NCBI GenBank assembly: GCA_964016885.1
Contig: OZ024743.1
Location: 268,646,001 to 268,710,000, forward strand
Direction: 5' to 3'
Origin: Eledone cirrhosa
Lineage: Eukaryota
DNA: 64,000 bases
In this document: one piece after another, positions 1-64,000 of the stretch
How positions within the stretch are numbered: position 1 is the stretch's first letter
How the letters are laid out: each line of letters begins with the position of its first letter
Position numbers and translations under genes: made by a program
Notes under the pieces: generated by a model
Database searches by the model: none
The model's input: only the letters and a program-made list of their open reading frames with translations
Told to the model about the DNA's origin: nothing

Positions 1-180
1 ATTGATATATATAAATATATACATATATATATATATATATTCAGGTTTGAGGTTCACCACTGTATAGAGCTGGTCTATTCCGTATGGTCAATCGTAATGC
101 AATAATATAGAGAGTACTCAACGTAAGGCAGTTCAACCGTCTTTGTTTTTGTAGTTGGTGGTGCTATTACGGAGTTAAAT

Positions 181-1436
181 ATTATAATGAAATGACAGGA
201 GGCTGGATTTGTGTAAATCCTTGAAAGGTTTATTATACTATGATCATTTCAATGACCGGGTTCCGTATGAATCCGGTGATATCACATTGGGACCTGTACC
301 CATTAGCACACGACATTAGAATGTCTCCTCCTGAGAACAAAAATAAATATTACACGACTATATCCCGTACTCTACATCCCACTAGGATAAATTACAGATC
401 TACATAATACAATTAACGTTTCTTCATAAAAGACTCTATTTAATTAAACCCCGCAACCCAAAACCTCATAGAAGTTATTTGAATGTTTAATCTTCAATTT
501 TCTGTTTGTTCAATTCTCAATCTTCTTACTCTTTAGTTTTATAATGTTATTCTGAATTCTTTCAACTTCATCCGATAAAGTTAAGCAATATTTTAGAGTT
601 CCAACTTTCTGTCGGACTGTTGGGTGGGTTTTAATGGCGGCGAGACCGGCCCCCTGGCGCACGAGCTTACCTGGAGTGCTTGGAAAAATAAATTTCCCCT
701 TCTTTCGGTAAATGAAAATACTCGGCGTAGCTTAATTCGCCATGGGGCCCGGGGCGCGGCCGGTGTTTTAACCGCCATATAGTACCTTTAAATTACAGAA
801 CAAATCGGAACTATTAGATATATCAACCTGAAAACATTAAACTGTTGAACTTTAAATTTTCTAACCTCTTTAATATTGAATATTGATTGTTAATTTTTTA
901 ACTTCATCCTATAAGTCCTTACTTTTCTACTTCTTTCTTCTCTTCCTTCTCTTCTCCCCTCTTCCTGTCTTCCTCCCGCAGACTTATCTTCCTTCCCCCT
1001 CTTGCTTGCCTATATCTGACGGTAGTAGTTGCCTTTCTTCTTTTAGCTGACATTAACCCTGGCTTCTCTTCTTCTTTCTTCCCCCTTCTTCTCTCTCCTT
1101 CCTTTCTTTCTTTCTTTTACCTTGTGTCATGAGATTGACGCTAACTTATGTTTCCATCCCTTTCTGTTTTCGTTTATCTGACCGGTAGTAGCATACTATA
1201 AACTTTAGCCAAGTCACTCGAGAGCGACCGGCTGAGGTTGAAGGAACAGAATAGCGGTCGCCCTCGGGTCCTCGATTTTCAGCCCCATGGATTTTATCTA
1301 TTACATTCACGTATTATATTTCGAATACCTAATGATATCACCGGATTCATACGGAACTCGGTCATTGAAATGATCATAGTATAATAAACCTTTCAAGGAT
1401 TTACACAAATCCAGCCTCCTGACATTTCATTATAAT
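181..1436. mobile_element. Inverted pair of ~104-bp pseudo-LTR-like repeats (181-284 / 1333-1436) flanking ~1 kb of uncharacterised sequence
   Basis: 181-284 is the reverse complement of 1333-1436 with ~2 mismatches. The right copy runs into (TA)n and overlaps a degenerate HHR. Confidence 0.75.
1325..1382 (+). ncRNA. Degenerate type I hammerhead ribozyme
   Basis: Stem I ATAC/GTAT; core CTAATGA (G5>A); hairpin stem II (ACCGG/TCGGT); GAAA; palindromic stem III TGATCA; UA site. Confidence 0.6.
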
Positions 1437-1466
1437 TATATATATATATATACATATAAATCTACA

Positions 1467-1502
<36 letters not shown>

Positions 1503-1669
1503 TATATATAAATCTACATACATACATATATATACATACCTTTACGTATGTATATAGCTATGCATTTATACATTTGTATATATATACATGCATTTATATT
1601 TAAGTGTGTAAGGTTATATATATATATATATATATATATGTTTGTGTGTGTGTATAATATATATATTAT

Positions 1670-1750
<81 letters not shown>

Positions 1751-1751
1751 G

Positions 1752-1990
1752 TGTGACAAGAAGCTTGTTTCCCAACCACATATTTCCGGGTTCAGTCCCA
1801 CTGCCCGAGCCGACCAAAGCCCTGTGAGTGGATTTGATAGATCGAAACTAAAAGAAGCTCGTCGTATATATGTATATATGTCTGTGTGTGTCTTTGCGTT
1901 TGTGTTTGCCCACCCACCAATGCTTGTTGGTTTGTTGACGTCCCCATAACTTACCAAGGTCATGCTCCAGTGTGGGCGTAGTCCAGAGAC
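1752..1990 (+). mobile_element. Decayed octopus-type tRNA-derived SINE (second family)
   Basis: AAGAAGCTTGTTTCCCAACCAC..CCGGGTTCAGTCCCACTG (B-box-like) followed by CCGACCAAAGCCCTGTGAGTGGATTTG; internally deleted. Confidence 0.55.
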
Positions 1991-2034
1991 AAAAAAAAAG
2001 TTAAATATATGTGTGTGTGTGTGTGTGTGTAGAA

Positions 2035-2435
2035 GAGGGATCTCAAACTCAAGGACACAAAAGGGCTATTACGTCCTGGAGGAGAGGCACAGTGGGCCAA
2101 ACGTGGTGGTGGGTGAACGTTTTCAACAGTTATAATCATTTCTACTATAGGAACAAGGCATGAATTTGAGGTTTAGGGTTCATTCGATTGCATCGATCCT
2201 AGTACAAAACTGGTACTTAATTCATCGACCCCAAAAGGATGTAAGGCAAAGTAGAGATCGGCGGAATTTGAACTCAGAACGTAAAAACGGAAGAAGTACC
2301 GTTAAGCATTTCGCCAGATGTACTAACGATTCCACCAGCTCGCTGCCTTATTTTCACCATGCGATATGAAATATTGGTTCTACCACGTGCCACACATAAG
2401 TAGTTCGCGGGCCGCATGTGTGAGCCGCATGTGTT
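2035..2435. mobile_element. Probable hAT/Charlie-type MITE remnant interrupted by a minus-strand SINE (~2132-2347)
   Basis: Left end AGGGATCTCAAACTCA and right subterminal GCGGGCCGCATGTG motifs resemble Charlie-type ends. The SINE core (TGGTACTT..ATCGACCCC..AAGGAT..AAGGCAAAG) lies between them. Confidence 0.4.
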
Positions 2436-2443
2436 GCAGATAA

Positions 2444-2492
<49 letters not shown>

Positions 2493-2550
2493 CGTGTACC
2501 AAACACACACACATTTCTTACTCTCTCTGTTCCTCCCTCTTTCTCTCTTC

Positions 2551-2657
<107 letters not shown>

Positions 2658-2658
2658 A

Positions 2659-2725
<67 letters not shown>

Positions 2726-2732
<7 letters not shown>

Positions 2733-3416
2733 AGTATATCTACCAACATATATAAACAGATGTATACCCATGCTAGCAAATATATATGTTATGTCTTAGT
2801 ACTTTTGTGGTTCTATGCAAGGGGATGCAGAACAATTATATGAAAGACGTAAAATAAGAAAATTTTAAAAATTAAAAATTAACTTACTAAAATTTTCACT
2901 CCAACTAATTAGTTTCTGTAAGGGAGTAAATATAATTACGTAATGGAACTACAGAGAATTCCTTACGTCATCAGGGAGTCTATTCTCAGCTAAGTTCCCA
3001 GGCAATGCGCGGACACTAGGAATCCATATAAAAATAATAATTCAGTGGATGGAATAAAGCTAGCGGGGACTAAATTCCAGAGCACTGAAAACATTCACTG
3101 CCTACGCGGTCAGTGGGAAATTCTAAAGAATCAATCACGTGACACTGAGGTCAATCAGTGAGGAGTGGGGTGGTATTATGACAAGTGCCTACTACTACTA
3201 CCATGAACAATGGCAGTAAATTTTGGCAAGTTTTACTCAACAAATAATTTGGAGAAAAATATAGAGAATTATTATATCTACCAACATATGTATACCCATG
3301 CTAGCAAATATATATGTTATGCCTTAGTACCTTTGTGGTTCTATGCAGGGGGATGCAGAACAATTATATGAAAGACGTAAAATAAGAAAATTTTAAAAAT
3401 TAAAAATTAACTTACT
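2726..3416 (-). mobile_element. Retrozyme/pseudo-LTR-like element, ~1.3 units of ~530 bp
   Basis: ~160-bp direct repeat 2726-2888 / 3264-3416 with an HHR between the copies; abuts a (TA)n(GA)n tract. Confidence 0.75.
2898..2979 (-). ncRNA. Type I hammerhead ribozyme
   Basis: Minus strand: ACTCC-CTGATGA-C GTAAGG..CCTTAC A-GAAA-CTAATTAG-TT-GGAGT. Stem I 5 bp, stem II 6 bp, palindromic stem III, GUU site. Confidence 0.85.
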
Positions 3417-4061
3417 TAATATGTGTGTATGTCTGTGTGTGTGTGGATTATTGTTATTTGGCGTTGTTGAAAAGAGCAGTGGCCTTTGACCTGGCAATAA
3501 AAAACTGTAAACAAAATTTTTTCTGTACCCAGACCAAGGCACACACACACACAAGTTTGTGTTGTGTGTGTGTGGTTGTGTGTGTGTGTGCGTGCGCGTC
3601 TATGTATGTTTGTGTGTGTCTGTGTATCTATCTATGTATATATAAGAGATACAAATACTACTTTCTCACTGTCTCCAAGCTTCTCAATTCATTCGTTGCT
3701 AAGTATTTTATTTTGCTACGAGGTATTTTATTTTGCAAGGTACTATTTTTTCCCTGAGTTTGTGATTTCAGAGAAAAGTAAGAAATTCTTCATATTTTAC
3801 ATCTTTTGTATTTTGATTTTACAGTTCGAATTGTAGAATTGTTTATCCAATCAAAATATTACAACAGCTAACAGTGAAATATAGAATTTAAAAAAAAGCT
3901 TTTTCGACTGAAATTAAGTCTTTGAGAACATTCACGTCTATTTTTCAAAAATATATAATTTGAAATAGTTTGCTTTTGTTTTGCACTAAAACTTTTTTTG
4001 TATTTAATTCGTACGGGTATTTTTTAAAGATCTTTTTAAAGATTCTAACATAACTTGATTT

Positions 4062-4535
4062 GGCCCATTACGTGCACTGCGGCATTCATATTTCTCAACT
4101 TATTATAACTAAGTCTGTACAACAAGCTTCACTTATCAAAACTGTTCTACATTACCTGAATAAATTGCGGAAACTATATAGTACATCAGGGAAATTTAAG
4201 CAAAGCGTATTTATCACAACATGATGAAGAAAATGAAGTACGTCACCACACTCCTTAACACTTGTGTGCCCTACTCGATGGTTAACACGATTTTCTGCAG
4301 TCAAAGCCCTTCTTGACAATTATTCAGATGTCCCTACTTCTTTACAAGAGGCAACAAATGAGTTTGGCACCAACATTGCATCCAGAGCTAATGTTATTCT
4401 TAGGTGTCACTCTCCGGGCCAATGTGTTCTTGGATTGCACGCTGTAGTTCCATTACTTCAATTCCTTGAAGGATTGAAGATATCTTTTCAAAGTATCACC
4501 TTCAATCTAGGTAGTATGTTGCTTCTTTGAACTGT
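4062..4535 (+). pseudogene. hAT transposase fragment (Tip100/ZMYM-like), frameshifted
   Basis: HYVHC motif near 4066 and CPTRWLTR motif at 4267, both characteristic of hAT transposases. Confidence 0.65.
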
Positions 4536-4539
4536 TCGA

Positions 4540-5822
4540 CTTTATCATTGAGTTTCTTCGAGGACGCAACACAGAACTGTATAAAAAAAACCTCGATGTG
4601 AGACAAGACTGCGCCTACCTCGCCGACATCTTGTTTAAAGCAAGGAATGCTGTGAAAATATTCCTGGCCAAAATGAAAGTCATCGAAAGGAATCTTTGTC
4701 GACGGGAATTCTATAATTTTCCTAGTGCCGCCAATGTTCAAAACATTGTGAGCGATGACCAACTCCAAATTTATACCGCACACATCCGTGCACTACAAGA
4801 CAACACGAGAGAACGGTTTGTCGACCTTTTGCAGATGGACATCCCAATGTGGATAGCAGATCCCTTCATAGCTAACGTCGACGATTTCAACGTTAAATTT
4901 CAGGAAGAATTAATTGAACTTCAGACAGATGACATTATCAAAATTAAATTTTCCAAAATAGGTGAACCCCTTTTTGGGATGCAAGAGGAAATTCAGCGTC
5001 GATTTCCACTCCTACACGCAGAGGCTAAGAGATTTGCTTTGCCTTTTCCTAGCTCATACTTAGTCGAGAGGGGGTTTGACGTTGTTTCCAGACTGCATAG
5101 TAAGGCTCGCAACGCTACAATGTGATTGCACGTGGAGATCTCCGGCTACAGCTCACGAAAATCCAGCCTGACGTCAAAGAGTTAGCTAAACTCCATGAAG
5201 CTCAAGGGTCCCATTGATACGAGGTCAAAGTAAGTCGATTTGTATTTGTAGTTGCAGTCTGACTGGAAACCATCTACCACAATTCACTTAGTCATTTGTT
5301 GTATATATTTTACCGTTTGTTTACTAATGAATATACCCTCTTACGTGGTCATGAAAACCCTCTTGCGTGGTCTCTAAGCTCACAAAGCGGAGGGGACATC
5401 AAGTTAGATATCAACATTTATTCTGTCCGTTTCATTAAAGGGAAAATTGGAAAGCTTTGAAATAATACAATTGCCACTTTCTTCCAGATAAGAGCACACT
5501 TTGGATAGACAGAGTGGCTCTTGTATAGATGTTCAAAATAGCTGGTATCGTCTGGTGGGAATATAACAAATTCAACTGGTCCTTATTCATAAAAAAGAAC
5601 ATTTATGTTCCTTTTTTTGAAATTTATATACTTCCTTTCAAGGAATGTATTTATACTTTCAACTGCCTGCAATGGTATCTTTGGAATATCGTTAATCAAT
5701 TTTTTAGTAATCTACTGATACCAAAATCAGTAGTATATTGAAAAATGGTAAAATAGGGTACGGGGGCGTTTCGTGATTTTGAGGGGCAAAGTTTGGCCGA
5801 AATGGGTTGAGAACCTTTGGCC
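4540..5822 (+). mobile_element. hAT (Buster/Charlie-like) 3' remnant: C-terminal transposase 4598-5217 plus right end
   Basis: AYLADI, RFVDL, WIADPF, QEELIEL, LPFPSSYLVERGF (hAT dimerisation domain), then frameshifted GDLRLQLT..SH*. TIR-like GGTTGAGAACC at ~5805-5815. Confidence 0.8.
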
Positions 5823-6109
5823 TAGATGATGCATATATTGCATATATATTTTATTCGGGGAATTTCTTTACAATAAAACCAGAGTTACATTATTCGATTT
5901 TTTAGAATGGTAAGGTGTGAGTTATGGCTGATTTGGCTGCTATTTCTAGGAGTCTACGCATCTACGTAAACAGTTTTTCTTTCGCATGTCATAATTCACT
6001 TAGTCAGTGTCTCTAAATCCTTTTCTTGTCAATTGCCCTTTAGTTTGATGTGTTCCACCATCACGTACAAAACTTGATATAGTTGTTCAAGAGACAGATA
6101 CAGTTGAAA

Positions 6110-6310
6110 GGGCAGGTGATGGATTGGCGGTCTCGGTAGTGGGTCAGACGACATACATTGCAGCATAGAGTTATAGTCCTTTACGGTCTGAGTTCAAATC
6201 CGCCGAGGTTAACTTTGCCTTTCATCCTTACAGGGTCGATAAAATAAAGCACCAGTAATGCACTGGGGTAATTGCTGACCTTTTATAAACAGTAGAAACA
6301 ACTATTATTA
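6110..6310 (+). mobile_element. tRNA-derived SINE with Deu/Nin-like core (dominant family in window)
   Basis: GGATTGGC..GGTAG head, GAGTTCAAATCC B-box, GCCTTTCATCCTT..GGGTCGATAAAATAAAG core, GTAGAAACAA(TTA)n tail. Confidence 0.85.
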
Positions 6311-6651
6311 AATTTTTGCGCAAAAAAAGAACTTTTGTAAAGTAGACAACATTCACTAAAAGCATATCAAAGAGAATTAGATATTGTTTTATAAAAGTAA
6401 TCTAGAAAGACTAGAGGTTTGTAAAGTATTAGGCGCAGGACCATTAGGTTCGTAGGTTCGAACCCTGGAATGAGTGGTGTATTGGGTTTGAGAGCAAGAC
6501 AGTTTATTTCAATGTAATTTTCGTATGTCTCTAAAATAACCAAGTAACCTCTCATAAGAAGCAGCCTCACTGGAAGCCAACTAAGCATGCATTGGTGTGA
6601 GCTATAACAAAAACTATATACATCTCTATCTCTCTCCTCTCTCTCTCTCTC

Positions 6652-6730
<79 letters not shown>

Positions 6731-6732
<2 letters not shown>

Positions 6733-6900
6733 CGAAGGAGGTGTGGTAAGGAGCCAGATGGACCATAACGCACCAGAGTTGGTAATAGGAAAATGTTTAA
6801 CCCCGACAGCAGAGATCAAGCCGTTTCGACGGCTATTTCTGGACTGTCCAGAAATAGCCGTCTAAACTGCTTGAGCTCTCCCGTCGGGGTTAAACATTTT

Positions 6901-6905
<5 letters not shown>
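6731..6905. mobile_element. Fold-back element in (TA)n: ~55-bp leader plus ~120-bp palindrome (6785-6905)
   Basis: Palindrome centred at ~6845 (TCTGGAC-T-GTCCAGA). Same family occurs at 41277-41372 and 59197-59354. Confidence 0.8.
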
Positions 6906-6943
<38 letters not shown>

Positions 6944-7114
6944 GGAATGAGATTTTAAAATAGCTCATATAAAATAATACATCCGATTATCAACACAATA
7001 CAATATAGTTAGCACCCCAAACGTTTAATTGGGAATATACTCCGGTATTTCCTAATGTTTGTTGAGTGAGTTGGAAATTGGTCGGAGTATCGCTAATAGC
7101 TTTCTCCGTTTATG

Positions 7115-7155
<41 letters not shown>

Positions 7156-7158
<3 letters not shown>

Positions 7159-7390
7159 TGGTTACACAACAGTTAGTTCACCATTTCGAGAATAATTGTT
7201 TCACGTTAGCGGATCCTCAGCTTGTAATGGACATGGTTATACTGAACAAGTCCTTCCTGTTCAGTATAACCATGGTTATACTGAACTGGTCCTTCCTGTT
7301 CAGTATAACCATGTCCATTACAAGCTGAGGATCCGCTAACGTGAAACAATTGTCCTCGGAATGGTGAACTAACTGTTGTGTAACCACTTC
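7156..7390. mobile_element. 235-bp fold-back palindrome carrying an HHR-like motif on each arm
   Basis: Arms are reverse complementary, and the centre has two tandem hairpins (GGTTATACTGAAC..GTTCAGTATAACC). Plus-arm HHR 7315-7364: CCATTACAAG-CTGAGGA-..-GAAA-CAATTG-TC-CTCGGAATGG. Confidence 0.8.
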
Positions 7391-7799
7391 TATCTAAGTC
7401 GTCCCGTGGACTGAGTGCTCTACCATTACGGATATTACTTTCCAGTGTTCTACTACTATATATATATATAGAGAGAGAGAGAGGGCGGAGAAAGAGAGAG
7501 AGACAGTGAGAGAGAGAGGGCGGAGAAAGAGAGAGAGACAGTGAGAGAGAGAGAGAGACAGAGAGAGACATATTAGCTCCCATTCTCTAATCCTAGTTCA
7601 ATCAACAAGCACACGGCGTGGGCAAACTTTGAGCTCAATCAGACAACTGTTAGGCGACCCTCAAACGCCTTGAAGTTGGAAAATAATATACGCAACGATT
7701 AATTCTGTTCAAAAGAAGTATAGTTTCCTATCTCGACCATTTTCTTTTCTCTTCATAGATAAATTTATGTGGACACAACGGCAACCACATACTGATATA

Positions 7800-8950
7800 T
7801 GTATATATGCTCCTCTCCTCCTCAACATCCAATTCCTGCCCTTCTCTTTCCTCCTCTATCTCACCCTTCCTCAGCTTCCCGCCCTTTATCTACCTCCATT
7901 TCCACCCCTTCCTCCCCTTGCCTCTCTGTTCCCTCACTTCCCCTTCCTCCATTTCCTGCCCTTCTTCTTCTGCTGCCTCTATCCCCTTCCTCCGCTACCA
8001 CCACTTCCCTCTTTCTCACTTTCCTTTTTACCCCTGCCCACTATCCCCTTTCCTCTCCTTGCTCTCTTTTCTCTCATGTTCTCATTGCTCTCCTTGCTCT
8101 CCTTTCCTCATTCCTATCCTTGCTCTCCTTTTATCCTTGCTCTCCTTACTCTCCTTGCTCTCCTTTTATCCTTCCTCTCCTTGCTCTCATTTTCTCATTC
8201 CTCTCCTTGCTCTCCTTTTACCCTTACTCTCCTTGGCCTCCTTGCTCTCCTTTTCTCATTGTTATCCTTGCTCTTCTCTTATACTTGCACTCATTGCTCT
8301 CCTTCTCCCCTTTTATCCTGGCTCTCCTTGCTCTCCTTTTATTCTGGCTCTCCTTGCTCTCCTTTTCTCTTTGCTCTCCTTTTATCCTTCCTCGCCTTGC
8401 TCATCTTTTCTCCTTGCACTCCTGTCTCTCCTTTCATATTTGCCCTCCCTGCTCTCTTTTTCTCATTCCTATCCTTGCTCTCCTTTTATCCTTGCTCTCC
8501 TTACTCTCACTGCTCTCATTTTCTCATTCCTCTCCTTGCTCTCCTTTTACCCTTACTCTCCTTGCTCTCTTGCTCTCCTTTTCTCATTGTTATCCTTGCT
8601 CTTCTCTTATACTTGCACTCATTGCTCTCCTTGCTCCCTTTTGTCCTGGCTCTCCTTGCTCTCCTTTTATCCTTCCTCTCCTTGCTCACCTTTTCTCCTT
8701 GCACTCCTGTCTCTCCTTTTATCTTTGCCCACCTTGCTCTCCTTTTCTCATTGCTCTTCTTGCTCTCCTTTTATCTTTGCCCGCCTTGCGCCCCTTTTCT
8801 CATTGCTCTCCTTGTTCTTCTTTTCTCATTACTCTCCTTTTCTCCTTGCTCTCCCTTTCTCCTTGTATCTAAGTACTTGTTTATATAGAAATACAATGAG
8901 AAAAGGTGAGCAAGGAGAAATATGAAAGCAAGGATAGTAAGGAGAGTATG
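7800..8950. repeat. Pyrimidine-rich degenerate minisatellite (CTCCTTGCT-type units) ending in a short inverted copy
   Basis: Repeating TCCTTGCTCTCCTTTT units. 8895-8948 matches the reverse complement of the unit. All three + frames are open only because of the CT bias. Confidence 0.85.
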
Positions 8951-9010
8951 CATATACATATCATATATATATATACATATATACACACACATATATATAT
9001 ATATATATAT

Positions 9011-9360
9011 AAAAACAAATAACGAAACGAAATTAAATTTCGTTTCGCTTCTAACTCACTTTTGTATGACTGACGCTTAAACAATTAAGTTAAAGTGTAC
9101 ATCTACATATGTATACGGAAGTACTAGTATGCATATAAATACACGCATGTATACATATGTACATGTACCGAGTTTTTCACTAGACACTTTACAGTGAGTG
9201 TCCAGCTAGTCTGTATGTAAACAAACAGACGAACCGGGTTTTAAAGTCATACGAGTTTTCAAGGAAACACACTTCCTCTATTCTCCAGAGAGCCAGACAG
9301 GAATATTGGACTAGTTTCGATGTTATTACATCTCATCAGCAATATATACCTATCTATACA
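9011..9360 (-). mobile_element. Diverged member of retrozyme family A, flanked by (TA)n
   Basis: Shares ACGAAATT..TTTCGTT terminus, GTAAACAAACAG block and HHR architecture with the units at 31641-32832. Confidence 0.7.
9299..9351 (-). ncRNA. Canonical type I hammerhead ribozyme
   Basis: Minus strand: AGG-TAT-ATATTG-CTGATGA-GATGT-AATA-ACATC-GAAA-CTAG-TC-CAATAT-T-CCT. All core nucleotides present, G10.1-C11.1, GUC site. Confidence 0.92.
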
Positions 9361-9362
9361 TG

Positions 9363-9608
<246 letters not shown>

Positions 9609-9699
9609 TTAGGTTAATAGGAGTTAGGTATTGTATACCCGTGTCCCATTAAGGTATTGGCAGCATAATAATTAGCTCTATGCTTTGGAGCAGAGCCGT

Positions 9700-11264
9700 A
9701 TATATGATAAAGAACACAAGAGCGTCTACAACATCAAAAGATTTGTATTGGCTTACAATGTTTCTTCCTTACGTAACCGTAGGATCCGTCAGAGCTATAA
9801 AAGGGGTTTGATTGGTGTTATGGACTCTACCAACCAAACATTCAAGAACAAAGAGTAAAGAGAGTAAAGAGCAAAAGCAGGGGACGATAAGTCTAATTTT
9901 GGTGCGGGAGGGTGGGGTGTGGGTCCTTGTTTACTAGCTGTGGTCATATTCATTCCCGGGAGTCGAGTGGTTAGTTGAGCCATAGATGGGGTGGCGTCGA
10001 TAGTAGGGTGCAGAGGGTGTGCAGAGGCTACACACACACAAAGGGCATACAATATATATATAACGGAGGAGAAAGTACATGAGGTAATTAGAAATGGAAA
10101 AAGAGTAATAATAATAATCTATAATTAATTGTTTCTACTTTAGGCACAAGGCCAGCAATTACCCAGTGCATTACTGGTACTTTATTTTATCGACCCCGTA
10201 AGGATGAAAGGCAAATTCAACCTCGGCGGGATTTGAACTCAGATCGTAAAGGGACGTAACTATGCTGGAAAGCATGCGTCCGACCCTCTACCGATACTGC
10301 CAATCCACCGCCCTTTTAGACCAGCCACGGGATGCCGAAACCCGGGATAATAATCTATAATTAATAATGTATAATAAGGCATGGGGAAGATTACACTATA
10401 ATAAGGTATAAAAGTAAGAATAAGGTAAAATATAAAGGAGGATAAAAGTGAAAATAAGAATAAAGATAAAAAAATATATATATATAAAAATATATAGAGA
10501 ATATATAAAGAAATATAAGCAAGTATTAGAAAGGGAAAAACACAATGTAAAAAAACCGATTTTTTTCAAATAAAAATATTATAAATATGGGGGGAGAAAA
10601 CGGGATAGAGAAATATAATCAAATGTGATTAGTTGAGAGAATATAAGATGATAATAGTTATGTCAAGTTTATACATCTTAATATATCAGAGTTACACATC
10701 CTTCAATTCACTTGCAAGTTCAACCCACGTGGCATAGTCCATTGTTCATCTGTGCGGTCATGTGCGTTTGTTTTTGACACCACAGCAGATGCACAAGTTC
10801 GTAAATTCCAATGCAGATAGAAATCTATTTTTGCTCACCCAGACATTGACGGAGGATCCAATATTCCTAGTTCAATATATGTGTGGTGTTATTTTGGTCG
10901 CACAAATCAATCACTTGGTTCAATATTATGGAGTATGGTTTTCTGGTCTTCGTAACAGTGTCAGTGGTTGTATATCTCGAAATCACAAGGATCACAGTAC
11001 TCCGGTTTGGTGTGATTATCGGTCATCCAACTATGTTAGTAAACAAGGACCCACACCCCACCCTCCCGCACCAAAATTAGACTTATCGTCCCCTGCTTTT
11101 GCTCTTTACTCTCTTTACTCTTTGTTCTTGAATGTTTGGTTGGTAGAGTCCATAACACCAATCAAACCCCTTTTATAGCTCTGACGGATCCTACGGTTAC
11201 GTAAGGAAGAAACATTGTAAGCCAATAAAAATCTTTTGATGTTGTAGACGCTCTTGTGTTCTTT

Positions 11265-11272
<8 letters not shown>
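9700..11272. mobile_element. Penelope-type inverted pseudo-LTR pair (~9700-9936 / ~11037-11272) with a SINE (10125-10313) inside
   Basis: ~235-bp near-perfect inverted repeats ending in (TA)n. Each holds an HHR-like motif (11176-11224: TAGCT-CTGACGG-hairpin-GAAA-CATTG-TA-AGCCA). Possible decayed GIY-YIG remnant (IFLVQYMCG / YFGRTNQSL) at ~10860-10935. Confidence 0.7.
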
Positions 11273-11325
<53 letters not shown>

Positions 11326-11765
11326 TACTCAATACCGAGTACTCATTTCTCTCAGCTGTCAACCACAATACGGATATGTATATATTAGGGTGGCCCTTAG
11401 CAATAGGTAATCCGAAAATTAACATTTTGCTGCTCCCACAGTGAAAAATAAATGTGTGCCCTATACCCTAGCTCTGTCTCCAGCTTTGCAAGTTGCCTTC
11501 CTAATTATATTTATTGTCACTCATCCTTCTAATACAAAGAATAAGTCTGAACAAGTTTTTAATTTAAGAGAAAATTATATAAGAGATAAAAATTTTATCT
11601 GAAAAAATGACTTTTCGGACGAAAACTTCAAAATTTCACGGACAATGAGGGTCGCCTTAGAATTGTCTGCTTGAGGTACAATTTTGCATAGATCGGTTTC
11701 TTATTAATTGAAATAAGATAGTGGGAGCTAAACTTTAAGAAAGTTGAAAAATAAGGGCCAATCTG

Positions 11766-11873
<108 letters not shown>

Positions 11874-12581
11874 AATTTTGATCAGTACACAATAATATCG
11901 ATCATATAATTTGATAATCGCCCGATGACACATAAGATAATATAATCTAGACAAACGTATTGAGCACCATGCGTAGATATATAAATATAAAGAGCATAAC
12001 AAAAGCGGGAAAGGAAGCAATGAACTTACATGAAGATGGTAAATATCTATTCTTAAGGCTTATAATGATCTGCTTCGAGCCGAAAAGTAATAATGCAGAT
12101 TACCATTATATAGATAAAGTGCATCATAAAGAAGTGTGGCACTCGTCAGAAGTCAACATCTCATTATTTACGCATATCTCCAGCTATCAGCCAAACAATC
12201 CAATCACAATGAGTGAAAGAACATGTATTATAACAACTAAGCCGAAGGATAGAGGCAGACCAATAAGAAAGCTCCGCGTTAGGCCCATAATTCAGCTCAA
12301 CAAAAGCTACAAATATCAAAAGCAGAGACACAAAAATAAGTTTGATCAATACACAATAATGTCGATCATATTGTCTTGTAATCGCTCAATGACAAACTAG
12401 TTGCAAAAAGAACTGGTCAGAGCGCACACACCAGTTAATAATTGTTTCTACTGTTTACACAAAGCCAGCAATTATCCCAGTGCATTACTGGTACTCTATT
12501 TTATCGACCCCGTTAGGATGAAAGGTAAAGTCAAACTCTGCGAGATTTGAACTCAAACCATAAAGGGTGGTAATAATACCT

Positions 12582-13005
<424 letters not shown>

Positions 13006-13009
13006 ATAA

Positions 13010-13570
13010 GACTAGAAACCCTATCATAAAACAACCACGTAAACTGCTATGAGAGGCAACCTCGTAGAAACAAGTTAAACCTGCAAAATATGAGCTGTAA
13101 ATTTCATTTTTCATTTTACACTTTAAACCAGATATCAACACAAACTATATTAAACTCTGCCTTAATGCTTAACAGAGAACTGAAGATCAATCAACTCCTG
13201 TTTTTGTGGGTGGTCATCTTTCATTTCTAACGGATCAATAGTAAAAGGCCGTATTAACCATGATTTTCTAGTTATCCTCTCTTCTAAAATGAAACGATTG
13301 AAGTGATCCTTCCTGACGATGAAATGGGCTGTGATGTCTTCATCGCCTTGAAATGGTTTGTGATATCTTTATGACGTTGAAATGGGCTGTGATGCCTTCA
13401 TATTTTTCAGATAACAAAACACTTTTTTTTTTCGCTAATGAAATCTCCTAAATTTGCAAAAATCTGCAAATTGTTTTTAATGGACTCTGCATTCCCATAA
13501 ATTCAGCTTTTCCAGCAATGCCTTCATCTTTTTAGCTGCTTGGGGAGATGGTTATTAATATTAACTAGAG
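13010..13570 (-). pseudogene. Decayed hAT (Charlie/Buster-like) transposase fragment with an internal ~30-bp tandem repeat
   Basis: Minus-strand WLIRPFTIDP..QELIDLQ and LWECRV..FADF segments with stops and frameshifts; 3 copies of GAAATGGGCTGTGATG at 13321-13400. Confidence 0.45.
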
Positions 13571-14086
13571 CAGTTTGTTGACACGGGAAAAATCGTTAAA
13601 TATACGTGTTCTCATACCTGTGTGTGTGTTTGTGTGTGTCTGTGTGTGTGTGTAGGTATGTATGAATGTTGGCATGTAAACATACTCCGTTTTTGTATTT
13701 GTTTTACAGGATACAGGGTCATTTTCCCAATAAAAACACACGCAGCCAAGATTCACTTTAGATACTGTAGATAGATAATTAATCCATTCTTCTGTTAGGT
13801 TATTAAGATAATTGTTTCTACTTTTGGCACAAGGCCAGCAATTACCCAGTACATTACTAGTACTTTATTTTATCGACCCCGTAAGGATGGAAGGCAAAGT
13901 TATTAAGATAATGTGAAATTGATAGATCAATATCTGAAAAAAGGAAACAGAGGAGAAAGGAATAACATTATACGAAGAATGGATCAGTTACGTAACAAAT
14001 AATAAATATGGAAACATAATACAACTGGGCGCGTGACTTTATATTGGTAATATGACACTCTCACCGTATAAAAATACATGTATATT

Positions 14087-14156
<70 letters not shown>

Positions 14157-14461
14157 GAGCCGCAGAAACCCATATACTGGATTTTACCAACCTTCCAGGG
14201 GTTCGGGTAAATTTTCAATACCCGAATTACTTGATCGTTTTGGGGGCTATACGAATGATTGTTTAACCATCGTCTCAGTGTGTTTGGCCTTTAGCGTTTG
14301 TAATAGCTCTGGTTCATCTGAATCATTGAGCACTTGCCGCACATCTCGGAGGTTGTTTTTCGTTATTTCGTGGGCCGAAATGCGAATTTCGATAATTTAT
14401 GTTTTTATATATATATATATATGTGTGTGTGTGTATATGTATATATATATATATATAAATA

Positions 14462-14580
14462 AAGGCGTGTGGCTGAGTAGTTAGAAAATTGGATTCGCAA
14501 TCGTGACGTTGTGAGTTTGATTTCTGGACCGGGCGATGCGTTATGTCCTTGAGCAGGACTCTTTATTTCACGTTGCTCCT
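14462..14580 (+). mobile_element. tRNA-derived SINE head (third family)
   Basis: TGGCTGAGTAGTTAG A-box, GAGTTTGATT B-box, then GTCCTTGAGCAGGAC..TCAC.TTGCTC central-domain-like motif. Confidence 0.55.
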
Positions 14581-14611
14581 TCTACCTGTTTTTACATAAT
14601 TCTCTCCCCTT

Positions 14612-14790
14612 TGCAGCAGAGAGTTACGGCCCTTTACGATCCGAGTTCAAATCCCACCGAGGTTAACTTTGCCTTTCATCCTTACATGGTCGATAAAATA
14701 AAGCACTGAGGTAATTGCTGGTCTTGTGCCAAAAGTAGAAACAATTATTATAGGGCGGAGGATTGGCAGTATCGGTAGAGGGTCAGACAC
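14612..14790 (+). mobile_element. Deu/Nin-like SINE 3' part plus the head of a second copy abutting the RTE
   Basis: Same consensus as 6110-6310. Confidence 0.8.
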
Positions 14791-14792
14791 TA

Positions 14793-17748
14793 TTCTCGTG
14801 TAGCACCCATCCACCATCTGAGTGAGTTTCTTGGTGAGTGTCCAAGTCTCAGACCCGTACAGCAGCACAGACTCCACTAGAGAAATGAAGAGGCGTATCT
14901 TCAGGTCCCCACGAAGGTCCGACTTCTATACCGATCTCAAACTGTGGCACGCCGCCCAGGCTTTGCTCTTTGTCTCAACCACATCATCTTCCGTATTCCC
15001 AAACTTTGCTCCCAAATACAGGAAGTCCTCAACTAATTCCAGGGGCTTCCCGCCTACATTAGTGATCCCCTCTGGCTTTTCAACATTCTCTACCAGACAT
15101 TTTGTCTTAGTCTCATTCATTCTCAGCCCCACACTCATCGACACAGTCTCAACTTCCTGCATCAAATCCTCTGCCCCTTCACTGCATTTGTCACCAAAAC
15201 TATGTCGTCGGCAAATTCAGCATCCGATATCTTTTTCGCCTTAACTCTCCTGCTCTGAGCCGGTGCTACAGAAAAGCCAGAGTCCTGGTGTTTCTCCAGT
15301 GCAAGGCGCATACAATAGTCCACTACGATGATAAAAAGGTAGGGAGCCAATGTACCTCCCTGGAGCACTCCAGCCAGTATCTCAAAGAACTCTGTCATCC
15401 CATCAGGTGTAATGACTTGGGCTTTGGTGTTGGTGTAGAGCAATGATATCAGGTCCACTATCTTCTTGGGGATTCCATAAGCCTGTAAGATCTTCATCAG
15501 ACAGTGACGGTCCACAGAATCAAAGGCCTTCCTAAAGTCAATGAAAACCATGACCGCAAGAAGGCACTTTGCTCTAGCTCCCTCTAATATCCTCCTAAGC
15601 ATCAGGATGTGACTGGTGGTTGATCTTCCCTCTCTGAAGCCGTTCTGGTTGTCCCTGAGCTTATTCTCCATCTCGGGATGGATCCTGTTAAGAATCATAC
15701 TGTTGAGGGTCTTTGCCACAAGTGACGTCAGTGAGGTCCCCCCCCCTCTGTAGTTGTTGATGTTAGAGAGATCTCCCTCCTTTGGCACTGGGACGATGTT
15801 ACTGAACCTCCACTGATTCGGGGCAACTCCTTTCTCCAGTGCCTGGTTACAGAACCCCAGGATGATATCAAAATCACATCTCTTCATCACCTCTGATGCT
15901 ACTATATCTTCTCCATGAGCCTTGCCCTCCTTGATCTTCTTATTGGCTCTCTCAAGCTCCTCTCTGGTGAAGGGCTCTGTCTGAATATCCAGTTCTTCAA
16001 ACAGCTGCCTGATCTCCCCAGTGTTCTGGGCTGTGGAGGCCGGCTCTCCTAGTAGGGTCCTAAAATGGTCTAGCCATTTCCCATCCTATCCTCGGGCCCT
16101 TTTCCATGGATCTAACTAGAACACCTTCTCTTCTTCCCTGTGATCTCGTTGATGATCATTCAGCTCCCTTACGTCTTACATCCAGAACTGCCAACCGCTC
16201 TCTCCACACTTCTGATCTTCTCTATCAGTGCCTCCTCTCTGGCCTCAGTGTAGGAGGTACAGAGTTCTTTCCTCATCACTTCCACATTCTCCTTCCTCTC
16301 CTCCGTAGGATAAGCATAGAATTGATCCTTGGCAGCTTTCGGGTGTTCTCTAGCTGCACACACTTTTGGGTCTGCAGAGCTGACGTGCTTTCTTTTGTTC
16401 TTTTTCCTCGGCACCAGGGTCACACTTGCTTCCACTACTGCATTGGTGAAGTATCCGTACCTCCTCGTCACACTCTCCTCATTCCATCCAATCTCTCTCT
16501 CCTCTGACTCTCCACACATAGCACTGAACTTGTTCCTCACTTCCACTGTGAACCTCTCCTGTAGCTTATCATCTTCATTGAAAGCTCCCCAGTCATAGAT
16601 TGCTCTCCGGGGCCGAGCCTTGCTCTTTCATAAGTTCACCCGGACCTCACTCATAACAAACTGGTAGTCACTACCCAGTGTACTGAAATAGTTGTATGGT
16701 TCTGTGTTCAGAACACTATTCCGACACTTTTTCCTCACCAGAATGAAATCAATCTGGGACTTGGGCAGGTGCATATCTGAGATGTAGGTCCACATCTACC
16801 TCAGATTCTTCCTAAACCTTAGGCTGGTCGCTATCAAATTCGCCTCCAGCAGGGTGTCTCAGTAGTCTTCCATTTCGGTTGGTGTTGTTATGGAAGTACC
16901 AGCAAGGATCTTCACTGCCCTCCTTAATCAGATGTGCATTGAAGTCCCCAGAACAAGCAGGATGTTGTGTGCTTGTGTGGTGTTGACAGCTCTACACACC
17001 TCCTCATGGAACTCTTCCGCACTCACATTACTGTCTCCCTCGGTTGGACTATAGGCTGAGATGACTGTCAGTCTTGGATTTTCATTGAAGATCACCCTCA
17101 ACACTCGCGAGGAGACAGGTATTATTTCCCTCACCAATAGACTGGTTTTTGTGCTGAAAACAAAGCCCACTCCTCCTACAGCAGCATTGGTCATGTTCTT
17201 TCCTGCCGATGTGGTGATGAGCTGGCTCATCTTCCCAATCATCACACTTCTCACGGGCTCATCGTATAGTATCCTGTGTTCTTCGACTGCAAGTATCTGT
17301 ATACCACTCTCCTCGAACACATGACCCAACTTCTCTCTCTTCTCCAGCGTCCGAATAGTCCTCACATGCAAAGTGTCCATTTTCATGGCTATTCTGCAGG
17401 ACAAAACTGCATTCTTTATATTTGTCTCAGAACAGCTGATCCATCATCTACTGGCCCTCCCTGTGGCTCTAAGCCATCAGTGTCATAACGACCAGACTGC
17501 TCCTTGATAGTGTAGTTAGGGGCTCTAACCCTAGTGCTGTTAGATAGTGCTGTTAGATATTTCTTTTCAATGGCTGACAATACCTTACCGGCTCCACTCG
17601 AATAAGGTAGTTATTTAACCCATAAATGGGGCCCTAACAGGTACTACTACTCCGGGCCGGAGCAGACCTGGGAGTTATGACAACAAAGGGGTAAGTCCAA
17701 ATTCTCCACAGTTCCTGAACTCCCGAACTGGAGCCTTGCCACTGGACA
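14793..17748 (-). mobile_element. RTE-clade LINE (APE endonuclease + RT), frameshifted, 3' end missing
   Basis: APE: GVGF, ISAYSPT, QIDFILV. RT: VPKEGD, NYRG, QNGFREGRST, FIDFRKAFDSV, GVLQGGTLAPYLF, FADDI, FLYLG, ESVLLYGSETW. Confidence 0.92.
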
Positions 17749-17765
17749 TATATATATAGAGAGAG

Positions 17766-17829
<64 letters not shown>

Positions 17830-18043
17830 TTCTTTATTTACCATAAAGGCATAAAAAGAAGGGACAAATACAAAGGGGGAGTTTACATACAATCGAATAA
17901 AAAGGGTATAAAATGAAAATAATCGAAAACAACCTCAAAAGGGAGGGGACGTGATGGGGGTTGCACACACCCCCGAAAAAGTGTGCAATCCTTTGCCCGG
18001 GGAGCACATGGAGAAGGTGCTCCCCTCTCCTTCACTTCTTTAC

Positions 18044-21000
18044 CTACAGGATGGTATACAGAGAAGGCCCATTTACACGAGCCATTCTCGCCACTATCAC
18101 CCACCTTTCATAAAACTGGCTGTGGCCAAGCACCTCTATCTCCATTCTTATCCTTCTTCCGAAGTGATATCGGAAGAAGTAGACCAGACTATGGCCAGAG
18201 AGGAAGTTGCCTGACCTCAGACCTTTCAATCGTGTCCACCAAACAACCTCTTTCAACATGGCTATTACGCACAGAAAAACCGCCTTTGCTTCCTTTGTGA
18301 AGAGGGGAGGCGGTTTGATTGTCATCACGGACTCGGCGGTCAATCGAATCGGCGCCACCCGCGACAGCAGTCGTTCGGCGTAGCCCCACAGATCAGCCAC
18401 GCCCGGAAATTGCACCAATGCGTGCGCAAGGGTTTCTTCGTGACGCACGCATCTAGGGCAAATCTTTTTCGAGGGATCCCTGCCCGGGCGCCCGTGTCTG
18501 TAGAGCCTCTCTCGAACGGGTAGAGCCCCCGGTAGCACTGCCAGGCTAGTGACTTCTGGAAGTTGTCCATTGGTCCCGGGCCGAAAGTCCTACCGAACAG
18601 GCTGGCCAGTTCGTCCTCTTCCATGTCCAGCGACTCTCCAAGGGTGTCATCGCCCCTGCTAGCCACCAGCCCTCTATAGAATGATGAGGTGGATTCTCCA
18701 CCGATGGCCTGGCCCGCTTGCCAGAGAGCCCTGAGCGCCTGAGCACACTCAGTGTGCCAGTCTCCCAGTTTTCCGGATCTTTGCTTGACCCAGGACTGCA
18801 GCTCGGTGAGCGAGACGAGTCTCGGAAAGGCTCGTTTCACGAACGGAGCCCACACCGGTTGACCAGTGAGGAATACCTGTAGGTGCCGTAGCCTTAATGC
18901 GTGCCTACGCATCATCAACCACGGCATCCCCAGCCCTCCTTTCGAATGTTGTTGGCAGCAGATGGATCTTCTCACCATAGGAGGGCACTTCTTCCAAAGA
19001 AATTGGAAGAGCATGCGTTCCATGGTGGTGAGTGTTTCCTTAGAGCAAGGCACGACAGTCAGGCGGTAGTAAGTGACGGACGCTATGTAAATGTTCGCCA
19101 CCTCCGCCCGGCCTTTTAGGGACAGCTTACACTTGGCCCATTTCTGGGTTAGTGCAAACACCTTGTTCGTAACCTCGTTCCAGTTCTTTTCCACCTGGAG
19201 GTCCGGTCCAAACCAGACCCCAAGCAACTTTACCGGGCCCTCCGTCCAGTGTCCGACGACACCGTCGGGAGGCATCGGTCTGCCTCTCCACGTTCCGAGT
19301 TGCAGCTCGATGGATTTTTCCCGGTTCAGTTTCGCTCCTGACCTTTCGTAATCCTCCAGTAAGGTACCGATCGCCTCGATCTCCGAGTCGGTCGATACCA
19401 TTACTGTTACGTCATCGGCGTAGGCCGACACCGCTTTGCTCAATCCTGGTTCCAGGTGGATACCCTGCAACAACTCCAACTTCCTCAGTAAAGGCTCGAG
19501 AGTCAATACGTACAGAAGGGAGGAGAGAGGGCACCCCTGTCGAATGGATCGTGTGATTTTTAACGGCTTCGAAAGGTAGCCGTTCACCTTGATCCTAGAA
19601 CAGATGTGGTTGCTATGTAAGACAGTGATCCAGCCTCTGAAAACAGGACCGAACCCAGCCGCCGCTAGCACCGCATCCAGGTAACCATGGTCGACCCTAT
19701 CGAAGGCCTTAGACTGATCCAAGTTGATCAGGGCCCCACCGAAGCCGGGTTTGTTGCCAACCCTCTCTATGATGTATCGCATGAGGTGGATGTTATCATG
19801 AATGGACCTGGATGGGATAGCACATGTCTGCGCATCTCCCACCAGGCTACCCACGACAAGCGCCAACCTCTTTGCTAATACCTTGGCCAAAATCTTTAAC
19901 TCTGTGTTTAGCAGGGTTATGGGCCGAAAATTATTTATACTATCCCCCTTGTTCTCGTCCTTCCTCACCAGCGAGACTACGCCCTTGGCTACAGAACAAG
20001 GAATTCTCCCGTTCTGCTGCCAATTGCAGTAGACCGCTTCGAGGAGTTCGGAGAAGAAGACCGGCATTGCTAAATAAAGTTCGTACGGTATACCATCGAG
20101 ACCTGGAGATTTGCGTCTGCTGCATTGGCTCAGCGCATCCCCGATCTCATCAGCCGAGATTGGTCCTTCGCAGGACTCTGCTTCTTCGCTCGAGAGACGC
20201 GGCAGGCCGTCGAGGTATGGACCGAAATCCACGTCCCCGCCCGGACTCTCGCCTCCCCCAAATAATCGGGCAAAGTGCCTTTGAAAGGCCTCGCACATCT
20301 GCTTAGGCTCCCGGATCTCCCGTCCATCCTCGTCTTGCAACGACCGGATGGTGGATCGATTTCCACTCTTAGCTTCTGTCACGCGGGCCCAGCCAACGGC
20401 TTTGGCCCCCTCATTACCTAGAGCACGTATTTTACTTCGAATGACGCAGCCTTCGTGCTTTGCATCGAAAAATTGGTTCAAGGCCGTCCTCGATGCCAGT
20501 ACTCTGGCCACATCTTCGCTCTTGATTGCCTCTTCTAATTTACCAGTTAATTCTTTCTCGTTTCTATTCCTATCGGCAGCTAACATCTTGCTATAACTTA
20601 TTGATTCTATTCTAATCTCTCTTTTGAGAGATGCCCACCATCGGTTGTTGACGATTGCACCCGTCAACCTCTCCTTAACTAATCTGCTAATCCGGTTTCT
20701 GTAAGTCTCTTTTGCCGGTAAAGACAAATTAAGTTTCCAGTAACCGGGACCCTGTTTATGTGTTTTCTCGAGATTGACTACGCAGGTCACTAATTTGTGA
20801 TCCGTATAGCCAACCGTGAGCATTTCTGGACAGCTTAATATGTCCCTATCCTTACTTCTAACTAAGAATCTATCTAAGTACGATCTAGATTGACCACTGT
20901 GGTTCGTCCAAGTCCAGGTAAGCACAGTTGGAAAATCTAGTCGATATCTATCGACCAAGTTAAAACGGTCGAGTAACCCCTTGAGGCTGTTACACCCCCC

Positions 21001-21477
21001 TCTATTAGGACATGCTCCTGCATAGTCCCAACGTGCATCTAGGATGTCATTCCAATCCCCCGCTAGAAGCAGGGAACGCGACGTTCCCAGAAAAGTCTCC
21101 AAACGCTGGAAGAAGTCGGGCCGTTCAGCTCCGAAAGGGGTGTAGACGGCGACTAGTCTCAAGGCCGCACCTTCACTACTGCCAACGTCTAGCACCAACA
21201 AACGACCCTCCGGGCCCGAGTGAACAACCTGTACGGCAAGACCCAGGTGTTTTTGCAGTAGTACGACAACCTCACCCCCACCTCCAGGTTGACAGAGAGA
21301 TGCATGCACCTCAAAGTCATCGAAGGTAGGGGCCAGCTGCCGCACGACGCTGATCCGAGTCTCACAGATAACCATTACATTTATACCACATGACCTGAGG
21401 TCATTTAGAAGCTTTGCTTGCTTCCAAGTTGAGCCCAGGCCACGTGCATTCAAACATCCTACTCTTAACACATCCAT
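18044..21477 (-). CDS. LINE ORF2: APE endonuclease, reverse transcriptase, C-terminal CCHC; one frameshift near 18530
   Basis: LNARGL, ETR, AGDWN, SYLDRF, TDH, SPGLDG, RPITLLN, LDQSKAFDRVDH, RQGCPLS, AYADD; CPRC..ETLAHAL in the 18044-18538 frame. Confidence 0.93.
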
Positions 21478-21510
21478 GTGGGCGGCAAAGCCAAAGGAGA
21501 GTGTAGAGAC

Positions 21511-22838
21511 CTACCTTTCTGCTTCCCAGGGTTCGGGTCGCACGACTTCCATGGGGTCGGGGGTGTTGGGTGAAGGGGTGTCTTGTGGTGGTGTGGGGTC
21601 GTCAGTGTGTGGTGGGGTTGGGGTGTTTGGAGTTGTGTTGGGGAGGGGAAGGGGAGGGGTAAAGCTTTTTAGTAGGACGCGGTTTATGGGTTTGACAGAG
21701 GGTGGTCCTACGTCCTCCTTAAAATCCTTTTTTAGTTGTTGGTAGAGGTTCATTGGGATCTTTATTAATTTTAAATGTGGGTAGTTTTCTGAAGAAACAA
21801 AGTTTACACCTTCGGTTTGTACCGAAGGATTATTGTTTATGAGTTCATTTAATTTATTATTGTTTCTGTTGATGTAAGTATAGTGTAATGTGTTTTTTTC
21901 GGATGGTATGAGTGTTTCGAAGAGGGGAGGGGCAGGTTTGGTTTTGTTTGTTGCTGGAGGGGTGTTTTGTGTTTTGTTGGATTGTGTTGACATTTGGGTG
22001 GGGGTTGTTTGGCCTTGTGTGTTTTGCACATGTTTTCTTTTTTTCCTTTTAATCTGTCTGAAGGACTCCGTTTCTTCCTCCGAATTCGTTGGGTTATCTT
22101 CAGTGTTGGAGGGAAGAGGTGTTTGCTGGTAATGTTTCCGTGTTGGTTTTCTTTGTGGGGGAGATGGATGTCACTATGTTAGACTGTGTTGTGTGTTGTG
22201 GCTGCGGTGGTTGTGTTGTTTTATTGAGTGAGGGGTTGGGTGGGCCTGTATTTTGTTTTGGGGTAATGTGTTGTGACTGTTTGTGTTGTGGTGGAGGTGT
22301 AGTTTTACTGAGGGACGGGTTGGGTGGGACTGAGTTTTGTTGTTTGTTTATCTGTTGTGGTGGTGGTGGTGGAGCTGGTGTTGGTAGCAGGGTTTTCTTT
22401 TTGTTGAGTTGGGGACAAGCCGCCTTCAGGTGCCCTCTGCCTGCACAGATATGACAGGACGGCCTTCTCCCCTCCACGCTAATGTTTATATACCCGTGGC
22501 CCTCTAATAGGATTCTGAAGGGTATTTGGGCGATGCGTTCAGGCTTCATTTGCACTACAAGTTCTATACCTGTTCCACTGAACGCATTGCCTGTGGTTTT
22601 CCCAATGGAAATCACGTTGTCATTCGCTGGATCGATGAAGCCAGCTATGAGCCAGCAGTAGTCCACATCTGGCATCATTGCATCCAGCCATATGCGTTGA
22701 GTTCTTTTACCCATATAAGATGGATAAAAGGTAAAATTTTTCGAACGAATCGGTGACAAAGCACATTTTTTTGCCGCCGATTCGTTCTTCATAATAATCG
22801 CTAGGCTTCCATACAGTCTGTCTTTTCTTATGAAAGTG
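21511..22838 (-). pseudogene. LINE ORF1 (gag-like) remnant
   Basis: CHICAGRGHLKAAC (CX2CX4HX4C) followed by a Pro/Thr/Gln-rich region. The ORF-track N-terminus beyond 22838 is read-through into the retrozyme repeat. Confidence 0.75.
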
Positions 22839-23037
22839 GTATGTATACGTACATACATATATGTATACAGATGTACAGTAGTATGTATATATATACATAC
22901 ATGCACACATATATTATATATATGTACGTATGGGTTTACCGAACATTTATTATAATGTTCAGTTTGTGAACAAACAGCCCGAATTACGCCGTACAGTGTT
23001 CGGCAACCATCGTCGCCTTTTTGTTCAACACTGACAC

Positions 23038-23090
23038 AGGAACGATGTACTAGTTTCAAGCTTATTAGCTATCGTCAGCATAGTATACCT
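23038..23090 (-). ncRNA. Type I hammerhead ribozyme (mirror of 32077-32129); mutated copy at 23469-23521
   Basis: Reverse complement of AGG-TAT-ACTATG-CTGACGA-TAGCT-AATA-AGCTT-GAAA-CTAG-TA-CATCGT-T-CCT. Confidence 0.8.
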
Positions 23091-23661
23091 TCCTGTCAGA
23101 TAATTGAACGTTTGAAAGTATATACTTTCCTTATGCATATTAACGGCTGAGCAGGCTAATTTGCATATCGATTGAGTTAGTCGGCCGGGCGAACCGAAAA
23201 CTATAAATGGAAAAGGATGAAACGAAATTTTATTTCTCACTCTTAGTACGGCAGATACTTAAATGTAAGTATGTACACGTACATACACATATGTATACAG
23301 ACGTACAGTAGTATGTATATACATACATACATGTACACATATATATATATGCACGTATGGGTTTACCGAACATTTATTATAATGTTCCGTTTGTTTGTAA
23401 ACAAACAGCCCGAATTACGCCGTACAGTGTTCGGGAACCATCGACGGCTTTTTGTTCAACACTGACACAGGAACGATGTATTAGTTTCAAGCTTATTAGC
23501 TATCGTGAGCATCGTATACCTTCCTTACAAACAAGCCGAACATTATAATAAATGTTCGGTAAACCCATACGTATATGTATATGTGTGCATGTATGTATAT
23601 ATATATACATACTACTGTACGTATGTATACATATATGTATGTACGTATACATACATACATT

Positions 23662-23697
<36 letters not shown>

Positions 23698-23761
23698 TAT
23701 ATAAATGTATGTATGTATACGTACATACATATAAGTATACAGATGTACACTGGGTTTTACG

Positions 23762-23798
<37 letters not shown>

Positions 23799-23818
23799 AT
23801 ATATATATATATTTAATG

Positions 23819-23899
<81 letters not shown>

Positions 23900-24128
23900 A
23901 TAATAATAAATTTGAAGACTAAAATCCAAAGAGGGCTCAATAAGGATAAATATATATCAAATATAAGAACCAATAAATATATATATATATATATACATGG
24001 AAAGTTATATTTAAAATTGTTGGGTTACAACTAGTAAATATTTATAACTGATATAAAAGCACTCGACAAATATTTGGAGTATATTTACAGTATTAAATAA
24101 ATGGAAACTATATTTATAAAACCATATT

Positions 24129-24194
24129 TATTTCATTATATATATTTCGGGGATATCATATTAACAATATGCTATGCCTTCCTCAGACAAAATA
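24129..24194 (-). ncRNA. Hammerhead ribozyme in the 3' pseudo-LTR of the Penelope-like element (left arm)
   Basis: Mirror of 30959-31024. Confidence 0.8.
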
Positions 24195-25613
24195 CAATAT
24201 AAACAGTTTTATAGATAAATATATTCGACATACCGTTACAACACCGACTTCCATTTGAAGAGGTTTAAGCTGGCAGTGAAAAAATTTTACACAGAGAGAA
24301 AGAAAGAGAGAAAAAAAGAAAGAAAGACAGAAAACGAAGAAAAGGAAGAAAAAGAAGAAATGCATGGAACAAAATAGAGAGATGGAAAGATAGATAAAGC
24401 GAAGAACTTCATGTAAAGAAACAGAAAGAGATATATATATACAGAGAGAGAGGAAATAGAGATAAATACATATATATATAGAAAATTAGGTAGTGGGAGG
24501 TCATTTTGAGTAAATGTATCAATGATACATTTATTTATTTATTTATTTATTTAGCTCAAGTATTAATGTAAGGGAGATATATATATATAGAGAAAAAATA
24601 TATAGAGAGGAAAAAATAGAGAGAGAAAAAAAATTTAAAAATAGCCAGATATATTCGAGGCGTAAAAACCCTATGTATTAATGTATTAGCATTTATAAAA
24701 CTTACACTATATTGTAAATATCAGTATTCCTGAATGAGACAAGTATCCATAGTGTGTGAAAATTAATTATCTTATGTTTAGTTTTAAAAAAATTCATATG
24801 TTTATGTGACAGCTACAAACATCCATGCGAATCCACATGATTCACTCTGCAAACTCTAAGTTCACGGAAAACATTCTCAATGTGGTATAAAAATTTGAGC
24901 ATACATATATGTGTATTATTATTCCTGTCTTTACTCTTCAAGATTATCTATCAAGCAGAAATAGAGAGCAGATTTCAATATACTAATAAAAATATATATC
25001 AGAAACAAAACTAAAAAAATAAATAAATAAAAAGATAACAATAATAATAATAAGTAAAAATAAGTAATAATAAAATAGAAAACTAAAAAAATATTACCAA
25101 AGAATATTACATAATAAAAATATTACATATTAAAAATATTACGTATTAAAAAATATTACGTATTAAAAATTTACATATTAAAGATATTAAAAATAAAAAT
25201 AAAAAATAAAAAATAATTATAAAATACTACAATAATAAAAAATAAAAATAAAAATAAACCCCAAAGATCAACCCTTCAAAGTTAATTGACAATATATTGC
25301 CAAGTTCATTACAAGACAAAGCCAAAAATTATCTATCAAATCACATCTAGCAAAGATCATTTCAAAAAGTTTATGATGTCCAAATTGGTCTACATATGTT
25401 CTTATATTTAATATAGAAGTTTATCTAGTGTAAGGTTTATTCAAAAAATTTGGAGCATCAGCTTTTAGGGTAGCTTAATTTTTCATGAGGAATGTTTAAA
25501 TAAAAATAAAATAAAAATAAACAATAAAAAGAATAAAAAGAAGGAATCAAAAATTTAGGAATCAAAAATTTATCGGCTAGTTTCCCATATAAATATAAAT
25601 CAAACTAAATATA

Positions 25614-27469
25614 CTACATTTTAAATTTAAATTTATATTTAAACGTTGAGTTTAATCTATGTTTGCAACAACTGAATAAATTTGTCCGTAGGTTAAGGGA
25701 ATTTTTAGATTTTAGTATAAAGAATATCTCCTCTGCGCAGAGGTCACATGTCTCAGAGGATGAATTAAAAGGAATCCCTCTTGAGACTATATTCCAAGCC
25801 GTCGAATATCTAACGTTATCTAGCTTAAGTTGCCAGAGTACGCCTGATAGTGCCGTTGAAGATTTTTTACTTGGATCTGTGAAAGAATTCTTGTGGTTAT
25901 TATAGCGAAGTTTAAATTCCGTCGATGTGGAACCGACGTAGTTAAAAGAATTAGAGTCAGTATTAACATTACAATTGTATACTATATTTTTAACTAAGCA
26001 GTTGTTATTTAACGGACATTTAGATCTATCTCTACAGTTACATTTGTTAACTTGTATATTATTTATGCTATTATCACTAGGTTTTAAGTTCCTATTATTT
26101 ATTCTATTAATATTTTGTGCTAAATTTTTGGTGGATGAGTAGGTTAATTTAATTGTATGCCTATTGAAAATTGAGTGATACCTATGTGTTCTAGGGAAGC
26201 GATTATCAAGAGCTTTGAAAAATAATTTAGCGATGTGGGTTTTAATGTTTAGTGAGAAAGGGGGGGCAAACCAAATTATGTTCCTAGTTCTATTTCTTTT
26301 TTGGCCTTTGGAATTATTGTAATGCTTTCTATTATAGTTGTTAATGTTGTTGCCGTAATTAAAAAAGTTGTTACTTTGTTTAGTTTGTCTATCATTATCT
26401 ATGTACACAATCTTATCAGCATATCCTGCCCTAGCTAATGCTTCATTATAGTATTGGGCCTTTTCGTCGAAAATCTTTCTATTCGACGAGATCCTAGAGA
26501 TACGTTTTTGAACTGAGTTTACTATAGTGTTTTTGACAGATCTGGGGTGGTTAGAGTTAAAGTTGACATAGTTTAAGTTTTCATTCAACTTGTGAAAAGG
26601 ATAGTGGAGACATGTGTTGAGATTTAATGTTATATCTAGGAAATTGACTATTCTATGGTTGTTCTCAATTTCTATTTTAAGGTTAAAGTAATTAAAAAAT
26701 TTTGTAATTTGTTTACATTTTCTATTTAGTTCAGGGTTATTATTATTAATAAGTAAAAGCATGTCATCCCTATATAAACCTCCGGTAGTACCAGGTATTT
26801 TCCTATGTAGCGAATTGATTAAAAATAAGCCCACAAGGTCAGTTACCTGAGCTGAGTCGGAAGATCCCATAGTTATGTCAAAATTGCTATCTCTATCTGC
26901 TCTGGTCCATAATTTGTCATTAAATTCTATCAAAGTTTTCCTAGCCGATAATATAATATGCATTTCTTTGCTAGTTAGGTCAGTATGTTTGAATGCGTAA
27001 TTTAGTGCCTTATTTAGTAGACTAGGGGTAATAGAAGAATAATAGTTAGCTATATCAAGTTGAATAAACCTATTATTATTGTTATATTTAATTTGCCTAA
27101 ACCACTCAACAACCTCTCCAGTTCCCTTCCACAAGCTCAGGTTAGATACACAATCCAAGTTCTTAATTTGCTGTATCACCCTGTCAAGAATGTTTTTGCT
27201 TAATTTGCCCAGGTCCGATTTTGAAGGTGCGATCAATCTAACTGGCAGGTCATTTTCAAAATTCCTCTTGTGGTCCTTCATATTGATCTTCGGTTTCCTG
27301 GGCACGAAAGGTTGTGTTCTGTTCTCAATTTCCAACTCGTGCATTATACAAGATGCTTCGACATTCATTTTCTCAAGTTCGGCCTTATCTGCTACCTTGT
27401 ACTTTTTCCTCAGCTCTTTCAGTATGAGGCCATTATACATGTCTTTCCGCACTCCATAGAGGTTGTTGG
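25614..27469 (-). CDS. Penelope-like element polyprotein (RT + C-terminal GIY-YIG endonuclease), 5'-truncated, uninterrupted
   Basis: VRLIAP, LDIANYYSSI, TMGS, LYRDD, FLDITL, CxCx5C linker (CNCRDRSKC), IVY..YVGST..FKLRYNNH, CDLC..E, LN. Confidence 0.95.
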
Positions 27470-29539
27470 AGAATCAGGTGGCGTGCATTCCACTTTGATA
27501 AATCTAATGCAGACGAAAATGTCTCGGACTTAAACAAAGTTTTCAAATCTAAAAGAAATCCACCCCCTAACAAACTTTTATCTGACTTTGAAAACGATAT
27601 AATTTCTATCATACAAGGGGTCAAATTCAAGAGAAACTTCAAAGGCCAGGAATATCTGAAAGGCATTAAGGATAACATTGACAGCTTAGAGAAAACTGAG
27701 AAGATCTTGGTGAAATCTGACAAGACCAACAACCTCTATGGAGTGCGGAAAGACATGTATAGCAGATAAGGCCGAACTTGAGAAATGAATGTCGAAGCAT
27801 CTTGTATAATGCACGCGTTGGAAATTGAGAACAGAACACAACCTTTCGTGCCCAGGAAACCGAAGATCAATATGAAGGACCACAAGAGGAATTTTGAAAA
27901 TGACCTGCCAGTTAGATTGATCGCACCTTCAAAATCGGACCTGGGCAAATTAAGCAAAAACATTCTTGACAGGGTGATACAGCAAATTAAGAACTTGGAT
28001 TGTGTATCTAACCTGAGCTTGTGGAAGGGAACTGGAGAGGTTGTTGAGTGGTTTAGGCAAATTAAATATAACAATAATAATAGGTTTATTCAACTTGATA
28101 TAGCTAACTATTATTCTTCTATTACCCCTAGTCTACTAAATAAGGCACTAAATTACGCATTCAAACATACTGACCTAACTAGCAAAGAAATGCATATTAT
28201 ATTATCGGCTAGGAAAACTTTGATAGAATTTAATGACAAATTATGGACCAGAGCAGATAGAGATAGCAATTTTGACATAACTATGGGATCTTCCGACTCA
28301 GCTCAGGTAACTGACCTTGTGGGCTTATTTTTAATCAATTCGCTACATAGGAAAATACCTGGTACTACCGGAGGTTTATATAGGGATGACATGCTTTTAC
28401 TTATTAATAATAATAACCCTGAACTAAATAGAAAATGTAAACAAATTACAAAATTTTTTAATTACTTTAACCTTAAAATAGAAATTGAGAACAACCATAG
28501 AATAGTCAATTTCCTAGATATAACATTAAATCTCAACACATGTCTCCACTATCCTTTTCACAAGTTGAATGAAAACTTAAACTATGTCAACTTTAACTCT
28601 AACCACCCCAGATCTGTCAAAAACACTATAGTAAACTCAGTTCAAAAACGTATCTCTAGGATCTCGTCGAATAGAAAGATTTTCGACGAAAAGGCCCAAT
28701 ACTATAATGAAGCATTAGCTAGGGCAGGATATGCTGATAAGATTGTGTACATAGATAATGATAGACAAACTAAACAAAGTAACAACTTTTTTAATTACGG
28801 CAACAACATTAACAACTATAATAGAAAGCATTACAATAATTCCAAAGGCCAAAAAAGAAATAGAACTAGGAACATAATTTGGTTTGCCCCCCCTTTCTCA
28901 CTAAACATTAAAACCCACATCGCTAAATTATTTTTCAAAGCTCTTGATAATCGCTTCCCTAGAACACATAGGTATCACTCAATTTTCAATAGGCATACAA
29001 TTAAATTAACCTACTCATCCACCAAAAATTTAGCACAAAATATTAATAGAATAAATAATAGGAACTTAAAACCTAGTGATAATAGCATAAATAATATACA
29101 AGTTAACAAATGTAACTGTAGAGATAGATCTAAATGTCCGTTAAATAACAACTGCTTAGTTAAAAATATAGTATACAATTGTAATGTTAATACTGACTCT
29201 AATTCTTTTAACTACGTCGGTTCCACATCGACGGAATTTAAACTTCGCTATAATAACCACAAGAATTCTTTCACAGATCCAAGTAAAAAATCTTCAACGG
29301 CACTATCAGGCGTACTCTGGCAACTTAAGCTAGATAACGTTAGATATTCGACGGCTTGGAATATAGTCTCAAGAGGGATTCCTTTTAATTCATCCTCTGA
29401 GACATGTGACCTCTGCGCAGAGGAGATATTCTTTATACTAAAATCTAAAAATTCCCTTAACCTACGGACAAATTTATTCAGTTGTTGCAAACATAGATTA
29501 AACTCAACGTTTAAATATAAATTTAAATTTAAAATGTAG
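27470..29539 (+). CDS. Penelope-like element polyprotein, right-arm copy with ~85 extra N-terminal codons but disrupted at ~27762
   Basis: Spacer encodes RIRWRAFHF..LSDFEND..VKSDKTNNLY in frame. A ~41-bp deletion creates a TAA; the rest matches the left copy (ORF 27785-29539). Confidence 0.93.
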
Positions 29540-31253
29540 TATATTTAGTTTGATTTATATTTATATGGGAAACTAGCCGATAAATTTTTGATTCCTAAAT
29601 TTTTGATTCCTTCTTTTTATTCTTTTTATTGTTTATTTTTATTTTATTTTTATTTAAACATTCCTCATGAAAAATTAAGCTACCCTAAAAGCTGATGCTC
29701 CAAATTTTTTGAATAAACCTTACACTAGATAAACTTCTATATTAAATATAAGAACATATGTAGACCAATTTGGACATCATAAACTTTTTGAAATGATCTT
29801 TGCTAGATGTGATTTGATAGATAATTTTTGGCTTTGTCTTGTAATGAACTTGGCAATATATTGTCAATTAACTTTGAAGGGTTGATCTTTGGGGTTTATT
29901 TTTATTTTTATTTTTTATTATTGTAGTATTTTATAATTATTTTTTATTTTTTATTTTTATTTTTAATATCTTTAATATGTAAATTTTTAATACGTAATAT
30001 TTTTTAATACGTAATATTTTTAATATGTAATATTTTTATTATGTAATATTCTTTGGTAATATTTTTTTAGTTTTCTATTTTATTATTACTTATTTTTACT
30101 TATTATTATTATTGTTATCTTTTTATTTATTTATTTTTTTAGTTTTGTTTCTGATATATATTTTTATTAGTATATTGAAATCTTCTCTCTATTTCTGCTT
30201 GATAGATAATCTTGAAGAGTAAAGACAGGAATAATAATACACATATATGTATGCTCAAATTTTTATACCACATTGAGAATGTTTTCCGTGAACTTAGAGT
30301 TTGCAGAGTGAATCATGTGGATTCGCATGGATGTTTGTAGCTGTCACATAAACATATGAATTTTTTTAAAACTAAACATAAGATAATTAATTTTCACACA
30401 CTATGGATACTTGTCTCATTCAGGAATACTGATATTTACAATATAGTGTAAGTTTTATAAATGCTAATACATTAATACATAGGGTTTTTACGCCTCGAAT
30501 ATATCTGGCTATTTTTAAATTTTTTTTCTCTCTCTATTTTTTCCTCTCTATATATTTTTTCTCTATATATATATATCTCCCTTACATTAATACTTGAGCT
30601 AAATAAATAAATAAATAAATAAATGTATCATTGATACATTTACTCAAAATGACCTCCCACTACCTAATTTTCTATATATATATGTATTTATCTCTATTTC
30701 CTCTCTCTCTGTATATATATATCTCTTTCTGTTTCTTTACATGAAGTTCTTCGCTTTATCTATCTTTCCATCTCTCTATTTTGTTCCATGCATTTCTTCT
30801 TTTTCTTCCTTTTCTTCGTTTTCTGTCTTTCTTTCTTTTTTTCTCTCTTTCTTTCTCTCTGTGTAAAATTTTTTCACTGCCAGCTTAAACCTCTTCAAAT
30901 GGAAGTCGGTGTTGTAACGGTATGTCGAATATATTTATCTATAAAACTGTTTATATTGTATTTTGTCTGAGGAAGGCATAGCATATTGTTAATATGATAT
31001 CCCCGAAATATATATAATGAAATAAATATGGTTTTATAAATATAGTTTCCATTTATTTAATACTGTAAATATACTCCAAATATTTGTCGAGTGCTTTTAT
31101 ATCAGTTATAAATATTTACTAGTTGTAACCCAACAATTTTAAATATAACTTTCCATGTATATATATATATATATATTTATTGGTTCTTATATTTGATATA
31201 TATTTATCCTTATTGAGCCCTCTTTGGATTTTAGTCTTCAAATTTATTATTAT

Positions 31254-31258
<5 letters not shown>
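29540..31258 (+). mobile_element. Long AT-rich 3' region / pseudo-LTR of the Penelope-like element, ending in (TA)n
   Basis: Follows the stop codon and contains an HHR. The distal ~250 bp is homologous to the solo element at 41437-41760. Confidence 0.75.
30959..31024 (+). ncRNA. Type I hammerhead ribozyme of the Penelope-like pseudo-LTR
   Basis: TATTTTGT-CTGAGGA-AGG..CATATT-GTT-AATATG..CCC-GAAA-TATATA-TA-ATGAAATA. Stem I 8 bp with two G-U pairs, palindromic stem III. Confidence 0.8.
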
Positions 31259-31348
<90 letters not shown>

Positions 31349-31368
31349 CATTAAATATATATATATAT

Positions 31369-31405
<37 letters not shown>

Positions 31406-31469
31406 CGTAAAACCCAGTGTACATCTGTATACTTATATGTATGTACGTATACATACATACATTTATATA

Positions 31470-31505
<36 letters not shown>

Positions 31506-32076
31506 AATGTATGTATGTATACGTACATACATATATGTATACATACGTACAGTAGTATGTATATATATATACATACATGCACACATATACATATACGTAT
31601 GGGTTTACCGAACATTTATTATAATGTTCGGCTTGTTTGTAAGGAAGGTATACGATGCTCACGATAGCTAATAAGCTTGAAACTAATACATCGTTCCTGT
31701 GTCAGTGTTGAACAAAAAGCCGTCGATGGTTCCCGAACACTGTACGGCGTAATTCGGGCTGTTTGTTTACAAACAAACGGAACATTATAATAAATGTTCG
31801 GTAAACCCATACGTGCATATATATATATGTGTACATGTATGTATGTATATACATACTACTGTACGTCTGTATACATATGTGTATGTACGTGTACATACTT
31901 ACATTTAAGTATCTGCCGTACTAAGAGTGAGAAATAAAATTTCGTTTCATCCTTTTCCATTTATAGTTTTCGGTTCGCCCGGCCGACTAACTCAATCGAT
32001 ATGCAAATTAGCCTGCTCAGCCGTTAATATGCATAAGGAAAGTATATACTTTCAAACGTTCAATTATCTGACAGGA

Positions 32077-32129
32077 AGGTATACTATGCTGACGATAGCT
32101 AATAAGCTTGAAACTAGTACATCGTTCCT
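32077..32129 (+). ncRNA. Type I hammerhead ribozyme
   Basis: CTGACGA..GAAA-CTAG-TA; stem II AGCT/AGCT with AATA loop; one mismatch in stem I. Confidence 0.8.
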
Positions 32130-32491
32130 GTGTCAGTGTTGAACAAAAAGGCGACGATGGTTGCCGAACACTGTACGGCGTAATTCGGGCTGTTTGTTCA
32201 CAAACTGAACATTATAATAAATGTTCGGTAAACCCATACGTACATATATATAATATATGTGTGCATGTATGTATATATATACATACTACTGTACATCTGT
32301 ATACATATATGTATGTACGTATACATACTTACATTTAAGTATCAGCCGTACTAAGAGTGATAAGTGAAATTTCGTTTCATTCTTTTCCATTTATAGTTTT
32401 CGGTTCGCCCGGCCGACTAACTCACTCGATATGCAAATTAGGCTGCTCAGCCGTTAATATGCATAAGGAAACGTTCAATCATCTGACAGGA

Positions 32492-32544
32492 AGGTGTATG
32501 ATGCTGACGATAGCTAATAAGCTTGAAACTAGTACATCGTTCCT
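32492..32544 (+). ncRNA. Type I hammerhead ribozyme
   Basis: AGG-TGT-ATGATG-CTGACGA-TAGCT-AATA-AGCTT-GAAA-CTAG-TA-CATCGT-T-CCT. Confidence 0.85.
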
Positions 32545-32658
32545 GTGTCAGTGTTGAACAAAAAGGCGACGATGGTTGCCGAACACTGTACGGCGTAATT
32601 CGGGCTGTTTGTTCACAAACAAACCGAACATTATAATACATGTTCGGTAAACCCATAC

Positions 32659-32709
<51 letters not shown>

Positions 32710-32895
32710 CTTGTATGTATATATATACATACTATTGTACGTCTGTATACATATATGTATGTACGTATACATACTTACATTTAAGTATCAGCCGTACTAA
32801 GAGTGAGAAATGAAATTTAGTTTCATTCTTTTATATATATATATATATATATTGTTATACTTGGGGAGGGTCATATTTGTGTAATATTGCCAGAA

Positions 32896-32947
<52 letters not shown>

Positions 32948-33643
32948 TTGTATATGCCTTTTTGAAGAACCACACAAATTCCTCATTACATCTGCAACAA
33001 AGAATACCACGTTACACATGATGACCCTTAAAGATGGCGGTATGTCTCTGATTTTTACGTTTGATTGCATTATTTATTTATCGTTACTATTTTAGTTATC
33101 TGTTATAGCAAATCATCTATCTTTTGATTTGTCTTCTGTTTTGTTTTTGAAGCTTCTTGATAATATTATATACCAGCTAGCGAGATGTATTGTTTATTAA
33201 CCTTCTCTTAGCTTCCATTAAAGCGAAATATTAACTAATCGAGAGGACAGAGATATGGTGGGTTAGTTTGACGACGTTTAGCCATATTTCAGTTCACAGT
33301 ATGGCTTAAAAGGTTGTGTATCTAAAAGGTTAAGATTGTCATAGCTTGAATTGATAGTATGTAATGGTTTCTTAGTGTTATATAATTTTTGAGAATGACA
33401 TCAATATTGAGAGGAACTCTTACCAAAAAAAGCATATAGACAAGTTTTTTGTTGTTTTTTATTTTTCAGTTTCTTTTATGAGTATACTGCTGCTCCTAAT
33501 GTTTAGATAATGCATTAGTTTATCCATTCATATATGTGCGGTACTACGTACATATGAAGTATGTGCCGCGGCCACGTTTCCATTTCCTCAATACGTTTTA
33601 CCGCTGAGTTAAACGTACTTGTGCGTTTATTATTATATTTTCT

Positions 33644-33832
33644 GTGGATTGGCAGTAACAGAAGAGAGTCGGACCCCATGCTTTGCAGCAAAGAGTTACG
33701 GCCCTTTATGGTCTGAGTTCAAATCCAGCCAAAGTTAACTTTGCCTTTCATCCTTACGGGGTTGATAAAATAAAGTACCAGTAATGTACTGGGTAATTGG
33801 TGGCCTTGTGCCAAAAGTAGAAACAATTATTA
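33644..33832 (+). mobile_element. Deu/Nin-like tRNA SINE
   Basis: Near full-length match to the family consensus. Confidence 0.85.
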
Positions 33833-33973
33833 TATTTTCTGTGATATTTGGTAGACATATTCTGTATAGAAGCCAGATGCGAGCACATATGCAGTTATGC
33901 AGTTAAGCTCTCTCACACACGCCTGCACACATACAAACACGATTACACACACACACACATATATATATATACA

Positions 33974-34063
<90 letters not shown>

Positions 34064-34068
34064 TATAC

Positions 34069-34141
<73 letters not shown>

Positions 34142-34147
34142 TGTTTA

Positions 34148-34345
34148 TGTCCTGGGTATGACATTAAACTACATCCAGTGGCAAGGCTCCAGTTCGGGAG
34201 TTCAGGAGCTGTGGGGAATGTGGAGATACCCCTTAGTCGTTATCACTCCCAGGTCTGCTCTGGCCCGGACTAGTAGTATCTGCTAGGGCCCCATTTATGG
34301 GTTAAATAATTATATTATTCGAGTGGCGCCGGTAAGGTATTATCA
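34148..34345 (+). mobile_element. Non-autonomous copy of the RTE 5' region
   Basis: 34173-34340 is homologous to the reverse complement of 17563-17747 (TCCAGTGGCAAGGCTCCAGTTCGGGAGTTCAGGA..GGGCCCCATTTATGGGTTAAATAA). Confidence 0.75.
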
Positions 34346-34564
34346 GCCACTGAAAAATAAAAGCCCTAGATATGTTTGTGTGAGCGTGAGTGTGTGGGTA
34401 TGTGTGTGCGCGAAGTATGTGTTTATGTTAACGTTTACTGCTGTGTAAATAACTCTGCTGTTTAAGTGTTATCACTTTACTAAGAATGACACTATAAAAC
34501 ACACGTTAGTGCCACAAACAAAAATATCAAATATAAGTTCAATTCATAGCTGGGCTTTCAGAAT

Positions 34565-34828
34565 GTTTATTTATTAAACATACCATATATCTTAACATAT
34601 ACGAAAGGCACATACATGTATCTATACAACTATGCCGAAGCTAAATTTGAATTCTACTTTTAATTTGAGCCAACTTATGCAGCTTAATATGCAAATGAGG
34701 TTAATCCTCCCACCTACACAGGCGAATACACATAATTTTTCTTTCGCCTGCTTCAAGTTCCAACAGAGAGAAAGAGAGAGAGGAGGGGATAGAGAGAGCG
34801 AGAGAGAGTGGGGGGAGAATAGAGAGTG

Positions 34829-34914
<86 letters not shown>

Positions 34915-35106
34915 AATGTCCTGATGAGGGCTCGAAATGCAAGGACAGTTATCCTCCGCTGCTCCTGCTGGAATCCGCTAGACGGCGTTGGTCGTCAACG
35001 TTTCAATTCATAACTGTTTATTTATTGAACATACCATATATCCTTAGAGATACGAAACTTACATACATGTATGTCTACAACTATGGCAAAGATAAATTTT
35101 AATTCT
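34565..35106 (+). mobile_element. Decayed terminally redundant unit (~450-bp period) with a degenerate HHR at 34917-34947
   Basis: ~90-bp direct repeats 34565-34655 / 35016-35106; TGTC-CTGATGA-GGGCTC-GAAA-TGCAAG-GACA (no UH site). Confidence 0.5.
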
Positions 35107-35752
35107 GAATAAATAATATTTGAACAGTCATGATGGAATCATGTGGGCACCGCCCTGCTCGGAAGAGATGCGTTCACTTCCTGAGATGGAAAGCGAGAAA
35201 GAGTACGAAATAAGGAACACCAATACAGGGCTAGAACTTTATTTATCGATTTCGAAAGTATAAAAGCAATGTTGAATTCGGTGGGATTTTTAATCACTGA
35301 GCTGGAACAAATACCGCGTCATTTTAAATCTGACGTTCTAACGACTATCACAATCCGCTGTCTTCAAATAATATTAGTTAGTGACAGAGAGAAAATGCAG
35401 GAAGGAAGTTTCAAGCTTGTTTGGGGATCTTCAACGGAAGTTTAATCTTGCATTATCCGCCTGGTTGTGGAAAGGCAATTGTTATTTTTAAACACACTCA
35501 CAGGCACAAACATATGCACATATTCATACCTACCCCCACACACACTCATACAAACGCTTATACATTGATTCATACCTACTCACAAACACAAGTGCATTTG
35601 CACATAACAATTTCACAAAATCACACATACTCACATATGCAAACATACATTGATATACACAGGAATATATTCTCACACGCACACATACTCATATATAGGC
35701 CTACAAACGGGAGCAATAATGTTCAAACAAGCATACGCACAGGCAAATCCAC

Positions 35753-35796
<44 letters not shown>

Positions 35797-35899
35797 GTTC
35801 CCACTTTCATACACACACATACAGGCATACGGACGGAAGCAATAATTCACGCACACACACTCACAGATGCAAATACAAAATGAATTATTACAACCGTGA

Positions 35900-36378
35900 G
35901 ATCCACAACAATAACAACGGCAACAACTTCAAAACGGCATAGAGAAAATCGTGATGACATTATGAGAAAAAGACAGTAGCTACGAACATCATCAACCACA
36001 ACAACCACAACAATAAGCACAACATCAATAACACTAACGATATCAACAATACTAAGAAAAACAAGAAGAATGATAAAGACAGCAACAACATCACATGGAA
36101 CTAGTAATCACGAAACGAAAGCTTTGCTAACGACAATGACAACGATACCAAAACAACATCAGCAACAAGAACAACAACAAAAATGACTGCAAAAGTAATC
36201 CCAACATACAATAACAGCAACAACAAATAAACATACAATTGCGCAAGAGAATGTCGGCATCAACGACAGCATCAATGGCAACAGTAGCAACAGCAACAAC
36301 AAAAAGGATAATGGCACAACAAAAGCAATAACAGTTCAACAACAACAACAACAACAACAGCAGCAGCAACAACAACAA

Positions 36379-36413
<35 letters not shown>

Positions 36414-36495
36414 TCAACAACAGCAGCAACAACAATATGGATAATGGCACAACAAAAGCAATAACAGTTCAACAACAACAACAACAACAGCAGCA

Positions 36496-36546
<51 letters not shown>

Positions 36547-37740
36547 ACAACAACAGCAACAACAATATGGATAATGGCACAACAAAAGCAATAACAGTTC
36601 AACAACAACAATAACGACTACAGCAACAACAACAACAGCAATAACAATATGGATAATGGCACCACAAAAGCAATAACAGTTCAACAACAACAACGACAAC
36701 AGCAACAACAAAAATACAAATACCAACACAACAAGAATAGTATGAACAACAACAACAGCAGCAGAAATGACAAGGAAAGTATGAGCAGCAGCAAAATAAG
36801 CAGCAATACAACAGCAACAAAACGTGCTGCAGCAAAACAAGAACAATGATATCAATAACAGAAATAGCAAAAACAACAACAACAATAAAAACACCATCTA
36901 TAACAACACTAACAACAATAACGCCAGCAGCAAAAACAGCATCAATAACAACAGAAGTAACAACAACAACAATAACAACAGCAACAACAGCAGCAACAAC
37001 AACCACAATATCAACAACGACAACACCAATAACAGCAGCAACAACAACAACAATATCAACAACGACAACAGCAACAACAGCAGCAGGAAATATAATAGCA
37101 ACAATAACAACAGAAGCAACAACAGCAACAACAACAGCAACAACAGCAGCAACAAATAGAATAGTAACAATAACAACAGAAGCAACAGCAACAACAATGT
37201 CAACAACAACAACAACCACAACAACAACAACAACAACAACAGCAGCAGCAGCAGCAACAAAAACAGCATCATTAACATCAGAAGCATGAACAACAATATC
37301 AACAATAACAACAGCAACAGCAGCAACAACAGCAGCAGCAAAATCAGCATCAATAACATCAGAAGCAATAACAACAACAACAGCAACAACAGCAACAACA
37401 ACAACAATATCAACAACGACAACAGCAACAACAGCAACTACAACAACAACAACAACAGTATCAACAACGACAACAGCAACAACAACAACAACAATATCAA
37501 CAACGACAACAGCAACAACAGCAACTACAATAACAACAACAACAGTATCAACAACGACAACAGCAACAACAACAACAACAATATCAACAACGACAACAGC
37601 AACAACAACAATATCAACAACGACAACAACAACAACAGTAGCAGGAAATATAATAGCAACAATAACAAAAATATTTACTTCGGCAATAACAAAAACAACA
37701 GTAACAACAGTAACAACAACAGTTACAACAACAACAAAAG
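35900..37740. repeat. Complex (CAA)n/(CAG)n array with higher-order ~100-130-bp units
   Basis: Recurrent GGATAATGGCACAACAAAAGCAATAACAGTTC anchors at ~36306, 36439, 36569, 36650. Confidence 0.9.
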
Positions 37741-38339
37741 AGAGCAGGTAGCTAGCTTTACTAATCAACTAGTAATTTGTATTAGTGGCTGTGCAATGAA
37801 ATCTTGCGATCGATCGCTGACGGCATGGCTCGAGTTCTCTAATGGCTAAATCTAATTTGTTGATTGCCTCCAAAGTTTGATAATTACTCAACGTCATTCG
37901 CCATCTTGTTTCTATGGATGTGCTGAACTGGCCAGATAGACATGGCGGCTTATGTTGATGATGTCGTCGTTTGATACACGGGAATGAAAATGTCGGATGG
38001 ATCATATCATCCATCGGGGAGGAGACGGGGGAATGGAGGAGAGGGTGAATGATAGTGGAGATAGCAGTATTAGGGTAGTAGAGTAGTTGAGAAGTGAAGT
38101 GATGGCGATGGTGTAGGAATGTTATTGAGTTAAATGGTATTATGTGTATGCGTGTGTACATGTGCATACGTATGTTTATGTGTGTGCGAGTGTGCGTGTT
38201 TAAGTTGTGTGAATGAAAAAAGAAAATGCATGTTTAAAATGTAGTCGAATATCAACACAAATGTTAAAAAATAAATAATCATATATATATGTATATACAT
38301 ATGATTATTATATATGTATATTGTATATGTGTGTGCTTA

Positions 38340-38416
<77 letters not shown>

Positions 38417-38495
38417 GGACCTGTTATTCTTCTCTAAAAATATTTTTTTCAATTCCAACCCACCCGTCTCTACAATCTTTCCAATTTTCATTCTT

Positions 38496-38531
38496 TCTTC
38501 TGATGAAGTACTAGCGTCCGAAACGTTAAGA
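38496..38531 (+). ncRNA. Minimal type I hammerhead ribozyme; diverged inverted copy at 39317-39350
   Basis: TCTT-CTGATGA-A-GTAC-TAGC-GTCC-GAAA-CG-TT-AAGA. The minus copy reads CTAATGAAGTACTAGCGTCCGAAATGTTAAG. Confidence 0.7.
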
Positions 38532-38610
38532 CCCTCTTCCTGCTATTTCAAGCATTAACCAAATATATTCCTTCCATTGTGTTATTATTTCTGTGTAACT
38601 TTTACATACA

Positions 38611-38644
<34 letters not shown>

Positions 38645-38655
38645 TACATACATAT

Positions 38656-38787
<132 letters not shown>

Positions 38788-38981
38788 GTAGTGTGACTTC
38801 GAAGCTTCAAAGTTTCATTCATGATATACTTTCTGGTAGGGAAAGCATGGTGATGCCCCAAACCCCGTATCGGGGCCGACAAGACTGGTGGAAGTGGGGA
38901 AGGATAATATACATAAACCAGAGTCCTGGCTCAAAACCTTGAAACAAAGGGGTCATTACTATATACAAACACACCCATATA

Positions 38982-39012
<31 letters not shown>

Positions 39013-39547
39013 CAACTAGAAATTGTTTGACATATAAATATATCTAAAATAAACATATAAAATGTTGATATAAAATGCTCGGATCTATTCATTGGAATCT
39101 TGTAGCATAGTTTACGGGTGATATGGCGCATGTCTATCTGACATGACACCCTTAATTTAACTTAATTTTGGATATATATACATATATTATATATGTATAT
39201 GTATGTGTGTGTGTGTGTGTGTGTGGATGCAAAAGGTTAACGGAATTAACAAAGCAAATAACACGGTAAAATGAAGAAATATATTAGTTTTACGTTTGAA
39301 ATAGGAGAAAAAGAGGCTTAACATTTCGGACGCTAGTACTTCATTAGAAAATCGAATGAAAAGTTGAAGAAAACATAGAAAGATATAAAAGAGTGGCCAC
39401 TGGCAGAAATGGAAAAATTTATTTGAAAAAAAGCAGATCTATTCAAGTTTCTATCATATACTGTGCCGTTTGTTGTGTTACTTTTGTTATTTCTGTTTAC
39501 CTTTTTACACAGACACACGCACACGCACGCACACACAAACACACACG

Positions 39548-39663
<116 letters not shown>

Positions 39664-39924
39664 TATATATATATATATTTACTGGTTAAAACCAATATTC
39701 ATCTTAGTACTGTATAGTTATTACGAAAATTGTTTCTATTATAAGGAATTTCTGCACTTATTGTTAAGGTTTTTCTGTCTTGAGAGCAAATGAAAATAGT
39801 TTCTTATTTACTATCGGAATGGTAATATCTTGACCGTTAGGCATATAATCCTTATTACGTACATATATATATATATATATATACATATACATACGCGCTC
39901 ATATACACACACACAGACACAGAA

Positions 39925-39959
<35 letters not shown>

Positions 39960-40310
39960 GACAGCTCTCTACGTTCCAGAACCACATCATGAAACTTATG
40001 ACTGGCAAGCCGCTCAGCGACCGTATCTGTATCAGTGAGCTGCTCAATATTACCAAACTTAGACCAAGTACATCAATTGTCAAGTCAAGGGTATTCAAAC
40101 TGTACGGTCATATAAAAAGATAAACTCGTGGTGTGAGTAGGTTATGCCTACAAGGAAGGTTTGCTGGGAAGAGAAGCAGAGGCCGGCAGCCAAAACGATT
40201 GCTTGATAATGTCGACTTATGGACTGGACTTGATCTTCACTCTTTGAACTGCTGATCGAACTTTGTGGAAAGAGATATCTCATGTTGATGCGCAGTCTGC
40301 GTCACAAGAT
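39960..40310 (+). pseudogene. RTE-like LINE 3' fragment
   Basis: LSTFQNHIMKLM..DRI..IVKSRVFKLYGHIKR, then an R.RGRP-like segment. Confidence 0.6.
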
Positions 40311-40312
40311 AT

Positions 40313-40369
<57 letters not shown>

Positions 40370-40371
40370 AG

Positions 40372-40476
<105 letters not shown>

Positions 40477-40868
40477 AATTCAGATTAAAAGGGAAGATGA
40501 ATAGATAAACATAAATTTATACATATTTATGGATTATACACGTATATGTATAATAAATATTATATATTTATCTATAATGAATATTTAGTGCCGATTTGTT
40601 TATGTTTCTTTGATATTTTTTTCAATTGTTGAACTACTAAAGAAATTCAATATTTCCGTGTCTACTGTATATAGATATAATCAGATAAAGTTCATTCTGA
40701 GACGTTCTCCGGCTTTTGAATCACTTTAATTCATCAGTGATGTAATTTCTCTTCATGTCTAAATTATAAACTCCAAACACCCATATATACACATTAACAC
40801 ACAATAGCATGTACATACACAGAAACAATCATATACACACATATATATACACACCCTCTGACACACAG

Positions 40869-41000
<132 letters not shown>

Positions 41001-41248
41001 GTGTGTGTGCGCGAGAGAAAATTGAAGCAGCAAATTTTGTGGAAGATTCTTAAAATATTTTAATCAACATTTTTAATTAACTAATTGAAAAGTGGAAATT
41101 ATTCTATTCTTTCAAAGTATCAGTAATATTTCTTGAAATGGCTTTGACATACATATAGTTGCACACACACATACACGAACACGTACACATGAACAGAAAC
41201 ACACACACACATATATATACACGTTTCTGTGTGTTTCTTTCTACATGC

Positions 41249-41276
<28 letters not shown>

Positions 41277-41279
<3 letters not shown>

Positions 41280-41369
41280 GGAAAATATTCAAGAGCCCGA
41301 TGGCAGAGCTCAAGTATTGAGTACTCTGGTGCGTTATGGTTCACCTGGTTCCTTACCACACTTCCTTCG

Positions 41370-41372
<3 letters not shown>
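41277..41372 (-). mobile_element. Short member of the 6731/59197 family in (TA)n
   Basis: Reverse complement of the AACGAAGG..CCATAACGCACCAGAGT leader. Confidence 0.75.
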
Positions 41373-41426
<54 letters not shown>

Positions 41427-41436
41427 CAGAGGTTAT

Positions 41437-41754
41437 ATTTAATTTGTTGGGATAAACAAGCTAAAATATTTTTATAACTGATATAAAGCACTCAAACAAA
41501 TTATTAGAGTAAATATACAATATATTAACAAATGGAAACTATATTTATAAAACGATATTTAACGGTTGGAGCTTCCTGGATAGCTCCAACCGTTAAGTTT
41601 GCATTTTTTCAGGGTATGTCAATATTTATTTATAAAACTAATCTGTATTATATTTTATCTGATGAAAGCGCACCATAATCTGCCTTGGTGGCCCTTGAAA
41701 TATGTATAATAGAATAAATATTGTTTTATAAATATAGTTTCCATTTGTTAATAT

Positions 41755-41762
<8 letters not shown>
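41437..41762. mobile_element. Solo fold-back pseudo-LTR related to the Penelope-like element, with HHR at 41651-41716
   Basis: 41437-41560 resembles 24010-24130. HHR: TATTTTAT-CTGATGA-AAG..CACCA..TGGTG..CTT-GAAA-TATGTA-TA-ATAGAATA. Hairpin TTAACGGTTGGAGCT..AGCTCCAACCGTTAA at the junction. Confidence 0.85.
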
Positions 41763-41809
<47 letters not shown>

Positions 41810-41815
<6 letters not shown>

Positions 41816-42250
41816 GGAAAACATGAAACGAAATTTCATTTCCCACACTTAGTACGGCTGTTACTTAAATAAAAGTATTTACACGTACATACATATATGT
41901 ATACAGACGTACAGAAGTATGTATATATATATACATACATGCACACATATATATATGTACGTATGGATTCACCGAACATTTATTATAATGCTCGGTGTGT
42001 TTGTAAACAAACATCCCGTATTAAGCCGTAGTGTCTAGCAACCATCGTTGCTCGTTTGTTCAACACTGATAAAGGAACGCTGTACTAGTTTCAAGCTTAT
42101 TAGCTATCGTCAGCAACGTATACCTTCCTGCCAGATTGTTGAAAGTATATACTTATCTTATGCATATTAACAGCTGAGTAGCCCAATTTGCATATCGAGT
42201 GGGTTAATCGGCCGGGTGCACCGAAAACGATAAACGGAAAAAATGAAAAA
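41810..42250 (-). mobile_element. Retrozyme family A monomer (~420 bp) with a short terminal redundancy; HHR at 42073-42125
   Basis: ATAAACGGAAAA.ATGAAA at both ends; HHR stem I ACGTTG/CAGCGT, CTGACGA, GAAA-CTAG-TA. Confidence 0.88.
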
Positions 42251-42258
42251 ATGAAAAA

Positions 42259-42289
<31 letters not shown>

Positions 42290-42473
42290 GTAAGCTGTGT
42301 CTAGGTGAATAGATAGTCCGCGTATGATTTGACGAATTTCGAGTGTGAGTACAGTTTATTTGGTAGGGGTCATGGGTACAGGTTTGCCTTCAGTTTAGGG
42401 TATTTGCTGATGGTGAGTAGAATGATTGCAGCAATAAATAACGTTCTTATTTGCATATATATTTATATATATC

Positions 42474-43380
42474 CCCCTCCGCTTCCGTGGTATTTTCTTC
42501 GGGGTTATAAGAGGCTTAGCTCTGTTTCTCGACCGTTATATCGCGTGACTATCTCCCCCTTCGCCTTTTGGGATTCTTTCTCACGTCGTGTAGACGCGTT
42601 CTTGAGACTAGTAAAATGAGGTATCCTCTTGATAATTCGGCAGACCTCGCAAGGACTCTATATCTTTATGATGTATTGTTTTTGTTTATGCCACGAAACT
42701 ACGTAGTCGAGGAATTTAGGAGCAGTTTAGGTATGATACATTTTATTACTAATTATATCTAAATGTTTCTTCTCTCTTTATAATGTATTTTTAACTCTGA
42801 TACTGGTTCAGTCTGGTTCAACCGGATTGGTCTGTCCCAGTCATTCATTGAGCAACATCGGTGAAGTTGGCACCCTTAACTCACGGTTGGGTGCGGATGC
42901 ATTCATGTATATGTGTGTGTCCGCATGTATCTGTGTTTCTAAATATATTGTTAATAACTCCCTCTTGTCGAGCAATCTTTGAGGTGTGGGGACTGCTGGA
43001 AAGCTTCCATTACTCATACTTCTCGCCTCCTTCACCACCTCTTCTACGGCTTCGATATAAATACGCCCTCCGCCTCCGTGGTATTTTCTTCGGGGTTATA
43101 ATAGGCTTAGCTCTGTTTCTCGACCGTTATATCGCGTGACTATCTCCCCCTCCGCCTTTTGGGATTCTTTCTCACGTCGTGTAGACGCGTTCTTGAGACT
43201 AGTAAAATGAGGTATCCTCTTGATAAGTCGGCAGACCTCGCAAGGACTCTATATCTTTATGATGTATTGTTTTTGTTTATGCCACGAAACTACGTAGTCG
43301 AGGAATTTAGGAGCAGTTTAGGTATGATACATTTTATTACTAATTATATCTAAATGTTTCTTCTCTCTTCATAATGTATA
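42474..43380 (+). mobile_element. Retrozyme family B: 1.5 units with a 591-bp period, one HHR per unit
   Basis: ~315-bp direct repeat 42474-42788 / 43066-43380; HHR motifs at 42624-42713 and 43215-43304. Confidence 0.85.
43215..43304 (+). ncRNA. Type I hammerhead ribozyme with U3-A8 core variant
   Basis: TCCTC-TTGATAA-GT(C)GGCA..TGCCAC-GAAA-CTACGTAG-TC-GAGGA. Confidence 0.8.
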
Positions 43381-43399
43381 TATATGTATATATATACAC

Positions 43400-43660
43400 A
43401 AGCAACCGATGTGTACTTAAGAAATTACTATATATTTTCAACCGTTCAGCAGACTCGCAGAGGTATGCAGTCCTGATGAAGGATAATGACCCAGAAACAT
43501 GTTGATTGTTCCTCAAATCCACTGTTGAACAAACAGTCGACGATCTGTCACCGGCACGGCACAGCGTCAAATCGTGCCGTTTGTCTACAAACGAATTGAA
43601 CATTATTATCAATGTTCGACATAACCCATACGTACATATGTATATACGTATATGTGTGTA
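43400..43660 (+). mobile_element. Highly diverged retrozyme family A relative with HHR at 43460-43514
   Basis: GAGG-TAT-GCAGTC-CTGATGA-AGGAT-AATG-ACCCA-GAAA-CATG-TT-GATTGT-T-CCTC; downstream GTTGAACAAA and AACATTAT..AATGTTCG..AACCCATACGTAC blocks shared with family A. Confidence 0.78.
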
Positions 43661-43784
<124 letters not shown>

Positions 43785-43940
43785 AGCGTGTGTGTGTACT
43801 TATATGTATATATACACACATATATATATATATATATATCAAATTACAAAATATGAGGAAATAATAGCCAAAAATATACCTATTTTTTCTTCAAAGTCCC
43901 GGCTGTAGTTTCGCCGATATGTGTGCATCGATTCTGCACT

Positions 43941-44121
43941 ATTGGCAGTATTGGTAGAGGGTCGGACGCCATGGTTTGACGTATAGAGTTACGGCCCTTG
44001 CCATTCTGAGTTCAAATCCCGCCAAGGTTAACTTTGCCTTTCATCCTTACGGGATCGATAAAATAAAGTACCAGTAATGCACTGTTTAATTGCTGGCCTT
44101 GTGCCTAAAGTAGAAACAACT
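43941..44121 (+). mobile_element. Deu/Nin-like tRNA SINE
   Basis: Family consensus match. Confidence 0.85.
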
Positions 44122-44761
44122 CTTTCATTATATATATTTATATAACAAAGCGAGTACAAGACATGGAACTGAAGCAAGGCAAAACGAAAAATAGTTTTTA
44201 AGGGGAAACCTTAAAATATATTTATCACTACGACCACTTCACCTACACCACCACCATCACCACGACTACTTCACCTACACCATTACACCACCACCGTTAT
44301 CATCATCATCACCATTACCACTTCACCACCACCACCGTTATCATCATTTTCAGCCTCATCACTATTACCACTTCACCAACACCACCACCACCACCACCAC
44401 CACTTCACCTACACCACTACACCACCACCGTTATCATCATCATCAGCCTCATCACCATTACCACATCACCACCACCATCACCACCACCACCGTTGTCATC
44501 ATCATCAGCCTCATCCCCATTACCACTTCACCACCACCACTACCAACTACAACACCACCACCCCCACCACCAACTACAACACCAACAGTATCCCCACCAC
44601 CATCATTATCTATATTGACGCTCGTATCAAGTTAGTCAGTTAGTGTTCACCTAATTAGATTAATATACAGAAATATGTGTTGACCAATTTATGGGAATGA
44701 ATTCAGTTCTATAGATTACATCATTGGTAGGCTTATAACACACACTCACACACACTCCCAG

Positions 44762-44818
<57 letters not shown>

Positions 44819-45286
44819 TACATACACACATACAGACATTCACGCACACACACACACACACACACATACATATACACGCAGACACCCACACACACCCACA
44901 TACACGCATACACACACACACACTCACACATACATACTGACACGCGAAGAATACAGACACATAGACTCATACATTCACACACACACACACACACTGACAC
45001 ACATACACACACACGCAGACACAAACACACACACATACACACATACATATACGCACACGCAGACACAAACACACACATATATATATATACACACAAGCGC
45101 AAACACACTCAAACACATACACACACGCAAACACAGACACACATATATATAGACACACCCATACTCACACACACACATACAAACACACATACAGGCTCGC
45201 ATACACACGCAAACAGTTGCAGGAACCTACAACACATACCAGCACAGAAAAATACAAACACACACAAGTACACACAGTAATACACG

Positions 45287-45380
<94 letters not shown>

Positions 45381-45720
45381 TACACATGAATATGCTTATA
45401 CACGCTGAAGACACACGCACACTCGCACATATACAAATACAGGCACATGGACACACAAAGACACGCGCAAGCCTATAAATATTTACACACATATGCGCCG
45501 AAATGCGCTTGCATGCGCATATATAAAATACATACCCACGTACATGCATCTATACATTTGCACAATTGTGTGCATTTGTGCGCATGTCTCTGTGGGTGTA
45601 TGTGTGTGGCTTGCAGTGTGGGTGTGTGTTTATAAACTCACACATGTATACATATTTATGCTTTTCTATCAGTGTCAGTTTGTTTTACTCTCTCTCTCTC
45701 CCTCTCTCTTATATATATAC

Positions 45721-45769
<49 letters not shown>

Positions 45770-45896
45770 TGTGCGCGTGTGTGTGTATGTGTGTGTGTGT
45801 GTCTGTGTGTGGCGTGTGACTGTGAGTCCCGGGTTTAATGGGAGATAACCACAGTAAGTAAGGTACCGAATACTTTTGTAGAATGTAAACATCAAA

Positions 45897-45997
45897 TTTA
45901 ATATAGAAATGGCTTCTACGGGACTAGAACTGTTTTATTCGATTGAAACCATCGAATGAAGCAGTTCTAGTCCTGTAGAAGCCATTTCTATATTAAA
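45897..45997. mobile_element. ~100-bp fold-back palindrome next to (TA)n; same family as 63171-63289
   Basis: TTTAATATAGAAATGGCTTCTAC.GGACTAGAACTG..CAGTTCTAGTCC.GTAGAAGCCATTTCTATATTAAA. Confidence 0.8.
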
Positions 45998-46189
45998 TTA
46001 TTTATATATATATATTATATATATATATGGGATAACACCTTATCGTTTTAGGTAATCCAGTTAGAGGTTGTGAGTACTCTGTATTGTGGATAGTTTTAAA
46101 ATACGGCTTTGTTTGACTCAACAAGGGGTTTCCATGGTTAGGTAACGAGTTTGTGAGAATTTCTATGCAGGTCATTCTTGGAGTAATAG

Positions 46190-46489
46190 TAGTGAAAGAG
46201 TGAAGAATAACATGGTCGGCTGTACAAAAAGGGTTTTATTTCTAGTATTAACAATTGTTTCATTTATCAGGTGAGTCTAAAGGTCGCTAATCACTCGAAG
46301 TTGCCTCTCTCGACCTTAAATACAGTATTCTGATGATTTGATCAGAGGCAAACACTGTATTTAAGGTCGAGTGACGCAACTTTGAGTGATTAGCGGCCTT
46401 TAGACTCACCTGATCAATGAAACAATTGTTAATACTAGAAAAAAAAACCTTTTTGTACAGCCGACCATGTTATTCTACAATCTTTCACT
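46190..46489. mobile_element. 300-bp fold-back element ending in (TA)n
   Basis: 46190-46326 is the reverse complement of 46354-46489. Confidence 0.88.
46324..46436 (+). ncRNA. Type I hammerhead ribozyme with a 64-nt insert in loop II
   Basis: AGTATT-CTGATGA-T TTGATCAG..(64 nt)..CTGATCAA T-GAAA-CAATTG-TT-AATACT. Confidence 0.85.
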
Positions 46490-46506
46490 ATATATATATA
46501 TATATG

Positions 46507-46564
<58 letters not shown>

Positions 46565-47059
46565 AATCGAGAGAGCTTTAGAAAGGGAGAGAGCGGGAGT
46601 GGTAGAGAAAGTGAGGGGAGTTGACACCCACAACTCAACTTCTACATTTTCGATCTCCAAAAGGAGAAAGACAAAGTTTCCATCGGTCGAATTTGAACTC
46701 AGTACACAGATAACTGAAACAATTACCGTAATACATTATATCTGACTTCCTAACGACACAGCCTATTCGTATTCTCTTAAATACAAATAAATGGTTTTAA
46801 AAGGAAATGAGACGTGTGAGCTAGATATAAATTATTAGCTGTCCAGCAAAAAGCTACAGCTTCTGAATAATAAACCTGAAGTTATATTAGTTATATAGAA
46901 ATAAGCAGAAAATTATTAATATAATTAAGTTTACATCACCCAAACCTGCGAATTAGAGAGGGGTTGCGCCATGAAATTTACAAGGGGGTAGATTAATAAC
47001 TACATAATGCGGAATCACACAAAAAAAAATTCTAAGCAGGAAAATATGCGTAAATTTCA

Positions 47060-47280
47060 GATTATTGATGTTACCATCCCACAAAAATATAGCGTTTAAA
47101 AAAATTGAAAAGATACCGAATTACACTGAATAAGATAGAAATCGATCGAATTTGGTCAATACCAATTAACAATGCCAAGATAATTGGTGTTGTCATCGGA
47201 GCTTTGGGCTGGTTACTTTTAAAACCCTGATAGTATCTTGGGCGTAAACAAATTACTCTCCTACAAGAGACGCGCACACC
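47060..47280 (+). pseudogene. R4/Dong-like non-LTR retrotransposon C-terminal (restriction-like endonuclease) remnant
   Basis: Frameshifted IIDVTIP..EKIPNY..IEIDRIW..IIGVVIGALG. Confidence 0.6.
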
Positions 47281-47399
47281 TTTTTACAGTCGAGTTAAAA
47301 CTGTAGACGAAGTAGCCTGAACGCATGGTTTCCTATCATCACCCACGGCAGATTCTCTCCTTTGCTTCGTATTCCTCGAGAGTGGTGCTGATCAACTCA

Positions 47400-48330
47400 A
47401 TATGTTTGCTGTTCGACACCAATACGGTAAAGTCTTCGGCAGACACTACACCCCAGACAAAGCGGTGTTTCCGCTCTGCCCCGCGGACAAAATGGAACAA
47501 GCATTACCTTGGAGAATCGGCCAGAGACACCCGATGCAACAGGGCTCCTTTCTGAAGCAGGTTGCTGTCTTTCTGATATTACAGAGAAAATCAGCAGTGC
47601 GGGGACCAAGGAAAACAGAATCTCGACGGAAAACGGTTCAAAGAGGACGCGGTCGGTCAAGACCCGGTATTTAACTATCTCCTCTGCATTGTGGGCAATG
47701 GAGTTTGGATTTATGGCCGAAGTGACAATCTGGAAACTGAGAATGAGTCACAGTACGTCGCGTCAGGAAGTAGGAATGTGTCTCCCTTGGAAGGGAAGAT
47801 TAATCCGGGGCGCTTGACATCCCTACAGTCAAGGCCAGCCGGCTCCAATTGTGACAGGAAAATGGCTCCATGGGTTTCCTTTCAATTATGTCGTTAAGAG
47901 GGGGTGTCAGGGGAGTTGAGCTGCACTAAGGCGGCAATATAACGGGTGCAGACTGAACTGGTCAACAACTGCTCACAAACGCGGAAACCGAGGCGATATG
48001 TCACTCCAATGCGGGCGCACTCATCATCAAGAAAGGTACCGATTGATGAGGAAGGCACCGAATTGAGCCAAGTGCCATTGTTTGGTATGAGACCAAGGAA
48101 GTTTTGATGCGCCTGAAGGTGGACTTGCACCTGACTATATACCAGTTACGTTGGGAAATGGTATAATGGGGGACGGCAGACCCTTCCTCTGTCCAACCAG
48201 CCAGAGCTGACTCCAGTTCCCAGTCAACATCAGGTTCTATCGTCTTGCGGTGGATCTCATTGATGAGGGTGCGGCTTAAGGTGATTGAGAAGAGATAGAC
48301 CAGCAACGCCAAGTCAAGAGTGGATTGGAA
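47400..48330 (-). pseudogene. CRE-like non-LTR retrotransposon 3' remnant
   Basis: GTWLNSVP..IGTFLDD..RIGVTYRLG, LEPAGL..KRP, DATYCDSF, AEE..KY..LFEPFSVE motifs with frameshifts. Confidence 0.7.
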
Positions 48331-48666
48331 TTTCCTTTGCCTCGCACGGTTTGATGATTTACCAGCTGTTTGTCTCTTACATTCTACGGAATGCCCACAG
48401 ATCCGTTCAGTGAGTGGGTCTGCTTGATCAACCGTGTTCTTAAAGCAAATTTTTTCTTCGTTTTAATGTTTTAAATGACTTCTAATTTAGCCTTTAATGG
48501 CTCCAGATAAACTAAAGTCAACTAACCAAAACCAGCCGGCCAATATAGCTACAAAACAGTCAAAGATTTAAAACAGATAATGTTTTTGAACAAGATGAAA
48601 AAACGACAACTTACACAGCGTTTTTGTGTCAACAAGTGTCAACAAGTGTCAACAAAGGCTACCGAA

Positions 48667-48853
48667 TAATAATTGTTTCTACTTTTGGCACAATGCCAGC
48701 AATTACACCAGTGCATCACTGGTGCTTTGTTTCATCGACGCCGTAAGGATGAAATGCAAAGCTAACTTCGGCGGGATTTGAACTCAGAACGTAAATGGCT
48801 ATAACTCTATACTGCAAAGCATGGTGTCTGACACTCTAACGATACTGCCAAAT
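48667..48853 (-). mobile_element. Deu/Nin-like tRNA SINE
   Basis: Family consensus match; further partial copies at 12437-12570, 13808-13901, 51650-51790, 58378-58494, 61570-61680. Confidence 0.8.
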
Positions 48854-49090
48854 TATAATAATCGTAGTAGTAGTATTAGTAGTAGTTATTGTTGTTGTTG
48901 TTGTTGTTGTTTGTTTCACTCATTGATGATATTTTCGTATTTTTCTTGTTGCAATTAACTCCTAGATATTCGATAATTCTTCTATAATTTCAAAGTAATT
49001 AACACTGCAGTATAGGTATATATGTATGTATGTATGTAAGTGTAAGTGTGCATGTATAGATGGATATATATTTATGCATGTTTGTATATG

Positions 49091-49130
<40 letters not shown>

Positions 49131-49158
49131 TATATATATATCCTCGGTAGTATAGTGG

Positions 49159-49226
<68 letters not shown>

Positions 49227-49747
49227 TATATATAGAGTTTGATATTATATCTACAAAAATAAAAATATAAACAGCCATTTGAAAAATAAGACATAAAAAT
49301 TCTATGAAAACGTCTATGCAAGAGATACCTATATAAACAAACATACTAAAATTTCAGTGTGAATAAGAAAATAAATATTTAAAAGAAAACTATAATATAA
49401 ACTAGAAAGACGATACAAAACAAATGTAATAATTTGTAAAATGAGCTTTGTGTTATCTTGTAAATGAGTTTGAATAAATATTTCATATCACAAATGAAAA
49501 TTTCATCGAGGCAAGTAACGTTTATAGGAAGTAAATTACTGTCATAAATATGATGGTGGTGGTGGTCGTCGTGGTGGTGGTGGTGGTGTCTATAATGAGG
49601 GAGATATGGAGATTATAGTTATAGATTTATATATATATATATATAGGTTTATGTATATGTTTATATATACATATATATGTTTATATGTTTATATATATAT
49701 ATATGTTTATATATATATGTATATACATATATATGTTTATATATATG

Positions 49748-49818
<71 letters not shown>

Positions 49819-52514
49819 TTGTACGTATGTATGCGTGTGTGCTGTTTAGTTTTCTGTGCAACACCATGCATACACACACACACACACACACACGACCCCC
49901 CCCCCCCCCCCCCCCCCCGAAAACTTAACAAATTAGTATTATAGATGCATTTAATTTATTAACGTTTCCGAAATCATGTATTCATCATTGGGTGACTGGT
50001 ACGATTGACATAGGGTACCTGGCAGTTAGAGTTGTCCGCCCTTACTATTCTTGTCTATCTTAGTGGTTGAAACCAATGGTTAAAAAATATAGCTACTATG
50101 AGAAATATTTGAAGCCGGTCACTGATGAGCCTCAACACAAGGCATATATTCCACCAGATGTAGTTATATTTACTACGTTAGAACGTCGGATAGAATGGAC
50201 TTTGCGTTCAAACACCCCTGGGGTCAACTTTACATTTCATTTTTACACGGTTAATAAAAGTCAATCCAGTACTGAAGCTCAGATTTGAACTCAGTGTACA
50301 CTGAGCATAACAAATATCACGAGGCACTTCATCCTTCATTCCAGCGACGCTGCTAATTCGTCACACATCAAGGACTAGGTTGTTGAATGTTTCCATTTAT
50401 ATTTATGACGGTATGATCTGAATTGAAGTAGATTTGGCCGGCATTTCTAGCATCTCAATTGATAGCGCAGATGTTACTTAAACTTGATAAACATGTTGCC
50501 GCAATTTCGGTTCTATTGCGCAGCATAGATAGAGTAAGAAAAAAATCTCCAAGCAATACCAATGAATACAAACAGAGTTCCAATAAAGCTGCAAATGCCG
50601 CAGGAATTATAGGCTTGCCTATCTTTGATATTCGTTGCTGATTCAGGCATTTCAAATTTCTTCAATTTCGTACACTCCAAGTCCAACGAAGCTATTCACG
50701 AAATCACAAGCATCAGAAATTGTAAATGAAAACGCATGCATGTATGCAAGTGTACATATAAGCACATATATGCCAATGTGAATACACGAGCTTCTACGTA
50801 TCCGTTCTAGCTACACACAATAACAACAAAAATAAAACTTATATTATTAACATTTAATATCCACGTACAATACATCCATGCAATATTCACATGCAATATT
50901 TCCGTGTAATATTCTCATGAAATATTATTATATAAGTAATATACCCTCGCAGTTTCCACATATCGTTGAAATAATAAACTAGTGTTGTTTGTATTAAAGC
51001 CACATATGTATATTTACTTTGGTTAACGTTGCTGTTGTTGGTGGTGGTGGTGATGATGGTGGTGGTGGTGGTGGTGGTGGTGGTGGTGGTGGTGATGGTG
51101 GTCGTCACGTCGTTGTGGCTGTCAAGGCGACGGCAGCGCTAGTGATGATGACAGGATGTTAGTGGTAATAGCGGTGACAGTGAATGTGATGATGATGGAG
51201 GTGGTGTCGATGAAACTGGATGTTGTTAGTGATGGTGGTGATGATCATGGTACTGTTGGTAGTGGTGTTGGTTTGGAAGTTAGTAGTGGTGGTGGTGGTG
51301 GTGGTGGTGGTGGTGGTGGTGGTGATGGTGGTGGTGGTGGTGTTGGTGGTGGTGGTAAGTGTTATATTACAGTAATCGTGGCTGCATTAATAATATTGCT
51401 GATGGCAATGTTGAGTGAGATGCTGGTGGTGGTAGTGGAAGTGGTGGAAGTGATGGTAGGATTGCTGATGGAGGTTTAGTTGTATTCATGATGATGTTAA
51501 TGTTGATGTTGGTTTTAACCGAAGTCAACCATCTAAAGAGCAGAAATCTTACCAAAGGCATTTCAAATATTACCGCCCTGTCTTCTTTACTTTTTCCAAT
51601 CTATATTATTTAATCGGTCAAAATGTTTTCCGTATTTGTCCTGGTTCTATACATTGTAATTTCAAATTCTGTTACGGTCAACTTTGCATTTCATCCTTTG
51701 GTGGTTGATGAAATAAAGTACCAGTTAAGAACTGGTTTGATGTAATTTAATTGTCATTGCACCTAAATTGCTGGCCTTGAGCCTAAATTAGGAATAAATA
51801 CGATTACCGTTTCATGTTATACAGTACGTCGGACTGTCCTTGGAGGGTTCGATGAAAGCAGCAATTTTAAAACGGGTAAGTGGTAGACAAATGGACGCTG
51901 TAAATGATCTGACATTAATATTATCACAGAAGGGCGTAACAGATTCTCGGAGAGAGTGGAAGGGAGAGAGAAATAGAAAGAAACAGACAGATATGAATTG
52001 AATTCAAATTTTGACTCAGGTTGTGGCCTAATGGTGAGGATGTTAAACTTGGGTTCGTAATAATCATGTGTTGGCTTCTCGTTTTGGGTGGCGTGTTGAG
52101 TTATTTAGCAAAACCTTTCATTTCATGTAGATCCAATCAACTTTAAAAAAAAATGAATGCTGGGCTGCAGCTTCGAGTTAATAAATCGACAGCTTGTACT
52201 CTGAATCGCTTGATTCCGATAAAATCGGGATATGTTACAGCCTGACGAACATCCGGATATAAAATTGATTTTAACTCTACTTATCTACCACGGAAGGATA
52301 ACAGGAAAAGTTGTCTCCACGGAGGTATTTGAAATACCTTGTAATATTTTATCTGACGCTCTACCGTCTTATAATTTGAATGTGTTGGCTACTGTTTATA
52401 GTAGGTCGAGCTACTGCGTAGAGTCAACCACGCTGGTTTGTCTAAACGACGATGTTTGGGATAGTGCTGGAGACAGATTGGTGGATTGGTGCTTATATAT
52501 TTACCTGTTGTAAC

Positions 52515-52575
<61 letters not shown>

Positions 52576-52997
52576 CGGATGAGGAGGAGGAGCAGGAGGA
52601 AGAGTAGGAGGAGGAGTTGTGATAGCAGTAGAAATAGTGATGATTTCGGCGATGATGGTGGTGGTGATCATGGTAGTGGAAGTCATATGTGTGACGGGGT
52701 TGGGTGGAGATAGTGGTTAAAATGGTTTGTTGTGGCGGTGGTTATTGTAGTGGTAATAGTGGTGCTGCTGGTACTAATATTGGTAGGGGGTGAAGTGGTG
52801 GTCTTGATGATGGTGTCAGTGGTTGTACTGGTGGTGGTGGTGATGTAGGTAATGGTAGTGGCGTTTGTGATATATTGTGCGCTGGAAGTAGTAACTGTTG
52901 TTGTGGTGGTTGTGGTAGTGGTAATTATGGTGGTGGGGTGCTGGTATCGACAGTAATAGTGGTGTAATTCCAATAGATTTTAGTGTCGCAAGTTTTA

Positions 52998-53565
52998 CAA
53001 TAATTGTTTCTACTTTTGGCACAAGGCCAGCAACTATGCCAGTGTATTACTGGTACTTTATTTTATCGATCCCGTAAGGATGAAAAGCAAAGTTAACCTC
53101 GGCGGGATATGAACTCAGACCATAAAGGGCCGTAACTCTTTGATACAAAGCATGGTGTCCGACCCTCTACCAATACTGCCAATCCACCGCCTTGTAACAA
53201 TAATAATTTACTCCATTCCGTGCAACACAACAGACAACATCCCATTTGGCACAAGACCAGCAATTAACCAGTACATTACTGGTACTATATTTTATCGACC
53301 CCGTAAGTATGAAAGCCAAAGTTAACCTCGGCCGTAAAGGGACGTAACTATGCTGCAAAGCATGGCGTCCAACCCTCTACCGATACTGCCAATCCACCGC
53401 CCTGATAATAAACAGTAACAATAATAATTGTTTCTACATTTGGCACAAGACCAGCAATTATCCCAGTGTATTACTGGTACTTTATTTTATCGAACTCGGC
53501 AAAATTTGAACTCTGACCGCGAAGGGACGTAACTCTATGCTGCAAGGCATGGCGCCCGACCCTAA
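52998..53565 (-). mobile_element. Three head-to-tail Deu/Nin-like SINE copies
   Basis: Copies at ~52998-53192, 53244-53403, 53421-53565; the last two are internally deleted. Confidence 0.85.
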
Positions 53566-53577
53566 TGTCGATATGCT

Positions 53578-53671
53578 GATGTTGCAATTGTTGTTGTTGC
53601 TACTGTTGTTGTTGCTGTTGTTTCACAGGCTACTGTTGTTGTTGTTGCTGTTGTTTCACGTGCTACTGCTC

Positions 53672-53704
<33 letters not shown>

Positions 53705-54952
53705 CACATGCTACTGTTGTTGTTGTTGTTGCTGTTGTTTCACATGCTACTGTTGTTGTTGTTGTTTCACATGCTACTGCTGTTGTTGTTGTTGTTGTTG
53801 TTTCACATGCTACTGCTGTGTTGTTGTTGCTGTTGTTTCACATGCTACTGTTGTTGTTGTTGTTGTTGTTTCACATGCTACTGCTGTTGTTGTTGTTGTT
53901 GTTTCACATGCTACTGTTATTGTTGTTGTTGCTGTTGTTTCACATGCTACTGCTGTTGTTGTTGTTGTTGTTTCACATGCTACTGTTATTGTTGTTGTTG
54001 CTGTTGTTTCACATGCTACTGTTGTTGTTGTTGTTGTTGTTTCACATGCTACTGTTGTTGTTGTTGTTTCACATGCTACTGTTATTGTTGTTGTTGCTGT
54101 TGTTTCACATGCTACTGTTGTTGTTGTTGTTGTTGTTTCACATGCTACTGTTGTTGTTGTTGTTTCACATGCTACTGTTGTTGTTGTTGTTGCTGTTGTT
54201 TCACAGGCTACTGTTGTTGTTGTTGTTGTTGCTGTTGTTTCACAGGCTACTGTTGTTGTTGTTGTTGTTGCTGTTGTTTCACAGGCTACTGTTGTTGTTG
54301 TTGTTGCTGTTGTTTCACATGCTACTGTTGTTGTTGTTGTTGTTGTTGTTGTTGCTGTTGTTTCACATGATACTGCTGTTGTTGTTGTTGTTGTTTCACA
54401 TGCTACTACTGTTGTTGTTGATGTTTCACATGCTACTGTTGTTGTTTTTGTTGTTTCACATGCTACTGTTGATGTTGTTGTTGTTGTTGTTGATTCACAT
54501 GCTACTGTTGTTGTTGTTGTTGTTTCACATGCTACTATTGTTGTTGTTGTTGCTGTTGTTTCACATGCTACTGTTGTTGTTGTTGTTGTTGTTGTTTCAC
54601 ATGCTACTGTTGTTGTTGTCGATGCTGTTGTTTCACATGCTACTATTGTTGTTGTTGTTGTTGTTTCACATGCTACTGTTGTTGTTGTTGTTGTTGTTGC
54701 TGTTGTTTTACATGCTACTATTGCTGTTGTTGTTGTTGTTGTTGTTTCACATGCTATTGTTGTTGTTGTTGCTGTTGTTTCACATGTTACTGTTGTTGTT
54801 GTTGTTGTTGTTTCACATGCTACTACTCTTGTTGTTGTTGTTGTTTCACATGCTACTGTTTTTGTTGTTGTTGTTTCACATGCTACTGTTGTTGTTGTTG
54901 TTGTTGTTGTTTCACATGCTACTGTTCTTGTTGTTGTTGTTTCAGATGCTAC

Positions 54953-54988
<36 letters not shown>

Positions 54989-55045
54989 CGTTTCATATGC
55001 TACTACTGTTGTTGTTGTTGCTGTTGTTTCACATGCTACTGTTGA
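53578..55045. repeat. Minisatellite: constant TCACATGCTACT spacer alternating with variable (GTT)n
   Basis: Dozens of ~24-42-bp units; the long ORFs (VACETTTT / LLLLFHM) are by-products. Confidence 0.92.
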
Positions 55046-55244
55046 TATCGTCAGCATTGTTGATGCTATTGTTGTTGTAGTTGTTGTTATTGTTGTTACT
55101 TATGGCTATTGACAGTTCTGGAGATAGTGGAGGTGGTGGGGAATGGTGGTAGTTGTGATGGAGTGGTTGTGGATGCAGTAGTAACGGTAATGGTCTTGGT
55201 GTATGATGGTCTTAAATATGTATGAGTGAAGTGTGTTGCTTTCA

Positions 55245-55303
<59 letters not shown>

Positions 55304-55304
55304 A

Positions 55305-55341
<37 letters not shown>

Positions 55342-55862
55342 GTCGGTGGCGGTAGTGCACTAGGGGTGGTATTTTGGTGACGCTGTTGGTGCAATAATAT
55401 GTATAGATGATTGGTGTTTATGGCGGTGATGTTAGTGGTTGTGGTGGTAGTGGCGTTGTTGTTGTTAGTGGTGGTGGTGTTGGTGTTAGTGTTGGTAGTG
55501 GTGTTTGTGGTGTCGACAGTATGGTGGCGTGTTGGTGCATGTAACGTGGAGGTCGTAGTGGGTATGTATATATGATTGAGGTGGTAGAGAAGTTTGAGTT
55601 GATGGAGTGTGCGCCTGTGTAAGATTATGGTGGAGTGGTGGTGGAGGTGGAGTGGAGGTGGACGTGAATGTGTTGGTGTTGTTGATAAGGATGGCGTCAC
55701 GAGCACTCTATCTCAAAATTATTTTTGAAAAGCATAAGAAATACGCAACCGGTAAAATCTTAAAACTAAAACTGAATACTAACTTTACTTATTACTAATT
55801 TATACTTATTCCTAATTAAACTATTTTTCATTTTGAAAAATTTGTCAGCGTTTTCTTTTCCT

Positions 55863-56177
<315 letters not shown>

Positions 56178-56669
56178 TGTGGCTGAGATTGTAATGGTGG
56201 TAGTGGTTATAAGGTGTGGTCATTGTAATTACGTTAGCGTCGGCGGCGCTTGTAATAGAGGTGGCATTTATATGGCCGTGGTGTTGGAATGTTGCTGGTC
56301 GGCAATCCCACACTCTCCCTTCCACCCTCACCCCTGCCGTTACTGCTGCTGCTGCTGTTGTTGCTGCTACGGCTGCTGCTGCAGCTGCTGCTGAGGATAA
56401 TGATGCTGATGTTGATGATGATGATGATGAAGTTGGTGCTACAGGCAGAGATTTCGGTGGTGATTGATGAAGATGTTCATGATGGTGATGATGGTGGTGA
56501 TGATGACGACCACAATGAGAATGATCGTGATCATGATGACGATGATGATGATGATAAGAATCCTGAGAATGATGACGATGAAGATGACGCTGACGACAAA
56601 AGTCCATCACGCTGATCATTATGATGATGATGATGATCATCATCATCATGATCATGATACTGCTGCTAC

Positions 56670-56746
<77 letters not shown>

Positions 56747-56863
56747 GTGGTGGTGTTGTTGATTATGAAAACGGTGATGATTAAGATAAAAATGATGATG
56801 ATGGTAATGTTCATGATGTTGATGGCTATGATAATGATGATGATGATGCCGATGATGATTATA

Positions 56864-56898
<35 letters not shown>

Positions 56899-57102
56899 AG
56901 TGGTATTGCTGCTGGTAGTGGCATTGCAATTTACTCCCTGGACAACACATCGCTGGAAGGAGAAAAGATCGATACAAAGGTGAAACTGTCCATCAATCAA
57001 CCTCGTCTCTCCTGGTTGTAGGCTTCCCTTCCATCCTTCTTTCCTTCACCTTTATCTCTTCCCCAAACTCAGGCATGCTCATCTTCTCTTTAGCTATCGC
57101 AG

Positions 57103-57190
<88 letters not shown>

Positions 57191-57373
57191 TGTGTGTCTG
57201 TGTGTGCGTGTGTGCGTGTGTGCATGGATGCATGTATATATGTATATATATATATATAAACATGCATACATATTTAAACAAATATATATACACACGCATA
57301 CATGTATAGACAAATAGATAGAAATGTGATACTATCTATCTCTCTCTCTCTCCCTCTATATATATATATATAT

Positions 57374-57406
<33 letters not shown>

Positions 57407-58196
57407 GTATATGTATATGTATGTATGTATTTATATGCGCTTATGTGTATATGTTTGTATGCATGTGTATGTAGTTATGTATATATATATATAGAGAGAG
57501 AGAGAGGGAGAGAGAGGGAGAGAGAGAGGGAGAGAGAGAGAGAGAGGGGGGGGGGGGTAATAGAGAGGTGGAAGGGAGAGAGAGAGTGTGTAAGTGAGAA
57601 AGTCCAATGGATGAATGTATCCCGCTATCTTTCTGTCTAATATATCTTTCTATATATCTATATATCTATATATCTATATATCTATATATCAATATATCTA
57701 TATAAAGGTCTGTGAATAAGGCTGAAATATATTTAAGACTTCGCTGGACTGACGAAGCGAGCCACAAGGAGAATACCATCAAGCGCTTGGTGTGAGTCAC
57801 GTGATTTATATTGCTATCAGCCAACGATCTCGCAGCCATTATCATCATCGCTACATTTGTAGTGATTATTGTTGAAGCTGTTCTTCTATTTTTCTTCTAT
57901 TCCTCTTCATCAACAACATATCCGTCGTCGACAACACCATTACCATCAGCATTCTGCCATCAGCATCGTCGTAGTCGTCGACATTTTAATCATCGTCGTC
58001 TTTATCATCATCATCGTCTTCATCATCATCATCGATATCGTGGTCATCGTCGTCTTTCTCGTAGTCGTCGTCGTAATCTAACGCCGAGCTATGTAAAAAT
58101 TCACTGATGCTACATTTTTGTCATCTTCGTCGTTATATTCCTTTTTTCCTTTATTAGAGTATATACACACACATATTCATACATAGTACAAACATG

Positions 58197-58325
<129 letters not shown>

Positions 58326-59196
58326 ATTTGTGTATAATTATCTATATATAAATGTGTATTTGATAGTTGTATGAATCCAATAATTGTTTCTACTTTTGGC
58401 ACAAGGCCAGCAATTATCCCAGTGCATTACTGGTACTTTATTTTATCGACCCCGTAAGGATGAAAGGCAAAGTTCACCTCGGCGGGATTTGAATCCAATA
58501 ATGATATGGAATCACTTAGAAGCGTACACGACGAGCTACTCTCATACGAATGAACATTAAGAGAGTGATTCTATTAAACTCATGTACATTTCACTGATGT
58601 CTGCACGCTATTTCGTAATCATTATTAGGCTGGCATAGCTTCTTCAGTCGGCCTGGTATGGTAAGAGACCAGATGACGCGATGTACGTGGGTCTCTCAAG
58701 TAACTATACCAACAATATTATATGATTTTTGCGTAACCTCCAAAATCATACCAGTCGAAGCTACGATTACATAACAAGGTGCAGATATCATGGAAATGTA
58801 CATAATGCTAAAAAATGTAATTATGTAATAACGCAACCTTGTCTAAATATCAATTCATATATACATTTACCGCGCGGTTAAACCACTGGGAGTGTAGGAC
58901 CCCTAGCCTTCTAGGAGAAGGCAACTCAGGAAAGTGGGATAACTCCGATATAAAACATGCGGCTCAGTAGTTACCAATGATGTTGATCTTTTCTTCTTTT
59001 CGGGTTATAGCTACTATCGCTCAGAGAGTGGGATTGGCTCAGTGCACAGTCTTTCCTCAATTTAAAAATAAATCTTCACGCACAGGCATTGCACGATGGC
59101 ATTATGGCATTAGTTAATAATTATTAATAATGTTATATTGTGCAATGGCCATACTCGATAACGAGGGGGCAGCCATCATATATATATATATATATA

Positions 59197-59349
59197 ACGA
59201 AGGAAATGTGGTATGGAACCAGGTGGACCATAACGCACCAAAGTACTCAATACTTAGGGTAGTAGAGTGGGTAATAGGAACGAGTAGGACCCCTGTCCAG
59301 AATTAGCCGTCGAAACGGCTTGAGCTCAGCCGTCGGGGTCCTACTCGTT

Positions 59350-59354
<5 letters not shown>
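59197..59354. mobile_element. Fold-back element of the 6731 family in (TA)n
   Basis: Same leader; 20-bp inverted repeats ATAGGAACGAGTAGGACCCC / GGGGTCCTACTCGTTCCTAT. Confidence 0.8.
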
Positions 59355-59387
<33 letters not shown>

Positions 59388-59430
59388 AACGAGTAGCTAA
59401 ACATAGCATCTTTCATAATGTTATTTCTGC

Positions 59431-59480
<50 letters not shown>

Positions 59481-59619
59481 GCAGAAATAACATTATGAAA
59501 GATGCTATGTTTACATAAAACTTTTCTTCACTATAGTTATTTCTATGGTGACCCGTATGCATTTACGGCGGAGAAGTTGCATATATTGCTGGCATGGGTG
59601 CGATTTCATCAGATGAATT

Positions 59620-61525
59620 TACGTTTATGTGATATGCTGTTGGCAAAACATGTTCTCCCTCTTGTGTGTCGGACTCTCGGGCACACAAAAAGAAGAACAT
59701 GACCGAGGAAAGAAGGCCGCACTGTTTCGTCGGCAGCGACATCGACGCATTTGCGAGCCTTCTACCATCAGCTGAAATGCAAGGGTGGTAAGCCTCCACT
59801 GCCATCGGCACCGGGGTGGGGACCACTACCAAGATCAACACCAGCATCGGCAACACCACCACCGGCAACACCACAAACCAGAAATGCCACCACAAACTTT
59901 GACAACACATGAGAAAAGCTTCCCTCTTCCAAATACTCACATTGACACAAGCACAAACACAAACGCACACACACAGACACAGGCACCTCGTCTTCCAGTA
60001 GCGAAGACGAGTCAAAAGAAAAAGCAAAGAAACAAAAGAGGAAGCACAAGAGAAAAAACTTCACATATCTCACACACAGCCACAAGAGTAAATGCCGACA
60101 CCACTCAAACAACAAACACAAACACTTCCACAACAACACCACCACAACCACCACCATCACTAATAATCAAACGCAAACAACCACAACAAACTCAAAAACA
60201 AAACAAGACTCACAACTTCATGCTAGTAAGATGGGCCAACAAGGATTTAATGGCCCTGATAGCCTGAAGGCAAGACATAGAAAAGGAGGGTGAGATATTT
60301 GGAACGAGCACATTTCACGTGCCAGAAGATTTACTACTATATCGTTCGACTCATCCAAAGCGATTAAAGAGAGCTTTCCTCGAGATGTCGGAACTACGAA
60401 TGTGAAACCCACATCAAGACTTTTAAAGGTGTCCCTAAAATAACCCCATAAATTATGGAAGTCGAACAACCTGACCTCCACAAGGCCCCGGGGGTAAGTA
60501 AACCTTTCATCTCTCTCTCTCTTTTAGTCTACTAACATGGCCATCCTAAGAGTAGGATGTTTGAATGTTCGTGACGTGGGGTCGTCCGGGAAGCAGGGTC
60601 GCCTCCTCAATGACCTCGGTTCACTAAATATGAATGTGATTGCCGTCAGCGAGACCAGGATTTTCGACATGCGCTCATTAGCCCCTATTTTCGACGACTA
60701 TCAGATCTTTGCATCTCTTAGTCGGGAATGGGAGGTGGGATGGCAGTGCTGTCGTAAGTTTGTTGTTATTTCTCTTGTTATCCAACGTGTTTTATCCAAC
60801 ATGTTGAATTATTTTATAGTTAAATTAACTAGGAATTTTGTGAGCTGTTTAGTTATTCTCTACCTGTAGCCCTTACGGTGTAAACTTGTGTTTGTTTTCC
60901 ATACACACCCCTCATTTCTTTTTAAATTGCCTTGTCCAGGCATTACTGACTGATGGAGTTTTATCAAACAGCTTTTATCGCGTGTAGGACGGATCTGGAT
61001 ATCGCTCGACTATCGTAAATATCGCCCCGCCGCCTGCTTTGGGGCCAGGAAGTACAGGCAGTTTGTCTCTGTTTGGTGGCTCTAGCGAAAGTGGTTGAAT
61101 GGCGGGTGTGATTGAAATAACTGAAAACAGACACTTTGCTCCTAGGCCGGGCCTTCATGAACTTTTTCTATCTACTTGGAGAGAGAAGTGATACCCCACA
61201 GTACATTTGTTAAAAGGTGGATGAATTTAGCGAGAAAGGACCGAGTGAATGAGCCTACTCTGAGCATGTGCATTTAGACTGGAGGATTCAGATAGGAAAG
61301 ATGCATCTTCCTTAGGTTCTCTTGGCAATCTGGATGGTTTCACATCTGTGAGATTTCTAAACTAACTCTGGGTGTTACCCCGCCTGTTGGGGAATTCTGT
61401 TGTTAATTATTTATTGTTAATTGGTACATATTTTCCTCATTCTACACGTTTTTATATAAATTCCCACTGTCCTTGTTCTTTTGTATTGCTCTATAAGTTT
61501 ATGTCCAAGTGGATAATAAAGAAAT
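59620..61525 (+). mobile_element. Old, internally deleted L1/Tx1-type copy related to 17827-22838
   Basis: RRPHCF ORF1 remnant; ORF2 start MAILRVGCLNVR..ETRI (60537); C-terminal remnant AVCLCLVALAKVV..WMNLAR..RVN (~61055-61275); 3' AATAAAGAAAT. Confidence 0.75.
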
Positions 61526-63170
61526 GATTATTTGCTGGCTCAAAATGAGTAGAACGTCAAATAAAATGTTTTAACATATTTAATTTCGTTCTGATTTGCG
61601 ACCAACTTTACTTTTCATCCTTCCGGCAATCGATACAATAAACACCAGTCAAGTACTAGGATCAATGTAATCGACTAATTTCGCTCATAAATTATTTTGA
61701 CGTTTGACTATATATTAAAAATCATTATTTTATAAAACATCGATAGATATTATACGATTATTGTAAATTTTCTGTTCAACTCGTTCCCAACTCACTAATT
61801 AAGGAGAAATATATAGTTTGTGGATAAACTTGCCCATGGGTATACAGATGTTACTGAACACTGTCTAGAAATTTACGTATTTCCTTATGAAATCTGAGCA
61901 AGTATTCCTATTGGAGAAGGCGGAAGCTAATAGGATACGTTCCAAAACTCTGTCCAAATCCTTATTATCATTTACTTCATCCTCCTATTTAATGTGCAAT
62001 TGTAGAGATATATTTAGTAACTATGACACCATGAAGTGTTAGTATTTGCTGCCGGCACTAATTAATTAGTATCGCTAAGTGGCCTTCAGCTGCAACGTCT
62101 GAGATCTGGCGTTTTGTTTTAATTGCAAAATTTTAATTAACAACCGGAATGGATATTTAGCATACTAAAGTCAAATAAATTAACGGCAGGAAAAGTCAGC
62201 TGCAGATGGTGAAATCGATGACGCCTCATCAACTAGACCGAAAGTTCGTATCATATGGTTAGTGGTGCGTCCTCCACCACAGGCAAATGCGCCAACGAGG
62301 AATCCACTAGGAGGTCAATTGAATTGCTTGAAATAGCAGTTAAATCATCCGTATATCTCACCTTCATTATATCAAATCAAGAAATAACATATAAGATTAA
62401 ATAGTTCTTGAGTAGCTATGCCTCGAAAGACTAATGTTTTGATTTCCATAGCTAAAAGATCATAACTTTAAGCATTCAGATCTGGCCTATAGTAAAACAT
62501 CAAAAACTACTAATGAAACCAACTACACAACCTGGTTGTTCGTTCCATCTGTAGGTACGATGCACTTTTGGAAGTAATGAGAATCACTGTAGGATATATA
62601 AAAATATTTCACTCATAGTTTGAACACTGTTGATCAAAGATTGAGTCCATCAAAGTTTAAGTTAAGCAACAACAATAACGGGCCTAACATCATAAAGGGG
62701 GACATTACAAATATTATGATGATCTGAAAGCAAGGACTAAGATGCAACTGTCACAGTATAGCTGTCTTCCTGCTGAAAGGCAAATGCATTGAAGAAATAT
62801 GATATAATGCACCACAATAATTCGTTTCTCTACAGCCATCTGGAAAATTCTAAGTCTCTATTAAAGCATATTTGGAAATGAAATGATGCTGGAAAGTTCT
62901 CACCAAAATATCCTAGACTTAACTTACAGCCAAATACGAAAGTTTCTGCTGATCGACTACGAACATGAAACATATTGATGCTTGATAAAAAGGATATTAC
63001 GTTGTTGACGACATATTAAAGGCGACAAACAATATCCAATCTGATGGCTGGTAATGTTTATTTATTTTTCATTATACTCTACTCATTCAATGTATATATA
63101 ATTGAACGCAACTTTTATGTCTGCTTATACAAGTATACAAGCATACATGCATATATATATATATATATAT

Positions 63171-63289
63171 AATATAGAAATCACTTCTACAGGATTAGAA
63201 CTGTTTCGGAAGAAATCATCCGGAAAGCTTTCCTGGTTATTTCTTCCGAATTAAACAGTTCTAATCCTGTAGAAGCCATTTCTATATTA
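63171..63289. mobile_element. Fold-back palindrome adjoining (TA)n
   Basis: AATATAGAAAT..CTTCTACAGGATTAGAACTGTTT..AAACAGTTCTAATCCTGTAGAAG..ATTTCTATATT. Confidence 0.8.
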
Positions 63290-63355
63290 GACATTTATAC
63301 TCTACTATGTATTGAGTACCTAACTTACTGTGGTTACCCTCGATTGAACCCGGGA

Positions 63356-63386
<31 letters not shown>

Positions 63387-63395
63387 ATATATATA

Positions 63396-63650
63396 GTGGA
63401 AACTTCTGGTGTCCTCGGCCCCAGGGCTACCTCCTTACTCACCACCATAGGCGCTAAGCTGGCCAGCCGCAGGTGTGAGCCCCGCGAGTTGGAGTGGCTT
63501 TTCCAGCGCGTCTCCCTTGCCGTCCTCCGGGGAAACGCCTTCTCCATTCTGTCGGCCGGGGCTGTGGGTGGGCCCCATCGCGTACCAATACATTAGTTAA
63601 GTACCATTCTTTCATCTGATACAACACAATAAAGACAGTGTGAAGCTATA
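63396..63650 (+). mobile_element. 5'-truncated CRE-like retrotransposon 3' end
   Basis: VETSGVLGP.A..L..IG..LFQRVSLAVLRGNAFSI is the typical CRE-clade C-terminus; AATAAA at ~63628; flanked by microsatellites. Confidence 0.75.
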
Positions 63651-64000
63651 ACATATATACATACATACATTATACACACGACACTCAGCTTTATAATAAT
63701 ATGGATACCCAGTGATACATAGCTATAACGTAGCGCCCTTATATGTCTCTGTATGTCTGGTTGTCTACATTAGATAACGTTTTTCGAAATATTTACTTCT
63801 GCGTTCACAGACGGATTTTTTTTACTTCAGAAGATCCGGTTAAGGGTGAAAGCAGCGATTCTTTGCTTAAACTTTAATCTGTTATTTTAATATATATATT
63901 TTTGCATACACAAAAACAAAAACCTATTTATTTCACGAAAGCGCAAACGGCATATCGTCATTGCTACTGTTCGAGGTTAGAGGACCACAGTCTTTCCAAG

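What the first reader, a model, noticed from the sequence alone, without database searches (positions are those of the whole stretch)
22839..32328. 9.5-kb palindrome: a head-to-head Penelope-like element that also duplicated ~1 kb of downstream retrozyme array
Inverted 5'-truncated copies are known for Penelope-like elements. Here the mirrored arm extends past the element's 3' end and (TA)n into the neighbouring family A array. It stops mid-unit at 22839, fused to a 5'-truncated L1/Tx1 ORF1, while the right-hand array continues to 32832. Three explanations: cDNA snap-back synthesis running through the integration site into flanking DNA; a read-through transcript co-mobilising the retrozymes; or an assembly fold-back artefact. 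Small arm differences (41+1-bp deletion, substitutions at ~27337 and ~24969) argue weakly against a pure artefact.
Basis: partly seen in the sequence, partly recalled or inferred. Interest (0 to 1): 0.7.

Follow-up and report, generated by a model that had tools for sequence, protein, structure and literature searches.

The report
Penelope mirror copy overruns its target
A young Penelope-type retrotransposon sits as a 9.5-kb mirror image whose second arm also duplicates about 1 kb of the neighbouring ribozyme repeats, likely because the new DNA folded back and kept copying past the insertion site, which would be a rare clue to how these elements make inverted copies.

Summary
Observation confirmed. 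Arms 22839-27469 and 27726-32328 are 99.9% identical around a 256-bp spacer. The element carries the motifs of the Hydra clade of Penelope-like elements and has its own hammerhead in the 3' UTR. The family A array is therefore a separate, older element (units 5-8% apart), and the mirror runs 1.07 kb past the element's 3' end. Two other head-to-head loci in the window have arms ending at different points, each in microsatellite, with no flank mirrored. The big left arm ends without (TA)n and shows no A/G differences although a read-through RNA would be largely double-stranded. Best reading (0.42): cDNA snap-back during integration, copying through the (TA)n into a resident array, then end-joining to an L1/Tx1 element. 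Rivals: read-through RNA carrying the array (0.32 over two forms), later DNA-repair fold-back (0.11), assembly artefact (0.12). The order of L1 and palindrome is unresolved. Inverted Penelope copies, R2 snap-back and L1 fold-backs are known; I found no report of flank overrun for Penelope elements. One locus, no reads.

The parts
17830..22838 (-). L1-group (L1/Tx1-like) LINE lacking its 5' end; 3' end abuts an (ATAG)n tract at 17748-17829. ORF1 remnant with CCHC knuckle; ORF2 with AP endonuclease and RT. No stop codons; two frameshifts (ORF1 between 22100 and 22170, ORF2 near 18520, at or beside C/G runs).
22838..22839 (.). Outer junction: end of left arm joined directly to L1 ORF1; no (TA)n, no N, no significant homology (7/8 match to the arm's continuation, reached by 5-7% of random L1 positions).
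22839..27469 (-). Left arm (4,631 bp): 5'-truncated Penelope-like copy plus mirrored (TA)n and family A sequence.
22839..23896 (-). Mirrored flank: (TA)n, inverted family A fragments, unit 1 and the first 256 bp of unit 2; identical to 31257-32328 except for (TA)n length.
25614..27469 (-). Open Penelope-like ORF of the left arm (about 617 codons, no stop): RT core with YRDD, CxCX5C linker, C-terminal GIY-YIG-type domain; starts at about codon 125 of homologues.
27470..27725 (+). 256-bp spacer: N-terminal coding part of the right copy (RWR and SDKT motifs), beginning at about codon 35 of homologues, so the right copy is also 5'-truncated.
27726..32328 (+). Right arm (4,603 bp); carries the 41-bp and 1-bp deletions and a substitution within 91 bp of the spacer; ORF broken by two stops between the deletions.
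29540..31256 (+). AT-rich 3' UTR (1.7 kb) of the element, ending at (TA)n.
30958..31026 (+). The element's own type I hammerhead motif (core at 30967; 9 of 10 stem I positions pair); mirrored at 24186 on the minus strand. Descriptor match only; no Rfam hit.
31257..31409 (.). (TA)n tract at the element's 3' end; likely target site (inferred).
31410..31641 (.). Two short family A fragments facing each other across a (TA)n (about 31410-31463 plus strand, 31504-31641 minus strand); the latter is head-to-head with unit 1.
31642..32832 (+). Family A tandem array: units of 431 and 415 bp and a 345-bp partial unit, 4.6-7.7% apart. Type I hammerhead cores at 31658 (core altered), 32089 and 32504. Ends in (TA)n.

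Best explanation
The locus is a 5'-truncated Penelope-like copy with Hydra-clade motifs and a near-identical mirror arm that includes 1.07 kb of downstream (TA)n and retrozyme DNA, likely made when the new cDNA folded back during integration and was copied as DNA past the insertion site into an array that likely was already there. Steps: (1) inferred: the element's endonuclease cut the (TA)n at about 31257 beside the resident family A array and its RT made minus-strand cDNA that stopped at 27470. (2) Inferred: the cDNA 3' end re-primed on itself at 27726, leaving the 256-bp loop that is now the spacer. (3) Inferred: DNA-templated synthesis copied 3.5 kb of cDNA, crossed the (TA)n junction and went on 1.07 kb into chromosomal DNA, stopping at 32328. 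(4) Inferred: that end was joined without (TA)n to the left flank inside L1 ORF1, losing target DNA of unknown length; alternatively the L1 arrived later and clipped a longer arm. (5) Inferred: the right-arm 41-bp deletion arose afterwards, when the plus strand was made across the hairpin or later. Shown: geometry, arm identity, motifs, junction sequences, and the contrast with two control loci. The structure is a by-product with no evident function; both copies lack the ORF start.
For: Geometry matches one continuous minus strand: antisense to 27470, then sense from 27726. This is the pattern called snap-back for R2, where upstream target DNA is joined to antisense insert (PMC11371274, passages). 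The fold point lies at the element's 5' truncation and no other piece of this protein family occurs in the window (79 homologues searched by tblastn, 0 hits outside the palindrome). The element has its own hammerhead and no BLAST similarity to family A, so the array is foreign to it. Units differ by 4.6-7.7% while arms differ by 2 substitutions, so the array is much older. In 2 of 2 other head-to-head loci aligned (41430-41760, 9608-11267) the arms end at different 3' points, each in microsatellite, and no flank is mirrored. 7 of 8 free family A 3' ends aligned run into (TA)n; the left arm's end does not. A read-through RNA would hold a long duplex (-243 kcal/mol over 31400-31920, z -19), yet the arms show 0 A/G differences and unit 1 shows no editing excess (A>G 5 of 99 A, G>A 5 of 54 G; inverted fragment T>C 1 of 52). 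Such duplexes are commonly hyper-edited in animals (PMC5625713, passages).
Against: The left arm keeps the 14 codons that 12 of 12 aligned homologues have, so it cannot be a copy of the right arm as it stands; a later deletion must be added. Three of four non-microsatellite differences lie within 91 bp of the spacer (P about 2e-4 allowing either end), which fits independent cDNA ends just as well. The left end lies only about 8 nt before one of two recurring family A 3' ends, as RNA priming would give (roughly a 1 in 10 coincidence, my estimate). A purified Penelope protein primes on both strands, starts inside the RNA and does not need hammerhead cleavage (PMC11167929, parts 1-2 read). Penelope capture of downstream host DNA is reported in Adineta (PMC3846280, passages). 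The control loci suggest ordinary inverted copies here arise by separate priming, so this would be an exception. Microhomology at the fold cannot be tested without an intact copy. One family A end (12582) also lacks (TA)n. No reads, no empty allele and no donor search were possible.
Confidence: 0.42

Rival explanations
1. Hybrid: a read-through RNA from a donor locus (element + (TA)n + array) was primed at the array's own 3' end (32832) in a (TA)n target. The cDNA then snapped back and the copy stopped 0.5 kb short of the primer. The array was carried here as a 3' transduction and no chromosomal flank was copied.
For: Explains arm identity and the (TA)n-free left junction equally well. 32832 is a recurring family A 3' end. 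The related element at 41.4-41.8 kb also abuts family A through a (TA)n, so donors of this layout are plausible. Uncleaved RNA is the main substrate in vitro (PMC11167929).
Against: Needs an unedited, uncleaved RNA through a long duplex and three hammerheads with intact cores (30967, 32089, 32504). Family A shares no detectable sequence with this element, so its priming site may belong to another RT. Still needs the later right-arm deletion.
Confidence: 0.22
2. Two separate cDNAs from read-through RNA were primed from the two ends of a break and joined 5'-to-5'; the L1 may have clipped the left one later.
For: Explains directly why only the right arm has the 41-bp deletion. Matches the separately ending arms of the control loci and two-strand priming in vitro. 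The left end is near a family A 3' end. The L1 is young: no stops in 986 ORF2 codons, under about 2.2% substitution.
Against: No (TA)n at the left junction; 0 A/G differences and 13 of 14 (TA)n runs and 6 of 6 homopolymers identical between arms; no continuation of the arm beyond the L1 3' end (11.4-17.75 kb compared with 32.85-36 kb).
Confidence: 0.1
3. RT-independent repair: after an ordinary insertion, a break or replication template switch inside the element folded back and made an inverted duplication with deletion.
For: Same end product. Fold-back with a single-copy spacer is established for human inverted duplications (PMC3907307, passages). Clustered changes near the fold fit error-prone repair synthesis (general knowledge).
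Against: The fold coincides with the 5' end of a young element of a class that routinely makes head-to-head copies (PMC8557442; two more such loci in this window). The spacer (256 bp) is below the 766-70,466 bp sequenced in that study.
Confidence: 0.11
4. Assembly artefact from fold-back or amplification chimeras.
For: Arms nearly identical. Fold-back reads make up about 0.6% of nanopore genomic reads and can contain spacer sequence (PMC12870357, passages); amplified DNA gives false inverted duplications (PMC6218980, passages). The 1-bp deletion and the L1 frameshifts lie at or beside homopolymers, hinting at residual read error.
Against: Needs a second, overlap-free junction into 22 kb of unique sequence; the window has no N. 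The fold sits where biology predicts. A 41-bp deletion with 2-bp microhomology differs between arms. Long arms with a 280-bp spacer are stable in wild-type yeast (PMC7999016, passage).
Confidence: 0.12

Closest known systems
Hydra-clade Penelope-like elements, e.g. Hydra-1_Obim (Craig et al. 2021, PMC8557442)
   Same: RW[K/R] and DKT motifs, CxCX5C linker, C-terminal GIY-YIG-type domain without CCHH, hammerhead near the 3' end, (TA)n target, inverted 5'-truncated copy (known for Penelope-like elements generally).
   Different: A different family (best database hit 42%; visibly different from the Hydra-1_Obim protein in the supplement). Longer (over 3.7 kb with a 1.7-kb 3' UTR versus generally under 3 kb). 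The inverted copy is 4.6 kb and extends beyond the element's 3' end.
Snap-back 5' junctions of R2-protein insertions (Zhang et al. 2024, PMC11371274)
   Same: cDNA 3' end primes on the cDNA itself; upstream target DNA joined to antisense insert.
   Different: Engineered R2 system in human cells; the passages read do not describe a copy running through the 3' junction for a kilobase.
L1-mediated fold-back junctions (PMC11702581)
   Same: A break end extended by reverse transcription self-anneals, giving an inverted duplication that includes flanking DNA.
   Different: Large chromosomal rearrangements in cultured cells with the cDNA present once in the loop; here the cDNA itself is mirrored and only about 1 kb of flank is duplicated interstitially.
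Non-LTR retrozymes (Cervera and de la Pena 2020, PMC7229834; Li et al. 2026, 10.64898/2026.07.22.740005)
   Same: Family A: tandem low-GC units of about 420 bp, each with a type I hammerhead with very short stem III.
   Different: No similarity to the adjacent element's 3' end; shows its own head-to-head fragments and two recurring 3' ends; activity untested.
Adineta vaga Penelope structures (Arkhipova et al. 2013, PMC3846280)
   Same: Head-to-head repeats read as self-priming; capture of 0.9-1.5 kb host DNA near the 3' end; mobilisation of host sequence.
   Different: Captured DNA there lies between the ORF and the 3' pLTR or between pLTRs, not mirrored beyond the element.

Membership tests
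Hydra-clade Penelope-like element | Single ORF with RT and C-terminal GIY-YIG endonuclease | tested here: met
   617-codon open frame aligns end to end with homologues, YRDD and YVGST present. Pfam gave 0 families for it, so the call rests on homology and motifs.
Hydra-clade Penelope-like element | N-terminal RWK motif; DKG changed to DKT | tested here: met
   RIRWR (R for K, as in the three closest homologues fetched) and SDKT in the spacer frame.
Hydra-clade Penelope-like element | CxCX5C linker; no CCHH; CxxC and CxH around conserved E and N | tested here: met
   CxCX5C at residue 478, CxxC before E at 576, CxH at 603.
Hydra-clade Penelope-like element | Hammerhead near the 3' end | tested here: met
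   Descriptor hit at 30967, conserved at the related locus 41659; 9 real hits versus 0-1 in each of 10 shuffles. Rfam found no hammerhead.
Hydra-clade Penelope-like element | Insertion into (TA)n | tested here: met
   3' end abuts (TA)n at 31257.
Hydra-clade Penelope-like element | RT phylogeny groups with reference Hydra families | not tested
   Reference sequences were seen only as supplement excerpts; no tree was built.
Hydra-clade Penelope-like element | Generally shorter than 3 kb (a tendency, not a rule) | tested here: not met
   The truncated right copy already spans 27470-31256 (3,787 bp).
Canonical Penelope inverted insertion | Inverted 5'-truncated copy at the 5' end | tested here: met
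Canonical Penelope inverted insertion | Both copies end at the element's 3' end, with or without a short tail | tested here: not met
   The mirror runs 1,072 bp past it; the control loci do meet it.
Non-LTR retrozyme (family A) | Tandem 150-450 bp low-GC units | tested here: met
   431 and 415 bp units plus a partial third; GC 25-33% over 31-33 kb.
Non-LTR retrozyme (family A) | Complete type I hammerhead in at least two consecutive units | tested here: inconclusive
   Cores intact in units 2 and 3, but unit 2 has a stem I mismatch and unit 1 an altered core.
Non-LTR retrozyme (family A) | Self-cleavage and circular RNA expression | not testable with these tools
   Needs in vitro transcription and RNA data.
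Fold-back inverted duplication | Single-copy spacer between near-identical arms | tested here: met
   256 bp.
Fold-back inverted duplication | Short inverted microhomology at the fold | tested here: inconclusive
   None visible outside the arms; any inside them needs the intact element's sequence upstream of 27470.
Long-read fold-back artefact | Support only from single symmetric fold-back reads | not testable with these tools
   No reads available; both outer ends continue into unique sequence without N.

The most novel reading that the evidence does not exclude
A Hydra-type Penelope element carried an unrelated hammerhead retrozyme array to a new site on its read-through RNA and mirrored it: a genomic record of retrozymes being moved in cis by Penelope machinery as a kilobase 3' transduction, which would tie retrozyme spread directly to these elements and predict donor loci with the same tail.
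Probability: 0.3. Interest if true: 0.65.

Novelty: new variant of a known kind. Interest (0 to 1): 0.42.

Why it matters
How Penelope-like elements make their inverted copies is unsettled (PMC8557442 calls these features of the cycle undefined), and how non-LTR retrozymes are mobilised is left open in the 2026 preprint. An inverted arm that crosses the element's 3' end separates DNA-templated from RNA-templated routes, and the routes predict different things: a resident array in the empty allele, or a donor with the same tail. If snap-back overrun is real and recurrent, these elements would make kilobase inverted duplications of host DNA with local deletion, a small-scale rearrangement route in animals rich in them. 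As one unverified locus built from known ingredients it is a testable lead, not a new system.

Tried and rejected
Rfam: 0 hits at gathering score in the whole window; at E<=10 over 30800-32900, 135 hits, mostly TA-rich miRNA models, no hammerhead; treated as noise. Pfam: 0 families for both Penelope ORFs. Idea that family A is this element's own pLTR: rejected, no similarity and the element has a different hammerhead. Naiad assignment: rejected, the endonuclease is C-terminal and the motif is DKT. Continuation of the left arm beyond the L1's 3' end: not found; the 17564-17747 match to 34174-34356 is an 89.6% dispersed repeat, not a mirror. Missing L1 5' part elsewhere in the window: not found by blastn or by tblastn with 12 of 75 ORF1 homologues. 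Ordering L1 and palindrome by decay: failed, both are young. Homology at the outer junction: not significant (5-7%). Hairpin bypass as cause of the 41-bp deletion: the segment folds better than 85-92% of 1,812 ORF windows, not significant. Host identification: not achieved; one named octopod hit at 36% among 79, none useful among the 120 listed of 1,785 for a neighbouring LINE; a cluster look-up could not be made. Octopod remains a guess, partly from recall. No tRNA genes. No structure prediction was run. The bacterial genome collection was not scanned as it cannot hold this locus; viral and metagenome contigs were closed and stayed unchecked. Literature searches for flank overrun or retrozyme co-mobilisation by Penelope elements found no such report; the library lacks most subscription papers, including early Drosophila virilis Penelope work.
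Full report
Observation. The palindrome is real in the sequence. The arms are 22839-27469 (4,631 bp) and 27726-32328 (4,603 bp) around a unique 256-bp spacer. They differ by a 41-bp and a 1-bp deletion on the right, substitutions at 27337/27816 and 24969/30184, and a pure (TA)n of 62 versus 76 bp. 13 of 14 (TA)>=5 runs and 6 of 6 homopolymer runs match. Two substitutions in about 4,560 bp is 0.044% (95% interval 0.005-0.16%). If the host were an octopus and the calibration in PMC13282606 applied (distance 0.09 = 25 My; passages), my hand arithmetic gives about 60 thousand years (7-220). RT or read errors would lower this and gene conversion between arms would raise it.

The element. The left arm holds an open frame of about 617 codons with 79 homologues at E<=0.001 among 7,999 candidates scored, best 42%; Pfam finds nothing. 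The spacer is the N-terminal coding part of the right copy: 45 of 79 homologues have a match starting in or just before it, most near their residue 35. So both copies are 5'-truncated, the right at about codon 35 and the left at about codon 125. Motifs RWR, DKT, CxCX5C, CxxC, CxH and a C-terminal endonuclease without CCHH match the Hydra clade as defined in PMC8557442 (section 11 read; other passages; supplement excerpts). No tree was built. A descriptor scan finds the element's own type I hammerhead at 30967, mirrored at 24186 and conserved in a related fragment at 41659 (9 hits in the window versus 0-1 in each of 10 shuffles). Rfam did not detect any hammerhead. The element ends at the (TA)n at 31257. 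The 41 bp kept on the left are ancestral: 12 of 12 aligned homologues have those 14 codons; at the 27337 substitution 7 of 12 have an acidic residue like the left arm and 1 of 12 has the right arm's residue (12 of 79 homologues were aligned).

The array. Family A has units of 431 and 415 bp and a partial third, 4.6-7.7% apart, each with a type I hammerhead motif: altered core in unit 1, weak stem I in unit 2, intact in unit 3. It fits non-LTR retrozymes as described in PMC7229834 (passages) and the 2026 preprint (parts 1-3 of 5 read). It shows no similarity to the element. It is therefore a separate, older element, and the mirror runs 1,072 bp beyond the Penelope 3' end. Family A pieces elsewhere in the window end at two recurring points (about unit positions 264 and 314-320), and 7 of 8 free 3' ends aligned run into (TA)n; the exception is at 12582. 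The left arm ends at position 256 with no (TA)n.

The left neighbour. An L1-group element on the minus strand (17830-22838) has AP endonuclease and RT domains and an ORF1 lacking about 90-190 residues relative to its longer homologues. It has no stop codons and two frameshifts at or beside homopolymer runs. It is young too, so whether it came before or after the palindrome is unresolved. Neither its 5' part nor a continuation of the arm beyond it was found. Tx1 membership was not tested.

Internal controls. Two other head-to-head loci were aligned. At 41430-41760, a related 3' fragment, the two copies end about 80 nt apart, each in microsatellite. At 9608-11267, 238-bp arms at 99.6%, one copy runs about 90 bp further, each ending in (TA)n; its Penelope identity rests only on layout and weak motifs (no tblastn hit). 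Neither mirrors flanking DNA. The ordinary inverted insertion here thus looks separately primed, and the large palindrome departs from it.

Mechanism. Read on the minus strand, the locus is antisense element up to 27470 followed by sense element from 27726, which is what a cDNA that re-primes on itself gives. This is described as snap-back for R2 insertions (PMC11371274, passages), self-priming was proposed for Penelope elements (PMC3846280, passages), and L1-extended ends form fold-backs (PMC11702581, passages). I favour a DNA-templated mirror because the arms share flank and repeat lengths, the left end lacks (TA)n, and there is no editing trace: a read-through RNA would fold into a long duplex, yet arms show no A/G difference and unit 1 no A>G excess. 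The editing argument is moderate; germ-line editing in this host is unknown. Against it, the left arm cannot be a copy of today's right arm, three differences cluster within 91 bp of the spacer, the left end is about 8 nt from a recurring family A end, and Penelope protein primes both strands internally without needing ribozyme cleavage (PMC11167929, parts 1-2 of 4 read). Whether the array was resident (overrun, 0.42) or came on a read-through RNA that then snapped back (0.22) cannot be told from this window. Two separate cDNAs get 0.10, RT-independent fold-back 0.11 (PMC3907307, passages), artefact 0.12. These figures are judgements.

Artefact. Fold-back reads and amplification chimeras exist (PMC12870357 and PMC6218980, passages), and homopolymer slips suggest some residual error. 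But an artefact needs a second junction without overlap into unique sequence, and the window has no N. A comparable repeat with a 280-bp spacer is stable in wild-type yeast (PMC7999016, passage), so persistence is plausible.

Novelty and verdict. Inverted Penelope copies, (TA)n targeting, retrozyme arrays, snap-back and fold-backs are all known. Six searches found no report of a Penelope inverted arm that overruns into flank or of a retrozyme array carried by one; subscription papers and preprint supplements were not visible and could hold such cases. The host is probably an octopod but this was not established. New variant of a known kind; interest 0.42: a single, unverified but cleanly testable locus bearing on two open mechanistic questions.

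Noticed in passing
window 41430-42248: Small head-to-head pair of 3' fragments related to the main element (77-83% identity), with a hammerhead at 41659 and a perfect hairpin in the spacer, abutting a minus-strand family A unit through (TA)n. Both loci of this element type in the window touch family A.
   Followed up: yes
window 9608-11325: Another head-to-head structure: 238-bp arms at 99.6%, 1.1-kb spacer holding a dispersed repeat and a decayed frame with an endonuclease-like stretch; one arm has a 90-bp tail. Probably a different Penelope-like family.
   Followed up: partly
window 31410-31900 and 12582-12901: Family A itself forms head-to-head and tail-to-tail fragments and has two recurring 3' ends about 55 nt apart, resembling the Penelope tail signature; this suggests Penelope-type mobilisation of the retrozyme.
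   Followed up: partly
window 9012-9350 (minus) and 43460-43700 (plus): Diverged relatives of family A with different hammerhead stems II (cores at 9339 and 43473); at least three retrozyme subfamilies in 64 kb.
   Followed up: partly
window 27760-27783: The 41-bp and 1-bp deletions sum to 42 bp and restore the frame, but two stops lie between them.
   Followed up: yes
window about 14800-17450 (minus): A second, more decayed LINE (RT Pfam hit at 15165-16085; close unnamed homologues up to 84% over part), probably RTE-like.
   Followed up: partly
window 17564-17747 and 34174-34356: 184-bp dispersed repeat (89.6%) with a microsatellite tail; the L1's 3' end abuts the tail of the first copy.
   Followed up: partly
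window 42465-42788 and 43055-43379: 325-bp direct duplication at 97.5% identity, 590 bp apart, nature unknown.
   Followed up: no
window 36000-37740 and 53570-55100: Long degenerate (CAA)n and (TTG)n arrays with higher-order periods, about 70% alike in inverted orientation and giving long spurious ORFs.
   Followed up: no
window 7232-7313 and 8050-8865: A 39-bp hairpin-forming tandem repeat and an 800-bp CT-rich satellite.
   Followed up: no

Follow-up and report, generated by a model that had tools for sequence, protein, structure and literature searches.

A candidate non-LTR retrozyme with Penelope-type insertion marks beside a Hydra-clade element in Eledone cirrhosa

Tandem repeats that bear hammerhead ribozymes and make RNA circles have already been described in coral, mussel and axolotl, among the non-LTR retrozymes of metazoans (Cervera and de la Pena 2020, PMC7229834). 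The mover of these elements is still hypothetical, and Penelope-like elements were called a strong candidate in the same paper, the main text of which does not mention (TA)n or other microsatellite targets, inverted arms, paired 3' ends, cephalopods or octopus. The case for a Penelope partner in vertebrate retrozymes rests on co-occurrence and pLTR similarity, not on insertion anatomy, and molluscs are not among the classes named there (Li, Clavereau and Pollet 2026, bioRxiv 10.64898/2026.07.22.740005). Our literature search found no report of a cephalopod retrozyme, although the supplement of PMC7229834 may list such repeats. The genome paper of the giant squid lists 235 Rfam hammerhead loci without analysis (PMC6962438).

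Penelope-like elements leave recognizable insertions, with a one-sided tail of 30-40 nt, head-to-head inverted arms and (TA)n targets (PMC8557442, sections 6 and 11), and for Hydra families the insertion sites are in (TA)n (PMC8557442, section 11 and File S1). In the Poseidon element PAc of Anolis, two internal starts of reverse transcription define the one-sided tail, and insertion, at AT-rich nicks, proceeds from RNA that is uncut (Frangieh et al. 2024, PMC11167929).

Here we describe a hammerhead repeat of ~430 nt, named family A, which makes up a tandem array at 31642-32832 in a window of 64,000 nt of Eledone cirrhosa DNA (contig OZ024743.1, positions 268,646,001 to 268,710,000). Its units fall at the upper end of the 150-450 bp range of metazoan non-LTR retrozymes and resemble them in being non-coding, tandem, below 50% GC and without LTRs, each with a type I hammerhead of canonical type. 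Also shared are a predicted circle that is extensively self-paired and leaves the hammerhead core open, and the co-occurrence of Penelope-like elements (PMC7229834). Relative to axolotl, family A has the U.U helix II base of HHR_Amex2 and the short palindromic helix III of HHR_Amex1, combining both weakening traits in one motif (PMC7229834). Like vertebrate retrozymes it occurs as monomers and short arrays with a Penelope partner proposed, and the array has two consecutive complete hammerheads, by which active elements are defined there; unlike them, it lacks homology to the end of the local Penelope-like element (bioRxiv 10.64898/2026.07.22.740005). The ends of family A copies follow the pattern of two internal reverse transcription starts seen in PAc, whereas PAc is autonomous, belongs to another clade and has its start sites inside the ORF, and its tail of 30-40 nt compares with an end spacing of 50-60 nt in family A (PMC11167929).

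Tandem and dispersed, with one type I hammerhead per unit and no protein, family A shows each retrozyme trait for which sequence provides a test, and it is likely a retrozyme. The element itself is no surprise. What family A adds are Penelope-type insertion marks and two candidate start sites of reverse transcription beside a young Hydra element, with which the hypothesis of a Penelope partner for retrozymes becomes testable. We did not find family A or such insertion anatomy described in the literature on retrozymes with Penelope and microsatellites.

Structure and abundance of the repeat

The window consists of AT-rich animal DNA with many microsatellites, including 67 TA tracts, one multi-copy SINE, which we take to resemble an octopus SINE, and two LINE fragments; a tRNA scan gave no matches. 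The family A array (+ strand) comprises 2.8 head-to-tail units. It opens with 47 nt of lead-in sequence, followed by two units that measure, from cleavage site to cleavage site, 431 nt (31689-32119) and 415 nt (32120-32534), and by a partial third. Unit positions are numbered from 32120 = 1. In the third unit a TA/TG tract is expanded and the sequence stops at unit position 267, followed by (TA)n. The unit has a GC content of 0.37, stops in all three + frames and no LTR structure, and a search with 79 Hydra-like proteins gave no Penelope-like match within it (all matches fall in 25644-29509). The filing of the repeat among non-LTR retrozymes by the initial annotation is supported.

The three array units differ from each other by 4.1-6.8%, hardly less than from some dispersed fragments (5.6-8.9%), and are 12.9-14.2% from the copy at 41812. 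Given this divergence among its units, the array is no fresh rolling-circle product. Units 1 and 2 have in common two alleles that are rare in the family, A at 32395 (~1-5% of depth) and T at 32405 (~0-2%). Thus, we infer that these two units descend from one monomer.

A type I hammerhead is found at each unit junction. Its elements are helix I, bulged and with 5 + 5 pairs, CUGACGA, helix II of four pairs with a U.U base, GAAA, helix III formed by the palindrome ACUAGU, and the triplet GUA. The tandem hammerhead array that had been noticed earlier is borne out: a strict type I descriptor gave seven matches in the window, compared with a mean of 0.1 (maximum 1) in 30 local shuffles. Five of the seven belong to family A (32089+, 32504+, 42113-, 9339- and 23078-, the last being the mirror of 32089), and the match at 41659+ is a different hammerhead family. 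One further match was set aside as chance-like. Rfam at gathering scores returned no hammerhead in the window, and at E up to 10 its 141 matches were mostly to TA-hairpin microRNA models, with no hammerhead among them. Motif scans of metagenome contigs gave no matches.

Hammerhead 1 (31642-31699, +; motif at 31658), with G5C at 31660 and a G-to-A change at 31686, is predicted to be inactive; it had been said to carry core mutations, which applies to the first change, while the second lies in helix III. The start of the array coincides with the foot of this motif's helix I. Hammerhead 2 (32073-32130, +) has an intact core (32089-32119) and a private helix I mismatch at 32085, where the family has G. 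Hammerhead 3 (32488-32545, +) is likewise intact in its core (32504-32534). Cleavage is predicted after 32119 and after 32534, exactly where it was first placed, at GUA triplets.

Six hammerheads in the window were compared for covariation, a set of few and related sequences that includes two diverged subfamilies (9339 and 43473). In these, 88% of 102 cells pair and both sides change in 7 of 17 pairs; none of 500 shuffles reached the observed value, and slid controls gave 29-45%. The covariation argues for strong selection on the helices, and so on the structure of family A RNA. In addition, GGUAU in the bulged long helix I and AAU(A/G) in loop 2 are kept in all six window copies.

Thirteen sequencing runs contain part of the stretch. 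We compared one permuted unit with four DNA runs (X1, X4, X14 and X15) among the 16 listed, over all of the unit except 32253-32334, a stretch at whose edge the upstream group of 3' ends described below is located. Family A is abundant in the DNA of two organisms, with 7,041 of 16.3 million contigs in X1 and 3,394 of 17.6 million in X4, which is from another organism. Among RAD reads there were 42,777 of 12.5 million in X14 and 40,485 of 12.8 million in X15. In all four runs the unit closes on itself in DNA, from 32469 to 32040, giving 430 nt (supported by 15 and 9 contigs and by 88 and 83 read starts). Most reads also have a 4-nt insertion at 32199, and together with the 430-nt closure this places the usual unit at ~430-434 nt. 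The 415-nt monomer that had been proposed matches the spacing from 32119 to 32534 and is atypical of the family of ~430 nt, of which it is a private variant with 15-nt and 4-nt deletions. Among the 40 of 100 variant rows listed, the catalytic core changes only at the free position N7, and among the 24 of 938 loose ends listed there is no common exit into other sequence.

Thousands of RAD reads turn unlike the unit right after 32371/32372, beside the GAAATT motif. This break was considered as a genome-wide 3' junction and dropped, as it sits on an AATT site; the other RAD read ends, at 32185 and 32439, are likewise on AATT, and a CATG lies 105 nt upstream of the break. Loose letters past 32371 agree at 0.34-0.36, compared with 0.31 for random sequence of the same AT content, and the pile of loose ends there probably consists of library chimeras.

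Predicted circular folds had z values of -8.9, -5.7 and -7.0, compared with -3.4 to +3.2 in six control stretches; a TA-rich palindrome contributes to these values. The predicted circles are 65-69% paired and leave the hammerhead core open. Helix III is absent from every predicted fold and costs 5-6 kcal/mol in the monomer, and the duplex formed by its palindrome is predicted at -4.8 kcal/mol. When two copies of hammerhead 2 were co-folded, the dimer of lowest energy was not a double hammerhead and paired via the AAGCUU palindrome of helix II. Hammerheads with a short palindromic helix III work as dimers (PMC4209133). Axolotl motifs with a weak helix III or a U.U helix II base showed 6% and 22% cleavage as monomers and cut far better as dimers (PMC7229834). 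Counting against cleavage, besides the co-fold, only one of nine predicted dimer elements of Xenopus cut in vitro (bioRxiv 10.64898/2026.07.22.740005). By analogy, cleavage in family A would be modest and dimer-dependent.

Copies, 3' ends and the RNA template

Five family A loci were identified in the window. The copy at 41812-42260 (-), with an intact hammerhead (42113-42083) and (TA)n on both sides, is a permuted monomer. It had been described, from 41810, as one unit plus ~19 nt of redundancy, and indeed ~19 nt are repeated at its two ends with 18 of 19 letters alike; at its 5' end there is an additional slipped TTTTTTCA copy. A copy of a diverged subfamily at 9011-9355 (-), also between (TA)n tracts, has an intact hammerhead (9339-9309) with G-C at the base of a different helix II and a GUC triplet, and starts at the foot of helix I. 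An older diverged copy at 43405-43665 (+) retains a degenerate hammerhead (core 43473-43497) and has lost its 3' part in a TA run. Any target-site duplication would be masked by (TA)n on both sides.

Inverted, 5'-truncated arms in head-to-head arrangement are present at two of the five loci. At 12582-12902, an arm on the - strand (12799-12582) abuts the SINE and its partner on the + strand (12798-12902) ends at unit position 215-219 before (TA)n. The second such arm, at 31504-31641 (-), is head-to-head with the array at 31642 and ends at unit position 217 before (TA)n. Across that single (TA)n tract it faces a short fragment at 31419-31465 (+), which also ends at unit position 217.

A GAAATTT..GTTTC motif had been reported near the ends of the copies at 9011, 32832 and 41812, and indeed these stop 13, 8 and 13 nt past it and continue into (TA)n. 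The motif forms the 3' half of a hairpin (unit position 242-259; 32807-32824, +), which is longer in the 9011 subfamily; the distal group of 3' ends is found 8-13 nt downstream of it. The proposal of a fixed priming position holds for that group, with three of the eight arm ends examined in the window at unit position ~267-275. Three others (31504, 12898-12902 and 22839) form a second group at 209-219, 50-60 nt upstream, and two are elsewhere (12582 at the SINE and the 43429 copy in its TA run). In this tally, left-arm ends that mirror the right arm of the inverted duplication described below were counted once, and 31465 was dropped as a likely mirror of 31504. Junctions in the window thus cluster, at two sites and not one, and the probability of two clusters of three among eight ends is 0.003 for uniform placement, 0.009 for TA sites and 0.075 for TTA sites, using a 15-nt window chosen after the data were seen.

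At each of the four loci that bear a hammerhead, the copy continues through the cleavage site, and no copy begins there. Thus, the template was not a cut linear monomer. This agrees with the earlier suggestion of a circular or multimeric template, although a circle and an uncleaved linear multimer are not separated by it. A Penelope-like reverse transcriptase has been shown to start internally on uncleaved RNA (PMC11167929); permuted copies therefore do not prove circles, and fixed, permuted 3' ends are expected with or without one.

We consider it probable that family A is a non-LTR retrozyme put into TA microsatellites by a Penelope-like reverse transcriptase and endonuclease, from circular or uncut RNA. 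This reading draws on the tandem and permuted arrangement of units, the conserved core, the covariation of the helices, flanks of (TA)n, truncated arms placed head-to-head and 3' ends in two groups. Of these, the (TA)n targets, the inverted truncated arms and the pairing of 3' ends suggest that Penelope-type enzymes are responsible for the movement. The anatomy suggests that the partner is probably an element of the Hydra clade; Naiad and other clades also prefer (TA)n (PMC8557442).

Under such a mechanism, read-through RNA would contain at least two hammerheads. With a 2-bp palindrome for helix III and U.U at the opening of helix II, one motif alone would be a weak cutter, whereas a pair would cut as a dimer and release RNA of unit length. 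A host ligase could close this ~430-nt RNA, as in the retrozymes of coral, mussel and axolotl, and we put the existence of family A circles in vivo at a little better than even. The Penelope-type endonuclease would nick (TA)n, and reverse transcription would start inside the RNA at unit position 209-219 or at 267-275, the latter just 3' of the hairpin. It would then cross the intact cleavage site and stop early or after little over one turn, and a second cDNA on the other strand would give the inverted arm. The array would be an older insertion, its units differing by 4-7%, and a recent duplication would have copied it along with the Hydra element next to it.

Another explanation departs from this one solely on the matter of circles. 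Penelope-type enzymes may move uncut linear RNA that starts just upstream of the hammerhead, with a ribozyme that cuts little and circles that are rare or irrelevant. In two of the four hammerhead-bearing arms, namely the 9011 copy and the array (31642), the first position is at the foot of helix I, which would be expected from a fixed RNA start and is not predicted by a circle. Weak helices II and III are also consistent with linear RNA, as are the hammerhead mutants of the anole element, in which insertion was unimpaired and no reads ended at the cut site (PMC11167929). Against it, the one turn plus ~19 nt of the 41812 copy, with a slipped repeat at its stop, is explained by a circle and would arise by random truncation only now and then. 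The strong selection on the helices also counts against it, and circles were found in all three animals tested (PMC7229834). We regard movement of linear RNA alone as possible, with the balance somewhat against it.

The neighbouring Penelope-like element

A 5'-truncated Penelope-like element is present at 27470-31157 (+), with an ORF at 27470-29539, an AT-rich 3' region and a (TA)n end. Near 27760-27783 the ORF has 41-nt and 1-nt gaps relative to the other arm of the duplication described below. A protein search gave 79 relatives with identities of 32-44%. One Argonauta protein, at 36%, was among the matches of this search, in which we found no close named relative. The ORF encodes RWR (for RWK), DKT, CNCRDRSKC (CxCX5C), YVG, CDLC (CxxC) and CKH (CxH) motifs, together with a GIY-YIG-type domain at the C terminus, and CCHH is absent. 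By these motifs it is assigned to the Hydra clade (PMC8557442, section 11). Pfam returned no families for the frames of either arm.

Like other Hydra-clade elements, the neighbour has a 3' hammerhead, a (TA)n end and a head-to-head truncated copy (PMC8557442). Its 3' region of 1.6 kb is unusually long for Hydra elements, most of which are under 3 kb, and in a comparison with published consensus sequences by eye it appears to be a different family from Hydra-1_Obim. The hammerhead, here called family B, is of minimal type (30959-31024, +; motif at 30967, predicted cut after 31016), lies ~140 nt before the (TA)n at 31157 and has a homologue at 41659. That family B copy, at 41432-41766, ends in a (TA)n tract that also holds a copy of family A, which may reflect shared targeting given the 67 TA tracts of the window. 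In support of a partner from the Hydra clade, an ORF of Hydra type is 250 nt away from the family A cluster.

Comparison of family A with the 3' region of the Hydra element showed no similarity beyond that of shuffles (score 58, shuffle maximum 58). With no ORF remnant in the unit either, we conclude that family A is not the terminal repeat of that element. The unit might still be the terminal repeat of an autonomous Penelope-like element outside the window, with arrays and monomers as its truncated remains. This would account for an insertion anatomy like that of Penelope-like elements, and it has a precedent in Xenopus, where known elements are matched, at their ends, by 24 of 57 retrozyme families, and 21 of 22 of them are Penelope-like (bioRxiv 10.64898/2026.07.22.740005). 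The search for ORF remnants, moreover, used Hydra-like proteins only. On the other side, helix I of family A is long and bulged, as in canonical motifs, and not short as in the minimal motifs of Penelope (PMC4209133; Hydra motifs in PMC8557442, File S2), the unit closes on itself in reads with no common exit among the 24 of 938 loose ends listed, and the neighbouring Hydra element bears a different motif of its own, family B. We consider an origin as such debris improbable.

Tandem duplication of one monomer at the DNA level (by unequal crossover or slippage), with the hammerhead as a passenger, is very improbable: the rare alleles common to units 1 and 2, which have diverged since, fit one ancestor and local ageing, and local amplification after insertion has been proposed for retrozymes (bioRxiv 10.64898/2026.07.22.740005), but a single circular RNA template predicts the same allele sharing, crossover leaves the dispersed copies, which occur in both orientations with unrelated flanks and not the shared unique flanks expected of it, the clustered 3' ends and the inverted arms unexplained, and the covariation argues for selection on RNA structure.

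The 4.6-kb inverted duplication

The array lies inside a head-to-head duplication centred on the Hydra-clade element with its unrelated hammerhead, a feature that the initial annotation had passed over. Self-comparison showed that 22839-27469 (-) is an inverted copy of 27726-32328, with arms of 4.6 kb that are 99.6% alike and separated by a 256-nt spacer. Between the arms there are two gaps, of 41 nt and 1 nt, two substitutions and a difference in the length of one TA tract. At the centre is the 5'-truncated ORF for reverse transcriptase and endonuclease. The left arm holds an open Hydra frame of 619 codons (27473-25614), the 3' region, microsatellites and the array as far as position 209 of unit 2. 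Its end (22839) joins ORF1 of a 5'-truncated LINE directly, without (TA)n and without microhomology. Several smaller head-to-head structures of similar style are found in the window.

We see about an even chance that the duplication arose by fold-back after a young Hydra element had inserted in (TA)n beside the older array. The array would then be copied flank, the second strand having run 1.2 kb past the Hydra 3' end before joining the LINE. The contrast in age is consistent with this: the frame of the left arm stays open over 619 codons, whereas the array units differ by ~5%. After ageing by 2.5%, an ORF remains free of stops in 17% of trials (substitutions only). Since a microsatellite contains the other end of the LINE, a tract of similar kind may have adjoined the truncated 5' end of this LINE. 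A spacer and deletions near the centre are traits of fold-back palindromes, and the 256-nt spacer and central deletions seen here fit. Fold-back would, however, need a later deletion for the 41 nt of the left arm that the right arm lacks, and it would leave to chance that the arm stops within 8 nt of a preferred end of family A.

The position of this stop would be explained if read-through RNA of the Hydra element and the array was reverse transcribed twice, with both cDNAs started in family A units. Each arm starts at a 5' truncation point in the ORF and leads outward into the array; the left arm stops at unit position 209 and the right arm at 267, on or close to the two sites where family A preferentially ends. 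Head-to-head truncated copies are typical, also in Hydra (Penelope-13_HM; PMC8557442). This co-mobilisation is more difficult to reconcile with the left end, which meets the LINE ORF1 without (TA)n or microhomology, and as many as three intact hammerheads would have had to leave the RNA uncut. We hold it to be doubtful. The stronger claim, that a Hydra-clade element has been caught moving a retrozyme in a 10-kb head-to-head insertion, both cDNAs having started in retrozyme units at the two end sites of free copies, seems to us rather unlikely. If true, it would name the partner enzyme and map its start sites on the retrozyme RNA, one of them beside a hairpin, and retrozyme units would be portable start signals for reverse transcription, able to carry upstream RNA.

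There is a slim chance that the duplication is an assembly artefact from a fold-back read. Arms that are 99.6% alike would suit such an origin, and structures of this kind trouble assemblies (PMC8557442), but the gaps, substitutions and TA length by which the arms differ speak against it. So do the centre, which is a clean in-frame ORF spacer, and the smaller head-to-head structures elsewhere in the window.

Family A start points and the 3' region of the Hydra element

Two independent copies of family A, the non-coding, retrozyme-like repeat of ~430 nt with a type I hammerhead motif in each unit, start within a few bases of the foot of hammerhead helix I (31642 and 9355). Possible explanations are an RNA whose start is fixed and a site at which the reverse transcriptase strongly tends to stop.

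The 3' region of the Hydra element, a 5'-truncated Penelope-like element, spans 1.6 kb (29540-31157), is AT-rich and of low complexity, and is long for the Hydra clade; it may include inserted material. Family B, the 3'-end family of this element, recurs at 41432-41766 as a head-to-head pair that is 77-83% alike to 30919-31149. A GC-rich hairpin forms the centre of the pair, and an intact minimal hammerhead motif lies at 41659-41708. On the family's coordinates, 76 nt separate the ends of the two arms. The (TA)n tract downstream contains the permuted family A monomer.

Palindromes and repeats at TA tracts

An inverted pair with 238-nt arms that are 99.6% alike (9699-9936 and 11037-11274; spacer 1.1 kb) is probably a further Penelope-type end. 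Both arms end at a TA run, and the pair carries a hammerhead-like motif with the core CUGACGG. The palindrome at 7149-7396 (90% alike) adjoins (TA)n and resembles a head-to-head Penelope end that has degenerated; it has a hammerhead-like core on each arm, at 7220 (-) and 7325 (+), and a 39-nt tandem at its centre. Palindromes at 46190-46490 (89% alike) and 59398-59513 (100% alike) are each associated with a (TA)n tract.

Direct repeats of 325 nt (42465-42788 and 43055-43379), which lie between TA-rich ends, are 97.5% alike and separated by 266 nt. Scans found no hammerhead core in these repeats, which may represent some other small element in incomplete tandem form.

Other mobile-element sequences

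A LINE at 17830-22838 (-) encodes endonuclease and reverse transcriptase domains (Pfam PF03372 and PF00078) and a zinc-knuckle ORF1, and carries frameshifts. Its 3' end lies within an (AGAT)n tract, and its 5' end is cut where the inverted arm, a minus-strand copy of 27726-32328, joins it. A second reverse transcriptase fragment (PF00078) occupies 15162-16085 (-). The 204-codon frame at 4511-5125 (+), without a match in Pfam, resembles a decayed hAT-type transposase. At least ten copies of a ~190-nt SINE, which we take to resemble the octopus SINE, occur in the window, including those at 33644-33834, 10120-10308, 52996-53187, 55851-56050, 43941-44119, 48666-48851 and 6120-6308.

Follow-up and report, generated by a model that had tools for sequence, protein, structure and literature searches.

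A 1.5-unit copy of an abundant 591-bp repeat family with a family-wide U3-A8 hammerhead, likely a Penelope-dependent retrozyme-like element

INTRODUCTION

Natural hammerhead ribozymes in which the C3-G8 pair of the core is replaced by U3-A8 have been described before. Perreault and colleagues noted "several examples" of C3-G8 to U3-A8 covariation, in ribozymes that were already called active in vitro with reference to Przybilski and Hammann (2007), and the section on them states no tie to a retroelement family (Perreault 2011, PMC3088659); the history of the 3-8 pair is further supported by PMC3884650. Cervera and de la Pena (2014, PMC4209133) arrived at U3-A8 through homology with Cercyon Penelope-like elements, obtained ~1,300 Schistosoma mansoni matches with a U3-A8 descriptor, listed in their supplement one family with the identical UUGAUAA core, and reported that the minimal hammerheads of Penelope elements cleave weakly; a review covers how the hammerheads of Penelope elements cleave as dimers (PMC6765202). 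When one type III hammerhead was put through a full double-mutant scan, activity was rescued only by the G3-C8 swap (PMC9901934). The locus that we describe here shares with the S. mansoni ribozymes the type I topology, U3-A8, a helix I of 4-5 bp, a long helix II and a proposed dimeric action. In contrast, the S. mansoni motifs almost lack helix III, carry an extra nucleotide after A9 and are mostly single (PMC4209133); the present motif lacks that nucleotide, its palindrome is 10 nt long, its helix II is extended by 46 nt, and the repeat unit around it is ORF-less and measures 591 nt.

Retrozymes with canonical hammerheads and loop 1-loop 2 contacts, mostly of 170-400 nt, were described by Cervera and de la Pena (2020, PMC7229834), and animal retrozymes have since been interpreted as non-autonomous Penelope derivatives of 51-972 bp, in a survey that includes minimal motifs too and in which cleavage in vitro was seen for one of nine dimers of Xenopus retrozymes (Li, Clavereau and Pollet 2026, bioRxiv 10.64898/2026.07.22.740005). 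Common to these metazoan non-LTR retrozymes and the present element are ORF-less tandem units that each carry a type I hammerhead, a GC content below 50%, a self-paired monomer and a proposed Penelope helper, and a unit of 591 bp falls inside the range of the 2026 survey. The element differs in exceeding the usual 170-400 nt, in its non-canonical core and helices and in its 1.5-unit layout. For Penelope-like elements themselves, partial tandems have been described, as have 5' pieces in inverted orientation and insertion into microsatellites (Craig et al. 2021, PMC8557442), and non-autonomous ones such as MRC1 share with it a pseudo-LTR layout, head-to-tail copies and microsatellite targets; most Chlamys elements of that study are without canonical hammerheads, whereas the present family is without a matched autonomous partner.

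Our literature search, which covered titles and the starts of abstracts, with few subscription papers and no Repbase-type libraries, returned no cephalopod retrozyme and no U3-A8 retrozyme family. The combination of U3-A8, a long helix II, a 10-nt palindrome and a 591-nt unit, like the family itself, appears to be undescribed in the literature searched; every ingredient is known. An earlier note on this DNA had singled out the U3-A8 core as a compensatory change: the swap is real and is found throughout the family, but natural U3-A8 hammerheads had already been published (PMC3088659, PMC4209133), which lessens the surprise.

We examined a 64-kb window of Eledone cirrhosa DNA (the whole stretch analysed, 64,000 nt). 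Our preferred reading, to which we assign a probability of roughly 0.6, is that the locus holds 1.5 units of an abundant, ORF-less family of 591-bp repeats with a family-wide U3-A8 type I hammerhead, likely a non-autonomous, Penelope-dependent retrozyme-like element for which dimeric cleavage is predicted. The finding leaves hammerhead chemistry unchanged. It extends natural U3-A8 hammerheads, here present throughout a family, to one more animal lineage, indicates that scans for CUGANGA only undercount such families, and provides a test case for the role of hammerheads in Penelope-type mobilisation, with a short non-coding unit and a strong dimer prediction. It also offers a private, dead-looking U10.1 allele as a built-in control, and a similarly built C3-G8 element in the same window.

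RESULTS AND DISCUSSION

The element has an A-B-A layout of about one and a half units

Comparison of the window with itself revealed a direct repeat at offset 591, in which 42475-42788 matches 43066-43379 over 314 nt with 98.4% identity; these two copies of repeat A differ at five positions (42483, 42511, 42561, 42636 and 42779). The spacer between them, B (42790-43064, 275 nt), occurs once in the window, microsatellite noise aside. Thus, the element is A-B-A, counting as ~1.5 units and not as two full ones. The repeat at offset 591 is as the earlier note had reported, but what it called a tandem of units is a Penelope-style partial tandem. The features are as follows, run X1 being the main sequencing run considered below.

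42475-42788, + strand: repeat A copy 1 (pseudo-LTR-like); at 42561, 42636 and 42779 it has letters that nearly the whole depth of run X1 lacks
43066-43379, + strand: repeat A copy 2; has the family letter at the equivalents of 42561, 42636 and 42779, and its end is the family 3' end
42790-43064, + strand: spacer B; single in the window, belongs to the family, with a TATA-like patch at its end (43056-43063)
42455-42472, no strand: left (TA)n-like flank, likely target
43380-43397, no strand: right (TA)n-like flank, likely target; (AT)n also lies beyond this end in at least 7 run X1 contigs
42709-43299, + strand: 591-nt monomer as predicted from the two cuts; GC 42.5%, z-score of folding -4.1
42624-42713, + strand: type I hammerhead of copy 1; U3 at 42629, A8 at 42634, private U10.1 at 42636, predicted cut after 42708
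43215-43304, + strand: type I hammerhead of copy 2; U3 at 43220, A8 at 43225, intact G10.1-C11.1, predicted cut after 43299
42643-42688, + strand: 46-nt helix II extension of 8-bp and 6-bp helices; family polymorphisms at 42673 and 42667 compatible with the fold
42698-42707, + strand: palindromic helix III, 10 nt, predicted dimerisation site; copy 2 counterpart at 43289-43298

Both ends of the element coincide with AT-rich patches inside the unit itself, which points to microhomology with the target. The element contains no ORF longer than 95 codons (the longest stop-free frame has 95), and inspection of its six-frame translation yielded no coding remnant. Cut 1 lies 235 nt into the element, and 80 nt of it follow cut 2. 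If it was copied from RNA, DNA spanning both cut sites rules out the linear monomer as template, which would instead have been a circle read ~1.5 times or an uncleaved precursor.

Both copies carry a U3-A8 type I hammerhead with a palindromic helix III

Each A copy contains helix I (TCCTC/GAGGA), the core TTGATAA (at 42629 and 43220), helix II, GAAA and a GUC cleavage triplet, and in each helix III is formed by ACTACGTAGT, a perfect 10-nt palindrome. With UUGAUAA (U3-A8), GAAA, GUC and paired 3-8 and 15.1-16.1 positions, both are type I hammerhead motifs. The sizes of their helices (a 5-bp helix I, and a bulged helix II of 6 bp plus its extension) are non-canonical. Predicted cleavage falls after 42708 in copy 1 and after 43299 in copy 2, and position 10.1 is T in copy 1 and G in copy 2. 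The motif parts that the earlier note had read in both units (TCCTC, TTGATAA, GAAA, GAGGA) and all of the coordinates it gave were borne out, as were its predicted 591-nt monomer, delimited by these two cut sites, and its reading of G10.1-C11.1 as kept in copy 2 with a T in copy 1. The palindrome of helix III had been overlooked there.

A short helix I, a long helix II, G10.1-C11.1 and a palindromic helix III are the traits of Penelope-type minimal hammerheads, and all four are found here. The extra unpaired nucleotide of the minimal consensus (PMC4209133) is absent, G10.1 following A9 directly; the family's G10.1-C11.1 pair also led us to reject a register with an extra nucleotide at position 9a.

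The window was scanned with a descriptor (type I, helix I of at least 5 bp, palindromic helix III) that admitted all 16 letter combinations at positions 3 and 8. It gave 10 matches, 8 with C3-G8 and 2 with U3-A8, and none with the other 14 combinations, while U3-A8 or C3-G8 matches arose in 0 of 100 shuffles (dinucleotide-preserving, block-wise in 500-nt blocks; mean of 0.07 matches over all combinations). The descriptor was composed after the motif was known, and this control is best judged on the 8 other matches, all of which have the canonical pair. A looser scan of the window found 12 sites, 10 of them C3-G8.

Rfam gave no hammerhead match over the element at E values up to 10, a miss that is uninformative, as the canonical-core motif at 43473 was likewise missed; Rfam matches of miRNA type over the element were far under the gathering score. 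The expectation in the earlier note that consensus-based searches would miss this motif holds for CUGANGA descriptors, but a U3-A8 descriptor was employed in 2014 (PMC4209133) and the Rfam miss extends to a canonical core. Exact 23-nt patterns had 0 matches in metagenome contigs and 0 in viral contigs.

The U3-A8 core is the family state

To place the locus in its family, we compared contigs from sequencing runs with one unit (42474-43064) at 80% likeness and with a 5% reporting floor. The comparison covered four (X1, X5, X12 and X22) of the 24 runs that a run search returned, none of which was marked as RNA; the raw reads of X22, which bears another organism label, gave 0 reads, a count that carries no weight. 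In run X1, 1,186 contigs matched the unit, many of them at 90-99% identity, and all 30 bins were covered; this is a dispersed multi-copy family. None of the 24 substitution rows of this run falls at 42629 or 42634 (positions 3 and 8), a count to be read with the cautions that a missing row is not proof, that rare variants are lost in contigs and that the library type is unrecorded. At 42636, 2 nt from A8, G was found in the entire depth (391,517 of 391,517; 47 contigs). From this fully covered position and the lack of rows at 3 and 8, U3-A8 with G10.1 is the family state and the U10.1 of copy 1 is private decay. The earlier note had named a CTGATGA consensus with private decay at this locus as what would overturn its claim, and the run X1 consensus is not CTGATGA. 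Of the words in the window, a share of 0.60 is present in the organism of run X1, which may be a relative and not the same species. Since much of A is equally invariant in run X1, fixity of the core reflects a young family, and fixity alone does not show selection.

The contigs also bear on the layout. The joint from B to A (43064 to 42474) was present in at least 5 X1 contigs (depth 742), together with minor forms with inserted letters, and at least 7 X1 contigs end at 42788 and continue into (AT)n, as the window does. Mean summed depth in run X1 was ~2.2:1 for A over B, which fits A-B-A as one of the common forms, with the provisos that summed depth is not copy number and that B diverges more from the family than A. 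One 620-nt contig of run X5 carries the whole unit and closes on itself as a loop of ~589 nt, as is expected from tandem DNA or a circle alike. In run X12, one contig has the inverted start of A (42474-42500) joined head-to-head to 42723, 14 nt past the predicted cut.

Runs X5 and X12, which bear other organism labels, contain the element at a depth of 8-13, and all 13 substitutions in X5 are also X1 alleles. These copies may be carry-over, and we counted them neither as independent evidence nor as horizontal transfer. The element was likewise seen at a small share throughout runs X5-X20, under 16 other organism labels, for which the simplest explanation is again that a highly abundant sequence was carried over.

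Folding predicts cleavage as a dimer

The 46 nt that the earlier note had counted, correctly, as a long loop II are not a loop but a structured extension of the helix, folding into an 8-bp and a 6-bp helix with pair probabilities of 0.96-1.0. Two family polymorphisms fall within it: at 42673 a G to A allele (52%) replaces U-G by U-A pairing, and the other, a deletion of 2 nt (8%), is located in the hairpin loop.

Helix III had a probability of only 0.06-0.08 in the monomer, even in the isolated motif, and with this value below 0.1 monomeric cleavage was rejected as the main mode. When two copy 2 motifs were co-folded without constraint, we obtained a double hammerhead (-60.9 kcal/mol, compared to -47.2 kcal/mol for the two apart) in which helix I was exchanged between the motifs, helix III had 10 bp and the two cores stayed open. 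Given the palindromic helix III, cleavage is thus predicted to be dimeric, and the family motif would cleave as a dimer, working like a Penelope-type dimeric hammerhead element if these models hold. Co-folding of copy 1 with copy 2 left the copy 1 core misfolded, with only the copy 2 core folded. Since the copy 1 core, with U10.1, would serve cut 2, monomer release at this locus is likely impaired.

The whole-locus RNA (907 nt) gave a mixed picture. Inter-copy helix III formed with a probability of 0.83-0.99, but the active dimer (-251.9 kcal/mol) lay 12 kcal/mol above the free minimum (-264.0 kcal/mol), swapped helix I did not exceed a probability of 0.014, and the helix I of copy 2 faced competition from a hairpin with a probability of 0.78. 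The 591-nt monomer folded more stably than all 100 of 100 shuffles (z -4.1).

A proposed mechanism and its candidate helper

We propose that in a read-through RNA the two 10-nt palindromes would pair to form a 10-bp helix III, with helix I exchanged between the copies, and that each core would cut the GUC site of the other copy, U3-A8 maintaining the 3-8 pair. By analogy with known retrozymes (PMC7229834, PMC4209133), an RtcB-type ligase of the host would circularise the 591-nt product, ~1.5 turns of which would be copied into a (TA)n target by a Penelope-like RT/GIY-YIG protein. Judged by its sequence, the element has the structure of a non-LTR retrozyme, with non-coding tandem units and two type I hammerheads 591 nt apart in consecutive units; its cleavage and expression are predicted. 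A bolder version, which we hold to be doubtful, is that this is an abundant, recently mobile circular-RNA retrozyme family that has no ribozyme other than the U3-A8 hammerhead, and that the genome also harbours a C3-G8 family of identical architecture. If that were true, U3-A8 and C3-G8 would form a natural pair in which the identity of positions 3 and 8 tunes cleavage, such that dimeric precursors are cut and monomer circles are kept as templates for the Penelope reverse transcriptase.

The window holds a possible source of such a protein, a 585-codon ORF that occurs twice in opposite orientations (27782-29539, +; 25614-27473, -) and that we take to have RT-like and GIY-YIG-like motifs. Among 7,046 candidates it had 38 relatives, the named ones from Argonauta, Octopus and a coral; these names and the microsatellite load of the window point to a cephalopod host. 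A Pfam/PDB search with the ORF returned no match (0 Pfam families); its relatives did hit GIY-YIG and RVT_1 in Pfam, but below the cut-off. The 591-bp family showed no significant sequence link to this Penelope-like ORF region of the window (best 28 nt, E 0.014). The ORF is thus a candidate for the class of helper that the family might use, rather than its matched partner.

Alternative explanations

A first alternative is a family whose hammerhead cleaves little or nothing, a hitch-hiking relic in which a non-autonomous Penelope-type element spreads via uncleaved transcripts and in which U3-A8 goes back to the founder and owes its uniformity to the youth of the family. Uncleaved RNA accounts equally well for DNA that spans both cut sites, large parts of A vary as little as the core does, so that fixity alone is no proof of selection, and the active state is disfavoured in the whole-locus fold; moreover, U-A gave no rescue in the pairwise scan of one hammerhead (PMC9901934), and 8 of 9 tested retrozyme dimers were uncleaved (bioRxiv 10.64898/2026.07.22.740005). 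We nonetheless think a relic rather unlikely, because both halves of the 3-8 pair are altered together while all other core positions, G10.1-C11.1, helix I and the palindrome are intact, because the two helix II polymorphisms are compatible with its fold, and because natural U3-A8 recurs in other lineages, where such cores are reported to be active in vitro (PMC4209133, PMC3088659).

If the locus were the terminal (pseudo-LTR or 3') part of an autonomous Penelope-like element, present as two 5'-truncated pieces in tandem, the 591-nt unit would not be its own replicon. A random truncation junction should then be private to this locus, yet the A-to-B junction is covered at high depth, B is in all bins, the B-to-A joint recurs, and in one contig the entire unit forms a closed loop of ~589 nt. 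We consider this reading improbable, even with 57 X1 contigs that extend over the unit ends (and 75 loose ends beyond those listed), with partial tandems of truncated copies being the rule in Penelope-like elements (PMC8557442) and with U3-A8 having been described via homology with such an element (PMC4209133). An autonomous Penelope-like element was itself rejected, as the element has no RT/GIY-YIG ORF and no sequence link to the RT/GIY-YIG-like ORF of the window. The A-B-A layout, the 98.4% identity of the repeats and the ~2:1 depth would also suit a miniature LTR element (TRIM-like, or a plant-type LTR retrozyme) with A as the LTR, mobilised by an LTR retrotransposon. That is very improbable: the ends are not TG...CA, no purine tract precedes the second A, the hammerhead is type I and not type III as in plant LTR retrozymes (PMC7229834; bioRxiv 10.64898/2026.07.22.740005), and a short target duplication is undefinable within the (TA)n flanks. 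The LTR retrozyme and TRIM classes were rejected on ends, junctions and the type I hammerhead.

Neighbouring elements in the window

The 64 kb contain 12 hammerhead motifs altogether, and the focal element is flanked by remnants of related repeats. The 585-codon ORF lies in each arm of a 4.57-kb inverted duplication (22839-32841, 99.6% identity), a region with hammerheads at 24186 (-), 30967 (+) and 32504 (+) that, from its sequence, looks like a young Penelope-like insertion. Further C3-G8 type I motifs are at 41659 (+), 42113 (-), 43473 (+), 46330 (+), 9339 (-) and 59612 (-), the one at 46330 having an 82-nt helix II region and lying inside a 300-bp self-inverted repeat (46190-46490, +).

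A second ORF-less partial tandem, with a period of ~538 and (TC)n/(TA)n at its end, occupies 2714-3419 (-). It has a C3-G8 hammerhead at 2974 with a 5-bp helix I, a 51-nt helix II region and a 10-nt palindrome, and its first repeat begins ~10-12 nt beyond the predicted cut site. Homology between the 591-bp family and this 538-bp element was rejected (local score 24, compared to a shuffle mean of 22). Taken with the inverted X12 contig, the element hints, from two cases only, that some 5' ends may lie near the ribozyme cut.

Other repeats are also present. A 1,056-codon ORF at 18340-21510 (-) presumably has endonuclease-like and RT-like motifs, and a broken second ORF set at 15162-17443 (-) is one that we take to be LINE-like. 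A SINE-like dispersed repeat of ~180 bp (81-91% identity) is found at 43941-44119 and in at least 8 further places, for example at 6120, 10120, 33644, 48666, 52996 and 55862.
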